This document shows, piece after piece, positions 1-64,000 of a DNA stretch of 64,000 nucleotides. Both the position numbers and the translations under genes were made by a program. This stretch comes from an uncultured bacterium (GTDB taxonomy: Bacteria; Oederibacteriota; PGYV01; Palsa-1178), in contig CALAOR010000023.1 in the NCBI GenBank assembly GCA_937889595.1, positions 6,614 through 70,613 on the forward strand, written 5' to 3'. Positions within the stretch are counted from its first letter, which is position 1, and each line of letters opens with the position of its first letter. Under the pieces are notes generated by a model. The model saw nothing but the letters and a program-made list of their open reading frames with translations. It was not told where the DNA came from and searched no databases.

Positions 1-1856
1 TCTCCGAGGTTCAGCACATTATTCCCGTTCACAGGCGTGTACTGGTCCCTCGTAAGGCTTGAAAGAATTATAGTCTCATGCACCCATGTGTTTGCCGCAA
101 CCGCTATCTGGCTGCCCCTGTTTGAAAAGTCCTCGCCGTCGGCGCCGTTTATTACGCCCTCTGTAAGCTGTATAAAAAAAGTCGTGGCTGTTGTCGTGTA
201 TATGTCAAATTCCAGGGCAGTAGCCCCTGTATAATCGCCGCCCGCAGCGGGATGGTAAGGCGAATCAATTGAGAATGCCCCCCACCCGTTGTTCGTGCTT
301 GTTATCTGGGCCGAACGCAGTCCCAAATCAGGCTTGGCTGCCGTATTTGCAACAGATGTAAAACCCGACTGGCCCGTTGGCATTATAAGATTGTCCAGGT
401 TCCCTGTTTCAAAATCGTCGAACATCCCCCGTACAGGAGTCGGCGTGAAAGAAGGTGTGGGCGTAAGCACGTTCCATGTGTTAGTCGGCGTAGGCGAAGG
501 GTAATTTCCTATGGGGTTTGGCATGTTGCCGGTCAGTATAAGAAGGTACTGCATTTTTAAAATATCACAAAAGTAATCCGTGCCCCAGTCGACGCCTGTG
601 TTGGTAAGCTCCCCGGAACCTGTGCCCGCGTCCATGGTGACGAGGGTATAATAGCATTCGTTCAGCCAGTTCTGGTCGCCCTCTGCCATGGCAGCGATGG
701 CCACAGCGCCCTCGGGCCCGGGAAGGTTTTTGACATCCTCGGTGCCAAGGTCGGGCGTCCTGTCGCCCCTGTTGTATGTTGTCTCTGTCCCGTCAAGTTT
801 ATAATGCGATTTTATCTGGCTTGCGTCGCCGTTGTATTTTGTCTGGAAAAAAGTCGAGAGCCTCACATTATTATCATAGGCAAGCTGGCCGTTCAGGGTC
901 CCGTAAAGAAGATAATCATAACTTTGCCTCCATGCGTGGCGTATGGCGTCCCACCACCACGAGTTGTAATCCATGGACCACGACGAGCCGGGATCACTCG
1001 CCCCGCCTGCGTATGAGCACCAGTTCGGCTGCAATCCGGTCTTCATGCCGAGAGCTGCATTGGTTGTCTCTGGAGAATTGTAATAATAATTTACAAAAGT
1101 CTGGTACGATCTCTTTGCGATATCATACCACCTGGCGGTTCCCGTATAATCGCCGAACATCCTGTATTCATAGGGCGCGAAATACGAAGGGTTTGCGAAG
1201 CCGCCCCAGCCGTCGCCGGGTTTTACGTCGTTTGCCGCTTCAAACTCGCTGTTATTGGCTATTAACCTGCCTATGATGGTACCGGCCTCGTTATGGTAAT
1301 TGATGGTTCCGGCCGAACCCCACTGTTTGTCCGCGGCCAAAAGCGCGAATGCCGTATCCTCATCAGCGTCTGTTGCCGACCCGCCGCTGCTGCAGTAAGG
1401 TATCTGCCAGTTCATTAGTCCTGCGCCGTCAAGATGGTCCTTGTAATATGTGTACATGCCGTCAAAATATTGCTTTGTGTTATTTGTGGATGAGGACATG
1501 AAAACCATTATGACCATGCCGTAACCTATGCCTTCGCTGACCGTATCATTCTCCTGAGGCGATGTCGCAAACCCATAACAACCGTTCGCTATGCCGTTCC
1601 CTGTCTCTGTCCGCTGCAGCCTCCACTCGGCGCCGGTGCAGTTGTTCTGCGTAACGTACTTTGCCCTCCACTTGTTGAACCAGTCAAGGCATTGCTGGTT
1701 CATCTGTGCCTGGGTGAAATTATTGGGTTTTATCCCGTATGGATATGAAACTGACTGTGGAAAAGGCAGGTTGCATGTGTCGGCATATAATAATATAGAA
1801 AGGAGGCAAAGATTTATTGCCAATAGAAAAGAGAATAATTTAATATGCCTTTTCAT
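1..1856 (-). CDS. Secreted glycoside hydrolase family 8 (CelA-like endoglucanase) with Thr/Pro linker and a probable carbohydrate-binding module; runs off the window start
   Basis: Absent from the ORF track because there is no stop in the window. My translation from ATG 1856 (GGAG RBS) gives a signal peptide MKRHIKLFSFLLAINL, GH8 motifs DTVSEGIGYGM and SATDADEDTAFALL, then a PSPTPT linker and an FDDFE beta-sandwich module. Confidence 0.88.
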   Translation of the reverse strand, partial: MKRHIKLFSFLLAINLCLLSILLYADTCNLPFPQSVSYPYGIKPNNFTQAQMNQQCLDWFNKWRAKYVTQNNCTGAEWRLQRTETGNGIANGCYGFATSPQENDTVSEGIGYGMVIMVFMSSSTNNTKQYFDGMYTYYKDHLDGAGLMNWQIPYCSSGGSATDADEDTAFALLAADKQWGSAGTINYHNEAGTIIGRLIANNSEFEAANDVKPGDGWGGFANPSYFAPYEYRMFGDYTGTARWYDIAKRSYQTFVNYYYNSPETTNAALGMKTGLQPNWCSYAGGASDPGSSWSMDYNSWWWDAIRHAWRQSYDYLLYGTLNGQLAYDNNVRLSTFFQTKYNGDASQIKSHYKLDGTETTYNRGDRTPDLGTEDVKNLPGPEGAVAIAAMAEGDQNWLNECYYTLVTMDAGTGSGELTNTGVDWGTDYFCDILKMQYLLILTGNMPNPIGNYPSPTPTNTWNVLTPTPSFTPTPVRGMFDDFETGNLDNLIMPTGQSGFTSVANTAAKPDLGLRSAQITSTNNGWGAFSIDSPYHPAAGGDYTGATALEFDIYTTTATTFFIQLTEGVINGADGEDFSNRGSQIAVAANTWVHETIILSSLTRDQYTPVNGNNVLNLG

Positions 1857-2054
1857 GAGTAAGAATCTCCAGTAATATAGTTAAAACGGTTAACCTAAGC
1901 ATTATAAATATACCATATGCCTGTAGTTTTGACAATTTGTATTTGAATTTGTTTCGGGAATTTTTGTTTTAACGCTAAACAGAGCTGCTAAAACCGGTTT
2001 GAATTTTATGGGATATATGTAATATTGTACCCCTTACGGAACCAAACGACCCTT

Positions 2055-2078
2055 GTAGTGGCCGAATACGGCCACTAC
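2055..2078. repeat. GTAG-type REP palindrome
   Basis: GTAGTGGCCG-AATA-CGGCCACTAC, a perfect 10-bp inverted repeat just past the mgtA stop; same family as 6577-6684. Confidence 0.8.
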
Positions 2079-2097
2079 ATTACGTTAAAACGGATCT

Positions 2098-4707
2098 TTA
2101 AGCCTTCCCGAATTTCTTGACATACAGTTTCTGCACAAAATATACCAGGAATAAGTACGCGGCAACCATGCCCTCGAGTATGATGAAATATTTTGCGGAC
2201 GGCCTCACAAAACCAAACCAGGAAGCGATCGGCAGAAAAGGCAGAATAATACCGGTTAGTATGATCGCAATAGAGGTAAATACCAGGAAACTGCTCGGCC
2301 TGCTTTCAAAAATCGGGATCTTGGTGGTCCTTATCACGTATATTACCACGGTCTGTGTGACCAGAGATTCCACGAACCATCCCGTGTGGAACAACTCGGG
2401 CGAAGCCTTAAAAACAAATATCATCACCGCGAATGTCATAAAGTCAAATATGGAACTCACAGGGCCTATGAAAAACATATAGTTCTGTATTGATTTTACG
2501 TTCCATGGTTTCGGGGTCTGTATGTAATCTTCGTCCACGTCGTCCGTCGGGATGGCGGTCTGGGATATATCGTACAGAAAGTTATTTATAAGTATCTGTA
2601 TGGGCGTCATGGGCAAAAAAGGCAGGAAAAGCGAGGCACCTGTCATGGAAAGCATGTTCCCGAAGTTAGAACTCGACGCCATTTTTATGTACTTGGTTAT
2701 GTTCGAGAATGTCCTTCTTCCTTCTATGACCCCGTCTTCCAGCACGGACAGCTTTTTTTCAAGCAGGATTATATCGGCTGATTCTTTGGCTATATCCACC
2801 GCGTTATTGACCGATATGCCAACGTCCGAGGCCTTTAAGGCAAGCGCGTCGTTTATGCCGTCGCCTAAGAACCCCACTATGTGCTTGTTCGCGTGGAGCG
2901 CGTGTATTATGCGTTCTTTCTGCATGGGTGATAATCTCGCGAAAACATTTGTAGTCTCAACCGCCGCCTGCAATGACACGTCATCGAGTTTTTCCACGGC
3001 CTCGCCGGTCATCATGCCCTTGACATCAAGCCCGACTTCGCCGCATATTTTTTTCGTGACCAGTTCATTGTCGCCCGTGAGCACCTTAACCTGGACGCCG
3101 TAATGTTTGAGCATTTTTATGGCTTTTTCAGTGCTTGCCTTGGGCGGGTCGAGGAACGCCACGTAACCCTCAAGGATAAGCTCTGCTTCGTCGTCCTTTG
3201 TGAACCCGTCTTTTTTGTCCGCAAAGTCCCTGTAGGCCAGGGCTAAAACCCTGAACCCGTCGGCTGATAAGCGCTCATACTCCTCTTTTAGGTCGGCAAG
3301 TATGAGATACTCCATATCCAGTGTGTCGCCTTCGAGCTCATACTTTGTGCAGCGCTTGAATATCTCCTCGGGCGCCCCTTTTGATATGAGCCGTGTTTTC
3401 CCGTCCATCTCGACCACCACGGACATTATCCTGCGCGAGAAATCAAAAGGCATTTCGTCTATTTTTTTGTAGTTTGTTATGTCAAAGCCTTCCTGTTTGT
3501 TGGCATATTTTAATATGGCGCGGTCAAGGATGTTCTTCAGGCCCGTCTGGTAATAACTGTTAAGACAGGCGTATTTCAATACGTCCTTGTCCTCATTTGT
3601 CATGACATCGCAGTACTTTTCCAGCACCACCTTGTCCATGGTAAGCGTGCCTGTCTTATCCGTGCAGAGTATGTCCATGGCCCCGAAGTTCTGTATGGAA
3701 TTAAGCCGTTTTACTATGACCTTTTTTTTGGCCATTTGTATGGCGCCTTTGGAAAGGTTTATGGTGATTATCAGGGGCAGCATCTCGGGGGTTAATCCCA
3801 CGGCGACGGCAAGGGAGAAAAGGAGCGATTCGATGAGACTTTTTTTGAAAAACCAGTTTATTAAAAATATCGCTATGACCATCACGACCATGACCCTTAT
3901 CATTACCCAGGTGAACTGGGTCACCCCCTTGTCAAAACTTGTCTGTACCTGCATGGTCGCGAGCCTCTTGGAGAGTTCGCCGAACTGGGTATACAAGCCT
4001 GTTTTTACCACAACGCCTATGCCGGTCCCGCTGACGACCGATGAACCCATAAAAGCTATATTGGTCATCTCGGTTATTGAACCCGGCTTTTTGCCAAGGG
4101 GTTTCGAGGTTTTTTCAAGCGGCATTGACTCGCCGGTTAAAGTTGCCTGGTTCAAGAAAAGATCCTTGCAGGAGATTATGCGCAGGTCCGCTGGTATCAT
4201 GTCGCCCGCAAAAAGGTCGACCACATCGCCGGGCACGATCTCGCGTATGTTGATCTCCTTCGGCTTGCCGTTGCGGTAAACCGTGGTGGTTGTCTTGACC
4301 ATTTCCATGAGTTTTTCGACTTCGCGGCCCGAGCGGTATTCCTGGAAATAACCCAGGAACACGCTTAATACGATCATGCCAAGCACAAGCACGGCGCTTA
4401 TCATTTCCCCGAAAAACAGCGAGAATCCCCCTATGATAAAAAGGACTATGACAAGCGGGTTAAAGAACTTGACCAGTATCTGGGCCGCGATACCGAGCTC
4501 TTTCTTGCGCGCGGGTTCGTTATATCCGTATTCGTGAAGCCTGTCTTTTGCTTCCTTGTCAGTCAGGCCCTTGTCGGAAGTCTCGAGTTTTGTAAATATT
4601 GCGTTTGACTCGCACTCGGAACAGTCAAAATCGTATACTTGGGGTTTCGCGCTGGAAGTAAAACGCTCCTCTGCCTGCTTTGTTTTTACATTTTTTAACA
4701 CACCCAT
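2098..4707 (-). CDS. mgtA: Magnesium-translocating P-type ATPase
   Basis: TGES, PEMLP, DKTGTLT phosphorylation motif, GDGIND, SSNFGN (MgtA-type). Confidence 0.93.
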   Translation of the reverse strand: MGVLKNVKTKQAEERFTSSAKPQVYDFDCSECESNAIFTKLETSDKGLTDKEAKDRLHEYGYNEPARKKELGIAAQILVKFFNPLVIVLFIIGGFSLFFGEMISAVLVLGMIVLSVFLGYFQEYRSGREVEKLMEMVKTTTTVYRNGKPKEINIREIVPGDVVDLFAGDMIPADLRIISCKDLFLNQATLTGESMPLEKTSKPLGKKPGSITEMTNIAFMGSSVVSGTGIGVVVKTGLYTQFGELSKRLATMQVQTSFDKGVTQFTWVMIRVMVVMVIAIFLINWFFKKSLIESLLFSLAVAVGLTPEMLPLIITINLSKGAIQMAKKKVIVKRLNSIQNFGAMDILCTDKTGTLTMDKVVLEKYCDVMTNEDKDVLKYACLNSYYQTGLKNILDRAILKYANKQEGFDITNYKKIDEMPFDFSRRIMSVVVEMDGKTRLISKGAPEEIFKRCTKYELEGDTLDMEYLILADLKEEYERLSADGFRVLALAYRDFADKKDGFTKDDEAELILEGYVAFLDPPKASTEKAIKMLKHYGVQVKVLTGDNELVTKKICGEVGLDVKGMMTGEAVEKLDDVSLQAAVETTNVFARLSPMQKERIIHALHANKHIVGFLGDGINDALALKASDVGISVNNAVDIAKESADIILLEKKLSVLEDGVIEGRRTFSNITKYIKMASSSNFGNMLSMTGASLFLPFLPMTPIQILINNFLYDISQTAIPTDDVDEDYIQTPKPWNVKSIQNYMFFIGPVSSIFDFMTFAVMIFVFKASPELFHTGWFVESLVTQTVVIYVIRTTKIPIFESRPSSFLVFTSIAIILTGIILPFLPIASWFGFVRPSAKYFIILEGMVAAYLFLVYFVQKLYVKKFGKA

Positions 4708-4751
4708 AAAGACACCTCGGAAATTAGAAAATAAGATTTTGCGGCTGTTTT

Positions 4752-4816
4752 AAGGAGGATGGAGCGTTATTTTGCCGGTTGTTTGCCCGGCGAAATAATG
4801 CGGCGTCCTCTTCCTT
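4752..4816 (-). promoter_or_regulatory. Long stem-loop in the probable 5' leader of mgtA
   Basis: GCATTATTTCGCCGG pairs with CCGGCAAAATAACGC (13/15), plus an outer AAGGA..GGA/TCCTCCTT stem. A TTGTAA-N17-TAAAAT promoter-like sequence lies upstream at about 4848-4876. Confidence 0.4.
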
Positions 4817-4920
4817 TATTAAATACCGGTTCTTAATATATAAATAAATTTTACACCCTGGTTAAACATATTACAACCCTTTAATTGATAAAAATATGCC
4901 ATAGTACCGCGATTAAACCG

Positions 4921-5044
4921 CCCCGCAGCAAGTTGACTTGCCTTACATACAAGAGCCGCAACCTTTATCCGTAACGCTTTGCTTATACGGACTATAGGGT
5001 TGCGGCCTTTGTTCTAACGCAGCAAGCTTCGGAGAATTTGACCC
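4921..5044. repeat. Composite nested palindromic repeat
   Basis: CGCAGCAAG direct repeat (4924-4932, 5018-5026) flanks an insert with a GCCGCAACC/GGTTGCGGC stem and an inner TCCGTA/TACGGA stem. The outer part matches the palindrome at 45516. Confidence 0.6.
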
Positions 5045-5062
5045 GCCGTCCATACGCGCGGC

Positions 5063-6544
5063 TTATTTTACGACGGGGGCCGCCTTTTTTTCTACCAGGT
5101 TTTCCGACCTGTCCGAGACTATGCCGTATCTTGCCAGTATACCCCCGGTGGCTGTCCTGCTTTTTCCGGTCTCTAAGACCACCTTGCTTAGATCTTCAAG
5201 TTCTATTTCTATAAAATCGCCCTTAAAGTTCTCGACCTTTTTTATCAGGTCCGAAATCCCGGATATTTTTTCGCCGTTGACGGAAACTACCGGCACATTT
5301 GCAAAGTTATGATATCCCTTGTTTGTCTCATCGGCTAAAACCTGTAAAAGCAGCACTATCTGCTGTTTTTCCGGCGTAGCGTTTTCATAAAGTATGCGCT
5401 CCAATATGCCGGGCCTGCCGCGGGACGAGTCCCAGATGCTGTAAATGTAATTGATCGTAAGCGGGGTAAATACAAGGCCCCCGTAAATATAGTAGGTGGG
5501 TTTGATGTCATACTCCGTCCTCGGCAGTATGGGCACGTAGTTATCCATCACTATGTTCAGTTTCACGGGTTTTTTATCCCTTAATATATCAATTTTGACC
5601 TTGTCTCCCACGTGTTTTAAGTCCGTGATAAATGACATGTCCAGCCTGCCCCTGCTGCCATAAGGCACAGTGGCGTCATTTTCTATCTTTACGCCGTCTA
5701 TGGCAAGTATCACGTCCCCTGGTTTTATGATGTCGTAGGAACACGAGCCGAACTCAACCGCTTCGACGACCACGCCTGTCTGGTGTTTTGGCATCCCGAG
5801 TTTTTTCCTGTAAGACTCGTTTTCCAGGCTCTGCGTGTTTATGCCGAGCGTGGGGAAACCCTCGTACTTCTTGTTTTTTTTCAGGTCATTTAAAAAGTGC
5901 CTTATCATTACCGTGGGTATGGCATAACCTATGTTCTGCGCCTTATCCAGCCCCTGAAAAGCCACGCCTATTAACTTATTGTTTTTGATGACGGGCCCGC
6001 CGCTGTTTCCCGGGTTTATGGCCGCGTCTATCTGGATGGTTAAGAAACTGCGCAGGCTGTGCGAGTACTGGCCTATCTCTATCCTGGATACCACTCCTTC
6101 GGTCACGGACAGCTTATCCCCGCCGACCGGAAAACCGAACACCTTCACGGTATCGCCAGGTTCGGGAATATCGCCCAAAGACAAAGCCGCGCCCCCCCTG
6201 AAAAAATCCTTGTCGTCGACCGTAAGCAGGGCAAGGTCGCATTCATGGTCGACCGCCACTACACGCGCCACGTATTTCTGCGTCTCACCTGATTTATTGA
6301 CCTGTATGAATGTATTATTGCTGACCACGTGCGCGTTGGTGAGTATCCTGTTCCCGTCGATTATACAGCCCGACCCGCTGGAGCTCTGCTGTCCCACCAT
6401 CTGCCAGGGCTGGTAATAATCAGGGTTGTTTTCCACGGTAAATATCTTGACCATGGCCTTTTCTATGAACCCGTTATCCTGCGCGTATGCTGAAGCTGTA
6501 AAAACAAAACAAACAGATAAAACAAGAATCAAAAATTTTTTCAT
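5063..6544 (-). CDS. Exported trypsin-like serine protease with PDZ domains (HtrA/Deg2-like)
   Basis: Start re-called at MKKFLIL (GGAGG RBS, signal peptide). TNAHVV, DLALL and GNSGGP triad motifs; C-terminal YxIYGGLVF PDZ of Deg2/Deg9 type. Confidence 0.9.
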   Translation of the reverse strand: MKKFLILVLSVCFVFTASAYAQDNGFIEKAMVKIFTVENNPDYYQPWQMVGQQSSSGSGCIIDGNRILTNAHVVSNNTFIQVNKSGETQKYVARVVAVDHECDLALLTVDDKDFFRGGAALSLGDIPEPGDTVKVFGFPVGGDKLSVTEGVVSRIEIGQYSHSLRSFLTIQIDAAINPGNSGGPVIKNNKLIGVAFQGLDKAQNIGYAIPTVMIRHFLNDLKKNKKYEGFPTLGINTQSLENESYRKKLGMPKHQTGVVVEAVEFGSCSYDIIKPGDVILAIDGVKIENDATVPYGSRGRLDMSFITDLKHVGDKVKIDILRDKKPVKLNIVMDNYVPILPRTEYDIKPTYYIYGGLVFTPLTINYIYSIWDSSRGRPGILERILYENATPEKQQIVLLLQVLADETNKGYHNFANVPVVSVNGEKISGISDLIKKVENFKGDFIEIELEDLSKVVLETGKSRTATGGILARYGIVSDRSENLVEKKAAPVVK

Positions 6545-6576
6545 GCCGCCTCCTTTGTGTTTTGAGGAAGATCCAC

Positions 6577-6684
6577 GTAGTGGCCGAATACGAAGTCCGG
6601 CAACACACAAAGTGTGTTGACAGGATTATTCGGCCATACGCGGCGTGCTTTCCCGCTAGTGGCCGCATAATATGCGGCCACTAC
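6577..6684. repeat. REP doublet (REPIN-like) with a hairpin inserted in the first REP
   Basis: GTAGTGGCCGAATA..TATTCGGCCA then TGGCCGCATAATATGCGGCCACTAC; the insert carries a CAACACAC/GTGTGTTG stem. Confidence 0.75.
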
Positions 6685-6703
6685 AAAACCTTCGTCTTTG
6701 CCT

Positions 6704-6738
6704 TAATTAGTCATTTGTAATTTGTAATTAGTAATTAT
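6704..6738. repeat. Heptamer tandem repeat (TAATTWG-like)
   Basis: taattag tcatttg taatttg taattag taattat; related arrays at 47665-47691 and 53020-53038. Confidence 0.7.
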
Positions 6739-6740
6739 CT

Positions 6741-8567
6741 TTAAATCCGCCCCGCGTCCTTGTTTATGCGCGCGATTTTCGTATTTATATCCGCCTTTAA
6801 AAGCTCCTCCAGCGGTATGGGCATTACTATCGTCCAGTTTTTGTCGCCTGTGGTCCCGGGCGTATTCACGCGCAGGTCGTCGGGGTTCCATCTGTCAAAA
6901 AAATCGCCAAGCGACATCCAATCCTGCAGCAACTGTATGGAAAATACCGATCTTGTGGAGTTTATCACGCCCAGCGCGGCCGACACAAACTCCTTTGTCG
7001 GTTCCCCGGAATACGGGCCTTCCATACCTATCGCGTTCCAGAACTTCTGCTTTTCATCATAACTTTCCCTGTGCATGTCGTAGAACATCCATGCTTCCTG
7101 CCTGGATTTGTTGAGCCTTTTCAGGACTTCGTCCGCCGTATTTACTTCCTCTTTCCAGCGGAGCCTCAGCTTGTTTGAACGCGGCATGTCAAAAAGCATT
7201 GCCTGCACGTGCTGCAGGTCATAATCGTTTTCAGCGCATATTTTCTCCACGAGCACGGCATCCACGGTCGAGGCTTCGCCGACCCACCATAAAACCAGCG
7301 GCGACATGTCATGGCTCGATATTATTGATATGGAATTTTCCCTGTACCTGTCCGGGGCCTTAAAATCATATGTGGTGCCCCAGTCGCGCGTCCATCTCTG
7401 CACATCCATGCCTGGTATGCCGAATTCTTTCAGTGTCTCATAGGAACAAGCCGGCACCACACCCAGGTCCTCGGCGCATGGCAGCATGTCTGTATTATCA
7501 GTCATGGCTTTCAGGATCTTTTGCCCGTGTTCTTTCCATGTATCCGTGTTTTCAGGGTCAAAGTATCCTTTTAACCCGAACGTATCCACGGGTTCATCGA
7601 GTTTAATCGTCCATAACCTGAACAACCCCACAAAATGGTCTATACGGAACATGTCGTAAAAGTTCTGCGCATACTTTACTTTTTCATTAAGGTAATCATA
7701 TCCCGCGCCCTCTATCCTGTCCCAGTTATAAGTGGGCATGCCCCAGCGCTGTCCCTTGGCAAAGTACATGTCAGGCGGCGCGCCGGAAGAAACATCGAGC
7801 TTGAAATATTTCTGGCTGCTCCATACGTCGGCCGAATCGCGGGCGACCAGGAAAGGAAGGTCGCCCTGTATGAAAACACCTTTTGTGCCCGCGTATTTCT
7901 TAACATCAACAAACTGCAGGAATATCTGCCACTGCATCCACTTGTGGAAATTCACCTGAGAGTCATTGGCTGCGGTAAATTCGCTTATGGCCCCGGCTTC
8001 CTTGAATTTATACTTTTCATCCCAGTCTTCCCATGATTCCTGGCCGTATTTATCCTTAAGCACTTTATAAACGGCGTAATCGTCAAGCCAGAACTTATTC
8101 TTCTTTTTGAAAGCTTCAAATTCCGTGTCATCCACATCAAGGCAGTCGAACATTTCCCATAAAACCTTAAGTTTCGATTTTTTGATCCTGTAATCGACCC
8201 TCTTTGAGCCTGCCCCGCATTTTGCTTTTATGGAGTTTATGCCGTGTTCATGGTCGGAAATGCACGAACCCTTGATATCCGAAAGCCTGAGGTACATGGG
8301 CTCCAGGGCAAATGTGGACTGGCAGGAATAAGGCGCAAAATCAAATCCTACATCGTTTAACGGGAGCAGCTGTATGATGGACATGCCGCACTTTACGCAC
8401 CAGTCAGCCAGGAGTTTTAAGTCCGGGAACTCCCCGATGCCGGAGCTGCGTGTCGAATAAATTGAAAAAAGCGGCGCAAGCACACCCGACCGCCGCACAG
8501 CGCCGAATTTTTTCCACTGTTCGGCGGTTTTGGAAGTCAAAAAATAATCATATGTGTTTTCTGCCAA
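6741..8567 (-). CDS. malQ: 4-alpha-glucanotransferase (GH77)
   Basis: QLLPLND, GDLPF, GAPPD..GQRWG, FRIDH, AEDLG, SHD motifs; TTG start. Confidence 0.92.
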   Translation of the reverse strand: MAENTYDYFLTSKTAEQWKKFGAVRRSGVLAPLFSIYSTRSSGIGEFPDLKLLADWCVKCGMSIIQLLPLNDVGFDFAPYSCQSTFALEPMYLRLSDIKGSCISDHEHGINSIKAKCGAGSKRVDYRIKKSKLKVLWEMFDCLDVDDTEFEAFKKKNKFWLDDYAVYKVLKDKYGQESWEDWDEKYKFKEAGAISEFTAANDSQVNFHKWMQWQIFLQFVDVKKYAGTKGVFIQGDLPFLVARDSADVWSSQKYFKLDVSSGAPPDMYFAKGQRWGMPTYNWDRIEGAGYDYLNEKVKYAQNFYDMFRIDHFVGLFRLWTIKLDEPVDTFGLKGYFDPENTDTWKEHGQKILKAMTDNTDMLPCAEDLGVVPACSYETLKEFGIPGMDVQRWTRDWGTTYDFKAPDRYRENSISIISSHDMSPLVLWWVGEASTVDAVLVEKICAENDYDLQHVQAMLFDMPRSNKLRLRWKEEVNTADEVLKRLNKSRQEAWMFYDMHRESYDEKQKFWNAIGMEGPYSGEPTKEFVSAALGVINSTRSVFSIQLLQDWMSLGDFFDRWNPDDLRVNTPGTTGDKNWTIVMPIPLEELLKADINTKIARINKDAGRI

Positions 8568-8768
8568 AATAAATACCTCTTTTCGTTTAAATGTTATGGA
8601 TTTTAACAGTTATGATTATACAGGATAATCGGTGTTTTAGGAAATAAAACAATTGGAATTTTTTTATTTGCCGGCATTAAAACGCTTGTCCGGCGGCCGA
8701 CCTTGCAGGAACAAACAGGAGTTTTGCTCCTGTCCGCAGGAATCAGTCTGGAACATTTTTTCTTGATT

Positions 8769-8791
8769 AAACCCTACTAATATGGTAGTAT
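8769..8791. promoter_or_regulatory. Imperfect palindromic operator in the icd promoter region
   Basis: AACCCTACTAATATGGTAGTATT; resembles sites upstream of gltA and the Rrf2 gene. Confidence 0.45.
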
Positions 8792-8822
8792 TATAAGGCA
8801 ATCAAACTATTGGAGGTGTCAC

Positions 8823-10028
8823 ATGTCGGATAAAATCACGGTAAACGACAAAGGAGTCTTAACGGTACCTGTCAACCCGGTCATTTGTTTCATAGAAGGC
8901 GACGGCATAGGGCCCGATATATGGGCCGCGTCGCGGACCGTGTTTGACGGCGCAGTACACACAGCCTACAGGGGCACAAGACAGATAGCGTGGAAGGAAA
9001 TATTTGCGGGCGAAAAGGCAAAAACAAAGACCGGCAATTACCTTCCGGACGAAACGCTTGAGGCCATAAAGGAATATATAGTCGCCATAAAGGGCCCGCT
9101 TACCACCCCCATCGGCGGCGGTATGAGGAGCTTAAATGTAACCCTGCGCCAGAAACTCGACCTTTACGCCTGCGTCAGGCCGGTCAGGTATTTTAGCGGT
9201 GTTCCCTCCCCTGTAAAGAGCCCGGAAAAACTCGACATAATAATATTCAGGGAAAACACGGAGGATGTGTATTCGGGCATAGAGTGGGAAGCCAACTCCC
9301 TTGAAGCGAAAAAATTGATCTCCTTTATCAATGATAATTTCAGCAAAACCATACCACTTGAAAGCGGCATAGGCATAAAGCCCATGAGCGAATTCGGTTC
9401 AAGGCGCCTTATGAAAATGGCGGTTGAATATGCGGTAAAACACGGCAAAAAATCCATAACCATAGTCCACAAAGGCAACATAATGAAATTCACGGAAGGC
9501 GCATTCGCAAAATGGTGTTATAAGGAAGCCGGGGAGAATTTCAAGGATATCACAATAAAAGAATCCGACATAAAGGGCCCTAAAGATTCGGAAGGCAAAA
9601 TAATAATAAAAGACAGGATAGCGGACGCCATGTTCCAGCAGCTGCTGCTCCGGCCCGATGAATATGAAGTTATCGTCACGCCAAACTTAAACGGCGATTA
9701 CCTCTCAGACGCGGCCGCAGCGCAGGTAGGCGGCTTGGGGTTGGCCCCGGGCGCGAACATAGGCAAATACGCGGTATTCGAAGCCACCCACGGCACGGCA
9801 CCGAAATACGCGGGATTGGACAAGGTAAACCCGGGTTCGGTCATGCTGTCAGGGGTAATGATGCTGGAGCACCTGGGATGGGACGAAGCCGCGAAACTAA
9901 TAATAAAAGGTATAGAAAAAACCATAGACCAGAAATACGTCACATATGACCTGGAGCGCCAGATGAAGGGCGCGACGCTGGCAAAGTGCTCGGAGTTCGG
10001 GAAGCGGATAGTCGAGAACATGAAGTAA
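8823..10028 (+). CDS. icd: Isocitrate dehydrogenase (NADP-dependent type)
   Basis: [57 protein letters not shown]; GGAGG RBS. Confidence 0.96.
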
Positions 10029-10071
10029 CAGTATCACGGATAACAGGGTGTACAAGCTGTGTGCGGAAAAG

Positions 10072-10262
10072 CAGTTTTGAAGGCAGTTTGAAGGCAGTTT
10101 TGAAAGTAGTTTTATTGTTTTGCCCTATTATAATATTGCAAGGGCCGAAGGCCCGCAGCAATAGACCATGATCAAATCTCGATTCTCGACTATCGAACGA
10201 ATCCAATGAAGGATAACAGCCTTATGCCCTAAATCACCTCTCTCAAGCCCTTGCCCCTAAAC
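10072..10262. repeat. Mosaic of short tandem repeats plus a small palindrome between convergent genes
   Basis: GCAGTTT(T)GAAG repeated 3-4 times; ATTGCAAGGGCCGAAGGCCCGCAGCAAT at 10135-10162; degenerate heptamers. Confidence 0.5.
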
Positions 10263-10276
10263 GCACTCCGGCTTTG

Positions 10277-10720
10277 CTACTTTTCCTTTTCATTTACCTG
10301 TACTACGGTAAATCCTTTCGTTGTCTTTGCTATCTCAATACCCATGACAACATGTTCAAGGCCCTGGGGCATCGGGCCGTCGGAGCAGGGGTGCCCCAGG
10401 GTCACTATGATATTGTTGGGGTCCGAAGGGTCATTTCCGACCCCGGCCAGATAAGGCGGAATGCCCGCAAAATATCCGTCTATCAAAAGATATGTATTAT
10501 CCGTAAGGTTCCAATCCGTTGGCAGGGCGCCGCCGGGGCAGCAGGAATTAAGGTCGCCTGCCGTATTGACCGTGCATGTGACATACGAGCTGTTCGAACA
10601 AGCCGGCGTATCCACGCTCTTGTAAGACACGTCGTTGGCCCCCGTTACCTTATAACATTGTTTTTTGCAGCCGCACAAAGCGAGTACCAGTATCAACGCA
10701 AGAACCGCTATCCTTCTCAT
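10277..10720 (-). CDS. Hypothetical Cys-rich lipoprotein
   Basis: MRRIAVLALILVLALCGC lipobox; GGAGG RBS before ATG 10720. Confidence 0.7.
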   Translation of the reverse strand: MRRIAVLALILVLALCGCKKQCYKVTGANDVSYKSVDTPACSNSSYVTCTVNTAGDLNSCCPGGALPTDWNLTDNTYLLIDGYFAGIPPYLAGVGNDPSDPNNIIVTLGHPCSDGPMPQGLEHVVMGIEIAKTTKGFTVVQVNEKEK

Positions 10721-10894
10721 TGTTACCTCCACATATGATTGCTATTTCTGGCCATACTTCCGGCAGGCAAATGCCGGCTTCCGGCCAACCGGAAATGACG
10801 TCCGGTTCTTACCTGATAACCGCGATCTCTGCTCATTTTATTTAAGACCATTTTATTGATTACTCAACTATCAACTCGCGGTCTGATACCCTCC

Positions 10895-13051
10895 CTACTT
10901 CACGCACGCCAGTTTTGACGTTGCAGATTCATATTCGCCCCTGTTTGTCCCCGCGGTTATTTTGTAAATAAAAACTCCTGACGCAACGCCTTCATTTTTT
11001 GTGTTGCGGCCGGCCCAATAAAAATTATTATATCCTGACATGCCTTTTATTCCTTTTTGTGCTAAGACTATTTCGCCGGAAATTGTAAAAATTTTTATGG
11101 TCACGTCCGCATCCACCGTTAGATGATATACAATATTTGTATCGTCTTTAAAAGGGTTTGGGAAATTATTTTTAAGCGTGAGATGTAATGGCTTGGGTGT
11201 GGGCGTGGCGGTCGGCGTCTGGGTTTTAGTCGCGGTTATGGTGGCTGTTGCAGTCGAAGTAAAGGTCGGTGGCGGTGTGCGTGACGGCGTTGAAGTAGGA
11301 GACGGAGTTGAAGTGACTGTCGATGTCGGGGAAAATGACGCAGTGGAAGTCAAGGTCCCGCTCGGTGTGTTTGTAGGTGTACGGCTTGGGGTGCATGTAT
11401 TGCTGGCCGTGACGGTGTCTGTCGGTGTGCCGCAGGTACCGGAAATACTGGTGATTATGTCATTTGTAATAGAAGCCGGATATTCGCTGCAATATACAGC
11501 CGCGGTATTTGTTATGTTTGAAGCGCACTGTGATACCACAGCCTGGAATGTGTAAGACGTTATGGTATCAGGAACTATAGTGCCGGCGTTCCAGGTGATT
11601 ATGCCTGATGATATGGATGCGGGCCCGGTCGCTGAACCGGCCACGTAATCTACGCCGGACGGCAGTGTGTCCGCAATGACTACGTTTGTGCAAGGGCCCG
11701 GAGAATTCGTTGAATTCAATGTTATGGTGTACGAAATAGTATCACCATAATTTGCGTTAAGCTTATCCGCTGTTTTATAAATAGTCAGCGGTGGCCCAAA
11801 TTCATATATGCCGTTGCCATCCACGCTGTCTAGAAGGCAGCTTCCACTGATGACAGGAGAAATCATATCAAACCCCTGAAAGTCGCCGCTGGTAAGGGTA
11901 TACTGCCAGAGTATTGTGCCGGCGTCAGCTCTGCCGGCTCCGCCGACTGCGTATATTTTTTTTGATCTGCCGGCATTTACAAATACAATATTATTGTCTG
12001 AAACTGAAGGGCATGAATATACCGCGTCTACAGTCACGCCGAGCTTGACGGGGAATCCCGGCTGTGGGGCTCCTGTATTAGTGTCAAAAGAATACAGATT
12101 TGAAAGTCCGTCCAGTGCGTAAATATAATTATCATAAATGCACATGCCGCCGTATGCGCTGTAATATCCGGAATTAATTTGACCGGCAGAAACAGGAAAT
12201 CCGGATAGTGATAGTCCGGTGGCTATGTCATATGCGTAAATATTCAGGTTTGTGGCAGCGTCGGACCGCGCATAAACATATACTTTATTGTTTCTTATGG
12301 AGGGGATGGCACGGTTGTAATAGTTGCCCGACAGCGCCGGGAGGGATATGGGAAAACCTGGCAGTATGCTTCCGTCAGAAGCAAAACCATGCAACTGTGC
12401 GTCATTTATCCGGTATATGAAAATACGTTCGTTGTCTACGTTTATTCCTGGCGTATTGGGATTAAATGGCACCGGCAATAGTGCGGGAAAACCTGTTTTA
12501 ATGCTGCCGGTTTCCTTATCAAAAACCCATATCCCATTCGTCGTAGTTGATGGGAGATATACATACACGTATTTCTTATCGCATACCGGCCCCATAAATT
12601 CTGAACTATTGCTAATAGTTCCGGGCATTGGATATGACCATAGAATAAGTCCGGTTGTCCTGTCCATACAGTATGTATAAGGTTTATAGAGTGAATCTAT
12701 ATGCAGCCCGTATATTTGCTCGCCGGAAATTGCGGGTGTGCTATTCTTTAAATATATATTTGGGTATACTGCAATTTGCGCTCCTGTTACAAAATCATAT
12801 GCGGCTATACCGCCGGATACACTTGCCTGATAGACACTGCTTTCAGACGCGATTAGTCCATTTTCTTCAGTGGTGTGGCCGGCCGAAAACCATTTAAGTA
12901 CAAGCGGCATTTGAATAGGGTTGCTGCTGCGCCCTGTAGCCTGCGTGTCGCCGCGGAAATTCGGCCAGTCCGCCCCAAAGGAAAAGGAGAAATTAAATAA
13001 AAAAAATAAACAAGCCAGCAGCGTAATTTGTAATTTTTTTATGTTTGTCAT
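10895..13051 (-). CDS. Secreted PQQ-like beta-propeller + DUF11-like Ig + Thr-rich linker + FlgD-Ig/T9SS-like C-terminal domain protein
   Basis: Signal peptide, DWPNFRGD, repeated GFP motifs, KTADK..GDTISYTI..DTLP, TPT repeats, NFPNPF..IKIF..SGE..W.G...ASGVFIY. Alternative start at 13072. Confidence 0.8.
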   Translation of the reverse strand: MTNIKKLQITLLACLFFLFNFSFSFGADWPNFRGDTQATGRSSNPIQMPLVLKWFSAGHTTEENGLIASESSVYQASVSGGIAAYDFVTGAQIAVYPNIYLKNSTPAISGEQIYGLHIDSLYKPYTYCMDRTTGLILWSYPMPGTISNSSEFMGPVCDKKYVYVYLPSTTTNGIWVFDKETGSIKTGFPALLPVPFNPNTPGINVDNERIFIYRINDAQLHGFASDGSILPGFPISLPALSGNYYNRAIPSIRNNKVYVYARSDAATNLNIYAYDIATGLSLSGFPVSAGQINSGYYSAYGGMCIYDNYIYALDGLSNLYSFDTNTGAPQPGFPVKLGVTVDAVYSCPSVSDNNIVFVNAGRSKKIYAVGGAGRADAGTILWQYTLTSGDFQGFDMISPVISGSCLLDSVDGNGIYEFGPPLTIYKTADKLNANYGDTISYTITLNSTNSPGPCTNVVIADTLPSGVDYVAGSATGPASISSGIITWNAGTIVPDTITSYTFQAVVSQCASNITNTAAVYCSEYPASITNDIITSISGTCGTPTDTVTASNTCTPSRTPTNTPSGTLTSTASFSPTSTVTSTPSPTSTPSRTPPPTFTSTATATITATKTQTPTATPTPKPLHLTLKNNFPNPFKDDTNIVYHLTVDADVTIKIFTISGEIVLAQKGIKGMSGYNNFYWAGRNTKNEGVASGVFIYKITAGTNRGEYESATSKLACVK

Positions 13052-13123
13052 TTTTCCCCGTTTTCTCGTCATGAATACTAACCTGTATTATATTATATAT
13101 CATAATCCGGTTTTTTATAGCGT

Positions 13124-13764
13124 TTACTTTTCCTTTATAAAATCCTTAAGCTCTATAAAGTACTCAGGCGTCTCCCCTCGCACAAAACCTATCCCGTCGG
13201 CAAACCAGTTGTCCTCTGTCCTTGTTTTATTATTTCCCTCGTCGCGCACCATCCTCACGTGGAAGACCTCGTATCCTTGCCCTTAAAAACAAACTTTTCC
13301 GAATCCATGACCGTGAATTTCACCTTTATTTCCTGGTTCATCTTGAACGGCGTCAGGTTAGCCTCGGCGTTTATTTTCTGCTCCCACGCGTCGCCCACCT
13401 TATACGGCAGTTTTATGAACTGTATTTCGGGGGTTAAGTAAACGTCCAGGGTCACGAATTTCAGCACGGGAAAAGGGTATTTCAGGACTTTCATATAACC
13501 AAAATTTTCGTCCAGCCTGACCAGAAAACGCACGTCCACGGACGGAGCCGAGTAGTAGTAATACTCCTGACCCGCTATCTTTTCTCTTTTTATTATGGAA
13601 GCCGTGACAACAAGCTTTTTTTGGGGCGTATTTTTCATGTAACCTTCGTATGTCCAGGTGTATCCGTCGCCAACGGGGAAAAAGTCGGATGAAAAGGCCG
13701 GGGCAAATGCAAAGAGGATGGTAATTGCCGCCATAACACTGATCGTTGCGGGGTGTTTTTTCAT
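13124..13764 (-). pseudogene. Exported hypothetical protein interrupted by a frameshift near 13274
   Basis: The ORF ends KGKDTRSST*, but the shifted frame continues YEVFHVRMVRDEGNNKTRTEDNWFADGIGFVRGETPEYFIELKDFIKEK* to TAA at 13124. Confidence 0.7.
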
Positions 13765-13872
13765 TTATGCCTCCATTTGATTGCTGAATAAACCAGCCCT
13801 CAGTAAACTGCCGGGGCATTACCAAATTATATCAATTTTTTTTATACTTCACAATATTTTTATTGATTACAT

Positions 13873-13939
13873 GATACTGTCCGAAACCCTATAAATCCAT
13901 GTAATTCTTTCTATCATTAAGGATTTTTCCGACAGTATC
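13873..13939. mobile_element. MITE, 67-bp copy
   Basis: Termini GATACTGTCCGAAA / TTTCCGACAGTATC; flanking direct repeat TACAT (13868-72, 13940-44); homologous to 42667-42841. Confidence 0.8.
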
Positions 13940-13968
13940 TACATGCCACTGCTCCGCCCACAAAAACA

Positions 13969-14002
13969 AAAAAGACGGAAGAATAATTACTTCCGTCTTT
14001 TT
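13969..14002 (-). terminator. Intrinsic (probably bidirectional) terminator of the TCA operon
   Basis: AAAAAGACGGAAG-N8-CTTCCGTCTTTTT just past the sdhB stop. Confidence 0.8.
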
Positions 14003-14032
14003 GCTTTAAACTTTTATGAAAATTTAGGCTAC

Positions 14033-14746
14033 TTATATCTTTCCTGTCAGTTTTGACATGAATGACTTTCCCCTGAGCTTTAATATCGCGTTTGTCGGGT
14101 CTATGTCCTTCGGGCATACCTGCTGGCAGTTGAATATGGTGTGGCACCTGAAAATACCCTCGTCGTTCGCCACTATTGCAAGCCTTTCCTGCGTTTTGCC
14201 GTCCCTTGAATCATTGATGAACCTTAATGCCGCCACGAGCGCCTGGGGGCCCAGATATTTCGGGTTTGTGGACGCCACCGGGCACGAGCCGTAACAGGCC
14301 GCGCACAGGATGCAGTCCACGAGCTTGTCTATTTTACCGCGTTCTTTTTCCGACTGCGTGAATTCTTTCGCGGGCTCGGCTTTTTCCGGCTGCAAATACG
14401 GCTCTATCTTTTTGTAATTGTCGAAGAAAGGCTTTAAATCCACCACAAGGTCCTTAAGTATCGTGAGGTGTGAGAGCGGCCTTACAGTTATTAAATCCGA
14501 ATTAAGGGCCGATACCTGCGTGCGGCAGGCAAGCCTGTACTGTCCGTTAATGTGCATGGCGCATGAACCGCATATGGCTGCCCTGCATGAAGAACGGAAC
14601 GCCAGCGTGGCGTCGAGGTTTTCCAGTATGTAGTAAAGCCCCTCGAGCACTGTCAGTCCTTTTTCATACGGGACCTTATAGTCCTGAAAATGCGCTTCCT
14701 GGTCCTTTTCCGGGTCATACCTGAGTATCCTGAATGTTTTTTCCAT
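14033..14746 (-). CDS. sdhB: Succinate dehydrogenase/fumarate reductase Fe-S subunit
   Basis: SCRAAICGSC, CILCAACYGSCP, CHTIFNCQQVCP. Confidence 0.95.
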   Translation of the reverse strand: MEKTFRILRYDPEKDQEAHFQDYKVPYEKGLTVLEGLYYILENLDATLAFRSSCRAAICGSCAMHINGQYRLACRTQVSALNSDLITVRPLSHLTILKDLVVDLKPFFDNYKKIEPYLQPEKAEPAKEFTQSEKERGKIDKLVDCILCAACYGSCPVASTNPKYLGPQALVAALRFINDSRDGKTQERLAIVANDEGIFRCHTIFNCQQVCPKDIDPTNAILKLRGKSFMSKLTGKI

Positions 14747-16449
14747 TAGTATTTCCTTTCTACCGGCTGATATTTTGTCACCACAACCGGTTTGTAAGTA
14801 ATTACCGGTGCTTTGTCGTTAAATACGGCCACAGTGTGTTTCATCCAGTTATCATCGTCCCTTTTGGCGAAATCCGTCCTTGAGTGCGAGCCCCTGCTTT
14901 CTTTTCTCGCCAGCGCGCCGGCTGCTATTACCACGGCTATGTCTATGGAGCCTTTCATTTCCAGGTACCACAAAAGGTCGTAATTGTATATTTTGCCGCT
15001 TTTAACCGGCCTTGAATCCCGGTTATACCTTATCCGCAGTTCCTTTATCTCATCGACTGCTTTTTTCATGTTAGTTTCTTCCCTGAAAATACCGACCTTG
15101 TCGTCCATTACCGTAGAAACCTGTTTTTTAATTTCATACGGGTTTTCTTTGCCGCCGTTCTTAAAAAGGCCTTCCACGTATTTTACCTGTTCTTTTTTCG
15201 CTTTTTCCGCTATCCGGGTGTTTTTTTCTTTTTCCGCCTTTAAGTTCTTCGCGGCGTGTTCCCCGGCGCGCCTGCCGAATACTATGGTTTCCAAAAGCGA
15301 ATTCCCGCCGAGCCTGTTCGCGCCGTGCACGCTTACGCAAGCCGCCTCGCCCGCAGCATAAAAATTCCTGACGCTTGTCGCGCCGTCGAAATTCGTGTCA
15401 ATGCCGCCCATGGTGTAGTGCATGACCGGATGTATGGGGATAGGCTGTTTTATCGGGTCCACACCGAGGAAATCTATGCAGATATCCCTGATGCCCGGGA
15501 GCCTTTCCATGATCTTCTTTTTGCCCAGGTGCCGCAGGTCAAGGTACACGTACTTGCCTCCGTTAATTCCCCTGCCCTGGTTTATTTCCGTCTGGATGCA
15601 GCGCGACGTGATGTCCCGGGGCGCCAGCTCCATTATCTTTTCCGACACGTAATTTTTCATGAACCGCTCGCCTGCGTTGTTCAAAAGATACCCGCCCTCG
15701 CCGCGGCAGCCTTCGGTCATGAGTATGTATTTGCCTATTATACCCGTCGGGTGGAACTGTATGAATTCCATATCCTTTATAGCCACGCCTTCCCAGAAAG
15801 GTATGGCAACTCCCAGTCCCGTGGAAACATGCGCGTTCGTAGTCTTTCCGTATATCCTTCCCGAGCCGCCTGTGGCGAATATGACCGAAGACGAGGCAAA
15901 CGAAACTATGTCGCCTGTGCCTAGATTCAATGCCACCACACCCCGCGCCTGGTTGTCTTCCACTACAAGTTTCATGACAAAAAATTCCTCGTAAAACTTT
16001 ATGTTGCGTTTAACGCACTGCTGGTAAAGCGCGTGCAGCATGAAATGCCCTGTTTTATCCGTGCCATAGCAGGTCCTGGGATAAGCGGCCCCGCCAAACG
16101 GCCTCTGCGCTATGGTCCCGTCCTTAAAACGCGAGAACGGACAGCCCCAGTGTTCAAGCTCATATATGCGCGCGGGCGCCTCGTTTGTCATTACATCTAC
16201 AGCGTCCTGGTCGGCCAGGAAGTCGCTGCCTTTTACCGTGTCATACGCGTGCTTGTCCGGCGTATCGTCGCGTCCGTCAGGGTTGTTCGCGAGCGCAGCG
16301 TTGACCCCACCCTGTGCGGCCCCCGAATGAGACCGTAAAGGGTGGACTTTTGTTATAACAGCCACGTCTTTTCCAAGGTCGCTGGCCTCAATTGCCGCGC
16401 GCAGACCCGCGAGCCCCGCACCTACTATGATTATGTCATGATATATCAT
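14746..16449 (-). CDS. sdhA: Succinate dehydrogenase/fumarate reductase flavoprotein
   Basis: [16 protein letters not shown] (FAD-His), [14 protein letters not shown]. Confidence 0.95.
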
Positions 16450-16856
16450 TTTAAACTCCCTCCTGCCTCGGAAAGGACATTCGTTAATATCATCCTAGCC
16501 GTATAAGCCATGAAAACCACAAGCGCAGCCATGAATATCCAGAACAGTACCTTATGCGCTTTTGAAAGACCGGTCAAGTCGATTATCAGGAGCCTGACGC
16601 CGTTTATAAGGTGGAAAAATATCACGCCGATAAGCCCTATTTCCAGGATATGAAAGAACGGGGTCTGCACCTTTGCCAGCGCAGTGTCGAAATTTACGTG
16701 GCCGTGCACGGCGGAGCCTATCACAAAAGCATGCATTAAAAAATAAACCAGTAAAAGCACGCCTGTAACCCTGTGAAGCAGCCAGGCTATAGTGCCGGTA
16801 TTAAAATTAAGCGTGAAATCATCGTACAGTTTTACAAGCTGATTTTTTTTGCGCAT
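16446..16856 (-). CDS. sdhC: Succinate dehydrogenase cytochrome b556 subunit
   Basis: Start re-called at MRKKN (TAATG overlap); HRVTG and FHLINGVR haem motifs. Confidence 0.85.
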
Positions 16857-17221
16857 TATTTTACACCCCCCAGCAGCGAATTGACGGCGATAATTCCCAG
16901 AACTGTCAAAGATATCCCGATTACCCAAAATACGGCGCCGGTTATTTTCCTGGCTTTTTCCGGCGGGTTGTAATCCACAAACACGGACCATGCCCCGTTA
17001 AAAGCGTGGAACAAAAGCGCGGGTATAAAAATGAAATAAAACACCTTGTAAAAAACCGGGTTTGCCGCGAATTTTTCCGCGACCGACGCGAATGTGATCG
17101 TTCCCTTCCTGATAAAGTGCAGGATCACAATGTGCATGCCGAGAAAATACACAAGCAGCAAAGCGGTGACGCGCTGGAAAAACCATAAAAATTCTCCTCT
17201 TGCCTTTACATGTGCGGACAT
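16856..17221 (-). CDS. sdhD: Succinate dehydrogenase hydrophobic anchor subunit
   Basis: WFFQRVTA, FHAFNG..VFVDY; 3 TM helices. Confidence 0.8.
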   Translation of the reverse strand: MSAHVKARGEFLWFFQRVTALLLVYFLGMHIVILHFIRKGTITFASVAEKFAANPVFYKVFYFIFIPALLFHAFNGAWSVFVDYNPPEKARKITGAVFWVIGISLTVLGIIAVNSLLGGVK

Positions 17222-17265
17222 TTATTTACCTCCATAAAATATTTATATACGGTTAAAACCGTTTG

Positions 17266-17826
17266 TTATTTTACAGCGTAGAGCTTCCTGCCCTGTTCGT
17301 ACAGGTCGTTGCCGTAGATATCGTTGATGACAACTGCTGGAAAATCCTTAACTTCTATCCTTCTTATGGCCTCGGGCCCCAGGTCTTCGTACGCGATAAC
17401 CTCGGAACTTACTATCCGTTTGGATATCAGGGCCCCTGCCCCGCCTATTGCCGCAAAATACACGGCCTTAAAGTCCATCATTGCTTTTTTTACCTTTTCA
17501 TCCCGCGCGCCCTTGCCTATCATGCCTAAAAGGCCTTTTTCCATGAGCGCAGGCGCGTACGCGTCCATTCTCCCGCTCGTGGTCGGACCTGCGGACCCGA
17601 TTATTTCCCCGGGCTTGGGCGGCGTAGGCCCCACATAGTAAATGAACTGCCCGCTTATTTCCACCGGAAGGGGCTTGCCCTGCTGTATAAGTTCAAAAAG
17701 CCTTTTATGGGCAGCGTCCCTGCCTGTGAGCATACTGCCGGAAATCAGCACCCTGTCCCCGGCTTTGAGTTTTTCAATAACGCTCCTGTCTGCCGGTACC
17801 TTAATGTGAATGATTTTTTCTTCCAT
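17266..17826 (-). CDS. Class I (Fe-S) fumarate hydratase beta subunit
   Basis: GRDAAHKR, GPTTSGRMD, GMIGKG, DLGPEA. Confidence 0.9.
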   Translation of the reverse strand: MEEKIIHIKVPADRSVIEKLKAGDRVLISGSMLTGRDAAHKRLFELIQQGKPLPVEISGQFIYYVGPTPPKPGEIIGSAGPTTSGRMDAYAPALMEKGLLGMIGKGARDEKVKKAMMDFKAVYFAAIGGAGALISKRIVSSEVIAYEDLGPEAIRRIEVKDFPAVVINDIYGNDLYEQGRKLYAVK

Positions 17827-17939
17827 TTTATTCAGCCTTCTTTTTCAGTTTTCATTGAAATTACCGGGTCCATAACCGTACAGGCAAAGCCGTCGAAGGT
17901 TGCGCCTGCAAAAACTAAACCCTGCAGCGCGTATATTTT

Positions 17940-18785
17940 TTACAACATCACGGATTTGTGCCTTGACGCGTGGCACTGTATGTTCACGGCCACGGGCAGG
18001 GACGCTATGTGGCACGGGTATGTTTCCACGTTTACCTGCATTGCCGTTATCCTGCCGCCGAAACCCGCGGGTCCTATGCCTGTTTTATTTATAAGCACCA
18101 GAAGTTCGTTTTCAAGCGCTGCTTTTTTTTCATCAGGATTGCTTTTACCGAACGGCCTTAACACGGCTTTTTTTGAAAGCAGGGCCGCCTTTTCAAACGT
18201 GCCGCCTATGCCTACACCCACTATGATGGGAGGGCACGGGTTTGGCCCGGCCTTTAGCACGGTGTCAACCACAAATTCTTTCACGCCTTCAATGCCCTGC
18301 GAGGGTTTGAGCATTTTTATCGCGCTCATATTCTCGCTGCCGCCGCCTTTTGGCGCGACCTCGATGAGCAAGGCATCCCCGGGAACTATCTCATAATAAA
18401 TAACAGCGGGGGTGTTATCATTGGTATTTTTGCGTTCGATCGGGTCGGAGAGCACTGATTTCCGCAGATATCCTTCTTTGTATCCCTGCCTGACGCCTTC
18501 GTTTATGGCGTCTTCAATGCCTCCGCCGATAACATGCGCGTCCTGCCCGATCTTTACGAATACTATCGTGATGCCCGTATCCTGGCACACGGGCATTTTT
18601 TCCCGCTCGGCTATCGCTGCGTTTTCCTCAAGTATATGGAAGACTTCCCTGCCTGCCCCGGATTCCTCCAGGCCCGCGAACTTGTGAAAAGCGGCTTTTA
18701 ACGGCTCTTCAAGGTATATGTTCGCTTCAATGCAGAGTTTTTTTACGCTGTCGGTTATTTGATCGGCCTTTATTTCCCTTGCCAT
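17940..18785 (-). CDS. Class I (Fe-S) fumarate hydratase alpha subunit
   Basis: CQDTG, KGGGSEN, CPP, CHIASLPVA, CHASRH. Confidence 0.9.
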   Translation of the reverse strand: MAREIKADQITDSVKKLCIEANIYLEEPLKAAFHKFAGLEESGAGREVFHILEENAAIAEREKMPVCQDTGITIVFVKIGQDAHVIGGGIEDAINEGVRQGYKEGYLRKSVLSDPIERKNTNDNTPAVIYYEIVPGDALLIEVAPKGGGSENMSAIKMLKPSQGIEGVKEFVVDTVLKAGPNPCPPIIVGVGIGGTFEKAALLSKKAVLRPFGKSNPDEKKAALENELLVLINKTGIGPAGFGGRITAMQVNVETYPCHIASLPVAVNIQCHASRHKSVML

Positions 18786-18988
18786 TTTTAGCCACTGCCT
18801 TTTTTCCTGATGTAATTACAATAAATAGCTTAAAAAACATGCCCTGTTTTTTCGGGTTTGTTCCTGGTGTGCAGACCTAAGGAAGATATGGGAATGAAAA
18901 CTACGCCTGCTTTTTTTCAGCCATACCTTAAGTGCATATCGGCAATTTTATTATTGGGTCATTATTCGGCTGCATTATCTCATACATG

Positions 18989-19915
18989 TCATGCCCCGTA
19001 AATACTTTTTATCCCGCTTTTTACGGATTCCACGGATTTTGCGAGCGCTGCTTTTTCATCAGTTGAAAGTTCCACTTCTATTATCTTTTCAACGCCGTTT
19101 TTTCCGAGTATGACAGGCACGCCGCAGTAAACATCTTTTGCGCCGTATTCGCCGTTTAAATAAACAGCCGCTGTTAAGAGCCTTTTTTCATCCTTTGCTA
19201 TGGCTTCGGCCATAAGCACTGCGGAAGCCGCCGGTGCATAGAAAGCCGAGCCTGTTTTCAAAAGCGCCACGATCTCGCCGCCGCCTTTTCTTGTGCGGTC
19301 TATAAGCGCGTTTATTTTTTCATCGGGCATAAGTTCCGAAAGCGGTATACCGGAAACCGACGCGAACCTTTTTACCGGCACCATGTCGTCCCCGTGCCCG
19401 CCGAGCACCAGCGCGCTCACGTCCTTCATGGATACATCCAAAGCCTCGGCTATAAAGGCCCTGAACCTGGTGGAATCCAGCACTCCGGCCATCCCGATCA
19501 CTTTTTTATTGTTAAAACCCGTGGCCTTAAACATCGCGTACGCCATTACGTCAAGCGGGTTTGTAACGACTATAACTACCGCGTTTGGAGCGTATTTTTT
19601 TATGCTCCCCGCCGCGTTCTCGACTATTTCCTTGTTCTTTAAAAGCAGGTCCATCCTGTCCATGCCGGGTTTCCTGGGTAATCCCGCGGTCATTATGACT
19701 ATGTCGGACCCTGTTATGTCCGCGTAATTATTGCTGCCTTTTGTGAACGTGCTATAATGCTCAACCGGACCCGCCTGCAGCATGTCAAGCATCTTTCCCT
19801 GCGGCATTCCCTCCACAATATCTACGACCGCTATTTCCCTGGCTATTTCTTTTTCCGCGAGGAACAGCGCTGTCGAAGCCCCTACGTTGCCCGAACCGAT
19901 TACGCTTATTTTCAT
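18989..19915 (-). CDS. mdh: Malate dehydrogenase
   Basis: [26 protein letters not shown]. Confidence 0.95.
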
Positions 19916-20793
19916 CCTGCCGCTCCCACGGTTAATTTATGCGCAAGAAGTTCCGCTATGCCCTGCGGAGTGTTGGCCACTTCCACACCCGCGTCATTTA
20001 ACGCCCTTATCTTTGCCTCGGCTGTACCGCTCGTTCCCGAGATAATAGCGCCGGCATGGCCCATGCGTTTTCCCGGAGGCGCAGTCCTGCCCGCTATGAA
20101 TGAAACTACGGGCTTTTTCATGGTAGCTATGAATTTCGCCGCTTCTTCCTCGTCTGATCCGCCTATCTCGCCTATCATGGCGACTGCGGTTGTTTCCGGG
20201 TCCTTTTCAAAAAGTGTCAGCGCGTCTATAAAACTCGTGCCGACTATGGGGTCTCCGCCTATACCGATGCAGGTGGACTGGCCTATGCCCGCTTTGGTCA
20301 TGTTGTAAACTACTTCGTACGTTAAAGTGCCGCTCCTTGATACTACGCCGACTCCGCCTTTTAAGTGTATGTCCGCGGACATTATGCCCACTTTTGATTT
20401 TCCCGGCGATATCAGACCCGGACAGTTGGGGCCTATGTACCTGATGTTTTTCGACCGTAAATACCTGTCGATCTTAAGCATGTCGTGCACAGGCAGCCCT
20501 TCGGTTACTATTATTATGAGTGCTACCCCCGAATCCGCCGCCTCGTAAACAGCGTCCGCTGCAAAAACCGGCGGCACAAATATTATCGACGTGTTGGCTC
20601 CGGTTGCCTTTACCGCTTCAGCCATGCCGTCATAGACCGGTATATCGTGTTCCTTGTGCCCGCCCTTTCCAGGCGTGACGCCGGCCACAACTTTGGTGCC
20701 GTACTCAAGCATTTTTTTCGCATGAAAACTTCCGTCCCTGCCTGTTATTCCCTGTACAATTACTTTTGTTGATTCATCAATTAGTATGCTCAT
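19912..20793 (-). CDS. sucD: Succinyl-CoA synthetase alpha subunit
   Basis: [27 protein letters not shown]. Confidence 0.96.
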
Positions 20794-21923
20794 CTCGCCA
20801 CCAACCCCACTGCTTTTTTTGCGGCTCCGATCATTGTTTCCTCAAAGATCAGTTCGGAACCTTTTAGTATTTCCTTTGCTTCAACTGAATTCGTGCCTGT
20901 AAGCCTGACCACTATCGGAAACGGCACCTTAAGCTCTGATATGGCGCTTATCAGGCCCCTTGCCACGTCGTCGCACCTTGTTATGCCGCCGAATATGTTG
21001 AAAAGAGCCACTTTTACGTTCTTATCGCTCATTAAAAGCTGCATGGCATACTTTACTTTTTCAGGGTTCGAACTCCCGCCTATGTCCAGAAAGTTTGCCG
21101 GCTCGCCGCCGTAAAGCTTTATTATGTCCATGGTCGCCATTGACAGTCCCGCGCCGTTCACTATGCATCCGATGTTGCCCTCCATCTTGATGTATGAAAG
21201 GCCTTTTTGTTTTGCCTGGTGCTCGGGCTGCTTTTCAAGCTCTTCCTTTAGCATCGCGTATATTTCCTGCTGCCTGTACATGGCGTTGTCGTCTATATCC
21301 ATTTTTGCGTCCGCAGCTATTACTTTTTTGTCCTTTGTAATAACGAGCGGGTTTATCTCCACGAGGTTTGCGTCGGTTTCAAGGAATATTTTGTAAAGGT
21401 TCCTGATTATCTTTGTTGCATCCGCGCATGCTTCCTTTTCCAGGCCCGCCTGCTTTAAAAACGGCCTGATGTGAAAATCCTTCAGGTCCATAAAGGGGTC
21501 TATGTAGGATTTGTTTATGCTTTCAGGGGACTTTTTTGCCACTTCCTCTATGTCCACGCCGCCCATCACGCTTGATATGAAAACAGCCATATGTTTTGCC
21601 CTGTCCATGGCAAAACTTATGTAATATTCCTTGTCTATGTCTATTGCTTTTTCCACCAGCACCTTTTCAACGGTTAAGCCCTTTAGGTCCATCCCAAGTA
21701 TCGCAGCCGCGGTTTTTTCAGCCTCCGCCTTCCCCTCGGCCAGTTTTACACCGCCTGCTTTTCCCCTGCCGCCCACATGCACCTGGGCCTTTATGACGAC
21801 TTTTCCCGTAAAACCTGCGGCTATCTCAGCCGCTCTTTCAGCCGTAAGGGCCACTTCCCCGTCTGGAACGGGTATTCCGTATTTCCTGAATATTGACTTT
21901 GCCTGGTATTCGTGCAGTTTCAT
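20790..21923 (-). CDS. sucC: Succinyl-CoA synthetase beta subunit
   Basis: [30 protein letters not shown]. Confidence 0.96.
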
Positions 21924-22498
21924 TTTAACGCCCCCTGCAATGTTTTTTCTTTTAATTCAATTGCCGCTTTATAGCCTTCCTCAAGCGCCTTTAAGTTCAT
22001 ATCCTCCGTACCTTTAGGAGCCCTTTCGAGCACAGCCTTTTTCATGGCTTCCATGGACACCACATTGGTCAGTGCCACTATCGCGCCAAGGGACACGACG
22101 TTCGCGACTATTTTCTTTCCGCCCTTTTCAATCGCGATCTTAGTCAGCTCCATGGAATAAACTTTGCCCGCCCTCGGCTTGATCTTGGTCACGAAAAAAG
22201 AATCCGTTAAAAGGATGCCGTCTTCTTTTAAACCGGGAATATATTTATCGTACGACTCCTGCGTCATGGACAGCATGAAGTCTGCGTTCCTTACTTTGGG
22301 GAAATCTATTGGTTTATCGCTTATTATGACCTCGCTCCTGCTTGCGCCCCCGCGCGCCTCGGGGCCGTATGACTGCGACTGTGTTGCTTCCTTGCCGTCA
22401 TATATGGAGGCTGCCTCTCCGAGCATTATGCCCGCAAGTATAAGCCCCTGTCCTCCAGATCCGCTCAACCTTAACTCATACTTTTGCAAGGTCTGCAC
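21920..22498 (-). CDS. korC: 2-oxoglutarate:ferredoxin oxidoreductase gamma subunit
   Basis: GSGGQG, SYGPEARGG. Confidence 0.88.
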   Translation of the reverse strand: MQTLQKYELRLSGSGGQGLILAGIMLGEAASIYDGKEATQSQSYGPEARGGASRSEVIISDKPIDFPKVRNADFMLSMTQESYDKYIPGLKEDGILLTDSFFVTKIKPRAGKVYSMELTKIAIEKGGKKIVANVVSLGAIVALTNVVSMEAMKKAVLERAPKGTEDMNLKALEEGYKAAIELKEKTLQGALK

Positions 22499-23315
22499 CC
22501 GCCTTTTCTTTTAGTCTTTCAATGAGTTTTGTGTATTCCGCGGTCAACTCGGGTTTTTCCCTGTTCACAAATTCGCCTACGACGAATTTTCCCGCGAGTT
22601 CCTGCTCGCTCATTGATTCCGCCTGCTTTTTATTTACGGAATTGTCCCTTATCCATTTCATCATATCGGCCGGAGCCGACATTTTATTTCTCCTGCCGAA
22701 GTAAGTCGGGCACTGCGCTATGACATCCACAAATGAAAAACCCTTTTTTAAAAGTGCGTTCTTTACAAGGATGGGTATCATTTTCGCGAGGTAGGTGGTG
22801 GTCCTGGCCACATATGTGGCGCCTGCGGCTTCAACAAGCTTGCACAGGTCGAACGGGCTTTCCATGAAGCCGTACATGGAGGTTGCCGTGATGGAACCCG
22901 TAGGCGTGGTCGGTGAGTATTGTCCGTTTGTCATCCCGTAAGTTGAATTGTTATAACATATGACGGTCAAATCTATATTGCGCCTTGCCGCGTGTATCAG
23001 GTGGTTGCCGCCTATGGCTGAGCAGTCACCGTCGCCGGTTAAAACCACTACATTCAGTTCGGGCCGCGACTGCTTTATGCCCGTTGCAAAGGCTATGGCC
23101 CTTCCGTGGGTCGTATGTATGGTGTCAAAGTCAAGGTATAAAGCCGAACGCGACGAGCAGCCTATCCCCGACACTATAACGGTATTTTTCCGGTCCAAAC
23201 CGGAATTTTTAAAAGCTTCGATAAAACCGTTTAAGACTATTCCATTACCGCAGCCCGGGCACCATATGGTCGGCAGTTTGTCCATCCTGTAATAATCCTC
23301 GTATATTTTGTTCAT
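22476..23315 (-). CDS. korB: 2-oxoglutarate:ferredoxin oxidoreductase beta subunit
   Basis: WCPGCG, SGIGCS, GDGD TPP motif. Confidence 0.9.
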   Translation of the reverse strand: MNKIYEDYYRMDKLPTIWCPGCGNGIVLNGFIEAFKNSGLDRKNTVIVSGIGCSSRSALYLDFDTIHTTHGRAIAFATGIKQSRPELNVVVLTGDGDCSAIGGNHLIHAARRNIDLTVICYNNSTYGMTNGQYSPTTPTGSITATSMYGFMESPFDLCKLVEAAGATYVARTTTYLAKMIPILVKNALLKKGFSFVDVIAQCPTYFGRRNKMSAPADMMKWIRDNSVNKKQAESMSEQELAGKFVVGEFVNREKPELTAEYTKLIERLKEKAGADLAKV

Positions 23316-24448
23316 TTTACAGCCTCCCTGATGCGGTTAAGTATCAATTCCGGTTTGATCAGCTCGCCATTGGCCTGAAACACCGTGAGTAATCTGGATT
23401 TTCCTTTCATCGAACGTTCCACTTCATATACCATCTGGCCCATATTCATTTCAGCCACCACAAAAGCCTTCACCTTTGACGCGTATTGCGTGATGATCTT
23501 TTCCGGGAACGGCCAAAGTGTCTCGGGAACTATAAGCCCCGCCTTTATCCCGTTGGACCTCGCCTCTACAATGGCTGCCATAGCCGAGCGCGCGGTGGAG
23601 CCGTAGGCGAAAACCGCGACTTCAGCATCGTCCATATTATATGTTTTCACGCTTACGATCTTTTCCAGGTTCTTCTCTATTTTGTCCCTGAGCCTGTCCT
23701 GGAGTTTCTGGCACTTTATCGGGTCGCTTGTGGGGAACCCTTCGGTGTCGTGCATCAAACCAGTCGTATTAAACCTGTAGCCATCCCCGAATTTTGCCAT
23801 TGGCGGCACCAGGCCCTCGCTGTCGTCATAAGGCTTGAATTCCCCGGGTTTTTTTGTGGTATATTTTCTCTGAACGGGTTTTATATCGTCCCTTATTTCT
23901 ATTCTTTCCCTCATATGCGCTATAACCTCGTCTGCCGCCAGTATTACAGGCACCCTGAATTCCTCGGACAGTTCAAAGGCTCTTATGGTCAGATCGTACA
24001 TTGACTTTACCGAATCCGGGCAAAGCACTATGATCGGATGGTCCCCGTGGGTGCCCCATTTCGCCTGCATCACGTCGGACTGGGCCGGGGATGTCGGCAG
24101 ACCGGTTGACGGCCCGCCCCGCATTACGTTGACTATCACGCACGGCGCTTCCACAAAAGACGCGTACCCCAGGTTTTCCTGTTTCAGGGAAAATCCCGGC
24201 CCGCTTGTCGCCGTCATTGACATCACTCCCGCAAAAGAAGCGCCTATTACGGCACCCATGCTTGCTATTTCATCTTCCATCTGTATGAACCTGCCGCCGA
24301 TCAGCGGCAGTTTCTCCGCGCACAGTTCGGCCAGCTCGGTCGAAGGCGTGATCGGGTATCCCGCATAGAACTTCAGTCCCGCTGATAAAGCAGCCTCGAC
24401 GCACGCTGCGTTTCCCTGCATGAATTTATTTTCGCCCATCTTCATCAT
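23312..24448 (-). CDS. korA: 2-oxoglutarate:ferredoxin oxidoreductase alpha subunit
   Basis: YPITPSTE, MEDEIA, ATSGPG, RGGPSTG. Confidence 0.9.
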   Translation of the reverse strand: MMKMGENKFMQGNAACVEAALSAGLKFYAGYPITPSTELAELCAEKLPLIGGRFIQMEDEIASMGAVIGASFAGVMSMTATSGPGFSLKQENLGYASFVEAPCVIVNVMRGGPSTGLPTSPAQSDVMQAKWGTHGDHPIIVLCPDSVKSMYDLTIRAFELSEEFRVPVILAADEVIAHMRERIEIRDDIKPVQRKYTTKKPGEFKPYDDSEGLVPPMAKFGDGYRFNTTGLMHDTEGFPTSDPIKCQKLQDRLRDKIEKNLEKIVSVKTYNMDDAEVAVFAYGSTARSAMAAIVEARSNGIKAGLIVPETLWPFPEKIITQYASKVKAFVVAEMNMGQMVYEVERSMKGKSRLLTVFQANGELIKPELILNRIREAVK

Positions 24449-24455
24449 CCTTTTG

Positions 24456-24695
24456 TTAAGGTTTTTTTTCTGTTTCCTTTATCACTTCAATTGCAAGGTC
24501 CGGGCACCTGTCCACGCAGAGGTTGCACGCGGTGCAGGTTTCAATGTCTAATACTATAGGGTACCCGAGTTCGTCTGTGCCGAGCGTTTTTGCGGGGCAA
24601 AAAGCCACGCATATTCCGCAGGCCTTGCAGGCGTCCCTGTAAATGATAACCTCTCTGGCTTTCCTCTTATTTTTAATTTCCGGCATGTTGGCCAC
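24456..24695 (-). CDS. korD: 2x[4Fe-4S] ferredoxin (oxidoreductase delta subunit)
   Basis: CKACGICVAFCP and CTACNLCVDRCP. Confidence 0.85.
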   Translation of the reverse strand: MANMPEIKNKRKAREVIIYRDACKACGICVAFCPAKTLGTDELGYPIVLDIETCTACNLCVDRCPDLAIEVIKETEKKP

Positions 24696-24713
24696 AACTT
24701 TCTTTTGGATTTT

Positions 24714-25985
24714 TTACCGCTTTTCTATGGGTACATACTCCGCAAGCATGGGGCCGGTGTAAACCGCCCTTGGCCTGAAAAGCCTGTTGTCTTTCAGATA
24801 CTCAAGCACCCTTCCGCCCCAGCCCGATATCCTCGAGACCGCGAAAATAACCGAGAACATAGGTATCTCTATCCCCATCGCCTTATAGACAAGGCCGGAA
24901 TAGAAATCAACGTTCGGGAAGATCTTTTTCTCCTTGCCAAGCTCCGCGCAAACAAGATTATTGAGCTTGTTGGCGATATCATAAAGCCTTTTAATTTCCG
25001 GATCGGATGTAAAAACATCCACAAGGGGCCCGAGTATCCTTGCCCTGGGGTCGTATGATTTATAGACCCTGTGCCCGAAACCCATGACCTTCTTTTTTGC
25101 CTCGCGCGCCTTCCTGTACCAGGGCTCCACATTTTCCAGGCTGCCTATCTCCTCCAGCTGGTAAACAACCTGTTCGTTCGCTCCCCCGTGCAGCGGCCCC
25201 TTAAGGGTGCCAATGCCGGTCACTATGGATGAGTACATGTCGGAGAGCGTTGAGTTGGTAACCATCGTGGCGAAAGTTGAGGCGTTCATGCCGTGGTCCG
25301 CGTGCAAAATCAGGCATATATCCATTACGCGCTCCGCGCCTTTGTCAGGTCTCTCGCCGTTGAGCATGTAAATGAAATTGGCCGCGTGGCTTAAAGACGG
25401 GTCCGGTTCTATGGGTTCCTTGCCCGCCCTTATCCTGGCAACAGCCGCAGCGAGAGTAGCCATCTGGGCTATTAGTTTTATCGCCACTTCCGTCTCTGCT
25501 TCCACGGTAAGTGTCTCTGTTGTCTTGTCAAATGTCGAAAGCAGGGATACGCCGATTGAAAGCGAGATCATCGGGTGAGTGTCCAATATGGGGTACTGCT
25601 TCATTATACTGATTATCTTGGAGGGTATGCTTCTGTTTGCGGCAAGTTTTTTCTTAAAATCAGCCAGCTGGTTTACCGTAGGCATTGCCCCGAAAAGGAG
25701 CGCGTACGAAGTTTCCTCGAACGTTGAGTAAAGCGAAAGGTTGAATACGTCGTATCCGCGGTAATTAAGCCAGCCTTTTGCGCCGTTGACATAACCGACT
25801 TTTGTCTCGTTGGTCACGGCATTTTCAAGCCCCCTGCCTATCTCCGCAGTTACGGGCCATTTTACCTCGCCTGTAAGTTTTGGCTCGGGTTCATTTGCAG
25901 TTTCTTCAAAAGCCTTTTTCTTTGCCTGTTCCAGGATTTCGTTGATCTGTGAAGGGGCTACTTTGCTCACGGCTGAAGTACTCAT
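24714..25985 (-). CDS. gltA: Citrate (Si)-synthase
   Basis: HADHGMNAST, GPLHGGAN, GFGHRVY, PNVDFYS. Confidence 0.93.
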   Translation of the reverse strand: MSTSAVSKVAPSQINEILEQAKKKAFEETANEPEPKLTGEVKWPVTAEIGRGLENAVTNETKVGYVNGAKGWLNYRGYDVFNLSLYSTFEETSYALLFGAMPTVNQLADFKKKLAANRSIPSKIISIMKQYPILDTHPMISLSIGVSLLSTFDKTTETLTVEAETEVAIKLIAQMATLAAAVARIRAGKEPIEPDPSLSHAANFIYMLNGERPDKGAERVMDICLILHADHGMNASTFATMVTNSTLSDMYSSIVTGIGTLKGPLHGGANEQVVYQLEEIGSLENVEPWYRKAREAKKKVMGFGHRVYKSYDPRARILGPLVDVFTSDPEIKRLYDIANKLNNLVCAELGKEKKIFPNVDFYSGLVYKAMGIEIPMFSVIFAVSRISGWGGRVLEYLKDNRLFRPRAVYTGPMLAEYVPIEKR

Positions 25986-26016
25986 AAAATACCTCCTGAT
26001 TTTGTTTCAATCCTTG

Positions 26017-26073
26017 AATCCCACTAATACCATGGTTTTAGTAGTATTATACCAGAAAAGCAGCGTTTGTCAA
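26017..26073 (-). promoter_or_regulatory. Sigma70 promoter of the TCA operon with downstream operator-like sites
   Basis: TTGACA(26073-68)-N16-TATAAT(26051-46) with extended TG; overlapped by AATACTACTAAAACCATGGTATT. Confidence 0.7.
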
Positions 26074-26417
26074 ATATATTTTTTGCTAAAATGAAACCCT
26101 GTTCTGTTTAAACCCGGAAAATGCCTATCAGGCCTCAATTTATGGCAATTGGCTTAATAAGGGGTATAATGAACGGCGTAATAAACAAGGATTGAATTGA
26201 CAAAGTTTTTTTGAATGGGCTGCGGGTTATGCAGCGCTTGATACTGCCTGAAACCCCCCGAAATAATGCCGTGTTTTTTCCCGTGTCCGCTGCATGGCAG
26301 TTTTCTTTATGGCCTACCTTAATATAATACAAGAACAACAATCGGCTATGTCATCCAAAGCAATTGCAGCGGCCGACCGTAATGGGCCGATATTTGCAAC
26401 TGGCTTTTAAGCAGCCT

Positions 26418-26825
26418 TTAAACTTGCTTTTTATGCAAAATAAATATTTTTTTTGGATAATTTACCGTCAAAATAAAACTTCCAAGAAAACTTTTTACTC
26501 CCAGGAGCGAAACATGCAGATTCGGCATAAAATCTATAAGCACATTTGAAATAGTTAACCCCTCTATTTTTATATCAACGGTGTGGGAATATGATTCCGC
26601 TATGCCGCTTCCAGTCCTGATTTGCTTGCGCTTTCCTTTTGTGAGATCATGTCCGAGCATACCCGCCAATTCCGCGGGCATGGCGCACTCATCCGCTCCG
26701 GTGTCTATGAGCGCAAGCACAGAAACAAATCTGTCCGTATGAGGGTTTATTAATTCGATTTCAAGGCATGGTCTGGCAATTTGTCCCGGGGAGAGCGTTC
26801 TAAACGGCCTTTGTAGCCGCCACAT
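26418..26825 (-). CDS. Retropepsin-like (clan AA) aspartyl protease
   Basis: ALIDTGAD catalytic motif, LLG..FL; TGATG coupling to the upstream ORF. Confidence 0.8.
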   Translation of the reverse strand: MWRLQRPFRTLSPGQIARPCLEIELINPHTDRFVSVLALIDTGADECAMPAELAGMLGHDLTKGKRKQIRTGSGIAESYSHTVDIKIEGLTISNVLIDFMPNLHVSLLGVKSFLGSFILTVNYPKKIFILHKKQV

Positions 26826-27013
26826 CAGTAAATATGAACCGTGTCCTTTTCAGGGACATATATAAGCAAGGGGTTTTCAAGACCTTTTTTAACAGCCTTT
26901 TGAAAAGTTATTTTAAGGGTTCTACCCGAAGCGATAACCTTGGTGTCTTCCATGTTCTTTACCGCCACATATTGACCTTGATACTTTTTTTCCTTGATTA
27001 ACACCTGTTCCAT
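26825..27013 (-). CDS. Small DUF5678-like protein
   Basis: KYQGQYVAV..KVIASG..A..KG..P...VP pattern; GGAGG RBS. Confidence 0.7.
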   Translation of the reverse strand: MEQVLIKEKKYQGQYVAVKNMEDTKVIASGRTLKITFQKAVKKGLENPLLIYVPEKDTVHIY

Positions 27014-27048
27014 CTGAATCCTCCTTCGATTGCTTACAATCTCTATTT

Positions 27049-27076
27049 ATTATAATCCTAAAAACCGCAATGTCAA
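27049..27076 (-). promoter_or_regulatory. Sigma70 promoter of the DUF5678/protease pair
   Basis: TTGACA-N16-TATAAT. Confidence 0.7.
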
Positions 27077-27237
27077 TAAACCTTTTTCTCAGCAGGATAA
27101 ACACACTTGTCAAGGCGAGGCGACCATTTACTATGTTGTTGAACAAAGCTGCGGGGTTATTTGTGGATTTGTACTGCCGTAACTCCATCAAAATAATGTT
27201 TCATTTTCCTTTGTGTCCGCTTTATAACAGCACCGGT

Positions 27238-28329
27238 TTAAATTAAATCCAGCATCCTGTCAACATCAACATAGGAAGAAACTATATCCACGATTTTTTC
27301 TATCTTTTTCGTGTCTTTGGGCCGGATCTTTACCATCAGATCATGTATCTGGGAGGCTGCCGAATACGTGTCCTGTTTGACAAGATACGTGGGTATCTGG
27401 GTTTTTTCAATTAATTTCATTATCGAGGGGTGCGGCGGGGTCCCTCCGGTCAATATCATGCCCGCGATCTCGCCTTTTTGCTCGCCTAAAGTGTATGAAC
27501 TCATGAGCGCCAGTATGATGTCGTCCCTGGAGCCCGGCGTTATGATAAGCACCCTTTCGCCGAAATAATTCAAGGCCTCGTGCGCCGGCATGGCCCCTAC
27601 TACGATGCTTTTAACCAGCAGGTCCAGCTTGTCTTTGCCCGCGAGCAACTCGCCTTCGATGCTGTCTATTATAAGTTCCATGGTCAGATATGAAAGCATA
27701 GGCACGTAAGGTATAACTCCCAGGGTTTCGATCCCCTTTCTTTTTAAACCCTTCCTGACCGTATTATTTATCCTGTCGAACTTTTCCATTTCAATCTTGT
27801 TCACTACCGCTCCTATGGTTGCAACTCCCTGCACGTCAAAAAAAGTCTTGTTAAGCATTATTTCGTCTATTGGCCCGCCCACGCCGCCGGCTGAAACCAA
27901 CAGGGCTTTTGTATCGAGAAGTTTTGCAACGTCCGCGTTTGAAAGGTCAAAAACAGATCCTACGCCGCTGTGGCCCGTGCCTTCGATCACGACCACGTCT
28001 TTTCCTTTTGATACGATCTCGAACGACTGCATTATCTGGTCCACGAACTGCTGTCCGCCTTCAATCTTCCCTTCTATGTAATTTGTCGTAAAACCCTGGT
28101 TTATGGCGATCGGGCTGGTGTGTTTTATCGGGCAGTCGCACCCGAAAATATTTTCCACAAGCACCGCGTCCTCATCTATCATATCGCCTTTTACGTCTAT
28201 ATAGCGCTGTCCCACCGGTTTTATGAACCCGACTTTCATGTTGCGTTTTATGAAAGCGTTGATCAGGCCGAGGGAAAGCGTGGTTTTTCCCCTGTTCTGC
28301 CTTGTCGCGCCTACAAATATTTTTTTCAT
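27238..28329 (-). CDS. BioD-like P-loop + DRTGG domain protein (Pta N-terminal-like)
   Basis: Start re-called at MKKIFVG; RGKTT, FIKPVG, IEGTGH, ITPGSRDD, ILTGG. Confidence 0.85.
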   Translation of the reverse strand: MKKIFVGATRQNRGKTTLSLGLINAFIKRNMKVGFIKPVGQRYIDVKGDMIDEDAVLVENIFGCDCPIKHTSPIAINQGFTTNYIEGKIEGGQQFVDQIMQSFEIVSKGKDVVVIEGTGHSGVGSVFDLSNADVAKLLDTKALLVSAGGVGGPIDEIMLNKTFFDVQGVATIGAVVNKIEMEKFDRINNTVRKGLKRKGIETLGVIPYVPMLSYLTMELIIDSIEGELLAGKDKLDLLVKSIVVGAMPAHEALNYFGERVLIITPGSRDDIILALMSSYTLGEQKGEIAGMILTGGTPPHPSIMKLIEKTQIPTYLVKQDTYSAASQIHDLMVKIRPKDTKKIEKIVDIVSSYVDVDRMLDLI

Positions 28330-28330
28330 C

Positions 28331-28735
28331 CTATTTTCCTTTTCCGCCTTTTTTTTCAAGCAATGCCGATATGGCCATTATGATATGCGCAGGCTGGTCT
28401 GTCTTGTCAAAAAAAGCGTCCACAGGCAGCCAGTCCGCCTGCCCGGCGTCCTGTTTGAAATCCAGGCCTGTTTTCTCCCCCACCGAGGTGAGCATCACAG
28501 CGGGTATGTGTTTTGTTTCCGGGTTCCTTTTGATCTTTCTTGCCAGGTCAAAACCCGAGTTTTCCTTTTCCAGCATGACATCTATTATTATCAGGTCGGG
28601 TTTTTCGCTTAAAACCGCCTCATATCCGTCCGCGGAATTATGCCTGGATATCACGGTATGCCCCTTGTTTTCAAACAGCACGCTGTAAGCCGCAATTATA
28701 TCCTTGTCGTCCTCAACAAAAAGTATTTTTGCCAT
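28331..28735 (-). CDS. Single-domain response regulator receiver
   Basis: VEDD, DLIIIDVM (Asp acceptor), MLTS. Confidence 0.88.
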   Translation of the reverse strand: MAKILFVEDDKDIIAAYSVLFENKGHTVISRHNSADGYEAVLSEKPDLIIIDVMLEKENSGFDLARKIKRNPETKHIPAVMLTSVGEKTGLDFKQDAGQADWLPVDAFFDKTDQPAHIIMAISALLEKKGGKGK

Positions 28736-28752
28736 TTCACACCTCTTAAATT

Positions 28753-29178
28753 TTAGGGGTTTTTTCCGCCGCAGTATTTTTTTACAAGGTCTTCAAGGGT
28801 CGCCTTGCTGAAGATATCATGGATTATTTTTGAGTAATCGTCCCACAATTTTTTCGCCCTGCATTTGCCGCTCCTGTCGCACGAGTCGGGATTATCAACG
28901 CAGTCAACCAGGGTAAGCGGGCCCTCCGCGGCCTCCAGGATATCGCTGAACAGTATTTCCGACGGCTTTTTCGCCAGTGCCATGCCTCCGCCTTTTCCCT
29001 TGTAACTGCTGACCAGCCCGTATGAAACCAGCATCCTCATTATCGACTCAAGATATTTTATGGAAATATCCTGGTCATCGGAAATTTCTTTCAGGATGAC
29101 CATGTCCTTCCTGTCATTGTTTGCGGCAAGGTACATCATGGCCCTTAACGCGTACCTGCCTCTTGTGGATACCTTCAT
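28753..29178 (-). CDS. Rrf2 family transcriptional regulator (3-Cys, IscR/CymR-like)
   Basis: MKVSTRGRYALR, YLESI..L, GKGGG, C-x5-C-x5-C. Confidence 0.92.
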   Translation of the reverse strand: MKVSTRGRYALRAMMYLAANNDRKDMVILKEISDDQDISIKYLESIMRMLVSYGLVSSYKGKGGGMALAKKPSEILFSDILEAAEGPLTLVDCVDNPDSCDRSGKCRAKKLWDDYSKIIHDIFSKATLEDLVKKYCGGKNP

Positions 29179-29237
29179 TTTTAACTCCTCTGCCTTTACT
29201 GTAAATCACGCGCATATTTCTTATGACGATATCATTT

Positions 29238-29281
29238 ATTCCAACTTATTATATAGTATATTAAGTATGACGGTTTGTCAA
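29238..29281 (-). promoter_or_regulatory. Sigma70 promoter of rrf2 with overlapping operator-like site
   Basis: TTGACA-N17-TACTAT; TATACTATATAATAAGTTGGAAT overlaps the -10. Confidence 0.6.
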
Positions 29282-29363
29282 TATTTTGAATTTTTCTGAA
29301 AATTCTTTTAATTTATTGATCCAAGAAACTGGAGTTGAATATTTAATCCAACAACGCCCCAAA

Positions 29364-30014
29364 TTATTTAAAAACTTCCCCGGTTTCTTTGGCCCAGAGT
29401 ATCAGGTCCAGCGCTGCCATAGGGATTTTCGATTTTTTGGCGAATTTTTTCATATCCTGCTCTATCTTATAATATAGCTTTGGTGTTATGGACTTTGGGA
29501 CGCTTTTTATCACGCCTATCTTCGCCAGATTACGGAGTATGTGGCGGTCCAGTATGGCTATGTCACTACCGAAACCCACGTTGCGCATGAAGTGGCCCGT
29601 TTCTTTTAAGCCATAGCCTTTGATGTTCTTATGGAACCAGTCCCTCATCTCATACACATCCTTGAACGTCCTCATGAAAGCCTTTATGTTTGCCCTGCCG
29701 TTTTTCACGAACTTGTCGCGCGCTTCCACAAAATATTTTGCCTTTTTGTATTTAAAACGCGGGTATTTGAGTTCGGCAAGTATCTGCTTTTCATTGCCGG
29801 TTAAAAGCAGGCCCTTGTCTATTATGGATACCATACACGACCAGCAGCCTTTGGCTTTTGACTGCGGCGTTAATATGCAGAACAGCAGTTCGGCCAGCAC
29901 GTCTTCTTCCGAACCCGTCTCCCACTTAGCGCGGTAGCTTTTCAAAGCGCGTTGTATGTCTTCGTATTTGTCTTTGTAAACCTGTCTAATTTCTTTTAAT
30001 GTTTCGTTTTTCAT
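29364..30014 (-). CDS. ogg: 8-oxoguanine DNA glycosylase/AP lyase (Ogg2 type)
   Basis: ELLFCILTPQS, HhH GYGLKETGHFMRNVG, AILDRHIL, terminal Lys. Confidence 0.85.
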   Translation of the reverse strand: MKNETLKEIRQVYKDKYEDIQRALKSYRAKWETGSEEDVLAELLFCILTPQSKAKGCWSCMVSIIDKGLLLTGNEKQILAELKYPRFKYKKAKYFVEARDKFVKNGRANIKAFMRTFKDVYEMRDWFHKNIKGYGLKETGHFMRNVGFGSDIAILDRHILRNLAKIGVIKSVPKSITPKLYYKIEQDMKKFAKKSKIPMAALDLILWAKETGEVFK

Positions 30015-30050
30015 TGCTTATCCTTTTCATATGCATTAGTCTCATATATC

Positions 30051-30103
30051 GATACTGCCGGAAAAGTCCACAAGGGGCGGGCAGCATGATATGCTGCCCC
30101 TAC
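30051..30103. repeat. Solo MITE terminus next to a GTAG-REP
   Basis: GATACTGCCGGAAAAGTCC matches the MITE ends; GGGCAGCAT-GAT-ATGCTGCCC-CTAC at 30079-30103. Confidence 0.6.
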
Positions 30104-30125
30104 AAATACAGGCAGCTAATTGAGA

Positions 30126-31949
30126 TTATTGAGACTGAAGTACTTCGTTTACTGTGTTAAGCACAGCCCAAAGATAACTCCCGCTGCTTTTCAAGCCCGC
30201 TTTTTCGAATTCACTCGGTTTTTCCACGGGCCACATACCGTGCGCCTGCTTTAGGTCCTCCAAATTAATATCCCACTTGCTGCCCGGGATTGTAAGGTTG
30301 TTTTCATTTACCCTGTACCTGAAACTTTTCCCGGTCTTGGTGATTATATCACGGCCCTCGAATTCTTCCACTCTTTTCATAAAAGCGGAAAATCCATCCT
30401 GCCCTTCCTTTGCAGCAGGTATAATATCCGTGGCAGCGGACTCTCCTGAAAAATCCCTGATAATACCCAAAAATATTTCACCATAACGTTTTAACTTCAT
30501 CTCACCTATGCCCTGTATGTCCAGCATTTCCTCCCTGGTGCGCGGCCGCTTTGCCGCCAGTTGGAGCAGTACAGCGTCGGTAAATACCAAATACGCGGGC
30601 ACGTCCTGCTCGTCCGCGAGCTGCCTGCGTTTTTGCTTCAGGATTGCAAGCAGGTTGTCGTCTGATCTGCCGTAAACCTTTATTGCAGATGTATCCACTA
30701 TTACGCGGATTTTTTCCTCCGCGTGCGTTTGAACTGTGATTATATCCTTGAGTTTATGCTCACCGCAGATGTCGCACGGCCCGCCGCAGTTTTCTATGTG
30801 ATCGCCAAAATACCATATCACAGACCTGTGCCTGCATGTTTTGCTTTCAGCCAGCCTGAAAAGCTGGACTGTTTTTTGCTGCATGGCCCGCGCAAGCTCC
30901 GGATTCTGGTGGTCGCTCAAAAACCTCTCGTAGTTCATGACATCGGCCCAGGAGTAAAACAGTATGCACCTGCTGTCCAGCCCGTCGCGGCCGGCCCTGC
31001 CTATTTCCTGGTAATAACTTTCTATGGTACGCGGCATATCGCAGTGGATCACAAACCGCACGTCCGGCTTGTTAATTCCCATGCCAAAGGCGATGGTTGC
31101 CACGACCACATCCACATTACCCCTGATGAAAGCTTCCTGATTGTTTGTCCTCTCATCTTTGGTCAACCCGGCATGATACGCCAAAGCTGATATTTTCTTT
31201 GATCTTAAAAACGCGACCATACCCTCCACATTACGGCGGCTCCAACAATAAATGATGCCGCTTTGCGATTTGTTCTGGCGGATGAATTTAAGTATGGTTT
31301 CCCTCATATTAACGCCTTCGCCTTTTTTCTGGAACGTAAGCAGAAGGTTTGACCTGTAAAACGAACCCCTGTAAATCTCAGGCGAGGCCATCCCGAGCTG
31401 ATTTATGATATCATCCATGACCTGCTTTGTGGCTGTCGCGGTCAGGGCAAGCACGGGGATATTGCCGAGGTGTGATTTTAACCCCTGCAGTTTCCTGTAA
31501 GCGGGCCTGAAATCATGCCCCCACTGGCTGATGCAATGCGCTTCGTCCACGACAACTATACTGACGGAACAGGATTTTATGAAGTTGCTCAGCGAGCCTT
31601 CGAGGGCCTCGGGCGCCAGATAAACAAGCTCGTATTTCCCCAGCCGGAAATTTTCAAGCCGTTTTTCGCGTTCAACAGGGGTGATCGTGGAGTTGATGAC
31701 AACAGCCTTAAATCCAAGCGCATGCAAAGAATCAACCTGATCTTTCATAAGTGAGATCAAAGGGGAAATAACAAGCACCGTGCCGGGTAATAACCTGGCC
31801 GGTATCTGAAATGTAAGCGACTTTCCGGCGCCGGTCGGCATGATACCGAGGCAGTCGCGCCCGCCAAGTACGGCATTGATGATCTGCTCCTGGCCCGGCC
31901 TGAATTCCCGGTAGCCGAATGTGTTTTGCAGGACCTCTATTGGTTTCAT
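30126..31949 (-). CDS. recQ: RecQ family helicase with HRDC and an extra C-terminal domain
   Basis: Start re-called at MKPIEVL; [32 protein letters not shown], Zn Cys cluster, HRDC (VPAYLVF). Confidence 0.9.
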
Positions 31950-32051
31950 GATATCTGTTGCCCTCCAGTGTATAATTTTCCTGACAAAATTATACACTGT
32001 GTATGCTTTTGTGTCAAAGGTTATTTACGCGGGATTGATTTGGCAGGTGTT

Positions 32052-33593
32052 CTAAATCCACTCTCTTCCGTCGCGCTTTATGAACTCATCGGCTTCTTTC
32101 GGGCCGTCTGTGCCGGCTGCGTAAAAATGCATCTGCCTGCTTTTTTCATTGAGCGGGCATGTTTCCCATTTTTTCAGTATAGGGGTTAAAAGTTTCCACG
32201 ACGCTTCAATCCCGTCCTTCCTCCAGAAAAGCGTCTGGTCCCCTAGCAGGCAGTCCAGGATGATGGTCCCGTAATCGTCAGCTATGTCGGAGCCGAACTT
32301 ATCCTTGTAATTAAAATCCATGTCAAGCGGCGATAAACACATTTTAGAACCCGGGACTTTTACCATGAATTTGATTGAAACCCCCTGCTGCGGCTGTATG
32401 GAAAAGGTCAGGGTATTGGGCCGGTGCTCCATGCCTATGTCCCGGAAAATATTGTCTTTAACCGGCTTAAAAACAACCGTTATCCTTGAAGCCTTTTCTT
32501 TCATGCGTTTCCCCGACCGTATGTAAAAAGGCGCGCCTTTCCATTTTTTATTGTCTATAAAAAGCTTGGCCGCGAAAAATGTCTCGGTGCAGGACTTATC
32601 CGCCACGCCCAGTTCCGCGGCATAAGCCCCGGCTTTCAGCGCGCCTGCAAACCCTTCCGTGTATTGTCCGCGTATGACCTGCTCATTTATTTTATTAAGG
32701 TCAAACGGCCTTATAGAGCCGATAACATCCGCTTTTTTATCCCTGATCTCCTCGGAATCAAGAGAAACCGGCCTTTCCATGGCAACCAGGGAAACAAGCT
32801 GTAATATATGGTTCTGCAGCATGTCGCGTATCATGCCGGCCTGTTCAAAGTATCCGGCCCTGCCTTCGATCCCGGCCTCTTCAGCCACTGTGATCTGCAC
32901 GTGGTCTATATATCGGCTGTTCCATATTGGTTCAAACAAGGCGTTTGCGAACCTGAAAACAAGTATGTTCTGTACCGTATTTTTTCCGAGATAATGATCG
33001 ACCCTGTATAACTGGGTGTCGTCTATATACTTCAATATTTCCCTGTTTAATTCCACTGCGCTGTCAATATCCCTGCCAAAAGGCTTTTCCACCATGAGCC
33101 TGTGAAATGGCTCCCGGGTCCTGCCTTTTTCCATAAGCAGACTTTTCCCCAGATGTGTGGCAACTGTTTTATACAGGGACGGCGGTATGGCCAGGATAAA
33201 CACCCTGTTGCCGCGGGTGGAATATTTTTTTTCAAGTTCATCAAGTCTTTTCCTTATACCTACGTATTCATCCGGGTCGTCATAATCGCCGGTCATGTAA
33301 AAACATTTGGAACAGAAATTATCGGTCAAACTCCCTGTTTTTTCCCCGGAATTCACAAGCGCCTGCCTTATTTTCAGCCTGAAAGAAGCCTCATCCATGT
33401 CCGTGCGGCCGACCCCGAGGATAAAGAAATTATCGGGTATGCTCCCGTGCCTGACAAGGTTAAAAAATGAAGGTATGAGCCTTTTTCCCGCAAGATCCCC
33501 GGATGCGCCGAATATAACCACGCCTGCGGGACCCGCCTTGGCCAGTTCGCAGACGCCGGTAAGTTTCAGGTCAATAGATGGTTTGAATTCCAT
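32052..33593 (-). CDS. zwf: Glucose-6-phosphate 1-dehydrogenase
   Basis: [23 protein letters not shown]. Confidence 0.95.
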
Positions 33594-33596
33594 TTT

Positions 33597-34568
33597 TTAT
33601 TTTTCCCTGTCAAACTTGGCGTGCCTGATGTGCCCCGACCCCGCCGAGTACGTTTTTACATTTTCGCCTTCCCTTGCCATGGCGTGCCCGCCGAAACTGT
33701 TCCTTAAAGCCGCTATGATTTTATTTGAGTATGCGTCTTTTTGCCTGGAATTAAATCTTTTATAAAGCGAAGCGGTGATAACATCCGCAGCCACGCCTGT
33801 GTCCAGTGCTTCTTTTACGGCCCAGCGCGCCTCGCCAGAATCCTCGACATATCCCTGTATCCTTTCAAGTTCCTGCGGGTTTTTAAAAACATCTATAAGA
33901 AGCTCCAGGAGCCAGGACTTTACCACGGAGCCCGCGTTCCACATTTCAGCCACTTGGCTTAAATCCAAAGATGCGCCGTACTGTGAGGCTTTTAAAATTT
34001 CAAAACCTTCGCCATAAGCTTCCATCAGCCCGTATTCTATCGCGTTATGGGTCATTTTTACAAAATGTCCGGCGCCTGATCTGCCGCAGTACATATAGCC
34101 GCCCGCGGGTGCCAGGGATTTAAATACGGGTTCAGCGTATTTAAATACTGCTTCGTCCCCGCCCACCATGGTTGCGTACCCGTTCTTAAGCCCCCATATG
34201 CCTCCTGATATGCCCGCGTCCAGATAGGATATTCCTTTTGTTTTTAGTTCATCGAAACGCTTTATGTCGTCTTTATAATTGCTGTTCCCGCCTTCTATTA
34301 AAATATCGCCTTTTTCAAGCAGGGGGGCAAGCGCGCTGATTTGATTTTGAGTAACTTCTCCCGCAGGCAGCATGAGCCATATAAGACGAGGGACTTTCAT
34401 GGATTTTATCAGGTCATTTAATGTAAGCGCTGCTTTGGCGCCTTCTTTTTCAAGTTCTTTGATTTTGTCAATTGAACGGTTATGAACAAAAACTTCATGT
34501 TTGTCATTGATGAGCCTGCGGGCCATGTTGGCGCCCATGCGGCCCAGTCCGATTATTCCGATCTGCAT
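33597..34568 (-). CDS. gnd: 6-phosphogluconate dehydrogenase (short, decarboxylating)
   Basis: GLGRMG, SGG, GHFVKMTHNAIEYG, FGGH. Confidence 0.93.
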   Translation of the reverse strand: MQIGIIGLGRMGANMARRLINDKHEVFVHNRSIDKIKELEKEGAKAALTLNDLIKSMKVPRLIWLMLPAGEVTQNQISALAPLLEKGDILIEGGNSNYKDDIKRFDELKTKGISYLDAGISGGIWGLKNGYATMVGGDEAVFKYAEPVFKSLAPAGGYMYCGRSGAGHFVKMTHNAIEYGLMEAYGEGFEILKASQYGASLDLSQVAEMWNAGSVVKSWLLELLIDVFKNPQELERIQGYVEDSGEARWAVKEALDTGVAADVITASLYKRFNSRQKDAYSNKIIAALRNSFGGHAMAREGENVKTYSAGSGHIRHAKFDREK

Positions 34569-34602
34569 TTTATAACCCTCCTGATATGATTTGCATTAAA
34601 CC

Positions 34603-36615
34603 CTACCTGCCCAGCACTACCATTGCTTTTGCCAGTACATTATCAACGGTAAACCCGTATTTTTCCATTACGATCTTCCCCGGCGCAGACGCGCCGAACG
34701 TGTCGACGCCGACTACATCGCCTGAATCACCGGCCAATCCCCTCCAGAACGGGGTGGAACCTGCTTCTATGATAAGCCTCTTTTTAACGTTTGCAGGTAT
34801 TATGGATTCCCTGTACTGCGCGGGCTGGGCCATAAATATTTCATACGAAGGCATGGAAACCACCCTTGCCTTTATTCCCCTTGCCAATAATTTTTCATGG
34901 ACCCCCATGGCAAGCTGTACTTCCGAGCCCGTGGCAATAAGAAGTATCTCGGGCTTACCCGTGCAGTCATTGAGCGTATAACCGCCCTTTTGAGTATTCT
35001 CTATCACGTTATATTTTTTCTCGTCAATTATCGGAAGGTCCTGCCTGGTGAAAACAAGTACGATCGGTTTTTTTGTGACTATCGCGTAGTACCATGCTCC
35101 CACAGTTTCATTTGCGTCAGCGGGCCTGATTATAGTCAGATCTGGGATCAGCCTGAGCGATGATAAATGCTCCACGGGCTGGTGTGTGGGCCCGTCCTCG
35201 CCTAATCCTATGGAGTCATGTGTGAATATGAATATTGAATGCGTCTGCATTATGGCGGCCAGCCTGAGCGCCGGCCGCATGTAATCCGAAAAAGATAAAA
35301 ATGTGGCCGAGTAAGGGATCAGGCCTTTATGAAGCGCCATGCCGTTTACTATGGCCCCCATTGCGTGCTCACGCACTCCAAAATGCAGGTTGCGCTCGCA
35401 CATGCCCGCTATGCCGAAACTTCCGTGGCCGTTCAGCATGGTCTTTGTGGAAGGAGCCAGGTCGGCTGAACCGCCGATGAATTCCGTCATGTATAATTCT
35501 ATCTGGTTCATGACCTTGCCCGACGCGGTCCTCGTGGCCATGGGGCCGTCTTCGATCTTAAAAGGAAGAAGGTTTTCCTTTAAATTCCTGTTAATATGGC
35601 CGACTATGTATTTTTCAAGGAGTTTGGCTTCCTTTGGATAAGCTTTTTTATATGATTCAAAAAACTTGTTCCATGCAGCCTCTTCAGTTGCCCACTTTTT
35701 CTTCATTTTTTCAAAATTATTCGTTACTTCCTGGGGCACATAAAAACTCTTATCAGGGTCAAATCCAAAAAACTCCTTTGTCTTCCTTGCGGCATCCCAG
35801 CCCAAGGGCTCCCCGTGCACCGAAGGGTCCCCCTGTTTTGGCGATCCATACCCTATGTTCGTCCTTATTATTATCAGGGACGGCCTGTGCCTATGTTCCC
35901 TTGCTTTTGTTATTGCCTCTTCCACAGCTGAAGTATTATTGCCGTCCTTTATCACCTGTGTGTTCCAGCCATAGGAATCAAACCTTTCTTTAACATTTTC
36001 TGTGAATGCCAGGGATGACTTTCCCTCTATGGAAATATCATTGTCATCGTACAGATATATGAGTTTTCCAAGTTTGAGCGTTCCGGCGAGAGACGCGGCC
36101 TCGGATGCTATGCCTTCCATAAGGTCCCCGTCTGACACAACGACGTATGTATAATGGTCTATTATGTTATATCCGGGTTTATTAAAACAGCCTGCCATGG
36201 CGCGCTCGGCTATAGCCATGCCCACTCCCATGGCAAATCCCTGCCCTAAGGGCCCTGTTGTCGCGTCAATTCCCGCGGTCACTCCGTATTCAGGATGTCC
36301 GGGGGTTTTAGAACCCCACTGCCTGAATGCTTTCAAGTCATCCATAGTGAGCCCCGAACCCGACAAGAAAAGCAGCGAGTATAAAAGTGCGCAGCCATGG
36401 CCCGCGGACAATATGAACCTGTCACGGTTATACCATCTGGGACTTTGCGGGTTATGCTTTAGGAACTTGCCCCAGAGCGTATAGACAAAAGGCGCGGCGC
36501 CAAGCGGCATCCCCGGATGGCCTGATTTCGCCTTTTCCACCATGTCAACAGATAATAAACGCAGCGTGTCAATGGAAAGCTGGTCAATGCTGGTCTTTTT
36601 TTTGGATTTCATCAT
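34603..36615 (-). CDS. tkt: Transketolase
   Basis: SGHPG, SAGHG, GDLMEG, THDSIGLGEDGPTHQP. Confidence 0.96.
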   Translation of the reverse strand: MMKSKKKTSIDQLSIDTLRLLSVDMVEKAKSGHPGMPLGAAPFVYTLWGKFLKHNPQSPRWYNRDRFILSAGHGCALLYSLLFLSGSGLTMDDLKAFRQWGSKTPGHPEYGVTAGIDATTGPLGQGFAMGVGMAIAERAMAGCFNKPGYNIIDHYTYVVVSDGDLMEGIASEAASLAGTLKLGKLIYLYDDNDISIEGKSSLAFTENVKERFDSYGWNTQVIKDGNNTSAVEEAITKAREHRHRPSLIIIRTNIGYGSPKQGDPSVHGEPLGWDAARKTKEFFGFDPDKSFYVPQEVTNNFEKMKKKWATEEAAWNKFFESYKKAYPKEAKLLEKYIVGHINRNLKENLLPFKIEDGPMATRTASGKVMNQIELYMTEFIGGSADLAPSTKTMLNGHGSFGIAGMCERNLHFGVREHAMGAIVNGMALHKGLIPYSATFLSFSDYMRPALRLAAIMQTHSIFIFTHDSIGLGEDGPTHQPVEHLSSLRLIPDLTIIRPADANETVGAWYYAIVTKKPIVLVFTRQDLPIIDEKKYNVIENTQKGGYTLNDCTGKPEILLIATGSEVQLAMGVHEKLLARGIKARVVSMPSYEIFMAQPAQYRESIIPANVKKRLIIEAGSTPFWRGLAGDSGDVVGVDTFGASAPGKIVMEKYGFTVDNVLAKAMVVLGR

Positions 36616-36643
36616 TTCCTCTGTTAAATTATTTGGGTGCGGG

Positions 36644-36674
36644 CGAAAAACCTTATAAAACCATGAAATTCTTT
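36644..36674. repeat. Degenerate internal remnant of the MITE
   Basis: GAAAAACCTTATAAAACCATGAAATTCTT is near-identical to the left part of the 42667 copy. Confidence 0.6.
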
Positions 36675-36684
36675 ATAGAACAGT

Positions 36685-37449
36685 TTAAAATGCAATAAGC
36701 CTCATTACCGTCAATCCTATGTATGCATCCTGGGTTTTAACCCCCAGCAACATCCTGCGTGTACCCACATCAACGGAATTGCCGGCCTTTAATATAAACT
36801 GATGCCCGAAAGTATCAAATTTTACGCCGAAACTGTAACATCCCGTATTTCCCATATCCGGGCTTGTGCCTGAGTCTTTTAAAAGCGGATAATACTCGGC
36901 GAGCAGCCTAAAATGGTTTATTATTTCATAACTTAATCCCAAACCCAGCCCTATGTGGCTGTTATAACCGTCATAGCCCAGATCCACCGAGGCTGTTATC
37001 CTGTCCTCATAAAATGGAACTGACTGAAGCGACAGAAGATAGAACAAATTCTGGGCATATTCCGGCTGCGTTTGGTTCTTATAGGAAAAAAACTGCACGT
37101 CGAGCTGCGAATTAAAGAAAAATTTCTGGGCGTAAAACGCATAACTTAATCCCGCGAATTGTTCCCTGTTATTTGTTATGTATCCCGCTTTTGCCTCTAT
37201 CCCAAATTCCGCCATATACCTGAAATTAATCCCAAAATTTACGCCATTATCCAAAAGAGCGAACAAATCCCCCTTTGGGTAGCCGTTGAGTGACTGTGAA
37301 AACCTGCCGTCAAGCGTCAAATACGCCTGGCCGTCATCCAGGCCCGACGGCACTGTCATGTTCAGCATGGGGCTCTCAAACTGCTCCGCGCGCGCGGCTG
37401 TAACGGAAAAAAATACAACCGCGATCAATAAAAATTTCCTCATTTCCAT
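36685..37449 (-). CDS. Probable outer-membrane beta-barrel (DUF5777-like)
   Basis: Signal peptide, amphipathic strands, TFGHQF..GNS motif, C-terminal Phe. Confidence 0.6.
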   Translation of the reverse strand: MEMRKFLLIAVVFFSVTAARAEQFESPMLNMTVPSGLDDGQAYLTLDGRFSQSLNGYPKGDLFALLDNGVNFGINFRYMAEFGIEAKAGYITNNREQFAGLSYAFYAQKFFFNSQLDVQFFSYKNQTQPEYAQNLFYLLSLQSVPFYEDRITASVDLGYDGYNSHIGLGLGLSYEIINHFRLLAEYYPLLKDSGTSPDMGNTGCYSFGVKFDTFGHQFILKAGNSVDVGTRRMLLGVKTQDAYIGLTVMRLIAF

Positions 37450-37472
37450 CCCCTCCGTTTTATCGACCGTTT

Positions 37473-38042
37473 CTATTTATCCAGTTCTGCGCTAAAAGTG
37501 TCTATGGAATATATCTCTCCCAGTTTCCTGCGGGGCGGCCGTTCCTTTTCCTGCTCCGCCTGTTTTTCGTTTAAGACCGGATTTATCTTATCCGATTTTT
37601 TGCCTACATTTATCAAAGTGATAAGCATGTTATCCGCCGGTATGCCGAGTATTTCCTTGGCTTTCTCCGGGGAATATCCCGCGATCGGGTGGGCCACGAG
37701 CCCCATCTCCGTGGCGCGCAGGATCATGGCTGACGCAGCCATGCCGATATCAAAAAGGTAGTATTCCCTTTCTTGTATGTTGCAGTCCTTTTCCTTTTTA
37801 CCGAAAACCGCTATTATGAGTGAGTCCTCATAAGCCCATGAGTTCCCCTTACTGAAAACCTCGCGCATTTTTAAAAGCTGCTCTTTGGAGCGCACGAACA
37901 CAAACCTCCAAGGCTGGTTGTTAAAACATGACGCAGTGAGCTGCGCCGCCGTACCGAGCTCTTTTAACATTTCATCGGTTATTTCAATTGGCTCAAAGGA
38001 CCTGTAGGCCCTTCTTTTTTCTATGGCTTCTTTTACATCCAT
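37473..38042 (-). CDS. Nitroreductase family protein
   Basis: RRAYR, ASCFNNQPWRF, ATEMGL. Confidence 0.9.
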   Translation of the reverse strand: MDVKEAIEKRRAYRSFEPIEITDEMLKELGTAAQLTASCFNNQPWRFVFVRSKEQLLKMREVFSKGNSWAYEDSLIIAVFGKKEKDCNIQEREYYLFDIGMAASAMILRATEMGLVAHPIAGYSPEKAKEILGIPADNMLITLINVGKKSDKINPVLNEKQAEQEKERPPRRKLGEIYSIDTFSAELDK

Positions 38043-38043
38043 G

Positions 38044-38433
38044 CTACTTCGCCTTTTTGCTGTTTTTTGCCGCGGGTTTTGCAGGCGTTGTTTCTTTTAC
38101 CGTTGCTTCTTTTGTAAGGTCCCCGTATTTTATGCAGTCGGCGTCAATTGACACCACATCGCCAATCTTTAAACCGGGTATTACGTAAATCACGGTCTGG
38201 GCCTCGTTGCTTGTCTGCGTGGAAGCCATCTGGGTTATTATTTTTTTGCCGTTTAACTTTACTATTATCTGGTTTATGTAGTGATCCAAAACATCTTTTA
38301 CCTCGTGCATAATATTTGCCGTAACCGTCTTATTTGCCAGGTCAAAAGTAATAATAATGTCGCTCGGTGGCGTGGCAGTAAGCGAAACTGAAACCAGGAA
38401 CAGGAACACAAGCAGTGCTGCAATTTTTTTCAT
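38044..38433 (-). CDS. Exported hypothetical protein, possible superoxide-reductase-like fold
   Basis: Signal peptide; H..DHYI..C-x3-G pattern; Lys/Pro-rich tail. Confidence 0.55.
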   Translation of the reverse strand: MKKIAALLVFLFLVSVSLTATPPSDIIITFDLANKTVTANIMHEVKDVLDHYINQIIVKLNGKKIITQMASTQTSNEAQTVIYVIPGLKIGDVVSIDADCIKYGDLTKEATVKETTPAKPAAKNSKKAK

Positions 38434-38478
38434 GATATTTCTCCTTTTGGTATTTTGTACCTTAAATTTATAATTTTC

Positions 38479-38940
38479 TCACCCTTTTTTCAGGAACGCC
38501 ACAAGTTCTTTTACATCAGGCAGTTCCTTCATGGGGTAAACTTTTACAAATATCGCCTTTCTCTGTTCGTCAAGTATTATATTTGCCCGCTCTGAAAACC
38601 CGAATTTTTCAATAAATATCCCGAGTTTCGACGCGATAGCGCCGTGCGGCCAAAAGTCAGCGAGCAGGTCGAGTTCTTCTATGCCAAGACTTTCGGCCCA
38701 CGCTTTTTTTGAAGGCGCCGTATCGATCGATATCCCCAGTGGTACCGTGTTTAACTCTTCAAAAACCTCGTAATAATCCTCAAGCGACTGCATCTGTTTG
38801 GCGCAGACGGATGTCCAGGCCATGGGGTGGAAAGAAAGCAGTATCTTTTTGTCTTCAAACCCCTCGGTGTTAATTCCCAGGTCCTGCTGATTTTTCAGCA
38901 TAAAGTTCCCGAACTTTTCTCCAACCTTTATCCTTGCCAT
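38479..38940 (-). CDS. Peroxiredoxin/redoxin (AhpC/TSA family)
   Basis: PMAWTSVC (PxxxTxxC), DFWPHG, SERA. Confidence 0.88.
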   Translation of the reverse strand: MARIKVGEKFGNFMLKNQQDLGINTEGFEDKKILLSFHPMAWTSVCAKQMQSLEDYYEVFEELNTVPLGISIDTAPSKKAWAESLGIEELDLLADFWPHGAIASKLGIFIEKFGFSERANIILDEQRKAIFVKVYPMKELPDVKELVAFLKKG

Positions 38941-38982
38941 TTTTCCTCCTTTAAAAATATTATATTACCGGATTTAAACGCC

Positions 38983-39837
38983 CTACTTTTTTGCCTCAAG
39001 CAGTTCATTTATCTTCGCCATGTCCCTGGTTCTTTTGTATAAAGGCTCTTTGCCCGCCCTGTGCGCCGCCAGATTATCCTCAAATACGGTTTTATTTTCA
39101 TTTATGTAAAATATGCCGAGCGGCATGCGGTCTTCCTCAAGCGCGCGTTTAAAAGCGGTATTTTTATCCTTGGGGTCGTAATTATCTTCGAGAAAATACG
39201 TATGTTCCTTGAACCATTTATGGGTGTTTACCTTGTTGAAGGAAACACATGCCTGGAAAATATCTACAAGCGCAAAGCCTTTATGGTTTATCGCCTTTTT
39301 TATGATTTCCTTTGTCTTTTCAGGCTCTCCGACAGTGCCGCGCGCAACAAAAGACGCATCCAATGATATGGCCAGAGCAAGCGGGTTGATGGGTGTTTCT
39401 GATACGCCGTTCACCTGAATCGGGGTTTTAAACCCGATACGCGAAGTGGGGGACGCCTGCCCTTTTGTCAGGCCGTAAACCATGTTATTGTGGACTATTA
39501 CAGTTATATTGGGATTCCTGCGGATGGCGTGGATGAAATGATTTCCGCCCTCGCCGTACATGTCGCCGTCACCGCTTTCTATGATCACGTTCAGGTTCGG
39601 ATTTGCAGCTTTGATCCCAGCTGCCGGCGGCAAAGACCTGCCATGCAGGCCGTTAAAATAACTTACATTATAATATTGAGGGGCCTTGGCTGCCTGGCCT
39701 ATGCCTGATAAATATACCACTTCCTCGCGCTTAAGATTAAGTTCCGCCAAAGCATTCAGCACTATATTGCGTATGCCGAAATTACCGCAGCCCGGGCACC
39801 AGGCTGTTTCGCCTTTACGGTCAAAAATATTGTCCAT
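38983..39837 (-). CDS. 2-oxoacid:ferredoxin oxidoreductase beta subunit (second copy)
   Basis: WCPGCGN, HGR, GDGD, CVSFN. Confidence 0.9.
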
Positions 39838-39875
39838 AAATCCTCCATCATATAGTGTGCAATTTAAGTTGTTTA

Positions 39876-41606
39876 CTAACTTATCGCCTTGGTTATCTCT
39901 TCCACAGAAAATGGCATTCCATTATACTTCAGCACCCTATTTTTTATATCTATCCCTGTTTCCAGTTTTATCAGATCCCCGAACTGGCCTGTCTGGTTAT
40001 TTTCTATGAGGATCAATTTCTTTGCTTTTTTCAGGTAAGCTGCTGTTTCTTTCGGCAAAGGATAAACCTGCGGGAAGTGCAGGAACGCAATGTCTTTTTT
40101 ACCTGATATTTTCATCGCTTCAATGACAGTGTTATAATTGGAGCCCCAGCTCACAATAAGTGTTTTGTATTTCCCGGGACCGGTCAATACCGGCTTTATA
40201 ACATCTTTTTTAACCAGATTAAATTTTTTCATCCTCTTGTCCGCCATTGCCAGCCTTACCCCGTCCAAATCTTCCGTTATCCTGCCTTCTTCGTCATGTT
40301 CATCGGAATCAACACAGACTGTCCCGGTCCCGAACCCAGGCACGCCTCTTGGCGATATGCCGTCTTTGGTCAGGGCATATCTTTTATAGGTTTCATTTGT
40401 TTCAATGATATATTTTTCCGCCGCCAGCCCGTCTGTTTTGATCTGCGGCAAATTGTAATATGAATCCGTAAAATACTGGTCCGTCATGATAAATACAGGC
40501 ACCTGATACTTATCCGCCAGGTTAAAAGCCTTCTGCGTAAGAAAAAACGCTTCTTTGACGTCGCCCGGGGACAATATTATCCTCGGGAAAAAACCGTGTC
40601 CCGCGTATAAAGCCAGGTTTAGATCACCCTGTTCTGTCCTTGTTGGCAGTCCCGTCGCCGGCCCCGGCCTTTGCGCCAGGTGCACCACTATGGGCGACTC
40701 AATCGCGCCCGCAAGCGATAAGCCTTCTGTCATGAGCGCGAACCCGCCGCCCGAAGTTGAAACCAATGCCCTGCCTCCCGCGTACCAGGCTCCGAGCGCC
40801 ATGTTCATGACGCCTATCTCGTCCTCCACCTGTTCCACAACAAGTCCCATTTTATCCGAATACCCGGCCAGCGCGGTAAATACACCCGTACCCGGCGTCA
40901 TGGGATAGGCAAACACACTGTCGCAGCCGCCTGCCAAAGCACCGAGCGCCACCGCTTCGGAACCGTTTAAAAGTATCTCGTCTTTTATTGAAGGGTCCTT
41001 TGTGATGCCGAATTTTATTATCTTATTTTTATAAAGTTCCCTTCCTATTGCGTACCCGCTTTTCGCGGCGTCAATATTTTTTGATGCTACTTCTTCCCCT
41101 TTTGAAATAAATTTCGCCCTGATATCCGCATACAGCTTTTCCTCTGATACGGCAAGTATCCCGCATATGGTCCCGATCGCCACTGAATTTGAATAAATAG
41201 GATTGCCAAACTCGGATGCTATGCGCTGAAAAGGTATGTTCATTAATTTATTATCATGCACCTGCGTACTGTCGCCGATTATGACGGTCGCCGGGCCGAT
41301 CCTTTTGGTAAGATGCACTATGGATTCGTCATTTAAGGGTATCAATAAGTCTATCCTGTCCGTATGCGACCTGACCCGGGCGGAAGAGATCCTTATTTCC
41401 GTCGAGTTGACCCCTCCCCTGACGCGGGACATATACTCTTTTGTGGCAAAAACATTAAAACCGTCATTTTTTATCGCCTTGACCAGTATGGATTCTATGG
41501 ACTGTATACCCTGGCCCGCTTCCCCGGCCAATACTATGATAAGTTCATTGGCCGGTACGGTTTCTTTTTTTACCCTGCTTTTTTGCTTTAAGCCTCTTTT
41601 TGCCAT
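39876..41606 (-). CDS. 2-oxoacid:acceptor oxidoreductase alpha subunit (fused gamma-alpha type)
   Basis: [26 protein letters not shown]. Confidence 0.9.
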
Positions 41607-41644
41607 AATCCACCTTTTACACGGGTTAAACTTTAATCCCGCGG

Positions 41645-42220
41645 TTAGTAATTTTCAGCCTTGATTTCAAAGTACGCCTTGGGGTGCAGGCAGGTAGGGC
41701 ATTTTTCAAGGGCATCCGTGCCTTCATGCACATATCCGCAGTTCCTGCATACCCACCTTACTTTTGTTTCCTTGGAGAATACCCGGTTGTTTTCAATATT
41801 ACCGGCGAGCTTTAGATATCTTTTTTCGTGTTCAACTTCCACTTTGGTTATATTCCTGAATGCCGAGGCCACGTCCATAAATCCCTCTTTTTCAGCAATG
41901 CTGCCCGCTTCAGGATACAGTTTGGTGTTTTCTTCATGTTCCCCGGCAGCCGCAGCCTTCAGGTTTTCCAGCGTGCTCCCTATGGTCCCGGCCGGGAAAG
42001 AAGCTGTGAACTCCACTGTGCCGCCTTCCAAAAACTTAAAGAACCTTTTTGCGTGTTCCATTTCATTCTCGGCGGTTTCCAAAAATAATGCCGAGACCTG
42101 CTCATATCCCTCTTTTTTTGCGGCCGAAGCAAAGTATGTGTAGCGGTTCCTTGCCTGCGACTCGCCCGCAAATGACGCGAGCAGGTTTTTCTCAGTACGG
42201 GTGCCTTTTAATGATGCCAT
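41645..42220 (-). CDS. rbr: Rubrerythrin
   Basis: FAGESQARNRY, EMEH, EVEH, CRNCG..CPTC. Confidence 0.95.
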   Translation of the reverse strand: MASLKGTRTEKNLLASFAGESQARNRYTYFASAAKKEGYEQVSALFLETAENEMEHAKRFFKFLEGGTVEFTASFPAGTIGSTLENLKAAAAGEHEENTKLYPEAGSIAEKEGFMDVASAFRNITKVEVEHEKRYLKLAGNIENNRVFSKETKVRWVCRNCGYVHEGTDALEKCPTCLHPKAYFEIKAENY

Positions 42221-42254
42221 TTTTATTCCTCCTGAAGTTTTTTTAATTTGTGAT

Positions 42255-42635
42255 TTATTTGGACCACAACCCGTGTTTATTGCACAACGACCTGACCTGC
42301 AATACTTCCCCGGGCTTGATGCTGAAATATGCTTCGGGTTTTTCTCCGGGATTTAAGTCCTGCCTCCCCGTTTTGCCGTCTTTTCTTACGACTTCTATGA
42401 ACTGTATCCAGTGGTCCGGGTCCATGGGATGGGCGATTGACCCGACTTTTACCAGGATCCCGCCTCCCTGCGGCACGATCACAGGCAGGTGTTTTTCCCC
42501 CGCGCCTTCCCCGCTTTTTTCATCAAGCAGCTTCATTGGTTCCCCGCAGCACACCAGTTCGCCGTCTCCTCCGACAAAAACCTCCACAACATTACCGCAC
42601 TTGTCGCATTTGTAAATCTCAAGTTTTTTTGCCAC
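42255..42635 (-). CDS. dfx: Desulfoferrodoxin (2Fe superoxide reductase)
   Basis: Probable GTG start (AKKLEIYKC); CxxC..CC, EKH, HPM, HWI, CNKHGLW. Confidence 0.9.
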   Translation of the reverse strand: MAKKLEIYKCDKCGNVVEVFVGGDGELVCCGEPMKLLDEKSGEGAGEKHLPVIVPQGGGILVKVGSIAHPMDPDHWIQFIEVVRKDGKTGRQDLNPGEKPEAYFSIKPGEVLQVRSLCNKHGLWSK

Positions 42636-42666
42636 GCAAAAAACCCCCATTTTAAAATATTATATT

Positions 42667-42841
42667 GATACTGTCGGAAAACCCTATAAAACCATGAAAT
42701 TCTTACTCGCTGCCGGGGCAAACAATTTTTTCATATGGCCTGTGCGCTACTAAAACCCTATATAATACAGGCGCACAATCCATATGAAAAAATTGTTTGC
42801 CCCGGCAGCGACCTATCATAAAGGTCTTTTCCGACAGTCTC
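42667..42841. mobile_element. MITE, 175-bp copy containing an inserted palindrome
   Basis: GATACTGTCGGAAAA / TTTTCCGACAGTCTC termini; flanking direct repeat ATATT (42662-66, 42842-46). Confidence 0.85.
42707..42811. repeat. 105-bp palindrome with perfect 32-bp arms
   Basis: TCGCTGCCGGGGCAAACAATTTTTTCATATGG and its exact reverse complement at 42780-42811; inner TGTGCGC/GCGCACA stem. Confidence 0.9.
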
Positions 42842-42844
42842 ATA

Positions 42845-44026
42845 TTATTTCAAAACTCCTATTTCCCTGTGTTTTGCCGCTATATCGTTGGCCAGCCTGT
42901 CAAGTTCCTTAAACTCGGCTTCCTTAGGCGACCCTTTTGATATTACCGGCGCAAGAACCTCTGCTTTAAAGTTAGACAGGCCCGCCTTTATGACTTCGCT
43001 TGCGCGCTCGCCCCAGCTGAAAGAAGTGATGAAGGTGACAAATTTTGTCTTTGGCCTTAACGCATTCGCTATATACACCAGGTTCGCGGCAACGGGATGC
43101 AGCCCTGCAAGCACGGTGGCCCCCCCTATGATGACTGTCGCCGAATCTATGAGAGCCATGGCTATTTCGCCCAGGTCGGAAACAGGTATATCAAAATAAT
43201 TTACTGTTATTCCTTTTTCTTCAAGCGCGTCCCTTAGATACTCGGCCATTTTCTTCGTGCTGTCGTGCATGGAAACATACGCGAGGGTAACCTCGTTTTT
43301 TACGTCATCAGTTGACCATTCTTTATACGCGTTGATGATGCCCTGCGGGTTTAAATGAATATAACCGTGCGAAGGGGCTATGATCTTTATGCCGAACTTT
43401 TCGATTTTTTGGATATTAGTACGCACGTTATTCCTGAAAGGGGACATGATCTCGGCAAAATACCTCTTTGCGGGCATGTAAAAATGTTCGCCTGCCAGGA
43501 TGTCGGCGGGAGAGAAATGTGAACCAAAAAAATCGCAGGAAAAAAGTATGCCGTCTTCCTTAAGGTACGTAACCATGGTTTCAGGCCAGTGTACCCATGG
43601 GGTCATGGAAAATTCAAGCGTTTTACCCCCGAGGTCAAGCGTGTCGTTGTCCTTGATTATCATAAGCTTATCGGAGGATACAAGGGAAAAATCATTAAGC
43701 ATATTGGCGCACTTTTCATTTGTGACAACCTTTGCACCCGGATACGCGTGCAGTATATATGGTATGGAACCCGTATGGTCCTGCTCGGCATGGTTGGATA
43801 TCACATAGTCGATTTTTTCCACTTTAAGCCTTTTTAAATTGTTAAACAGCTGTTCCCTGACCAGGGGGTCCACAGTATCTATGAGCGCTGTTTTAGAGCT
43901 TCCAATGACAAGATATGAATTGTACGTTGTCCCGTCCGGAAGCGGCACTAACTCGTCAAAAACCCTCCGCTCGGGATGTTTTGCGCCCACGGAATAAACA
44001 TTCTCAGCAAGTTTCTTGGTCGACAT
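42845..44026 (-). CDS. fprA: Flavodiiron protein (A-type flavoprotein)
   Basis: HAEQDH, HWPET, CDFFG, PSHG; flavodoxin domain. Confidence 0.92.
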   Translation of the reverse strand: MSTKKLAENVYSVGAKHPERRVFDELVPLPDGTTYNSYLVIGSSKTALIDTVDPLVREQLFNNLKRLKVEKIDYVISNHAEQDHTGSIPYILHAYPGAKVVTNEKCANMLNDFSLVSSDKLMIIKDNDTLDLGGKTLEFSMTPWVHWPETMVTYLKEDGILFSCDFFGSHFSPADILAGEHFYMPAKRYFAEIMSPFRNNVRTNIQKIEKFGIKIIAPSHGYIHLNPQGIINAYKEWSTDDVKNEVTLAYVSMHDSTKKMAEYLRDALEEKGITVNYFDIPVSDLGEIAMALIDSATVIIGGATVLAGLHPVAANLVYIANALRPKTKFVTFITSFSWGERASEVIKAGLSNFKAEVLAPVISKGSPKEAEFKELDRLANDIAAKHREIGVLK

Positions 44027-44037
44027 GGCTTCCTCCG

Positions 44038-44514
44038 TTATTTATTGATCTCGTTTATTTTAGCCATTACTTCTTTTGCGTGCCCTTCGGGCCTTACTTT
44101 TTCCCACACATACTCTATCTTCCCGCCGCGCCCTATCAGGAACGTAGTGCGCGCTATGCCCATTAACTCACGGCCCATGAACTGTTTTTTCTGCCAGACA
44201 CCGTAAGCCTTGATGACTTTTTTATCAGGGTCGCTTAACAGCGTGATTTTCAGGTTTTGTTTTTTGATGAAGCTCTTGTGGCTGCCGCAGTCATCGGCCG
44301 ACACGCCCAGAATAACCGCGTCAAGCCCCTCAAAATCCGGGTTTTCCTTTGTAAATTCCTTTGCCTCTATGGTGCATCCAGGGGTATCATCCTTGGGATA
44401 AAAATACAGCACAACAATTTTACCCTTAAGATCCTTCAGACAGACATTTTTTTCATCCTCATTGTTCAGGCAAAAATCCGGAGCTTTATTTCCTTTTATT
44501 GCTTTTTTTTGCAT
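44038..44514 (-). CDS. bcp: Peroxiredoxin Bcp/PrxQ
   Basis: YFYPKDDTPGCTIEA, GVSAD, RTTF. Confidence 0.9.
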   Translation of the reverse strand: MQKKAIKGNKAPDFCLNNEDEKNVCLKDLKGKIVVLYFYPKDDTPGCTIEAKEFTKENPDFEGLDAVILGVSADDCGSHKSFIKKQNLKITLLSDPDKKVIKAYGVWQKKQFMGRELMGIARTTFLIGRGGKIEYVWEKVRPEGHAKEVMAKINEINK

Positions 44515-44604
44515 CTTTTTATCCCCAATTGCCGCACGCGGCGCAAATCACTTTTAAATACACGGACTATTCCGTCAAAACGCCGCCTCCAAAGCAGCTC
44601 CCCG

Positions 44605-44641
44605 GACAAAGACTTCAGGCCGGGTATTGGCCCGGCCTGAA
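44605..44641 (-). terminator. Stem-loop after ferritin (possible weak terminator)
   Basis: TTCAGGCCGGG-N6-CCCGGCCTGAA, followed by only a short T tract. Confidence 0.5.
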
Positions 44642-44656
44642 ACCTGTTGTATTATT

Positions 44657-45151
44657 TTAATCAGCTTTCCTTTTCCCGAGCTTATGGTCGAGCTGGTACA
44701 AGCTTCCTTTTGATTCCCCGATAAGCGTTAAAATTCCCAGAATTTCCGAGGTATTTGCCTCTTCTTCCACCTGCTCGTCTATGAACCACTTTAGCATAGA
44801 TTCCGCGGCATAGTCTTTTTCGTCCCTGGCAATTTCCACCAGTTTATATATCAGTCCTGTTACCTTTTGTTCGTGTTCGTAAGCGTCCGTAAAAGCGGCC
44901 AGGGCGTTCTTCCACTCGGTTTTCGGCGCTTCTATGGCTTCAAGTTTGACCCTGCCCCCTCTTTCTATTATGTGGTTATAAAACCTCATTGCGTGGCCGT
45001 ACTCTTCATGGGCCTGTACTTCAAGCCATCCTGCAAAACCCTTGAAGTTCTGTGATTTAAAATCAGCCGCCATTGACAAATACAAAAACGATGAATAAAA
45101 CTCCGCGTTGATCTGTTTGTTGATCGCGGCTTCCATTTTTTTTCCGATCAT
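44657..45151 (-). CDS. ftnA: Non-haem ferritin
   Basis: QINAEFYSS.LYLSM, EEYGHA, HEQKVT, WFIDEQVEEE. Confidence 0.93.
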   Translation of the reverse strand: MIGKKMEAAINKQINAEFYSSFLYLSMAADFKSQNFKGFAGWLEVQAHEEYGHAMRFYNHIIERGGRVKLEAIEAPKTEWKNALAAFTDAYEHEQKVTGLIYKLVEIARDEKDYAAESMLKWFIDEQVEEEANTSEILGILTLIGESKGSLYQLDHKLGKRKAD

Positions 45152-45214
45152 GCCGTTCCCTCCTGAATTCGATTTGTTATTTCAAAAAAATCCCGGCATT
45201 TTCTTTTATTTTAA

Positions 45215-45262
45215 CAATTTTATAATGAATGCAATTTTATAATGACGCTGCAAATTTGTCAA
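45215..45262 (-). promoter_or_regulatory. Ferritin-operon promoter with a 14-bp direct-repeat operator
   Basis: TTGACA-N17-TAAAAT; CAATTTTATAATGA at 45215-28 and 45232-45. Confidence 0.65.
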
Positions 45263-45515
45263 TATTCAATAATTGCAAACATTACAATGCCGGAATATTT
45301 CCATATATGCTGATAATACATAGTGATTTGGATTTTTGTTATATCTTTTTTCCACTTTATATTGACTTTTTTTCAGGAGAAAAACAGGTTGTGGATTTCA
45401 GGGAAATTGGATACTGCGGCTTTAAATATCTATTAGTCATTACCCGACTTTGGAAAATTTACCTGAACAGATAAAGTCCAACAATCCCAATCCTCGTTAT
45501 ATCATTTTGAAATGA

Positions 45516-45543
45516 AATACCCCGCAGCAAGCTGCGGGGTATT
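45516..45543. repeat. REP-like palindrome (may also terminate the TA operon)
   Basis: AATACCCCGCAGC-AA-GCTGCGGGGTATT, a perfect 13-bp inverted repeat. Confidence 0.75.
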
Positions 45544-45557
45544 GTACCTGCGTATTA

Positions 45558-45866
45558 TTAAACCGCGATAAAAATATCAGTTTTTGCTTTGAGCCCCATG
45601 GCAATTTTGCCGATTGTGTCAACTGTGATATTCTGTTCTCCGTTTTCAATTCTTGATACTTCCCCTTGGCTCATGTGAAGCAATTTTGCCAATCCCTTTT
45701 GAGAAATATGCCTTTTCTTTCTTGCTATCTGAACCTGCGCTCCAATCTTGTTTCTTAACTCCTCAACTTTATACTCTGCGTTAAACTCCTTATTTTTCAT
45801 CTGAGTTTCAAGCCAATTATCAAAATATACCGCCTTTTTACCATGGGTCATTGTTTTAGTTTTCAT
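45558..45866 (-). CDS. XRE-family HTH antitoxin (HigA-like)
   Basis: ISQKGLAKLLHMSQGEVSRIENG; ATGA overlap with the upstream toxin gene. Confidence 0.85.
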   Translation of the reverse strand: MKTKTMTHGKKAVYFDNWLETQMKNKEFNAEYKVEELRNKIGAQVQIARKKRHISQKGLAKLLHMSQGEVSRIENGEQNITVDTIGKIAMGLKAKTDIFIAV

Positions 45867-46225
45867 AATATTATCTCTCCTTTTTGAATTCTGTTGTTAA
45901 AATCATTCCTGCGCGCTTTTGCTGTTTCTATATCATTTCTATCTAGATCATTACGTTTCTTTTTGAAAGCACTCAGTAAAACTATCTTATTTTTGATACA
46001 AAAATAGTACAAAATTCTGAAATTATTTGGACTAAATTCTACTCTCATTTCATAAATGCCGTCTTCTATCTTTGCTGCTTTTGGCCTGTGCAATTGAAAA
46101 CCTAATGTTTCCAATTCACTAATAGACCTGGCAATTTTTGCCCTTGTTTTTATGTCCTGTTCCATTAAAAAATCTTCAACATAACTTTGACCGCTTTTTG
46201 TCGTGTAAAAAATTGCTTTAAACAT
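45863..46225 (-). CDS. RelE/HigB (Gp49-like) toxin
   Basis: IFY..G..V.DFL, GIYEMR, FRILY, LLSAFKKK; toxin-first order. Confidence 0.85.
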   Translation of the reverse strand: MFKAIFYTTKSGQSYVEDFLMEQDIKTRAKIARSISELETLGFQLHRPKAAKIEDGIYEMRVEFSPNNFRILYYFCIKNKIVLLSAFKKKRNDLDRNDIETAKARRNDFNNRIQKGEIIL

Positions 46226-46248
46226 CTATCCTCCACCCTTCTATTTAG

Positions 46249-46277
46249 ATTATATACCATATATGGTATACTGTCAA
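46249..46277 (-). promoter_or_regulatory. Consensus sigma70 promoter of the TA operon with a palindromic operator
   Basis: TTGACA-N17-TATAAT; perfect 18-bp palindrome TATACCATATATGGTATA (46253-70). Confidence 0.85.
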
Positions 46278-46377
46278 GTTCTTGTTGGCTGATATCATTT
46301 AATTACTCGACTTTGGCAAATTTGCCTGAACGGATAAAATGCAGTAATCCTAACCCTCATTATATTATTTTGTACTC

Positions 46378-46423
46378 AAAAAAAATGCCCTGCGGGCTTT
46401 GCCTTCGGCAGCCACGCAGGGCA
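46378..46423 (-). terminator. Hairpin/terminator downstream of the VR
   Basis: TGCCCTGCG..TGCC-GAA-GGCA..CGCAGGGCA followed by T8. Confidence 0.75.
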
Positions 46424-46491
46424 AAAATATACACACAAACGAACACACAAAAAAAACATTTCAAAATGTAAAAAGGTAAAAATCCAAAATG

Positions 46492-47568
46492 TTAATACGT
46501 CCTCGCAAAGCGGAAGCCGCTGTAGTAGAACGAACTATACGGGATGTCGTTGAAGCGGATGCCCACCTTCAGGTAGTACGCGTAGTCGTAGGAGCTACCG
46601 CCCCGCAACACGCGTCTGGAGCCGCTTGCAGGTCCTCTATAGTCTGTAGATATACCTGGATAGGTTCCATACCAATCCCAACACCACTCCGCTACATTGC
46701 CCGACATATCATAAAGACCCAGCGCATTTGCTGTTTTTCCGCCTACTGCATGTGGACTACTACAATTTGCATTATACCACGCTACAAGTCCGGTTGCCGT
46801 TGCGTTGGTATAGTCCGCTGTCGCGCCGCTGGCATAGTTATACGGCGTCCAGCTTGACCCGTTTATATAACTTGTCGCGTACTGGTATTCACCTTCTGAA
46901 GGCAATCTGTATCCGTTATTTGTCCATGCACAAACCGCGTTATCACAAGCTGTCGCATTGGTTGAATCCTTTATCACTGCGCTTAAATAGGTATAGCAGG
47001 GTGTCAACCCGGTCTTTTCACTATATGCATTACACCACACTATAACATCCCGCCAGCTCACATATGTTACCGGCTGATATTTTGCAGTGGTCGGTGCGGC
47101 ACTACCTACTGTTTCGTAAATTCCCTCTGCGCCTACATTTTGAAAAGTATAACCGTTGGCAACAGCCCAATGATACACTATATACCACAAATTATACGTC
47201 ACTTGATATTTTCCCATTTTAAAAGCAGATATTGTATGGCTGAAACCACCTGTTCCACTATCATCTGTCTGCGTAAATGTGCCGCCGGGAACTGATACAA
47301 TAACCGAAGAATCAAATAAGGTTTCCGCAGCCACAGCGGTCTGAACTACGGCCACCACTACTGCGGTTTGCGTTGCGTTCACCACTACTGCGGTTTGCGT
47401 TGCCATCGCTACTACAGTTTGCGTGGAAGCGGTTATCGCCGTCTGCGTAGAATTGATGGTTGGAGTACTGGTGGCGCCCGGCCCCGAAGGTTGCGATTTC
47501 TTACAACCGATTGCGGCAAATACTGCAACGACACACAAAACGATAAGTACTGATATTTTTGTTTTCAT
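46492..47568 (-). CDS. Lipoprotein with FGE-sulfatase (CLec-fold) domain; probable DGR target protein
   Basis: Start re-called at MKTKIS (GGGAGG RBS); lipobox AIGC; TQTAV repeats; YRLPSEGE, GLYDMSGNVAEW, RVLRGGS..GFRFAR. Confidence 0.88.
   Translation of the reverse strand: MKTKISVLIVLCVVAVFAAIGCKKSQPSGPGATSTPTINSTQTAITASTQTVVAMATQTAVVVNATQTAVVVAVVQTAVAAETLFDSSVIVSVPGGTFTQTDDSGTGGFSHTISAFKMGKYQVTYNLWYIVYHWAVANGYTFQNVGAEGIYETVGSAAPTTAKYQPVTYVSWRDVIVWCNAYSEKTGLTPCYTYLSAVIKDSTNATACDNAVCAWTNNGYRLPSEGEYQYATSYINGSSWTPYNYASGATADYTNATATGLVAWYNANCSSPHAVGGKTANALGLYDMSGNVAEWCWDWYGTYPGISTDYRGPASGSRRVLRGGSSYDYAYYLKVGIRFNDIPYSSFYYSGFRFARTY
46495..46626 (-). other. DGR-type variable region (VR)
   Basis: C-terminal ~43 codons with NNC codons (TAC, GAC, TTC, ATC, AGC, AAC) at positions where DGR templates carry AAC; followed by T-rich heptamer repeats. 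Confidence 0.7.
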
Positions 47569-47599
47569 TTGAAACCTCCCTTTAGATTCGGTTGAGTTG

Positions 47600-47627
47600 A
47601 TTATAACCCTCCCCATTATTTTGTAAA
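47600..47627 (-). promoter_or_regulatory. Sigma70-like promoter inside the cassette
   Basis: TTTACA-N16-TATAAT about 30 nt upstream of the ATG. Confidence 0.55.
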
Positions 47628-47693
47628 GTTTTTACATTTGCAGAATAAATTTTTTAAAGTCGAGTAATTAGTCATTTGTAATTAGTAATTTAC

Positions 47694-48857
47694 TTAGACA
47701 AGCCCTTCAGGATTTAAAACAGTCCCGCCTGTTTTCATGACTTCCTGCAATTTCTGATAGTCCACCGTATCGCCGAGAAGAATTGCTCCGCTGAGTTTCC
47801 CATCTTTTATGAATACCCGCTTGAAAACCCCGCCTTCGTGTTTTGTAAATACCCTGGTGTCAGCGTCTGCCTCGATATTTCCCATGGAGCCCAGGTCTAT
47901 GCCCGCGACTTTGAGCTTTGCGGATAAAACGCTCCCTTTATATTCTGTTTTTTCCCCAGCCGCGTTCAAACCCGCCGCAGTGCCCTGTTCTTTCGCGGCC
48001 GGCCATATGCCATATACCATGCCGTTGTACTCGGTTACGTCGCCGCAGGCATAGATGCCGGGTATATTTGTTTCCATAAAATTATTCACTTTTATCCCCT
48101 TATCCGCCGCGATATCCGTTCCTTCTATGATCTTCAGGTTACTCCGGATTCCGCTGGAAAACAGTATGAGTCCGGCCGTAAGGTTTGTGCCGTCCTTGAA
48201 ATTCACGGTCAATTCATTTCCCGCGGCTGAAATTGTTTGCGCTTGTTTAGGAAGCATGAATTTAAGGCCTTTTGTCTCGAGCATGGCCCGCAGGATCGCT
48301 GCGCCGTCCATGTCAAGTTGCCGCGGGAGCAGTCTGTCAAAAAACTCGACTATCGTTGTCTGCAATCCCCTCGTGACAAGCGATACAGCGGCTTCTATGC
48401 CCAAAAGCCCTCCGCCGATAACTGCCGCTGTTTTTTTATCTTTTGAATAATTAATGACGGCGTTGGCGTCGTCTATGGTGCGCAGCGTAAAAACCCCGGG
48501 ATTTTTCGAACCTTCAACCGGAGGTATGAAGGAATAAGCCCCGGCCGCTATTATTAACTTGTCATAGTTTTCTTTTGCCCCGTTTTCCAGGATAACTGCC
48601 CTGCCACCCGCATCGATTGATCTTACATTAACCGGGTATATAAGATTGATCCCGTTTATATCGTAAAATTCCTTTTTCTTTATTATTATCTGTTCCTGCG
48701 TCACCCTGCCTGACAAAAGTTCAATGACACGCGGCCTTGAATAATGCGTGTACTTCTCGTCGCTTATCATGGTTACCGCTATTGAAGGGTCTTTTCTTCT
48801 GATACCCTCGGCCGCCGCTATTGCAGCCGCGCCGTTACCTATGATCACTATTTTCAT
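47694..48857 (-). CDS. FAD/NAD(P)H-dependent oxidoreductase (NADH:rubredoxin oxidoreductase-like)
   Basis: GNGAA, YSRP, GGGLLG.E, IYACGD, KLKVAG. Confidence 0.85.
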   Translation of the reverse strand: MKIVIIGNGAAAIAAAEGIRRKDPSIAVTMISDEKYTHYSRPRVIELLSGRVTQEQIIIKKKEFYDINGINLIYPVNVRSIDAGGRAVILENGAKENYDKLIIAAGAYSFIPPVEGSKNPGVFTLRTIDDANAVINYSKDKKTAAVIGGGLLGIEAAVSLVTRGLQTTIVEFFDRLLPRQLDMDGAAILRAMLETKGLKFMLPKQAQTISAAGNELTVNFKDGTNLTAGLILFSSGIRSNLKIIEGTDIAADKGIKVNNFMETNIPGIYACGDVTEYNGMVYGIWPAAKEQGTAAGLNAAGEKTEYKGSVLSAKLKVAGIDLGSMGNIEADADTRVFTKHEGGVFKRVFIKDGKLSGAILLGDTVDYQKLQEVMKTGGTVLNPEGLV

Positions 48858-48887
48858 GAACCCTCCTGGTTTTCATCATTCACCTTT

Positions 48888-50435
48888 TTAAAACGGAAAT
48901 GCCTTTATTTGTTTTACGTTCTGCTTCGTCCTGTCCGGTTTTTTTGCGATCCCGTGAATCGTTTTTGCCTGTACAGTTATAGCCTTTTTCGGCCTGGCCG
49001 GGCATACATGCTCGCATGCGCCGCAGCCTATGCACAGGTTATCTATCATTTTTGGTATTTCAAGGCCTTTTTTGCCGTAAGGCACCATGGAGCACGCTTT
49101 TGTGGGGCAGTATTCATTGCATATGGTGCACTGCACGCTTTTTGTCTTGACCACGCACTTGCTCTCCTCGAATTTTGCCAGGCCTATGGACGTGATCTTT
49201 TTCTCTTCAACAGTCAGCGGTTCTATGGCGCTTGTCGGGCATATATGGCTGCATATATTGCAGCTGTAATTGCAGTATGACGCGTCATAATCCATCCTGG
49301 GCTGCATGACGCCGTCAATGCCGCTTTGTGACGACGCAGGGGTTAAGACTTTTGTCGGGCAGTTTGACACGCACATGTGGCAGCCTATGCACCTGGACAT
49401 GAAACGTTTTACGTTCTTTGACCCCGGAGGCGCTATGATATTATCCAGGCTGAGCGCGGTCAATCCCGAATCGATCTTTGCGAATAATTTTGAGACTCCA
49501 GCCGTGTACAGGAGGGCGGCGCCAGTTCCGGCTGTTATTACGGCAATGGCATGCCTTCTTGTCTTTGCAAAATTTTCAGAATGAACGGGCACTGATTTCC
49601 GGGCATATTTAATTGCCCCAAATTTGCATGCGTCGACGCAGTTATAACAGCCCACGCACCTGGAAAAATCAAGTTCATGGTTTTTATAGTCTATGCACTG
49701 CGACTTGCATGTTTTTTCGCACAACCCGCAGTTGGTACAGCTGTCCTTTATGATTTTCAATTTGTAAACCGAAATTGCGGCAAAAAGGCTTAATATGCCG
49801 CCAACAGGGCATAAGGTATTGCAGTAAATCCTTCCCTTCCACATTGACATCAATAATATCGCGGCAAAGAACCCGGCAATGCCAAAAATAATCCCCAAAC
49901 TTATGTAATGCATATTCATGGGCCTTACAAAGAAAATATCAAAAGTATTAAGTGCGTAAGCAGTGATGTTATTCAGGTAAACATAAGCGGGCCTGATCAG
50001 ATCAACGGTTATTCTGCCAAAGTTTGCGAAGGGATCGGACATATTAAGCAAAACCATACTGCCGGTTATCATAAGTACAATAACAGACGCAAGCATGACG
50101 TACTTGATAATGTTCAGCGGTTTATCAAATAAAAAAGGTCTCTTTAAAACCCCGGTCCTGTACTTTATGGCGCAGTCCTGCAGCGTTCCCAAAGGGCACA
50201 GGAACGAGCAGTAGGCCCTTCCGTATATGAGCGTGATAATTGATATCAAAATAAAACCCGCGCCGCCGCCCGCCAGAAAAGTCGCGGAAAATTCCAGGAA
50301 TGAAGGGAAAAACTGGAAAGCTGTTATGATATGCGTGAAGTATTCATTCTGTTTTGTTAAAGCCATAAAGGCCCACAGGAACATGGACAAAAACACCAGC
50401 GATGTGATCACCCTTATAGCCTTGAGTTTTTTCAT
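48888..50435 (-). CDS. Membrane polyferredoxin (4Fe-4S binding, NapH/MauN-like)
   Basis: GRAYCSFLCPLG, GRIYCNTLCPVG, several CxxCxxCxxxC motifs. Confidence 0.85.
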   Translation of the reverse strand: MKKLKAIRVITSLVFLSMFLWAFMALTKQNEYFTHIITAFQFFPSFLEFSATFLAGGGAGFILISIITLIYGRAYCSFLCPLGTLQDCAIKYRTGVLKRPFLFDKPLNIIKYVMLASVIVLMITGSMVLLNMSDPFANFGRITVDLIRPAYVYLNNITAYALNTFDIFFVRPMNMHYISLGIIFGIAGFFAAILLMSMWKGRIYCNTLCPVGGILSLFAAISVYKLKIIKDSCTNCGLCEKTCKSQCIDYKNHELDFSRCVGCYNCVDACKFGAIKYARKSVPVHSENFAKTRRHAIAVITAGTGAALLYTAGVSKLFAKIDSGLTALSLDNIIAPPGSKNVKRFMSRCIGCHMCVSNCPTKVLTPASSQSGIDGVMQPRMDYDASYCNYSCNICSHICPTSAIEPLTVEEKKITSIGLAKFEESKCVVKTKSVQCTICNEYCPTKACSMVPYGKKGLEIPKMIDNLCIGCGACEHVCPARPKKAITVQAKTIHGIAKKPDRTKQNVKQIKAFPF

Positions 50436-50441
50436 GCCCGG

Positions 50442-51371
50442 CTACATGTATATCTTTTTGATATTTAATTCGGACAGGTTCATGTTCCCTATCCCTTTTT
50501 CATGCGCGAGCCTTATATAGCCTATGTCTTTGGGCTCCACACCGAAAATCTTCGCCGCCGCCGCATCCGCGGCCACCGGGTCGCGGGATAATATCTGGCT
50601 GCCCATCTCCACCACATCCTCAGGGGAAACCCCCCTGGGCCCGTTGCGGGTCATGACCCTGTACGCATCGACGACGGTAAGGTCGGGCTTCCTGAAAGCC
50701 GCAAAATCCGCTATACACTGGTGTATGTTGTTTGTGTGCCAGGCCGCGCGGTTCCATATGATGCCCATGTTGTTTTTCATCCCTATGGTAACTTTGGTCG
50801 AACCATGGTTTTTTAAGACCGGGACATTTATGAACACATCGCAGTCGGTTATAAGTTCATGCACTTCCGCGGTGGTGATTGCTTTGCCTCCCGGTATGAT
50901 CTGCTTTTTATAATTTTCTTTCTTGTCTCCCGGAGCCATGATGCCGCCCGCGGATTTAACAGCCGCTTCAATACCGGAAGTTTTATATGTGTCCGTCCAG
51001 TTATCGCAGGTGTGATCAAAAACAAAAACTTTCTTTGCGCCTGCCGCGTAACATTCCTTTATGATTGCCGTAACAAGACCGGGGTTCGTGTTTGCCGCGC
51101 CTTCCGGTGCGACATCCCAGCCTATGTTGGGCTTTACGACCACAGTCTGGCCCGGTTTCACAAAAGCTTTCATTCCGCCAAGGGCTTTTATGCCCGCGCT
51201 GAACATAGCAACAGGCAGGCCCCCCTTGACAGCCACTAATTCAGGGACATCGGCCAGGGACGGCTCTTTCTTTATCGCCGCAAAAACCTTTTCAAACCCG
51301 CCAAACAATGATGCTGTGGCTGCAACAATACCGAACTGGATCGCTTTTTCGAAAAATTCCCTGCGGTTCAT
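50442..51371 (-). CDS. DUF362 domain protein with Tat signal
   Basis: Start re-called at MNRREFF; VVKPNIGW, INVPVLKNH, MKN, DPVAAD. Confidence 0.85.
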   Translation of the reverse strand: MNRREFFEKAIQFGIVAATASLFGGFEKVFAAIKKEPSLADVPELVAVKGGLPVAMFSAGIKALGGMKAFVKPGQTVVVKPNIGWDVAPEGAANTNPGLVTAIIKECYAAGAKKVFVFDHTCDNWTDTYKTSGIEAAVKSAGGIMAPGDKKENYKKQIIPGGKAITTAEVHELITDCDVFINVPVLKNHGSTKVTIGMKNNMGIIWNRAAWHTNNIHQCIADFAAFRKPDLTVVDAYRVMTRNGPRGVSPEDVVEMGSQILSRDPVAADAAAAKIFGVEPKDIGYIRLAHEKGIGNMNLSELNIKKIYM

Positions 51372-51388
51372 GAAACACCTCCGTTTAT

Positions 51389-52420
51389 TTACCTGAATAC
51401 CAGGATGATAACAAAATAAAATACCATAAGGCTTAAACCAAACAACACCCCTGCTTTTGCCCATTCCGAACTTTTTATCTTTAACTTATTAGCCGCTATT
51501 ATATTCGGTATGTTGCCCGGGATCAAAAGGCCGCCTGCTATGATCAAACCCATGAGCGCTGATTTTACCTGCGTAATATCCATACGCGGCCCCACTTCCG
51601 CCGCGGTTAATGTCGCGTTGTCAAGAGCGGCTGATATGATGTTCATCCAGTACAGCGCGTAAAACGGGATCTTTGATATGTACCCGTCTATGATCGGCTT
51701 AAAACCCGCGCCCAAAAGCACAAGAGCCATGACAAAAATATATACCTTGCCCGTTCTTATGAATATACCGCTGATTTTTTCATCTTCTTTTTCCTTTAAC
51801 CCTTCGGCATGGCTGACCTTTTTAACCAGCAAAGCCGCCGTTATGCCGGTTATCAAAATACCGGGGATTATGTAAATCCACAGGTTTTTAAACAGGAACC
51901 AGAATCCCGCGAAATAAGGCGCCCCGCTTAACTTGGCAACCGCGATAGTCCCCAAAGGCTCGCCCATGGGCGTCAAAGCCGCGCCCATGCCTATGGAAAA
52001 ACAGGAAAAAACAACCATCAGTATTTCATTCTTTTTGTCGAGCTTTAAATGCCCCACTATCTCAACCAGCACAAGCGCGGCTATGATCGCGGTTATCACG
52101 CTGGAAAAAAGGCCGAGTAAAACAACAACAAGAAAAATAAACCATCTTACCCCGGTTGCCTTTAAAATATTATTCACATGGCCGTCGATTGAGCTTTTAA
52201 GAACCCTGAACAACAGCCCGGCAACCAGTACAGCAGCGGTTATTTTTATGGGGTCCGCCAGTGCTTCCGCAACCAGACTTAAACTCCACTGGCCTGTAAA
52301 AGTTACCGCTAACAGGCCCATGATGAACAGAAATATTTCAAGCTCCTTTTCGACAACATGAACGGCAAAAGGGAGGACTAGGACAAGCAAAAGAATTATG
52401 AACAAACCTGTTATTACCAT
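51389..52420 (-). CDS. DUF1646 family membrane protein (putative transporter)
   Basis: Start re-called at MVITGL; GAALTPMGEP, ALDNATLTAAE, LIPGNIPNII. Confidence 0.8.
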   Translation of the reverse strand: MVITGLFIILLLVLVLPFAVHVVEKELEIFLFIMGLLAVTFTGQWSLSLVAEALADPIKITAAVLVAGLLFRVLKSSIDGHVNNILKATGVRWFIFLVVVLLGLFSSVITAIIAALVLVEIVGHLKLDKKNEILMVVFSCFSIGMGAALTPMGEPLGTIAVAKLSGAPYFAGFWFLFKNLWIYIIPGILITGITAALLVKKVSHAEGLKEKEDEKISGIFIRTGKVYIFVMALVLLGAGFKPIIDGYISKIPFYALYWMNIISAALDNATLTAAEVGPRMDITQVKSALMGLIIAGGLLIPGNIPNIIAANKLKIKSSEWAKAGVLFGLSLMVFYFVIILVFR

Positions 52421-52453
52421 AAAAACTCCCGTCTTGCAATTTTTTTGCATTTC

Positions 52454-52588
52454 GTAGAGATGGGCTCTTGTCCGCCAAAGCTTCAGCGGAGGCGGGTACT
52501 CCCTCTCACCACGGCTTTGAAAAGCCCTGTTCACAACAACGTCTTTTGCCAAACCTCTGCGATGAGAGGGGGCAAGCCCCCTCTCTAC
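52454..52588. repeat. GTAG REP doublet with a hairpin inserted in the first REP
   Basis: GTAGAGATGGG..[TCCGCCAAAGCTTCAGCGGAGGCGGG]..CCCTCTCA, then TGAGAGGGGGCAAGCCCCCTCTCTAC. Confidence 0.7.
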
Positions 52589-52669
52589 ATGTTTTTTTAA
52601 GCTTTTTGAAAATTTACCCGCACACAAACTTGCGCCACAAGTACCCTGTGTAATTTCAAAAATTCCTTT

Positions 52670-53018
52670 TCAAATGGAAAATGAGAGGTTCAGACGGTTC
52701 CTGCCTTTTATAAGGGATAAGACCGCCAGAATGATGTTAACTATGGCCGCTGCAGCTATCAGGTAATATATCATAGGTAAATTTTACGCTTTGGGGGGTA
52801 AAAGGTCAAACGGTTTTTAAGACTATGTGTACCCTTGACTTGTTGATTATAACCCCTGCCTTGCAGAGTACGCCGAACATACCGCCTATTATCACGTCAT
52901 AAAAACCGCCCGCTAATAACCTGAAATAAAAAGGCTTGGCCGGTATGGTCATGCCAAACTCGATTTCCGGCATCAGGTCATAAAGGCCGAATGACCATGA
53001 GGAGTCAAAATCGGCTTG
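52670..53018 (-). pseudogene. Two probable gene remnants
   Basis: 34-aa MIYYLIAAAAIVNIILAVLSLIKGRNRLNLSFSI* (52774-52670, like the start of a 7TM sensor domain) and a 70-codon open fragment (53018-52806). Confidence 0.3.
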
Positions 53019-53043
53019 GTAATTAGTAATTTGAATTAAAGTC

Positions 53044-54337
53044 CTACTTCACAACCGCCGCCTTCATAACCCCTGACGCGTGTTCCCCGCGGCTTGTTGA
53101 TGCCTCAATCCTGTATATGAAAACACCGGATGCAACGGGCTTTACTGCCCTGTTCTTTCCATCCCAATAAATGCTGTTATATCCTGCTTTACCGGCTATA
53201 TCTTCCTGCCACCTTACAATCTCCCCTGATACGTCAAATATTTTTATCTTAACATCCGCATCCACTGAAAGTTTATAAACTATCTGGGTGTCGCGGATAA
53301 AAGGATTGGGGAAATTGCCCTTTAACTCCAGTATAAGAGGAAGCGGAGTTGCGGTAAAAGTCGGGGTCATGGTCTGCGTTGCCGTAATGGTGGGCGTGAT
53401 TGTCGCGGTATAAGTGTCGGTAAAAGTCTGCGTTACGGTAAAGGTCGGCGTGTCCGTGAAAGTTGGTGTCACTGTGAACGTCGGTGTTACAGACGGTGTG
53501 GCGGAAAAAGTCGATGTTCCCGTAAATGTCGGAGTGGACGTATTGGTCCAGGTCACAGTGGGAGTGTCGGAAAAAGTCATGGTTCCCGTAAATGTCGGAG
53601 TGGACGTAATGGACGGTGTTATAGTGAACGTAGAACTGAAAGTATACGTCGGTGTAATTGTCGGCGATATAGTGACGGTTTCCGTTATAGTATGCGTCGC
53701 GGTGATAGTGCCTGTCGGTGTCATGGTTGAAGTCGGGGCGACTGTCATGGTAAAAGTCGGGGTGGTTAAAAGCGCCTGTCTGTTCAGCCCGTAATAAGTC
53801 ACAAACGAAATACTCTGCCCGGGGTTGAGTGGGAATCCGGGCGAGGTTTCGTTCCCGTTGCACCACCATAAAACCACGGCGCTGTCATTCCCGATCACAC
53901 CGGCCGGAGACAAGGACCACTGGCCCGGTGCGGCAACCCCCACCCAGTTCGCTATCTCCATTATATCCGGTTCCGTCGCAGGCTCATCATATGGATTGTT
54001 TTTTGTGTACCCTCTTCCCACAAGCGTCGGGGTGCCGGGCGGCGGAATATCATAATCCCACCAGTCCGGCTTTATCTGGTTTAACGATTTATAATAAACT
54101 GTATTTGTTGTGATAAAGTTAAAGCCGTTGTCCACAGAAATATTTGCACCGTCGTTGGTGAGCACTTGCGTATCCAGTTCCAGCCTGAGAGCTACAGTAC
54201 TTGTAACGGCTGTTGTGTTTTTCAGGGTATATTTGATCTTGGCCGTATCCTGGGGTGAGCCGGCAGGATTATTTACAATTTCCCAGTCTGAACTGACATC
54301 TATACCCGCATAATCCAATTTGGCGTTTACGGTCAAA
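53044..54337 (-). pseudogene. 5'-truncated Thr-rich surface protein with FlgD-Ig/T9SS-like C-terminal domain
   Basis: No signal peptide or own start; fused in-frame to a DUF1016 fragment; CTD homologous to that of the 10895 gene. Confidence 0.6.
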
Positions 54338-54574
54338 ACCTTCCCCATAAAACAAAACCTCGCGTCAAGCTCAAGCATAAACCACTTTACCCTCTCCACC
54401 AGCCGTTTTTCAAGCTTCCTTTCAAGAACAGATTTAGTGAATACCAAGAAAACCCAGATTATAAACACTCTTCATGGACTCATCAACCTGTTTCGCCAGA
54501 TGCATAGGCATAGCCTTTGCATAATTGTTGGATTTTTTATCCTTTTTTACGTGCGTATAAGCGTCGGTGGTCAT
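54338..54574 (-). pseudogene. Fragment of a DUF1016/YhcG PD-(D/E)XK nuclease gene
   Basis: After a GAGGAGG RBS: ...LAKQVDESMKSVYNLGFLGI, frameshift, then SVLERKLEKRLVERVKWFMLELDARFCFMGK, resembling the YhcG LE..L...I..FLLELG.GF.FVG motif. Confidence 0.6.
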
Positions 54575-54811
54575 CTATGCCTCCTCAAAATGAATTAGCC
54601 TAGATTTTACCACCTTTTGAACAGATAATTATAATTGTCGTTTTCGGGAGTTTTAATTGTCATCAATCAGACATAGGCCACAAACAAAATAGGTTCGTTG
54701 ATAACCCCAGATTTCCTGCGCAGGTTCCTTACCGAAATGGTCTTTGGATTTTATTTACATATAATCATTATGTTGTTGTATTTGGTTATATGACTACGAG
54801 TTTACTCTTGC

Positions 54812-57800
54812 CTAAGGCGTCTGCGTTGGCACAGGCGTACAGGAACCGCAATTTTCGTTATACCGCCACAATGTCATATCATAACCATTTGTAACTCCAA
54901 ATATCACTAAGCCGCCCGTTGTCACGATCTTGCCGTAATTCGCCCCGCTGCCCGGATAATTATTGTAAACTGCGGACTTCATCGAATGATCCATCGCACC
55001 CGCCGCGGTTGTATAAGACACTATATTGGTTCCATTGCCAAATGACAAATCCGGCGTGCCGTCCGCGAAGTACCTAGCCATGAACATTATGGGCAGATAT
55101 GACGCATCGAACGCGTACCCGGTTGCCACCACCCTGCCGCATGTATCTATCAATATCCCGGCTCCGTCTTCATATGATCCGTTCGAATATATCTTGGGAG
55201 AGACCCATGACTGGTTGCCGTTTTGATCAAATTTGTATATCACCATGTCATCGTCAACGCCATTACTCATGCTTCCTGCTACGTAAATATAATCATTTTT
55301 GTCGATTGCAACGGCATTACCGTAAGCATATCCCGAATTGTTTACGGTTTTTGGCCATCCGGATTGCAGCGTCCCCGTTTCGCTAAGTTTCCATAAAGCA
55401 ATTTCGTAACCGGAGCCGCCATATATATAACCCGCAATATATATCTTCCCAGTCGAATCCACAGCTATGCCGCCCGGCGTAGGATAGGTGGACGACACGA
55501 CTACTACCACGCCATTTGTTCCAAAAGTTGTGTCAACCGACATCGTAACCAGGTCATACCTGATGACAAATAAACTTGTGCCGCCCCCGCTGATATTGCT
55601 TGTCCCGGTAATCAGGATTTTTTCATGCCCGTCTGAAGACGCCGTGTAGGAAAATATTCCCGTAACCACGTCTGTGTTATTGGCGTGGTCGTTTATGAGG
55701 TCATCCATGTTCAACACCAGCGTGCCCCCGGTACCGGGGACATACTTCCAGAGCGCCAGATTTGCACTATAATTCGGGTATGCCGGCCATATGATTCCCA
55801 CGACCCATATATTTCCCGACAGATCTTTTGTAATATCAACACCCCTGCTGCTGTCGCATGTATATGGCACAGTCACATTGCCGGAATTATCGGTTTTCCA
55901 TAACGCCATCTTGTTCATCGGATATTGACCGCTTATGGCTGTGGAACCGGTTACATATATGTTATTATCACTTCCTATGACAACACTGCTCCCTTTGTCC
56001 TGCGTGTAGCCTGCCCCGCCCGCGCCGTCATTGTTCACATAGCCATTTGACCCAAATCCGGCGTCAAGCGAAACACAATTGGTAACCATTGTAGGGGTGA
56101 TAGTCGGGGTCGGTAGAACGTTTATAGTCAAGTCTAAATTATATTGTTCAATAATATCACTTGAATTAAAAGGAGTTACTAAAACATAATAAACACCTGC
56201 ATCTAAAGTCACAGATATTTTGGAATAGTAATTAGCACCACCATCATCGTCAGTTATTATTGGATCACCCGACATATTATTACCGGAATAAAGCGTTAGT
56301 ACCGTATCATCATCACCTGTTCCCGAAGTTTCCAGTACAACGTCTGAACGGTAAGTTAATTCAAATTTAACCCAGTCATGATCACCGGCGGGCATTATAC
56401 TATGCACCTGGCGCGTGCCGCCTGTAATAGTACTGGCGTTCAAATATGAACCGTCATCCTCATAAGCATCAAGTACAAGAGTAGGTGTGGTTGTAAATGT
56501 CGGGGTTGATGTCAGGAAAGGTGTTGTTGTGTATGTGCATGTCGGTGATATAATAAGTGTATTTGTGTACGTGGGTGTAGCAGTATCCACAAATGTAGCC
56601 GAATCGGTTATAGTAGATGAATATACAGGTGTTTGCGTCAGAGTTAGTGTTTCTGTTCCCGTATTTGTTAAAGTTGGAGTAATAGATGGAGTAATATCAA
56701 AAAACTCCACCTTGTCAACCCATCCACTGTCATCAAGATCGCTGTCGCTTTCATCTTTGGCATATTCCCATCTTAAAGTATGTAATCCGGGCTTAAGCAC
56801 AAATTGCATATTTTCCCAGTCAATTGAACCGCTTATTTCACCCAGATTTTCATCATCAACATAAAATAATAAGTAGTCATATGCTGCTTCCGACGCAACC
56901 TTCCAATAGAAACTCAATATTTTGTAATTATTAAAATTTACGGTTGTTTGCATAAATGTATTATCGTTATCTCCGATTCTCCCGCTTACAGCCGAAGTCC
57001 CGCCAAAATATGCTGTAAATGTGTCAACTGTCCATTCCATACTTCCACCTGTATACCAGTCCGAGCCGGTATATTCAACCGCCGCGCCAAGTCCATATGC
57101 CGCAGTTGAAGTCTGTGTAACTGTAAAAGTAGGTGTTATTGTAGTTGTAAAAGTATTTGTGACTGTAAACGAATAAGTTTGTGTCGAAGAATAAGTAGCA
57201 GTAAGGGTAACGGATACCGTGGATGTGAGTGTCCTACTTGGTGTAATCGTCGGCGTGAAAGATATGAATATTGTTTTTGTGTATGTTGGAGTATAGGTTA
57301 GTGAAATCGTAAATGTTTTTGTTATAGTTGTTGTTGGTGTAGACGTTTGAGTCCGTGTTCTGGTTGGAGACGCCGTAAAAGTTTTTGTCTTTGTCCCCGT
57401 TGGCGTGATAGTGGAAGTCCTGGTTCGCGTAGGTGTCACTGTCATTGACTTCGTCCTTGAACCGGTTGGTGTTATGGTGGGAGTTTTCGTCTTTGTCCAC
57501 GTCGGTGTAATTGAAGACGTACGCGTAAAGGTGTTGGTAACAGTTCTCGAAAGTGTTGGTGTGCAGGTAGATGTTGACTGCGGTGACTTCGTGATTGTTG
57601 AGGTTGCCGTAAATGTCTGTGTAAAAGTTCCGGTATTGGTAATTGTGCTTGTTCTGGTTGCAGTCAAAGTTAGTGTACTTGTATATGTTGAAGATAAAGT
57701 ATGCGTATTTGTAGCAGTTAAAGTTTGTGTAAGACTTGATGTTGTGGTATAAGACGCAGTTGATGACAAAGTAGCGGTAAATGTAAGAGTCGGAGTGAGC

Positions 57801-59521
57801 GTATAAACCGTCCCTAAAATCACTTTGTTTTCATAAGTATATGCATATCCCGTATTATTAACATTATCAATCGCTCTATATTCGATATAAAAGTATCCTT
57901 TTGCTGTTTCGTATGAGTTATCGGCAGGATTCAAAGCGAATTGTGGGTTTAAAACACTCACATCCCGCCAGTCACTCCACAGGGGTAAATCCGCACCCAC
58001 TCTATATTGAAATTTTTGTATCCCACTTCCGGTTCCATTATCGTCATCCCCGTCTCTGTAGCCAACAAATGAAAAAAGAGTTTCAGGAACTACATTGAGT
58101 ATCTTTCCTGAAAGTTGCGATTTATCCGGATCTGCTTTTAAACCTGCAATAAATGGAGCTGCGCTGTCGTGGCGTACGTAAAAAGTTGTACTTGCCGATG
58201 CAGAATACTCGCTATCATCAAACTGGGAAATATTCATAAAAGCAGTATGCAATCCTTTGTCGGCAGCATCGGATGATGTCTTAAAAGGTGAATAATTCAC
58301 GTTAAAAGCGCATCCCGTATTGCTTGATGATACAATCACCTGTTGAAGAGGATTAATAATATTGCCATTACAAAAGTCTTTAATGTAAAAATTGCCGCCT
58401 GGCGCGGTTGTTTCTATTTGAATCGTATTTATCCCATTTGGGAAATAGTTCTTAGTTACCGGGTTTATCCAAAATGTATCGTTTAAAAATCCAATTTTTT
58501 TTATTGTTACGCCCAGATTATAAAGACTTACATTGTCGTTTCCTACAGTCGCAGCCAGACCTTTTGTTGTCCAAACTCCGTTAACCTTGCTGTTGCATAT
58601 ACCTATACCCGGCCCATAGGAAGTAGATGTGGTCGGGTATGATTCTATGACCTGGTTCAAGTTGCTGTTAAAAACCGTTATATGGTCATTACTTGAGCCT
58701 TCCCTGCTGGATGCATAAATATTGTTGTTTTTATCCAGGTCTATTTTAAAATAATAATTCTTCACACTGTCGCTTGTCTGCGCCATGTAATCACCATTTG
58801 ACGCTAATTTATATATGATTTCGGCGCCTTTGTCGCACACATATATGGTACCGGAATCAAAATATGAAACCGCAATATCTGTTACTAAATTAAGTGGCAA
58901 TGATCCGCTTGGATTTATCACGCTTCTCGGAGTTCCATCAGGATTTAATGACTGAATCCTATGATTATCGGCATCAGCAACCCATATATTTCCACTGCCA
59001 TCATAACAGACTCCATATGGTTTTTTAAATTGCCCCGGCTGGTTCCCCGCCGTACCGATGATCTTCGGGTTATTCAAATTAATGCCATTGCTCAATATTA
59101 CAATATCAAACTCTACCAGCCTGTCATTATATGTATCCGCAACTATTACTTTATTAACACCATTTGTAGCAATGCCCATTGGATTATTGAATTTTTTCTC
59201 CGCAGTATAAAACGTCACATATTTATCCGTTGGGTCCAGGACATTCCATATAATTCTTCCAAAAAGCCTGTCAAGTGCAAAGACAGTCGGTAATTTTTTA
59301 AAATCATCCGCTACGGCATCGGCAGGATCCCCGTTAACTTTCAATAAAGCGACATCAACAAGATCGCCAAATAAAACAGAGTGGTCGTGAGAATAGTCAA
59401 ATTGATATTTTGCATTATCAATATAAGTAGCCAATTGAAATCCCGCGAACGAATAAGCACGAGACAACATGATCACAAAAAACAAAATAAACCCTTTTGT
59501 TATTTTCTTTTTTTCTTTCAT
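54812..59521 (-). CDS. Giant secreted protein: NHL propeller, Thr-rich stalks, beta-sandwich, PPC-like domain, delta-60-like propeller
   Basis: Start re-called at MKEKKK (signal peptide, GAGG RBS); FNNPMGIA/FKKPYGV NHL repeats; DAYED..DHDW; LDxxFGxNG repeats. Confidence 0.8.
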   Translation of the reverse strand: MKEKKKITKGFILFFVIMLSRAYSFAGFQLATYIDNAKYQFDYSHDHSVLFGDLVDVALLKVNGDPADAVADDFKKLPTVFALDRLFGRIIWNVLDPTDKYVTFYTAEKKFNNPMGIATNGVNKVIVADTYNDRLVEFDIVILSNGINLNNPKIIGTAGNQPGQFKKPYGVCYDGSGNIWVADADNHRIQSLNPDGTPRSVINPSGSLPLNLVTDIAVSYFDSGTIYVCDKGAEIIYKLASNGDYMAQTSDSVKNYYFKIDLDKNNNIYASSREGSSNDHITVFNSNLNQVIESYPTTSTSYGPGIGICNSKVNGVWTTKGLAATVGNDNVSLYNLGVTIKKIGFLNDTFWINPVTKNYFPNGINTIQIETTAPGGNFYIKDFCNGNIINPLQQVIVSSSNTGCAFNVNYSPFKTSSDAADKGLHTAFMNISQFDDSEYSASASTTFYVRHDSAAPFIAGLKADPDKSQLSGKILNVVPETLFSFVGYRDGDDDNGTGSGIQKFQYRVGADLPLWSDWRDVSVLNPQFALNPADNSYETAKGYFYIEYRAIDNVNNTGYAYTYENKVILGTVYTLTPTLTFTATLSSTASYTTTSSLTQTLTATNTHTLSSTYTSTLTLTATRTSTITNTGTFTQTFTATSTITKSPQSTSTCTPTLSRTVTNTFTRTSSITPTWTKTKTPTITPTGSRTKSMTVTPTRTRTSTITPTGTKTKTFTASPTRTRTQTSTPTTTITKTFTISLTYTPTYTKTIFISFTPTITPSRTLTSTVSVTLTATYSSTQTYSFTVTNTFTTTITPTFTVTQTSTAAYGLGAAVEYTGSDWYTGGSMEWTVDTFTAYFGGTSAVSGRIGDNDNTFMQTTVNFNNYKILSFYWKVASEAAYDYLLFYVDDENLGEISGSIDWENMQFVLKPGLHTLRWEYAKDESDSDLDDSGWVDKVEFFDITPSITPTLTNTGTETLTLTQTPVYSSTITDSATFVDTATPTYTNTLIISPTCTYTTTPFLTSTPTFTTTPTLVLDAYEDDGSYLNASTITGGTRQVHSIMPAGDHDWVKFELTYRSDVVLETSGTGDDDTVLTLYSGNNMSGDPIITDDDGGANYYSKISVTLDAGVYYVLVTPFNSSDIIEQYNLDLTINVLPTPTITPTMVTNCVSLDAGFGSNGYVNNDGAGGAGYTQDKGSSVVIGSDNNIYVTGSTAISGQYPMNKMALWKTDNSGNVTVPYTCDSSRGVDITKDLSGNIWVVGIIWPAYPNYSANLALWKYVPGTGGTLVLNMDDLINDHANNTDVVTGIFSYTASSDGHEKILITGTSNISGGGTSLFVIRYDLVTMSVDTTFGTNGVVVVVSSTYPTPGGIAVDSTGKIYIAGYIYGGSGYEIALWKLSETGTLQSGWPKTVNNSGYAYGNAVAIDKNDYIYVAGSMSNGVDDDMVIYKFDQNGNQSWVSPKIYSNGSYEDGAGILIDTCGRVVATGYAFDASYLPIMFMARYFADGTPDLSFGNGTNIVSYTTAAGAMDHSMKSAVYNNYPGSGANYGKIVTTGGLVIFGVTNGYDMTLWRYNENCGSCTPVPTQTP

Positions 59522-59573
59522 TAAAACACCTCTCAAACCGGTTAAATAAAATAAATATTTCTTTTTTAAAATT

Positions 59574-60596
59574 TTACTTGTGTTCATGGGGGGATCTTGG
59601 TTTTTTCTGTATGCGAACAGCAACATTTGATACATAAGTTACAGGCGCGGCTGTATTATTTTCTAAAGACGCGTTAGGCAGCACTTGCGGTTCAAGCATT
59701 TCAACAGTTTCATTCTGAAGCACTTCTGTCTGCCTATTAAATCTAAACGTCGTTCTCATTTTAGAGTTATTATGAATATGTGTAAAATATAACCTGTCAT
59801 TATTTTCGTCCATTTTCACCTCTAGAACCGATTCATCGGCCACGCCTTTAATTTCTTTCGGCTTATTTTTTCCAGAAATAATCAAATATTTATTTCCCCT
59901 TTGATACGCCAACAATTCCACATCATTATCCATTACCCGGAAAGCCAACAAATATCCCCCCCCGGAAGGGATGTCTATCTTTTTTGAGCTTATATTGCCA
60001 TTCCCGTCCATAATATAAAATCTTTGCTCGCTTTGCATTAATAAATGAGTCTTTGAATTATCGGTTTGTAGATTAAAATAATCATCCCTACCCAAAGGAG
60101 TGTTATCTAAATCGGCTATTTTGCCTGACGCCTGGTAGGCCCCTGCTTCTATTTGATATAAAGAATAATATTTTTTAACCATTTTTAGGGAGCCATTACT
60201 CAATGAAAATATCATGATTAAATTACCGCAATTAAAATCCTTACCCTCTTCCATATAGGTAAGATTGCCATATATTATTAATCTTTTACCGTAATCAGTA
60301 TTTAATGTCACATAATGAAACAAATAGGCCGTTATTTCACTTCCGATTTCCGCATTTTTATCCGCATTAATTTGTATATAATTATCACCTTCTTTATGGA
60401 ATATTGTCAGAAAATCATTTGGTTTTTTCAAAGTTGATACCAGCTCCGTATTGCCGTCGCCGTCAATATCCTCCTCCATTACTATGTTGTAATTATTTTT
60501 TATCGTTTGCAGATCAACCCCGGCGCATGCAATAGCGGCAAATATAAGCAAAAACACAACCAAAAAGACATTAACTTTATAAACATTTATTTTCAT
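59574..60596 (-). CDS. Exported hypothetical protein with an FG-GAP-like DxDGDG motif; candidate immunity protein
   Basis: Signal peptide; EDIDGDGNTELV; ATGA overlap with the upstream gene. Confidence 0.7.
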   Translation of the reverse strand: MKINVYKVNVFLVVFLLIFAAIACAGVDLQTIKNNYNIVMEEDIDGDGNTELVSTLKKPNDFLTIFHKEGDNYIQINADKNAEIGSEITAYLFHYVTLNTDYGKRLIIYGNLTYMEEGKDFNCGNLIMIFSLSNGSLKMVKKYYSLYQIEAGAYQASGKIADLDNTPLGRDDYFNLQTDNSKTHLLMQSEQRFYIMDGNGNISSKKIDIPSGGGYLLAFRVMDNDVELLAYQRGNKYLIISGKNKPKEIKGVADESVLEVKMDENNDRLYFTHIHNNSKMRTTFRFNRQTEVLQNETVEMLEPQVLPNASLENNTAAPVTYVSNVAVRIQKKPRSPHEHK

Positions 60597-63500
60597 TGAA
60601 ACCTCCCAAATTCGGCATTTTGAAATAACAATTCCGGATAATACGAATAAAAATCAAAATAACCATCGAAAGCACCTGCACCACGCGTAGGATAACTTGT
60701 CAAATTATCAAAAATATTGAAAACATACTCATAAGCCTGATAATTAATGGCTGAAGAATCGACATTATTATAATAATCGTAAATCAAATCTTCAATCTGG
60801 TAATTATATTTTGACTTAAAATTACTCGGTAATCCAGAAGTTCTATTTATATAGATATCATTGACTTTGCTTGCTCCAAGATTATATGAAGCTGCTGCAA
60901 TCTTAAATCTTTCAAGAACAGAAAGAGCTATCGTCGCCTTATATAACTTGTCAGGGAAATAAGTAAAAGTTCTATTATACAAAACGGTTAAATATCTGGC
61001 AACGAATTCAAGATTCTTTTTAGACTCATAGGCTCCGTTTATGCCTCCCAAAAAGGTAGGAAAAGTAACGCCATCTCCCAATGGCGGCGCTACTTCACCA
61101 AAACATATCGACGTAATCTGCCCATATCCTTTGGCGTGTGTATACGAGAACGCGATTTCGCCAACGCTTCTCATGTGTATCATGCATGATTCCTGCTGAA
61201 CCAACGCCATACAAAATGCCGTAAATGAATTTCCGTCAAAATCATAATAGGCATGATCAACGAACTCGGTTGGTATGCCTGGAGGCCAATCCGCTGGTCT
61301 GATGTTCGTTTCATCATATCCAAAATTATAAAAATTATGATATAAACTGTTTGCAGTATCATTATTACTATATGGAATTAAATTATCGTATAATCTTGCT
61401 TTGGTATATATCCATTGTAATAGTTTGTTATCTGCTATATACTCCCTGTCTGAGTTTGCGGGTAATAACGGATTGTCCGGTTGTAAGTTGGCATACTTAA
61501 CCATCGTTGAATCAGTAGAGCTATATAAGTTGTTTAGGTCCAGAGCGTACGCAGTATTCAATGTAACCATAGCCTGCGACAACTGGCTACCCCACCAACC
61601 GTCCAATTGCATTCTTATATACGGGTAAATTATAGTGCCGTAATATGAAGCTATGTTCTGGTTGGTGGTCATAATAATATTCACCATCCTTTGAAGCTGC
61701 TGCACCGCATATGAACCAACTGCACCCGCAGAATAACCATTAGTATCATAATACAAAATATTGTCTGTTGAGATTCCGTTGTTTGCAGGATCAAATACCA
61801 GTTCATTATTATCACTCATATAGATACGATTTATTGTGCATGGGTAATATATATTACCGTCTGACGCGCGAAATCCTCCATAATAACCAGCGGCGCCTCC
61901 GGCAGTAGCTACACTTGGTTCAATATTTGCCGCCGTAGAACAAGGAATTACAGTTGCAAAAGGAAAAACAGTTGTATCTTGTGACCTGGCTCCTCCGTCA
62001 TATGACACTGCCATTTTTGAATTATTTACACTGGATATTTTGCTGGGTGAATTACTATCCTGATCCTTCCATGGATAACCGTTAACATTAAATTGCAGAG
62101 TGTAATCCCACGGAAGAACTCGTGTGCCTAAATTATTTGTAAAATTCCAGGTAAAACTTTGACCATTCGCAACCGTCACACCAAAAGTTGTGTTATACAC
62201 CGCATTGCTATTTTTATCTTTCACAACAATATTCACAGTGCCTGGCTGAATCATATCATAGCCCAAACGTACATACTTGCTGGAATTGGAATAGATATTT
62301 TCTACATTATATGTCCCTGGTGTTGGGGTAACTGTAAATGTTATAGTAATTGTTGATGTTGGAGTATTTGTTGGGGAAATAAATGTAGGTGTTTTCGTAT
62401 TTGTTGCCGTGTAAGTAAATGTAATTGTAACTGTTCTTGTATAGGTAAAAGTCGGCGATATACTATATGTGGGTGAAATTGTTTGGGTCAGGGTCATTGT
62501 TCTGGTCGGCGTCACGGTAAAAGTGGGCGTAATCGAAAATGTTTTGGTTATTGTCGGCGATGCTGTGTTTGTTGGTGAAAATGAAAATGTTGGAGTTACA
62601 GTAGGTGTGGAAGTCTTTGTCGCCGTAGCTGTAAATGTAGGCGTTGAAGTCGCAGTCCAACACGGCCCGCCACCGATGGCATATAGTGATGTGTAACCCT
62701 GAACATATAGAGTTCCATCATGAGAAAGTGCTGCGCCAAAATTAAAAGTTCCAGTTTGAATACGCCACATTACATTTCCGGCGGCATCAACAGCGTGTAT
62801 ATTACCATCTGACGACACATATACATTACCAATTGCATCAACCGCATTACAAACAGAATATTTCAAATCGGCACCATACTGACTTCCAGGTAATACTGTA
62901 TCCCATGCAAGTGCCGGAGTCGATGTTCCATTTGGAACTAGTTTATCGAGCCGTAGAACTCCGCCTTGTGCGCAATAAACAAAGTACACACCTCCGTCGG
63001 GAGATAAAGCAATATGTTTGTTTACATTTGTTATGCTTGGCACCATGTAGCTCCACTGTTGAATCCCAAATTTACTTAAACATTTAACCACTGTGCCATT
63101 ATTATAATCAAAATTTCCAATATAAATATTTTCTGATGGATCTATAGAAATTCCATTATTGCCCGCACTTCCATAATTCACTGTCCAATTTGGCGTTGTA
63201 CTTGGCGGTGTATAACTGTATAAAATCCCACTATCGCTTATAAAATACACATTACCGCTTTTAGCTACCGCACCTTCGGCATGTCCTGTATCAGGCGCAA
63301 CTGACCAAACTACAGAACCGTTGCCATCAACCTCTTCAGCTTGGACACTTCCACCAGTATACCCTCTGAACATATATATATTGCCGTCCTGTACAAGCGA
63401 GCCAACATTTGGTTGTTGTTGTGCATAACCATCATCAGCATAATTCTTTACAGGTGTTCCATTTTGCGAATTATAGAACTGTAATAAATAATGCGGTTGA

Positions 63501-64000
63501 AGATTAGTTCTGTGATAAAATTTTAAAACTTCATTATTATTCATGACAACCGCTGACCGAGGTTCGGCATCTGATGGATCAACAGGATTGTTCCATAATG
63601 GATTTCCAAACGCGTCATATGCAAATATAGCATTGGTACTTCCGGAAAATACTCTACCCATTCCATCAACAACACCTCCACCAAAACCATACTGAACAGA
63701 TGCCTGCCAGCGTATGTCCGCTGTTGTCGGCCCAATAGCGGAACCAATACAGCTGTACTGTGCGTCTTTTCCGGCCATAGGCCAACCCGGCCCCTGTAAT
63801 GGAGAACACGGAGGCGTTTGTGTTACCGTGGGTGTGACTGTGCTTGTAGGCGTTATTGTGTGGGTGAAAGTAATTGTACCCGTTTTTGTGACTGTGAACG
63901 TATTCGTAAATGTGGGCGAAACTGTATATGTCAAAGTCACAGTTGGCGCGTTACTTTGACCACACCAAGAAGGAAAATGGGGGCCATATGCCGACTTATC
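60593..64000 (-). CDS. Giant surface protein (start outside the window): Thr-rich stalks, PQQ-like propeller, FlgD-like Ig, C-terminal SLT/lysozyme-like domain
   Basis: Frame stays open to the window end; ALVQQES, AKGYGQI, NLEFVARYL, AAASYNLG, YVFNIF motifs. Confidence 0.8.
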   Translation of the reverse strand, partial: DKSAYGPHFPSWCGQSNAPTVTLTYTVSPTFTNTFTVTKTGTITFTHTITPTSTVTPTVTQTPPCSPLQGPGWPMAGKDAQYSCIGSAIGPTTADIRWQASVQYGFGGGVVDGMGRVFSGSTNAIFAYDAFGNPLWNNPVDPSDAEPRSAVVMNNNEVLKFYHRTNLQPHYLLQFYNSQNGTPVKNYADDGYAQQQPNVGSLVQDGNIYMFRGYTGGSVQAEEVDGNGSVVWSVAPDTGHAEGAVAKSGNVYFISDSGILYSYTPPSTTPNWTVNYGSAGNNGISIDPSENIYIGNFDYNNGTVVKCLSKFGIQQWSYMVPSITNVNKHIALSPDGGVYFVYCAQGGVLRLDKLVPNGTSTPALAWDTVLPGSQYGADLKYSVCNAVDAIGNVYVSSDGNIHAVDAAGNVMWRIQTGTFNFGAALSHDGTLYVQGYTSLYAIGGGPCWTATSTPTFTATATKTSTPTVTPTFSFSPTNTASPTITKTFSITPTFTVTPTRTMTLTQTISPTYSISPTFTYTRTVTITFTYTATNTKTPTFISPTNTPTSTITITFTVTPTPGTYNVENIYSNSSKYVRLGYDMIQPGTVNIVVKDKNSNAVYNTTFGVTVANGQSFTWNFTNNLGTRVLPWDYTLQFNVNGYPWKDQDSNSPSKISSVNNSKMAVSYDGGARSQDTTVFPFATVIPCSTAANIEPSVATAGGAAGYYGGFRASDGNIYYPCTINRIYMSDNNELVFDPANNGISTDNILYYDTNGYSAGAVGSYAVQQLQRMVNIIMTTNQNIASYYGTIIYPYIRMQLDGWWGSQLSQAMVTLNTAYALDLNNLYSSTDSTMVKYANLQPDNPLLPANSDREYIADNKLLQWIYTKARLYDNLIPYSNNDTANSLYHNFYNFGYDETNIRPADWPPGIPTEFVDHAYYDFDGNSFTAFCMALVQQESCMIHMRSVGEIAFSYTHAKGYGQITSICFGEVAPPLGDGVTFPTFLGGINGAYESKKNLEFVARYLTVLYNRTFTYFPDKLYKATIALSVLERFKIAAASYNLGASKVNDIYINRTSGLPSNFKSKYNYQIEDLIYDYYNNVDSSAINYQAYEYVFNIFDNLTSYPTRGAGAFDGYFDFYSYYPELLFQNAEFGRFQ

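Follow-up and report, generated by a model that had tools for sequence, protein, structure and literature searches.

Passenger genes that lie between the inverted repeats of an insertion sequence or transposon, without a transposase of their own, are known as mobile insertion cassettes (MICs). In the sections of PMC4337579 that treat them, target duplications mark the limits of MICs, and a cognate transposase is the presumed agent of their movement. Examples are MIC231 of Bacillus cereus and, in Xanthomonas, MICs that derive from TnXax1 and carry TALE genes. The IS701 family, as characterized in the relevant part of PMC2266710, has members of 1400-1550 bp that almost all produce a 4-bp duplication. 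For diversity-generating retroelements (DGRs), passages on cyanobacteria (PMC7517822), on Thiohalocapsa PB-PSB1 (PMC10907252) and in the DiGReF survey (PMC3521204) describe remote targets, that is, paralogous VR genes far from the RT that are diversified in trans, and note transposases, MITE-like repeats and degraded RTs near DGR loci. In those passages the carriage of DGR parts by transposons as cargo is put forward as the authors' suggestion. The paper on the Treponema denticola DGR reports, in its relevant portion, multiple target genes per genome (PMC4891356). What follows bears on the spread of DGRs and their remote targets, both inside a genome and from one genome to another.

Here I examine a unit in a 64,000-nucleotide stretch of DNA from an uncultured bacterium (the window), whose closest known kind is the MIC. 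It is probably a non-autonomous, MIC-type derivative of an IS701-family unit transposon whose full form carries a whole DGR. A preliminary description of the window had claimed a transposase-less element with insertion-sequence-type inverted repeats, and this claim is supported by what follows.

The cassette and its ends

The unit occupies 46306-47664 (1359 bp) and comprises a gene of 1080 nt together with the promoter that serves it (Table 1). The FGE lipoprotein is the only long open reading frame between the repeats, and a transposase is absent inside the unit. Promoter, ribosome-binding site, lipoprotein with variable region (VR), T-rich repeats and hairpin all lie where the preliminary description had placed them, as one expression unit between perfect 15-bp inverted repeats.

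Table 1. Positions of the cassette, its parts and its surroundings in the window.
Feature	Position	Strand	Basis or remark
Solo left (RT-side) transposon end	45437..45517	+	TIR-like CCCGACTTTGGAAAATTT starts at 45443
TAATTA, left copy of probable target-site duplication	46300..46305	.	6 nt abutting both ends identical
Left TIR CTCGACTTTGGCAAATTT	46306..46323	+	Identical 18-mer ends L044, L045, L048 and cassettes in G000, G007, G006, G002
Left-end module	46306..46377	+	Homologous to last ~60-75 nt of full DGR transposon's RT/TR side
3' untranslated stretch of target gene: T-rich repeats, then GC-rich hairpin with U8 run	46378..46491	-	Fold and L044 homology
Target gene, 359-aa lipoprotein (TvpA-like)	46492..47571	-	TQTAV-type repeat linker and FGE/C-type-lectin-fold domain
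VR, C-terminal	46499..46627	-	77% match to TR of L044
Ribosome-binding site and promoter	47572..47632	-	Homologous to target-gene promoter of full transposon
Right-end module: transposase 3'-end remnant and degenerate right TIR	47630..47664	-	47630-47669 matches L044 5239-5278
Heptamer array GTAATTA GTCATTT GTAATTA GTAATTT	47664..47691	+	Four units; abuts right end
TAATTA, right copy of probable target-site duplication	47665..47670	.	Identical to left 6 nt

The encoded lipoprotein, with the lipobox AIGC read from its sequence, contains an FGE-sulfatase domain (PF03781, 2.4e-31), and its best match among solved structures is 2y3c, the Treponema denticola variable protein 1 (TvpA; 2.4e-27). Its family has 13 paralogues in the window's genome, across which the VR shows NNC codon variation. 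Measured against the TR of the metagenome contig L044, and thus against a TR from another organism, the window VR is changed at 22 of 43 TR-adenine sites and at 11 of 88 other sites, and its 3' end, GGCTTCCGCTTTGCGAGGAC, differs from that of L044 by 1 nt.

Transcription would start from a sigma-70-like promoter on the minus strand (TTTACA-16-TATAAT, 47627-47600; 11 of 12 positions), followed by a GGGAGG ribosome-binding site and an ATG at 47571; the block 47562-47632 matches L044 3815-3902. A sigma-54 promoter reading of TTGGCAAATTTGC was rejected by inspection, its GG-GC spacing being 2 short of the consensus. At the other end of the gene, the hairpin with its U8 run (-36.5 kcal/mol, z -3.76) and the T-rich stretch are conserved between the unit and L044, and 46378-47295, which covers this 3' stretch, is contiguously homologous to L044 2783-3665. 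The hairpin is predicted to act as an intrinsic terminator and is also a candidate DGR target-recognition hairpin. An Rfam scan of 45200-47800 with E up to 1 found no known RNA family, GABA3 (22.1 bits) and BSnc120 (19.6 bits) being sub-threshold.

The 15-bp repeat TAATTACTCGACTTT at 46300-46314 has its exact reverse complement at 47656-47670, and the arms, when extended, reach 24 nt with 88% complementarity. Within the window this 15-mer has 3 matches with up to 2 mismatches, against 0.14 expected, and none of 100 shuffles attains that number; the 3.42-Mb genome has four exact copies of it, where simple arithmetic gives ~0.006 for a random 15-mer. The repeat belongs to an IS701-family transposon, as its terminal inverted repeat (TIR). 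Judged from the other copies compared, the element end proper is apparently only CTCGACTTT..., the true TIR starting at CTCGAC and the outer TAATTA belonging to the flank. This core, found at 46306 and 47664, bounds the IS701-type elements L044, L045 and L048 too. The right TIR, read inward over 47647-47664, is CTCGACTTTAAAAAATTT and has 3 mismatches to the consensus. Each side of the unit keeps only the 18-nt TIR and 35-75 nt of subterminal sequence: on the right ~35 nt remain of the transposase 3' end, and on the left window 46294-46349 is 84% identical to L044 614-671 (element positions 4610-4665). The stretch GGCAAATTTGCC inside the left end is a perfect palindrome.

The solo left end lies 860 bp to the left of the cassette, downstream of a toxin-antitoxin pair, and has 79-86% identity over ~79 nt to the left ends of C56, C88, C81 and C9 and to 46302-46380. 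As the preliminary description had anticipated, the repeat recurs: the TIR core CTCGACTTTGGCAAATT has 12 sites in the window's genome (G000) and is also present in related Spirochaetia genomes.

The parent transposon and its derivatives

An autonomous element with the same ends had likewise been anticipated, and it was found in relatives and metagenomes, as an IS701-family element, but not in the window's genome. The metagenome contigs L044 and L045 hold the complete parent of 4648 bp (~4.65 kb), in the order left TIR, TR, RT, Avd, HRDC protein, hairpin, TvpA-like target gene with VR, promoter, divergent DDE transposase and right TIR. The 4648 nt of the two copies are identical save 32 columns, every one of them in the VR. 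Their right flanks differ, and they sit at different sites; L045 lacks a left flank because its contig begins at the left TIR. In L044, 28 of 35 TR/VR mismatches fall at TR adenines, and the parent evidently holds a complete, active DGR. The L044 transposase scores 185.6 bits with the NCBIfam IS701 model NF033540 (cut-off 150) and also matches Pfam DDE_5/DDE_Tnp_1; the Avd scores 97.2 bits with NF033474 (cut-off 80), the RT matches RVT_1 (68.2 bits) and the accessory protein matches HRDC. L048 is a simple 1345-bp insertion sequence with one DDE transposase, the same terminal 18-mer and the 7-bp duplication TTCATTA. The cognate transposase is found in G020, as fragments in G006, G007 and G015, and at full length in five of ten metagenome loci (L044-L048); the left TIR is absent from the 160-230 nt upstream of the G020 and L047-type copies, where the contigs end.

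Five blocks of the window unit align in the same order with L044, and what the unit lacks is exactly the RT/TR/Avd/HRDC block and the transposase block. As the alignment shows, HRDC-Avd-RT-TR and the transposase were removed by two internal deletions, and the unit retains both TIRs and the promoter as well as the hairpin and the target gene, VR included. One junction lies directly after the U-run of the hairpin, and the other, where the transposase is lost, at ~47630. Element position 1379 is the resumption point in all copies (C23, C56, C81 and C77b), and in C23 and C56 element ~2500 is joined to ~4610. Copies with both junction coordinates in common are only 71-78% identical in their coding parts. 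C77b retains a 20-aa remnant of the start of HRDC.

Among the 12 ends of G000 there are four complete pairs with different cargo. Besides the window unit they enclose one paralogue in C56, two tandem paralogues in C32 and a 760-aa fusion in C81, which bears out the expectation of further pairs with other cargo or VR paralogues. One-ended copies also occur, with only the left end in C88b and C9 and only the right end in C77b. The cassette form is present in another genus as well (G007:C15). Homology among the copies ends at the repeat on both sides, and G007 contigs break at the TIR motif eight times. Short palindromic forms whose arms nearly meet are found at G040:C200 and G002:C229, without matching flanks.

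The closest paralogues (C23, C9, C88b and C81) share 91-99% identity in the 375 nt that precede the VR but have different, mosaic 5' ends; there is no 5' end at C88b, and a look at the first 3 kb of C57, a possible continuation of C9 past a contig break, found none either. Clearly, recombination or gene conversion between copies has happened, and it could also spread shared junctions. C88b and C81 are 99.2% identical over the same 375 nt, and inside the VR they differ at 17 of 35 adenine sites. This VR-restricted, adenine-biased divergence between near-identical paralogues suggests past diversification in trans.

The preliminary description had the cassette mobilised in trans and served by a remote RT/TR. 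Neither could be demonstrated for the genome as it stands: in its assembly (98.96% complete, 93 contigs, to which the absence of helpers refers) RVT_1 and the Avd family gave 0 matches, tblastn with the RT, Avd and transposase of L044 gave none, no IS701 transposase was found, and a TR search of window and genome found no VR-like sequence outside the 13 paralogues. A supply from a remote RT/TR is thus not shown here, and nothing in the assembly shows present-day mobility or diversification.

Insertion site and relatives

The outer TAATTA most likely arose by target duplication, a reading that the preliminary description had offered as its alternative and that is the better one, other elements showing repeats of 7/7 and 6/7 at that place. 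Because TAATTA is palindromic, it may instead be an extension of the TIR. The window copy has the palindromic 6-bp TAATTA at both sides and reaches only 3/7 in a 7-bp register. Direct repeats at the same position score 7/7 in C81 and L048, 6/7 in L044, 5/6 in C56 and G007:C15, and 5/7 in C32. Among 42 mismatched pairs of flanks none reaches 7/7 and 18 reach 5 or 6 of 7; the flanks of all copies are alike, and weak duplications therefore carry little weight. No register yields a consistent 4-bp repeat abutting the ends, as described for IS701.

The right end does lie in a heptamer array, as noted earlier. This array is one of 35 in the genome and is likely the landing site of the unit. At C32:87520-87680 there is a paralogous unfilled site, in which an array sits where the C32 cassette starts. 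Two other interpretations of the arrays were rejected. As accumulated 7-bp insertion footprints they find no support in G004, which has arrays but a single motif match with 3 mismatches, the same as the control, or in G007, where the insertion flanks are AT-rich and not arrays. As for the loops between paired arrays being TIR remnants, a GACTTTAAAT-like stretch is present in only one of them (C31).

The unit lies inside a block that is absent from relatives, between the genes for ferritin and NROR (a rubredoxin-reductase-like oxidoreductase). These flanking genes are 237 nt apart in G001 versus 2435 nt here, and they are adjacent in G003, G004 and G011 too. The preliminary description had suggested a search for empty sites, and to this extent one was successful: the flanking genes stand next to each other without the block. 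A base-exact empty site was not found, the intergenic DNA of G001 and G002 being unalignable past the ferritin promoter and too diverged. Logan contigs from four runs of one study (contigs, not reads, at depth 2-6) contain no joint that skips the cassette; the joints listed fall inside the gene, and both cassette junctions are bridged (X1 record 3, 45833-46419; X1 record 7, 47645-48038; X2 record 11, 46247-46405).

Origin of the cassettes and comparison with known systems

How did such cassettes come to be dispersed? Both deletions would have arisen a single time, because their junction coordinates are common to several copies, and the cassette form would then have been carried to several sites by transposase supplied in trans from a full element, whose RT, Avd and TR may also have rewritten the VRs of the dispersed copies. 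It is unlikely, to a degree that still calls for serious weighing, that the cassettes are instead immobile fossils, left by full DGR transposons that inserted separately at each site and decayed in place, gene conversion having made the shared junctions and the near-identical 3' halves without any cassette ever transposing. The mosaic 5' ends of the closest paralogues, the one-ended copies (C88b and C9 on the left, C77b on the right), the helper transposase missing from the genome and the degenerate TIR of the window copy all fit that account, as does the DGR of G015, which has decayed differently, with HRDC intact and Avd and RT mostly deleted. However, decay in place has to contend with junctions shared at both coordinates by copies so different in their coding parts, with the same architecture in another genus, with the perfect 7-bp duplication around the transposase-less C81, and with the demand that conversion tracts end exactly at the TIRs at every locus.

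I give very little credence to the ends being site-specific recombination sites, integron-like or invertible, at which cassettes are swapped at a palindromic site without DDE transposition. The short palindromes at G040:C200 and G002:C229 and the head-to-tail units in the window (solo end, toxin-antitoxin pair, cassette) would suit this mechanism, but the palindromes have no matching flanks, the same ends bound a DDE-transposase insertion sequence with target duplications, the cassette has its own promoter, and no recombinase was found among the open reading frames of L044 and the window. A regulatory role for the repeat, as a palindromic operator or looping site, or a match by chance, in either case unrelated to mobility, is barely conceivable and already contradicted. 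The right arm does lie ~30 nt upstream of the -35 hexamer and the left end does hold the perfect palindrome GGCAAATTTGCC; against this, the motif terminates transposase-bearing elements, the homology of copies stops at it on both sides, eight G007 contig breaks fall on it, and no shuffle reaches its observed count.

Deletion from a DGR-bearing transposon, followed by transposition in trans, stands as the preferred reading. It replaces the idea of an independent invention that recruited a remote DGR. Since neither helper was found in the genome, the window cassette has most likely become an orphan: its surface lipoprotein would be expressed with a variable ligand-binding site that is frozen, and one of its TIRs is degenerate. 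As cargo orphaned in this way, the 13-member TvpA-like lipoprotein family of a genome without RT is explained, and annotators should be aware that, where there is no RT, a gene with a VR can be the orphaned cargo of a transposon. Going further, and tentatively, an IS701-family transposon may have captured a complete DGR and may bud off target-only cassettes that keep the TIRs, the VR and the hairpin, the transposase of the master spreading them and its RT, Avd and TR rewriting their VRs in trans. If true, environmental Spirochaetia would owe dispersed repertoires of hypervariable surface lipoproteins to a self-propagating system of two tiers, with AT-rich heptamer arrays as preferred landing sites, and genomes without the master, such as that of the window, would keep a frozen repertoire. 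Two questions can now be tested: whether the transposase moves the cassettes, and whether the master's RT/TR diversifies them in trans.

Several familiar kinds of element do not describe the unit. It is not a MITE, being a 1359-bp element with a promoter-bearing 1080-nt gene and not short and non-coding; it is not an integron gene cassette, as it brings a promoter along and is bounded by DDE-transposon TIRs; and it is not a composite transposon, with no complete insertion sequence at its sides but only TIRs and 35-75 nt of subterminal sequence. The preliminary description knew of no account of such a combination. As to transposase-less cassettes between insertion-sequence repeats, these are described as MICs in PMC4337579, at least in its relevant sections; as to a unit transposon with a DGR inside that gives off cassettes with the target alone, a literature search found none.

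The unit resembles MICs in having a passenger gene between insertion-sequence repeats, no internal transposase and a cognate element with the same ends elsewhere. It differs from them in its parent, an IS701-family element with an entire DGR, and in what it has kept as passenger, namely the target gene of that DGR along with VR and hairpin. Both the movement and the diversification of the cassette may therefore rely on the parent. Membership of the parent in the IS701 family accords with its transposase, which passes NF033540, and with L048, a simple relative with terminal inverted repeats. Nevertheless, the two clean cases here (L048 and C81) show duplications of 7 bp rather than 4 bp, L048 has 1345 bp, and the DGR-bearing form reaches 4648 bp with five passenger features.

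With Treponema denticola TvpA, from the same bacterial class, the target shares its lipoprotein nature, the FGE/C-type-lectin fold and a C-terminal VR. The terms transposase, transposon, mobile, inverted repeat and insertion sequence each have 0 occurrences in the PMC4891356 text in its available form, whereas here transposon ends enclose the DGR as well as its targets. The cyanobacterial, Thiohalocapsa and DiGReF cases, in the passages concerned, rest on proximity or on insertion-sequence repeats inside loci. Here, by contrast, the DGR vehicle is a discrete unit defined at base resolution, with one DDE transposase and a complete DGR within a single TIR pair and with target duplications; two of its copies differ only in the VR, and its deletion derivatives form a series down to target-only cassettes with the same TIRs.

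An inverted-repeat cassette and its copies

The preliminary description, read from the sequence alone, had placed one lipoprotein gene ending in a variable region (VR) of a diversity-generating retroelement (DGR) between perfect 15-bp inverted repeats, together with a promoter, a ribosome-binding site, a T-rich stretch, a hairpin and an adjoining heptamer array. All of these were recovered. Within the window the 15-mer matches three times at up to two mismatches against 0.14 expected, a count that none of 100 shuffles reaches, and the best solved-structure relative of the lipoprotein is Treponema denticola variable protein 1 (2y3c, 2.4e-27).

Features of the cassette and its surroundings, with aligned positions in the transposon copy L044
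Feature	Window position	Strand	L044 position	Remarks
41-nt inverted repeat	42707-42811			95% complementary, 23 nt between arms; longest in window; just past stop of flavodiiron-like gene (42845-44026)
Solo transposon left end, then hairpin	45437-45546			hairpin ATACCCCGCAG-CAAG-CTGCGGGGTAT
Gp49/HTH toxin-antitoxin-like pair	45558-46225			left neighbour of cassette
Same pair (HigB/HigA-type) with promoter	45558-46290			perfect TTGACA-17-TATAAT overlapping palindrome TATACCATATATGGTATA
Left end	46294-46349		614-671
Left arm	46300-46314			TAATTACTCGACTTT
Hairpin and gene	46378-47295		2783-3665
VR (to template repeat)	46499-46627		869-997
T-rich stretch, then strong hairpin with U8	3' of lipoprotein gene, between arms	minus		fold z -3.76
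Lipoprotein, 359 aa, FGE-sulfatase domain	between arms	minus		PF03781, 2.4e-31
Ribosome-binding site and ATG	ATG at 47571	minus
Ribosome-binding site and promoter	47562-47632		3815-3902
Promoter TTTACA-16-TATAAT	47627-47600	minus		11/12 positions
Transposase 3' remnant and right TIR	47630-47669		5239-5278
Right arm	47656-47670			exact reverse complement of left arm
Heptamer array, four units	47664-47691			adjoins right arm
Rubredoxin-reductase-like oxidoreductase (NROR)	47694-48857			right neighbour of cassette
GTNNNN repeats, 6-/12-nt period, dense	53348-57730; 62328-63895			36 and 18 family members; suggests very repetitive coding sequence, minus strand

The repeat recurs, as anticipated, throughout the 3.42-Mb source genome (G000): four exact copies, seven with at most one mismatch and 15 with at most two, 10 of these 15 sharing a longer motif as judged by context. 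Its core, ACTCGACTTTGGCAAATTT, has 12 sites at up to three mismatches against one for the reversed control, and a separate 16-mer search also finds the copy on contig C9 and the right end of that on C32. Four complete inverted pairs each enclose one or more paralogues of the lipoprotein gene: the window unit (1359 bp, one gene) and three with different cargo, on C56 (1521 bp, one gene), C32 (89104-91638; 2535 bp, two tandem target genes) and C81 (69983-72783; 2801 bp, a single 760-aa gene whose long N-terminal extension is joined to the VR domain). One-ended copies lie on C88, C9 (cut by the contig end) and C77, and at 45437 in the window. Eight of the 13 FGE-domain paralogues, at seven loci, share the non-coding sequence of the transposon and the other five share coding similarity only; the repeat marks the limit of homology between copies. 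In two paralogues (C88:134980-135070 and C81:72640-72700) the terminator hairpin is interrupted by another short GC-rich repeat (CTTCCGCTTTCGCTTTTGAGGGACGAAGC...). The hairpin beside the solo end has a 38/38-nt match at C88:145416-145453; weaker copies occur on C75, C77 and C73 and, in other genomes, in G002 and G020.

Across genomes the conserved end begins at CTCGAC, the preceding base being variable. With the terminal inverted repeat (TIR) taken to start there, flanking direct repeats score 7/7 at C81 (TAAATTA) and at the simple insertion sequence L048 (TTCATTA), 6/7 at L044, 5/7 at C32, and 5/6 at both C56 and G007:C15; the window has a 6-bp TAATTA on both sides, and read in the 7-bp register its flanks agree at 3/7. 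Of 42 mismatched pairings of a left with a right flank, none scores 7/7; 18 score 5 or 6, since every flank is similar to TTAATTA. Thus the 15-bp repeat resolves into a probable 6-bp target duplication and 9 bp of true TIR: the earlier suggestion that TAATTA is duplicated target is probable, whereas the element edge must be moved inward to CTCGAC. Beyond those 9 bp the right TIR of the window unit is degenerate (three mismatches in 18).

Several G000 ends adjoin heptamer units, and at a paralogous site (C32:87520-87680) an array lies exactly at the start point of the C32 cassette; the G007 flanks are AT-rich and are not arrays. Arrays of at least three GTMATTW units number 35 in G000, those at 6710-6737 and 53016-53040 in the window included, and are also present in G004 and G038. 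Many form inverted pairs with a 15-50-nt loop, making intergenic AT-rich palindromic elements of ~80-120 nt.

Among 41 genomes searched, the core motif with at most two mismatches was found at 12 sites in G007 (eight at contig ends), two each in G006 and G002, and one each in G015, G020, G040 and G009; G007, from another genus, also has the cassette architecture on C15. The gap between the ferritin and NROR genes is 2435 nt in the window (45266-47700) and 237 nt in the same-genus G001, and in G003, G004 and G011 they share a contig at a distance of 120-700 bp. Compared with these four genomes, then, the solo end, toxin-antitoxin pair and cassette form an inserted block. The intergenic DNA of the relatives is too diverged to give a base-exact empty site of the kind that the preliminary description proposed to look for. 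The Gp49-like/HTH pair, which sits in this block with the solo end on one side and the cassette on the other, is possibly the cargo of another, related cassette.

A transposon carrying a whole DGR

The core of the original reading, a non-autonomous, IS-bounded cassette with a DGR target, holds. The same TIRs bound transposase-bearing elements. In G020 (C76) a 422-aa DDE transposase (DDE_5 and DDE_Tnp_1 in Pfam) has its stop codon directly at the motif, and a metagenome scan yielded 10 loci, five with a full-length transposase. L048 consists of 1345 bp of TIR, transposase and TIR, with its direct repeat at both sides. Between TIRs identical to those of L048, L044 and L045 carry a 4648-bp element comprising, in order, a template repeat (TR) overlapping the 3' end of the reverse transcriptase (RT) gene, the RT (RVT_1, 68.2 bits), Avd (NF033474, 97.2 bits, cut-off 80), an HRDC protein, a hairpin, a 308-aa FGE lipoprotein with VR, its promoter, and a divergent IS701-family transposase (NF033540, 185.6 bits, cut-off 150). 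In L044, 28 of 35 TR/VR mismatches fall at TR adenines. The right flanks of L044 and L045 differ (L045 has no left flank, its contig beginning at the left TIR), and all 32 differing alignment columns between them lie inside the VR. This is the pattern expected of an active DGR whose transposon has moved recently. A homologous whole DGR occurs in G020 (C181; RT 73% identical in protein), where the contig stops short of both TIRs.

Two further loci bear traces of this element. At L028 (G015:C1, 2457-3027) a decayed DGR lies beside a transposon left end, its HRDC intact and 95% identical to that of L044, its Avd reduced to the first 31 residues and its RT to the last 45. L041, assigned to a Candidatus Omnitrophota genome of another phylum, has a transposase fragment at a contig end (97% over 185 residues to L044), explained either by cross-phylum transfer or by misbinning.

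The window unit and L044 match over five colinear blocks; HRDC-Avd-RT-TR (~2.1 kb) and the transposase (~1.3 kb) are absent from the window unit. This alignment establishes its descent from an IS701-family transposon carrying a whole DGR, and TIR-bounded copies of the element stand at multiple loci in G000. Homology restarts at element position 1379 in C23 (the contig that holds the window, at 6614-70613), C56, C81 and C77b, and position ~2500 is joined to ~4610 in C23 and C56; C77b continues into the first 20 HRDC codons and so represents a different derivative.

Diversification and dispersal

Between the window VR and the L044 TR, 22 of 43 adenine sites differ and 11 of 88 others, and the NNC codon pattern is present in 13/13 paralogues; these comparisons demonstrate past adenine-specific diversification of the VR. 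Over the 375 nt that precede the VR, the paralogues C88b and C81 share 99.2% identity; inside the VR they differ at 17/35 adenine sites and 13/81 others (the latter inflated by a 15-nt indel). Adenine-directed rewriting thus continued after the copies separated, that is, in trans.

The claim that these targets are served by a remote RT and TR found no support in G000. G000 has no match to RVT_1, to the Avd or IS701 families, or to L044 RT, Avd or transposase in tblastn, and no TR was found; the assembly is 98.96% complete in 93 contigs, and since assemblies of this sort often miss repeats these absences are not proof. RVT_1 is likewise missing from all eight genomes of the family, G000 included, one of them assembled in three contigs. 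The window unit in G000 is most likely an orphan whose surface lipoprotein is still expressed, its variable site now fixed. Elsewhere, G010 has six RVT_1 matches with identical scores (ORFs of 472-566 aa, on C9, C10 and C11), one ~600 bp from an FGE paralogue, a set suggestive of a group II intron present in several copies.

How the copies arose can be proposed as follows: the deletions of HRDC-Avd-RT-TR and of the transposase would have occurred once, a helper transposase would then have moved the resulting cassette, and the RT, Avd and TR of the helper would have acted on the dispersed VRs. For this joint history as a whole I judge the odds to be about even or slightly better. Such homing would need the VR 3' end and the hairpin, both of which are conserved. 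However, among the closest paralogues (C23, C9, C88b and C81), where identity over the 375 nt preceding the VR is 91-99%, the 5' ends differ or are missing, which argues against transposition alone and indicates that recombination between copies also shaped the family.

Relation to known systems

The literature discusses, on grounds of proximity, transposons near DGRs, MITE-like repeats in place of DGR parts, and a possible role of transposons in carrying pieces of DGRs or scattering variable-protein genes (passages in PMC3521204, PMC7517822, PMC10907252). A full-text search, which excluded subscription journals and supplementary files, found neither a DGR within a single TIR-bounded unit transposon nor target-only derivatives, and no paper linking 'diversity-generating retroelement' with 'IS701'; the mobility-related words looked for are absent from the Treponema denticola DGR paper. 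The 7-bp duplications of the elements here are atypical for the IS701 family, for which 4-bp duplications are described (in a passage of PMC2266710). In mobile insertion cassettes (MICs), as outlined in PMC4337579, IS inverted repeats flank the passenger genes, no transposase is encoded and activation comes from a cognate transposase; the window cassette likewise holds a passenger gene between IS repeats without a transposase. The finding gives concrete form to a vehicle, open to testing, by which DGRs and their targets could spread; it is not a new category, and the window unit combines known kinds, namely MIC, IS701 and DGR.

Follow-up and report, generated by a model that had tools for sequence, protein, structure and literature searches.

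The window analysed here is the whole 64,000-nt stretch of DNA from an uncultured bacterium and lies on contig C23 of a 3.42-Mb genome (G000; 93 contigs, 98.96% complete). The gene under study, on the minus strand at 46492..47568, codes for a TvpA-like FGE/CLec lipoprotein of 358 residues with a signal peptide, a linker and an FGE-sulfatase domain. Our ORF call is longer (46492..47616, 374 residues); the start in public records is located at 47568, which gives the 358-residue protein (P0121), and an SD-like AAGGGAGG lies upstream of the ATG at this position. A promoter-like site, TTTACA-16-TATAAT (47600..47627, minus strand), is assigned by consensus match only, with 11 of 12 matches. Read from the sequence, the N-terminus is a signal peptide with a lipobox-like AIGC, and a linker rich in Thr, Gln, Ala and Val connects it to the FGE-sulfatase domain (Pfam PF03781, E 2.7e-31, residues 106-372 of the 374-residue ORF). 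The best solved relative of the lipoprotein is Treponema denticola variable protein 1 (2y3c, E 2.4e-27); the alignment covers residues 112-356 and includes the variable region (VR). The protein combines the three properties of the TvpA-like class, namely an FGE-sulfatase/CLec domain, a C-terminal VR and a lipoprotein signal. An earlier note on this DNA had named FGE-type CLec lipoproteins (TvpA, LdtA) as DGR targets.

The VR consists of the final 128 coding bases of the gene (46499..46626, minus strand). It is colinear with natural TRs of DGRs: it aligns without gaps to the TR of a metagenome contig (L091) and matches codon for codon the TR of a genome of the same order (G020). Codon usage changes abruptly in this tail. 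C-ending codons account for 24/42 (57%) in the tail versus 56/316 (18%) upstream (Fisher p 1.6e-7), and GC3 is 36/42 versus 127/316. The last 42 codons include six TAC, three TTC, two each of GAC, ATC and AGC, and one AAC. Both the codon shift and the series of NNC codons described in the earlier note agree with these counts, and the tail sequence is as given there.

The VR closes with an IMH-like 3' end of 20 nt, GGCTTCCGCTTTGCGAGGAC (46499..46518, minus strand). The same letters are found at the VR ends of metagenome contigs L080 and L093, and the TRs read AGT or AGC where the VRs have AGG. The gene is followed by an AT-rich 3' flank (46424..46491, minus strand) that is conserved among the paralogues and the intact cassettes described below and has about one base different from the flank behind the L091 target. 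The motif directly after the stop codon is present in 8/12 copies in this genome and also behind the targets of L048, L080, L088, L090, L091 and L093. Beyond the flank there is an element (46378..46423, minus strand) composed of a strong hairpin with an inner GAA loop (46386-46423) and a run of eight T (46378-46385). The AT-rich flank and the GAA-loop stem after the stop, both pointed out previously, are present, and the 131-nt fold has an MFE of -36.5 kcal/mol and a z score of -3.76. The hairpin is nearly identical in G020, L080 and L091. Since it is located ~70 nt past the stop and is followed by the eight T, it looks like the intrinsic terminator of the lipoprotein gene; a part in target recognition, which the earlier note ascribes to downstream hairpins, would be a putative further role. 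An Rfam scan of 45000-48000 gave nothing near the gathering score.

The gene, its promoter-like site and its putative terminator are contained in a 1,359-bp cassette (46306..47664, minus strand) that is bounded by TIRs and has no transposase within. The right, or TR-side, subterminal end (46306..46380, minus strand) ends in an exact 18-nt TIR (46306-46323), and the left TIR (47647..47664, minus strand) matches at 15 of 18 positions. TAATTA, a candidate target-site duplication, is found on both sides of the cassette (46300-46305 and 47665-47670), but TAATTA-like hexamers flank most ends and may reflect a target preference or be part of the end. A second copy of the right end, 81% identical, is present at 45439..45517 (minus strand); the two copies make up a 79-nt direct repeat (D11). 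Between them sits a HigB-like (Gp49; PF05973, E 2.8e-20) and HigA-like (HTH; PF01381, E 9e-13) gene pair (45558..46225, minus strand), with the second right-end copy behind it. The higBA pair is context only and lies outside the DGR footprint. In the syntenic loci of a genome of the same genus (G001) and one of the same family (G004), which are too diverged for base-level alignment, the oxidoreductase gene leads straight to the ferritin gene and the insert is absent.

Intact DGR cassettes with homologous targets are found in relatives. In G020, a 4.6-kb contig (C181) carries a complete cassette on one strand, in the order FGE target, HRDC (PF00570), bAvd (PF22296), a 337-residue RT (RVT_1, E 4.6e-19) and a 128-nt TR. 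Its TR and VR differ by 17 changes at adenines and two C>G changes near the 3' end. L091, L093 and L080 also carry the target, HRDC, bAvd, RT and TR, and the TRs in L080, L090 and L091/L093 each adjoin RT, bAvd and HRDC genes. A motif scan of metagenome contigs returned 16 loci, of which six are true TRs, two are VRs (L083 and L092) and eight are unrelated. One TR is shared by L080 and L086 and another by L088, L091 and L093, and L090 has its own. From TR to VR, the intact pairs show 13-25 adenine changes and 1-2 changes elsewhere, those at the 3' end. L091 and L093 have one TR and different VRs.

The L091 and L093 contigs also reveal the boundaries of the element that carries the cassette. 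Positions 3092-7745 of L091 and 1-4645 of L093 are 99.27% identical; the homology stops at an 18-nt TIR, and the right flanks differ. The TIR reads CTCGACTTTGGCAAATTT at one end and its complement at the other. Between the TIRs, the full 4.65-kb element contains a DDE transposase (DDE_5/DDE_Tnp_1; PF13546, PF01609) together with the whole DGR. The direct repeat D11 can be aligned to the subterminal sequence on the TR side of the L091 element, and the left 125 nt of the window cassette align with the L091 stretch just upstream of the target gene. Based on these subterminal alignments, the window cassette equals the full element minus the segment from HRDC to TR and the transposase. With its ends kept and the transposase absent, it appears to be a non-autonomous derivative of a TIR-bounded DDE transposon, and it probably arose from the full element by deletion. 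The TIR has 15 matches in G000 at three or fewer mismatches, 12 of them adjoining FGE paralogues; cassettes with a TIR match at both ends are found on C23, C32, C56 and C81.

The tail of the lipoprotein gene carries a DGR footprint. Compared with the TR of L091, the closest TR, the window VR is changed at 21/42 adenine sites and at 9/86 other sites (Fisher p 1.8e-6); the TRs used for this comparison belong to other organisms, none cognate having been found in the bacterium's own genome. The DGR origin claimed in the earlier note is supported by this departure mainly at adenines. The template guessed there was also close: the L091/L093 TR translates to RGGSYNNNADNLQVGNRNNNNPNNANNNIGFRFAS, a near-match to the guess. 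A similar pattern was observed among the copies within G000, for which the G020 TR served as an independent predictor. In the 12 aligned copies (of 13), 59% of the cells differ in columns that are A in the G020 TR, compared with 20% in the other columns (MWU p 5e-12). Within the VR, variability is higher at codon positions 1-2 than at position 3, and upstream the usual reverse order is seen. Between the window copy and its three closest paralogues, 67-73% of the adenine sites differ, versus 9-10% of the bases in the upstream 150 codons, a contrast that points to recent homing in this lineage. The window VR has a GC3 of 0.86 and a C3 of 0.57, values that fall within the ranges of VRs adjoining live cassettes (0.86-0.88 and 0.57-0.62); the GC3 of older paralogues and relatives is 0.38-0.71. 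Third positions are no less diverged in the VR scaffold (0.17-0.24) than upstream (0.23), and a synonymous-site test for VR homogenisation by a shared TR gave no signal either way. A TR inferred from the copies in G000 was rejected as circular and used for ranking only; relative to it the window copy has non-adenine deviations at 4/83 sites, and the other copies have 2-26. We infer that the C-terminal ligand-binding loops were written by a DGR and that homing took place at the window copy in the past.

The G000 genome holds 13 paralogues of the whole gene. Their tails have a common scaffold, RGG-S....A..LQVGYR....P.......GFRFARTN, and the variable positions between the scaffold residues are mostly NNC codons. 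The VRs range from fresh to eroded, presenting a gradient of decay in one genome. As the earlier note had stated, RT, TR and avd are absent from the window: the VR is not repeated within it, the genome as a whole gives no RVT_1 match at E<=0.01, and none of the six four-helix-bundle genes (PF05635) above the cut-off in G000 lies on C23. A genome-wide search for a near-copy of the VR beside an RT, which that note had suggested as a check, found no such TR and no RT. All DNA matches to the VR in G000 are whole-gene paralogues, with no short TR-like copy among them, and tblastn with the G020 and L091 RT, bAvd and transposases gave no credible match. An RT-like tblastn match on C29 (E 0.013) lies inside an unrelated long ORF. 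Of the six four-helix-bundle genes, the one whose neighbourhood was analysed precedes a fragmentary paralogue on C57. It was considered as avd and rejected; there is no RT or TR nearby, and an SmpB-like gene (identified by eye) follows. No accessory protein beside an RT and TR was found in G000, and HRDC is present only as a stub of 21-25 codons on C77. This stub (C77:45831-45905) is located directly behind paralogue C77_47220 and is 76-81% identical to HRDC over 21-25 codons, after which the homology ends; its start codon is AGG. Behind C77_47220, the sequence continues to match the cassettes of G020 and L091 across the terminator and as far as these first codons of HRDC, and the stub therefore points to a deleted cassette.

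The distribution of the components in related genomes was also analysed. The FGE family is present in 20/41 related genomes and in 7/7 genomes of the same family; RVT_1 is present in 9/41 and 0/7, respectively. The RVT_1 matches of one related genome (G010) adjoin paralogues and consist of six copies of a 470-residue RT, which we read as a group II intron from its length and copy number. In a viral contig collection, the best RT relative is 43% identical, and no close phage-borne form was seen. RT missing from a metagenome-assembled genome is weak evidence of its absence from the cell.

The variability of the VR was assessed on assembled sequences. The VR has 0 differences in the Logan contigs from runs X1 and X4; those of X3 show two differences and a gap, only one of which is listed and is located outside the VR. 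The depths in these data are 2.6-6.3x, rare variants drop out of contigs, X2 does not cover the VR, and the runs are possibly the source samples. The exact protein P0121 occurs on three contigs, the longest of 111,470 nt. This is longer than the window's contig, indicating that at least one other assembly holds the exact protein. A fragment, P0002, on another contig has the same VR. Clusters built around the paralogues of G000 have one VR common to all members in 6/7 cases, and three sibling assemblies of C88_136385 have the same VR with 14-16 residues different elsewhere. At this low depth and on contigs only, no VR hypervariability within or between populations was seen in X1, X4, P0121, P0002 or 6/7 clusters. 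The earlier note had called for a check of variability, and wherever the VR is covered by these contigs it is identical, with no adenine-specific variation. Two candidates for live diversification were rejected. P0131, a member of the seventh cluster, joins the body of the C77 copy to another tail. The swapped part reaches past the upstream limit of the TR-homologous stretch and is the same as the L083 tail, and P0131 is, as far as its sequence tells, a paralogue mosaic or an assembly chimera. VR-skipping joints in Logan contigs have short sides (32-56 nt) that fit paralogues equally well.

Combining these observations, we consider the window VR to be probably an orphan DGR target that is currently frozen. 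With no RT or TR in the genome the VR is an orphan, and as the gene resides on a stripped transposon copy that lacks the diversifying machinery, the VR is probably frozen. In an intact system, the RT together with bAvd copies the TR into cDNA and misreads adenines, and the cDNA replaces the VR up to its IMH-like end. The full DGR, comprising target, HRDC, bAvd, RT and TR, rides with the DDE transposase in the 4.65-kb TIR element. The 1.36-kb derivative in the window retains the two ends along with the promoter, target gene and terminator and has probably lost the HRDC-to-TR segment and the transposase. It may have inserted between the oxidoreductase gene and the higBA/ferritin region in this lineage. 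The genome carries several such cassettes together with older, decayed paralogues, and the window VR is most likely frozen at its last state. The DGR reading of the earlier note is correct as to the origin and the template, and is probably mistaken in taking the VR to be served at present: its remote target served today is not supported by an assembly that offers no RT, bAvd relative or TR, by the HRDC stub or by a VR that is invariant wherever visible. According to that note, the lack of a TR and RT in the genome or its relatives, together with a lack of A-specific variation, would make the gene a fossil or a non-diversified paralogue. For the bacterium studied here such an outcome is the likelier one, and the window VR would be inactive at present. 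In relatives, both TR and RT exist.

The strongest alternative is that the VR is still a live remote target. A full element, being repeated, IS-flanked and hypervariable, could have remained unassembled or unbinned, and its RT, bAvd and TR RNA would act in trans on the window copy and on the other fresh cassettes, in which the IMH-like end and the 3' flank are retained. The cis elements of this copy are identical or nearly so to those of the targets in intact cassettes; judging by its sequence, the window copy keeps all that a live target has and is still competent as one. Its VR composition equals that of live VRs, and the adenine sites are near saturation between copies with bodies only 9-10% different. 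As the VR is not visibly decayed, the DGR must either have been lost recently or still be in place. However, intact pairs have only 1-2 non-adenine mismatches, compared with the 9/86 between the window VR and the best natural TR. In the genome collection, each of the six nearest RT relatives (61-73% identical) is located on a short contig (1.5-4.6 kb), and some of these contigs are binned with unrelated phyla. Because none of these contigs exceeds 4.6 kb, the cassette seems to assemble and bin badly, which makes a missed cassette plausible in G000. Against this stand the lack of any RT, bAvd relative, TR or element transposase in a 98.96% complete assembly, the evidence from the HRDC stub that at least one cassette was deleted, and the scarcity of the G020-type RT, found in 0/7 genomes of the same family and 1/24 genomes of the order. 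For T. denticola, the available text of PMC4891356 documents that a single TR can serve remote targets, which favours the live reading. The VRs of the window copy and of five further paralogues do not vary from one assembly to another, which speaks against it. Taken together, these points make present service of the window VR unlikely.

A second alternative shares the present state with the frozen-orphan reading and differs from it only in history. The VR could have been set within the full element, maybe in another genome, so that after loss of the HRDC-to-TR segment the cassette was transposed or transferred here already frozen and was never diversified in situ. The full-element ends of the cassette, the site empty in relatives and the differing right flanks of the full element in L091 and L093 all speak for this history, as does a grouping made after viewing the data, in which at least one TIR match lies beside 7/8 young copies and 0/4 old ones. 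On the other hand, the genome has no transposase of the right type to move the cassette. The order of deletion and insertion is unreadable from the data, and we regard this history as improbable. Lastly, an ordinary paralogue family with fast-evolving C-terminal loops and a local codon bias, to which the 13-fold repetition of the whole gene and a synonymous divergence of the tail scaffold no lower than upstream could be attributed, is close to refuted by variation that tracks the adenines of independently found TRs, by the excess variability of codon positions 1-2 over position 3 inside the VR only, by the rise of C-ending codons from 18% to 57% and by homologous genes elsewhere that adjoin RT, bAvd and TR.

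The frozen-orphan reading of the window VR may be part of a larger picture, which we put forward tentatively and consider possible rather than probable: a two-part mobile diversification system, made up of an autonomous DDE transposon with the full DGR and of dormant target-only cassettes whose VRs can be rewritten in trans. The transposon would spawn cassettes that retain its ends and promoter together with the 3' flank and a VR that has the IMH-like end, and these would spread receptor genes around the chromosome and then stay dormant. If so, a later full element could rewrite a dozen scattered VRs at once, and an orphan VR would be a parked target instead of a fossil.

Several known systems provide a frame for these results. 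The DGR of Bordetella phage BPP-1 directs adenine-specific mutagenic retrohoming into the C-terminal VR of Mtd, a CLec-fold protein. The VR has an IMH at its end, the RT works together with bAvd, and homing is aided by a hairpin 3' of the VR. The system is phage-borne and has one adjacent target, and its hairpin is close to the IMH. Unlike in BPP-1, the sole strong hairpin at our locus is terminator-like and located ~70 nt past the stop.

The findings bear on how DGR targets are surveyed. Contig-based DGR surveys miss remote targets, according to the available text of PMC8144416. Surveys that seek a VR next to an RT overlook remote and orphan targets alike, and at the present locus the history of such a target is readable. 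The codon composition of the VR and its non-adenine mismatches suggest a possible clock for DGR loss. In L091 and L093, a small TIR transposon carries a whole DGR as its cargo, and probable deletion derivatives of such an element have dispersed target genes over a genome. A full-text literature search of limited coverage found no single TIR element that combines a whole DGR with target-only derivatives keeping both ends. For DGR biology, our results are a refinement rather than a surprise.

The closest known counterpart is the TvpA system of T. denticola. As described in the accessible part of PMC4891356, nine of 17 strains have a DGR, with HRDC as an accessory gene, and strains with 0 RT and 0 TR keep 3-6 FGE-type lipoprotein targets. 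Where the leftover VRs depart from known TRs, they do so mostly at adenines, and the authors interpret these strains as having lost the core system (PMC4891356). Orphan targets after core loss are thus already known in oral spirochaetes, and the T. denticola strains with 0 RT and 0 TR are a direct precedent for the orphan VR in the window (PMC4891356). The two systems are also alike in that their targets are FGE-type CLec lipoproteins with the VR at the C-terminus, in the HRDC gene, and in having several targets per genome, some of them remote in T. denticola (PMC4891356). Unlike T. denticola, the bacterium studied here belongs to an environmental uncultured lineage and has 13 paralogues, and the intact cassettes have the order target, HRDC, bAvd, RT and TR, with both HRDC and bAvd. 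A further difference is that the target here is located in a TIR-bounded cassette; the word 'transposase' does not occur in the available text of PMC4891356.

A role of transposons in shaping DGR loci is shared with Thiohalocapsa PB-PSB1. In the part of PMC10907252 that is accessible, transposons and MITE-like repeats are described as duplicating and degrading DGR loci, some loci have had their RT or TR replaced, and transposons are proposed to carry DGR parts. The host lineage and the target family are different here. Moreover, in contrast to Thiohalocapsa PB-PSB1, one defined element with a single TIR pair carries the whole DGR, and the target-only unit keeps both TIRs.

The full DGR elements of two metagenome loci, L091 and L093, have one template repeat (TR) in common, yet their variable regions (VRs) are unlike each other. 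Relative to the TR, one of these VRs carries a 6-nt insertion and the other a 3-nt deletion, both in frame, and plain adenine mutagenesis does not explain such indels. The TvpA-like FGE/CLec lipoprotein gene of the window has paralogues in its own genome, and protein records matching these also vary. P0007, P0124 and P0125 are three sibling assemblies of paralogue C88_136385; they differ by 14-16 residues, all within positions 182-339, and despite these differences their VRs are identical. P0040, P0130 and P0131 have the body of another paralogue, C77_47220, with mosaic C-terminal parts, one of these tails being identical to that of the metagenome locus L083. Either the conserved WCWDW stretch served as a site of gene conversion between paralogues, or these mosaics are assembly chimeras.

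The 3' flanks of C77_47220 and of the paralogues on contigs C81 and C56 contain an insert of ~53 nt, which begins 18 nt past the stop codon with a small hairpin (CCAGC-TTTG-GCTGG). This insert is partly present in the paralogues C32_89453 and C88_7114, and is found also in L083. Among the 3' flanks compared, it is missing from those of the window copy and of the intact cassettes, which combine the target with HRDC, bAvd, RT and TR.

The window copy lies in a transposase-less cassette, the left end of which adjoins a heptamer array (47663-47691). Such arrays, each built from some four heptamers (AGTAATT, AGTCATT or TGTAATT), are spread across the whole genome, with 61 matches at up to 4 mismatches, a count that includes overlapping matches. 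They are often paired in inverted orientation, with 60-110 nt between the partners. The transposon family to which the cassette belongs may use these arrays as insertion targets, or may have left them as tiny end-to-end remnants. The region 45439-46380 contains two copies of the transposon right end, which are 81% identical to each other and are each preceded by a hairpin; between them lies a HigB-like/HigA-like pair that has a promoter-like site of its own (12/12 match to the consensus). This layout suggests nested or tandem insertions.

Other repeats were also observed. The window contains a 41-nt inverted repeat, I1 (42707-42811; 95% complementary, 23-nt spacer). Long GT-rich repeats with 6- and 12-nt periods occupy 53348-57790 and 62322-63951 of the window and 2651-7999 of contig C57 in the same genome. 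They code for very threonine-rich proteins (TQTVTQTV...), and on C57 the open frame is longer than 1,700 aa.

In another genome compared, G010, a 470-aa RT gene is present six times on contigs C9 and C10 (locus L049), every copy having the same RVT_1 score of 142.1 bits. Half of these copies (3/6) are located 0.6-7 kb from FGE paralogues. Judged by its length and copy number, this RT is read as a candidate group II intron.
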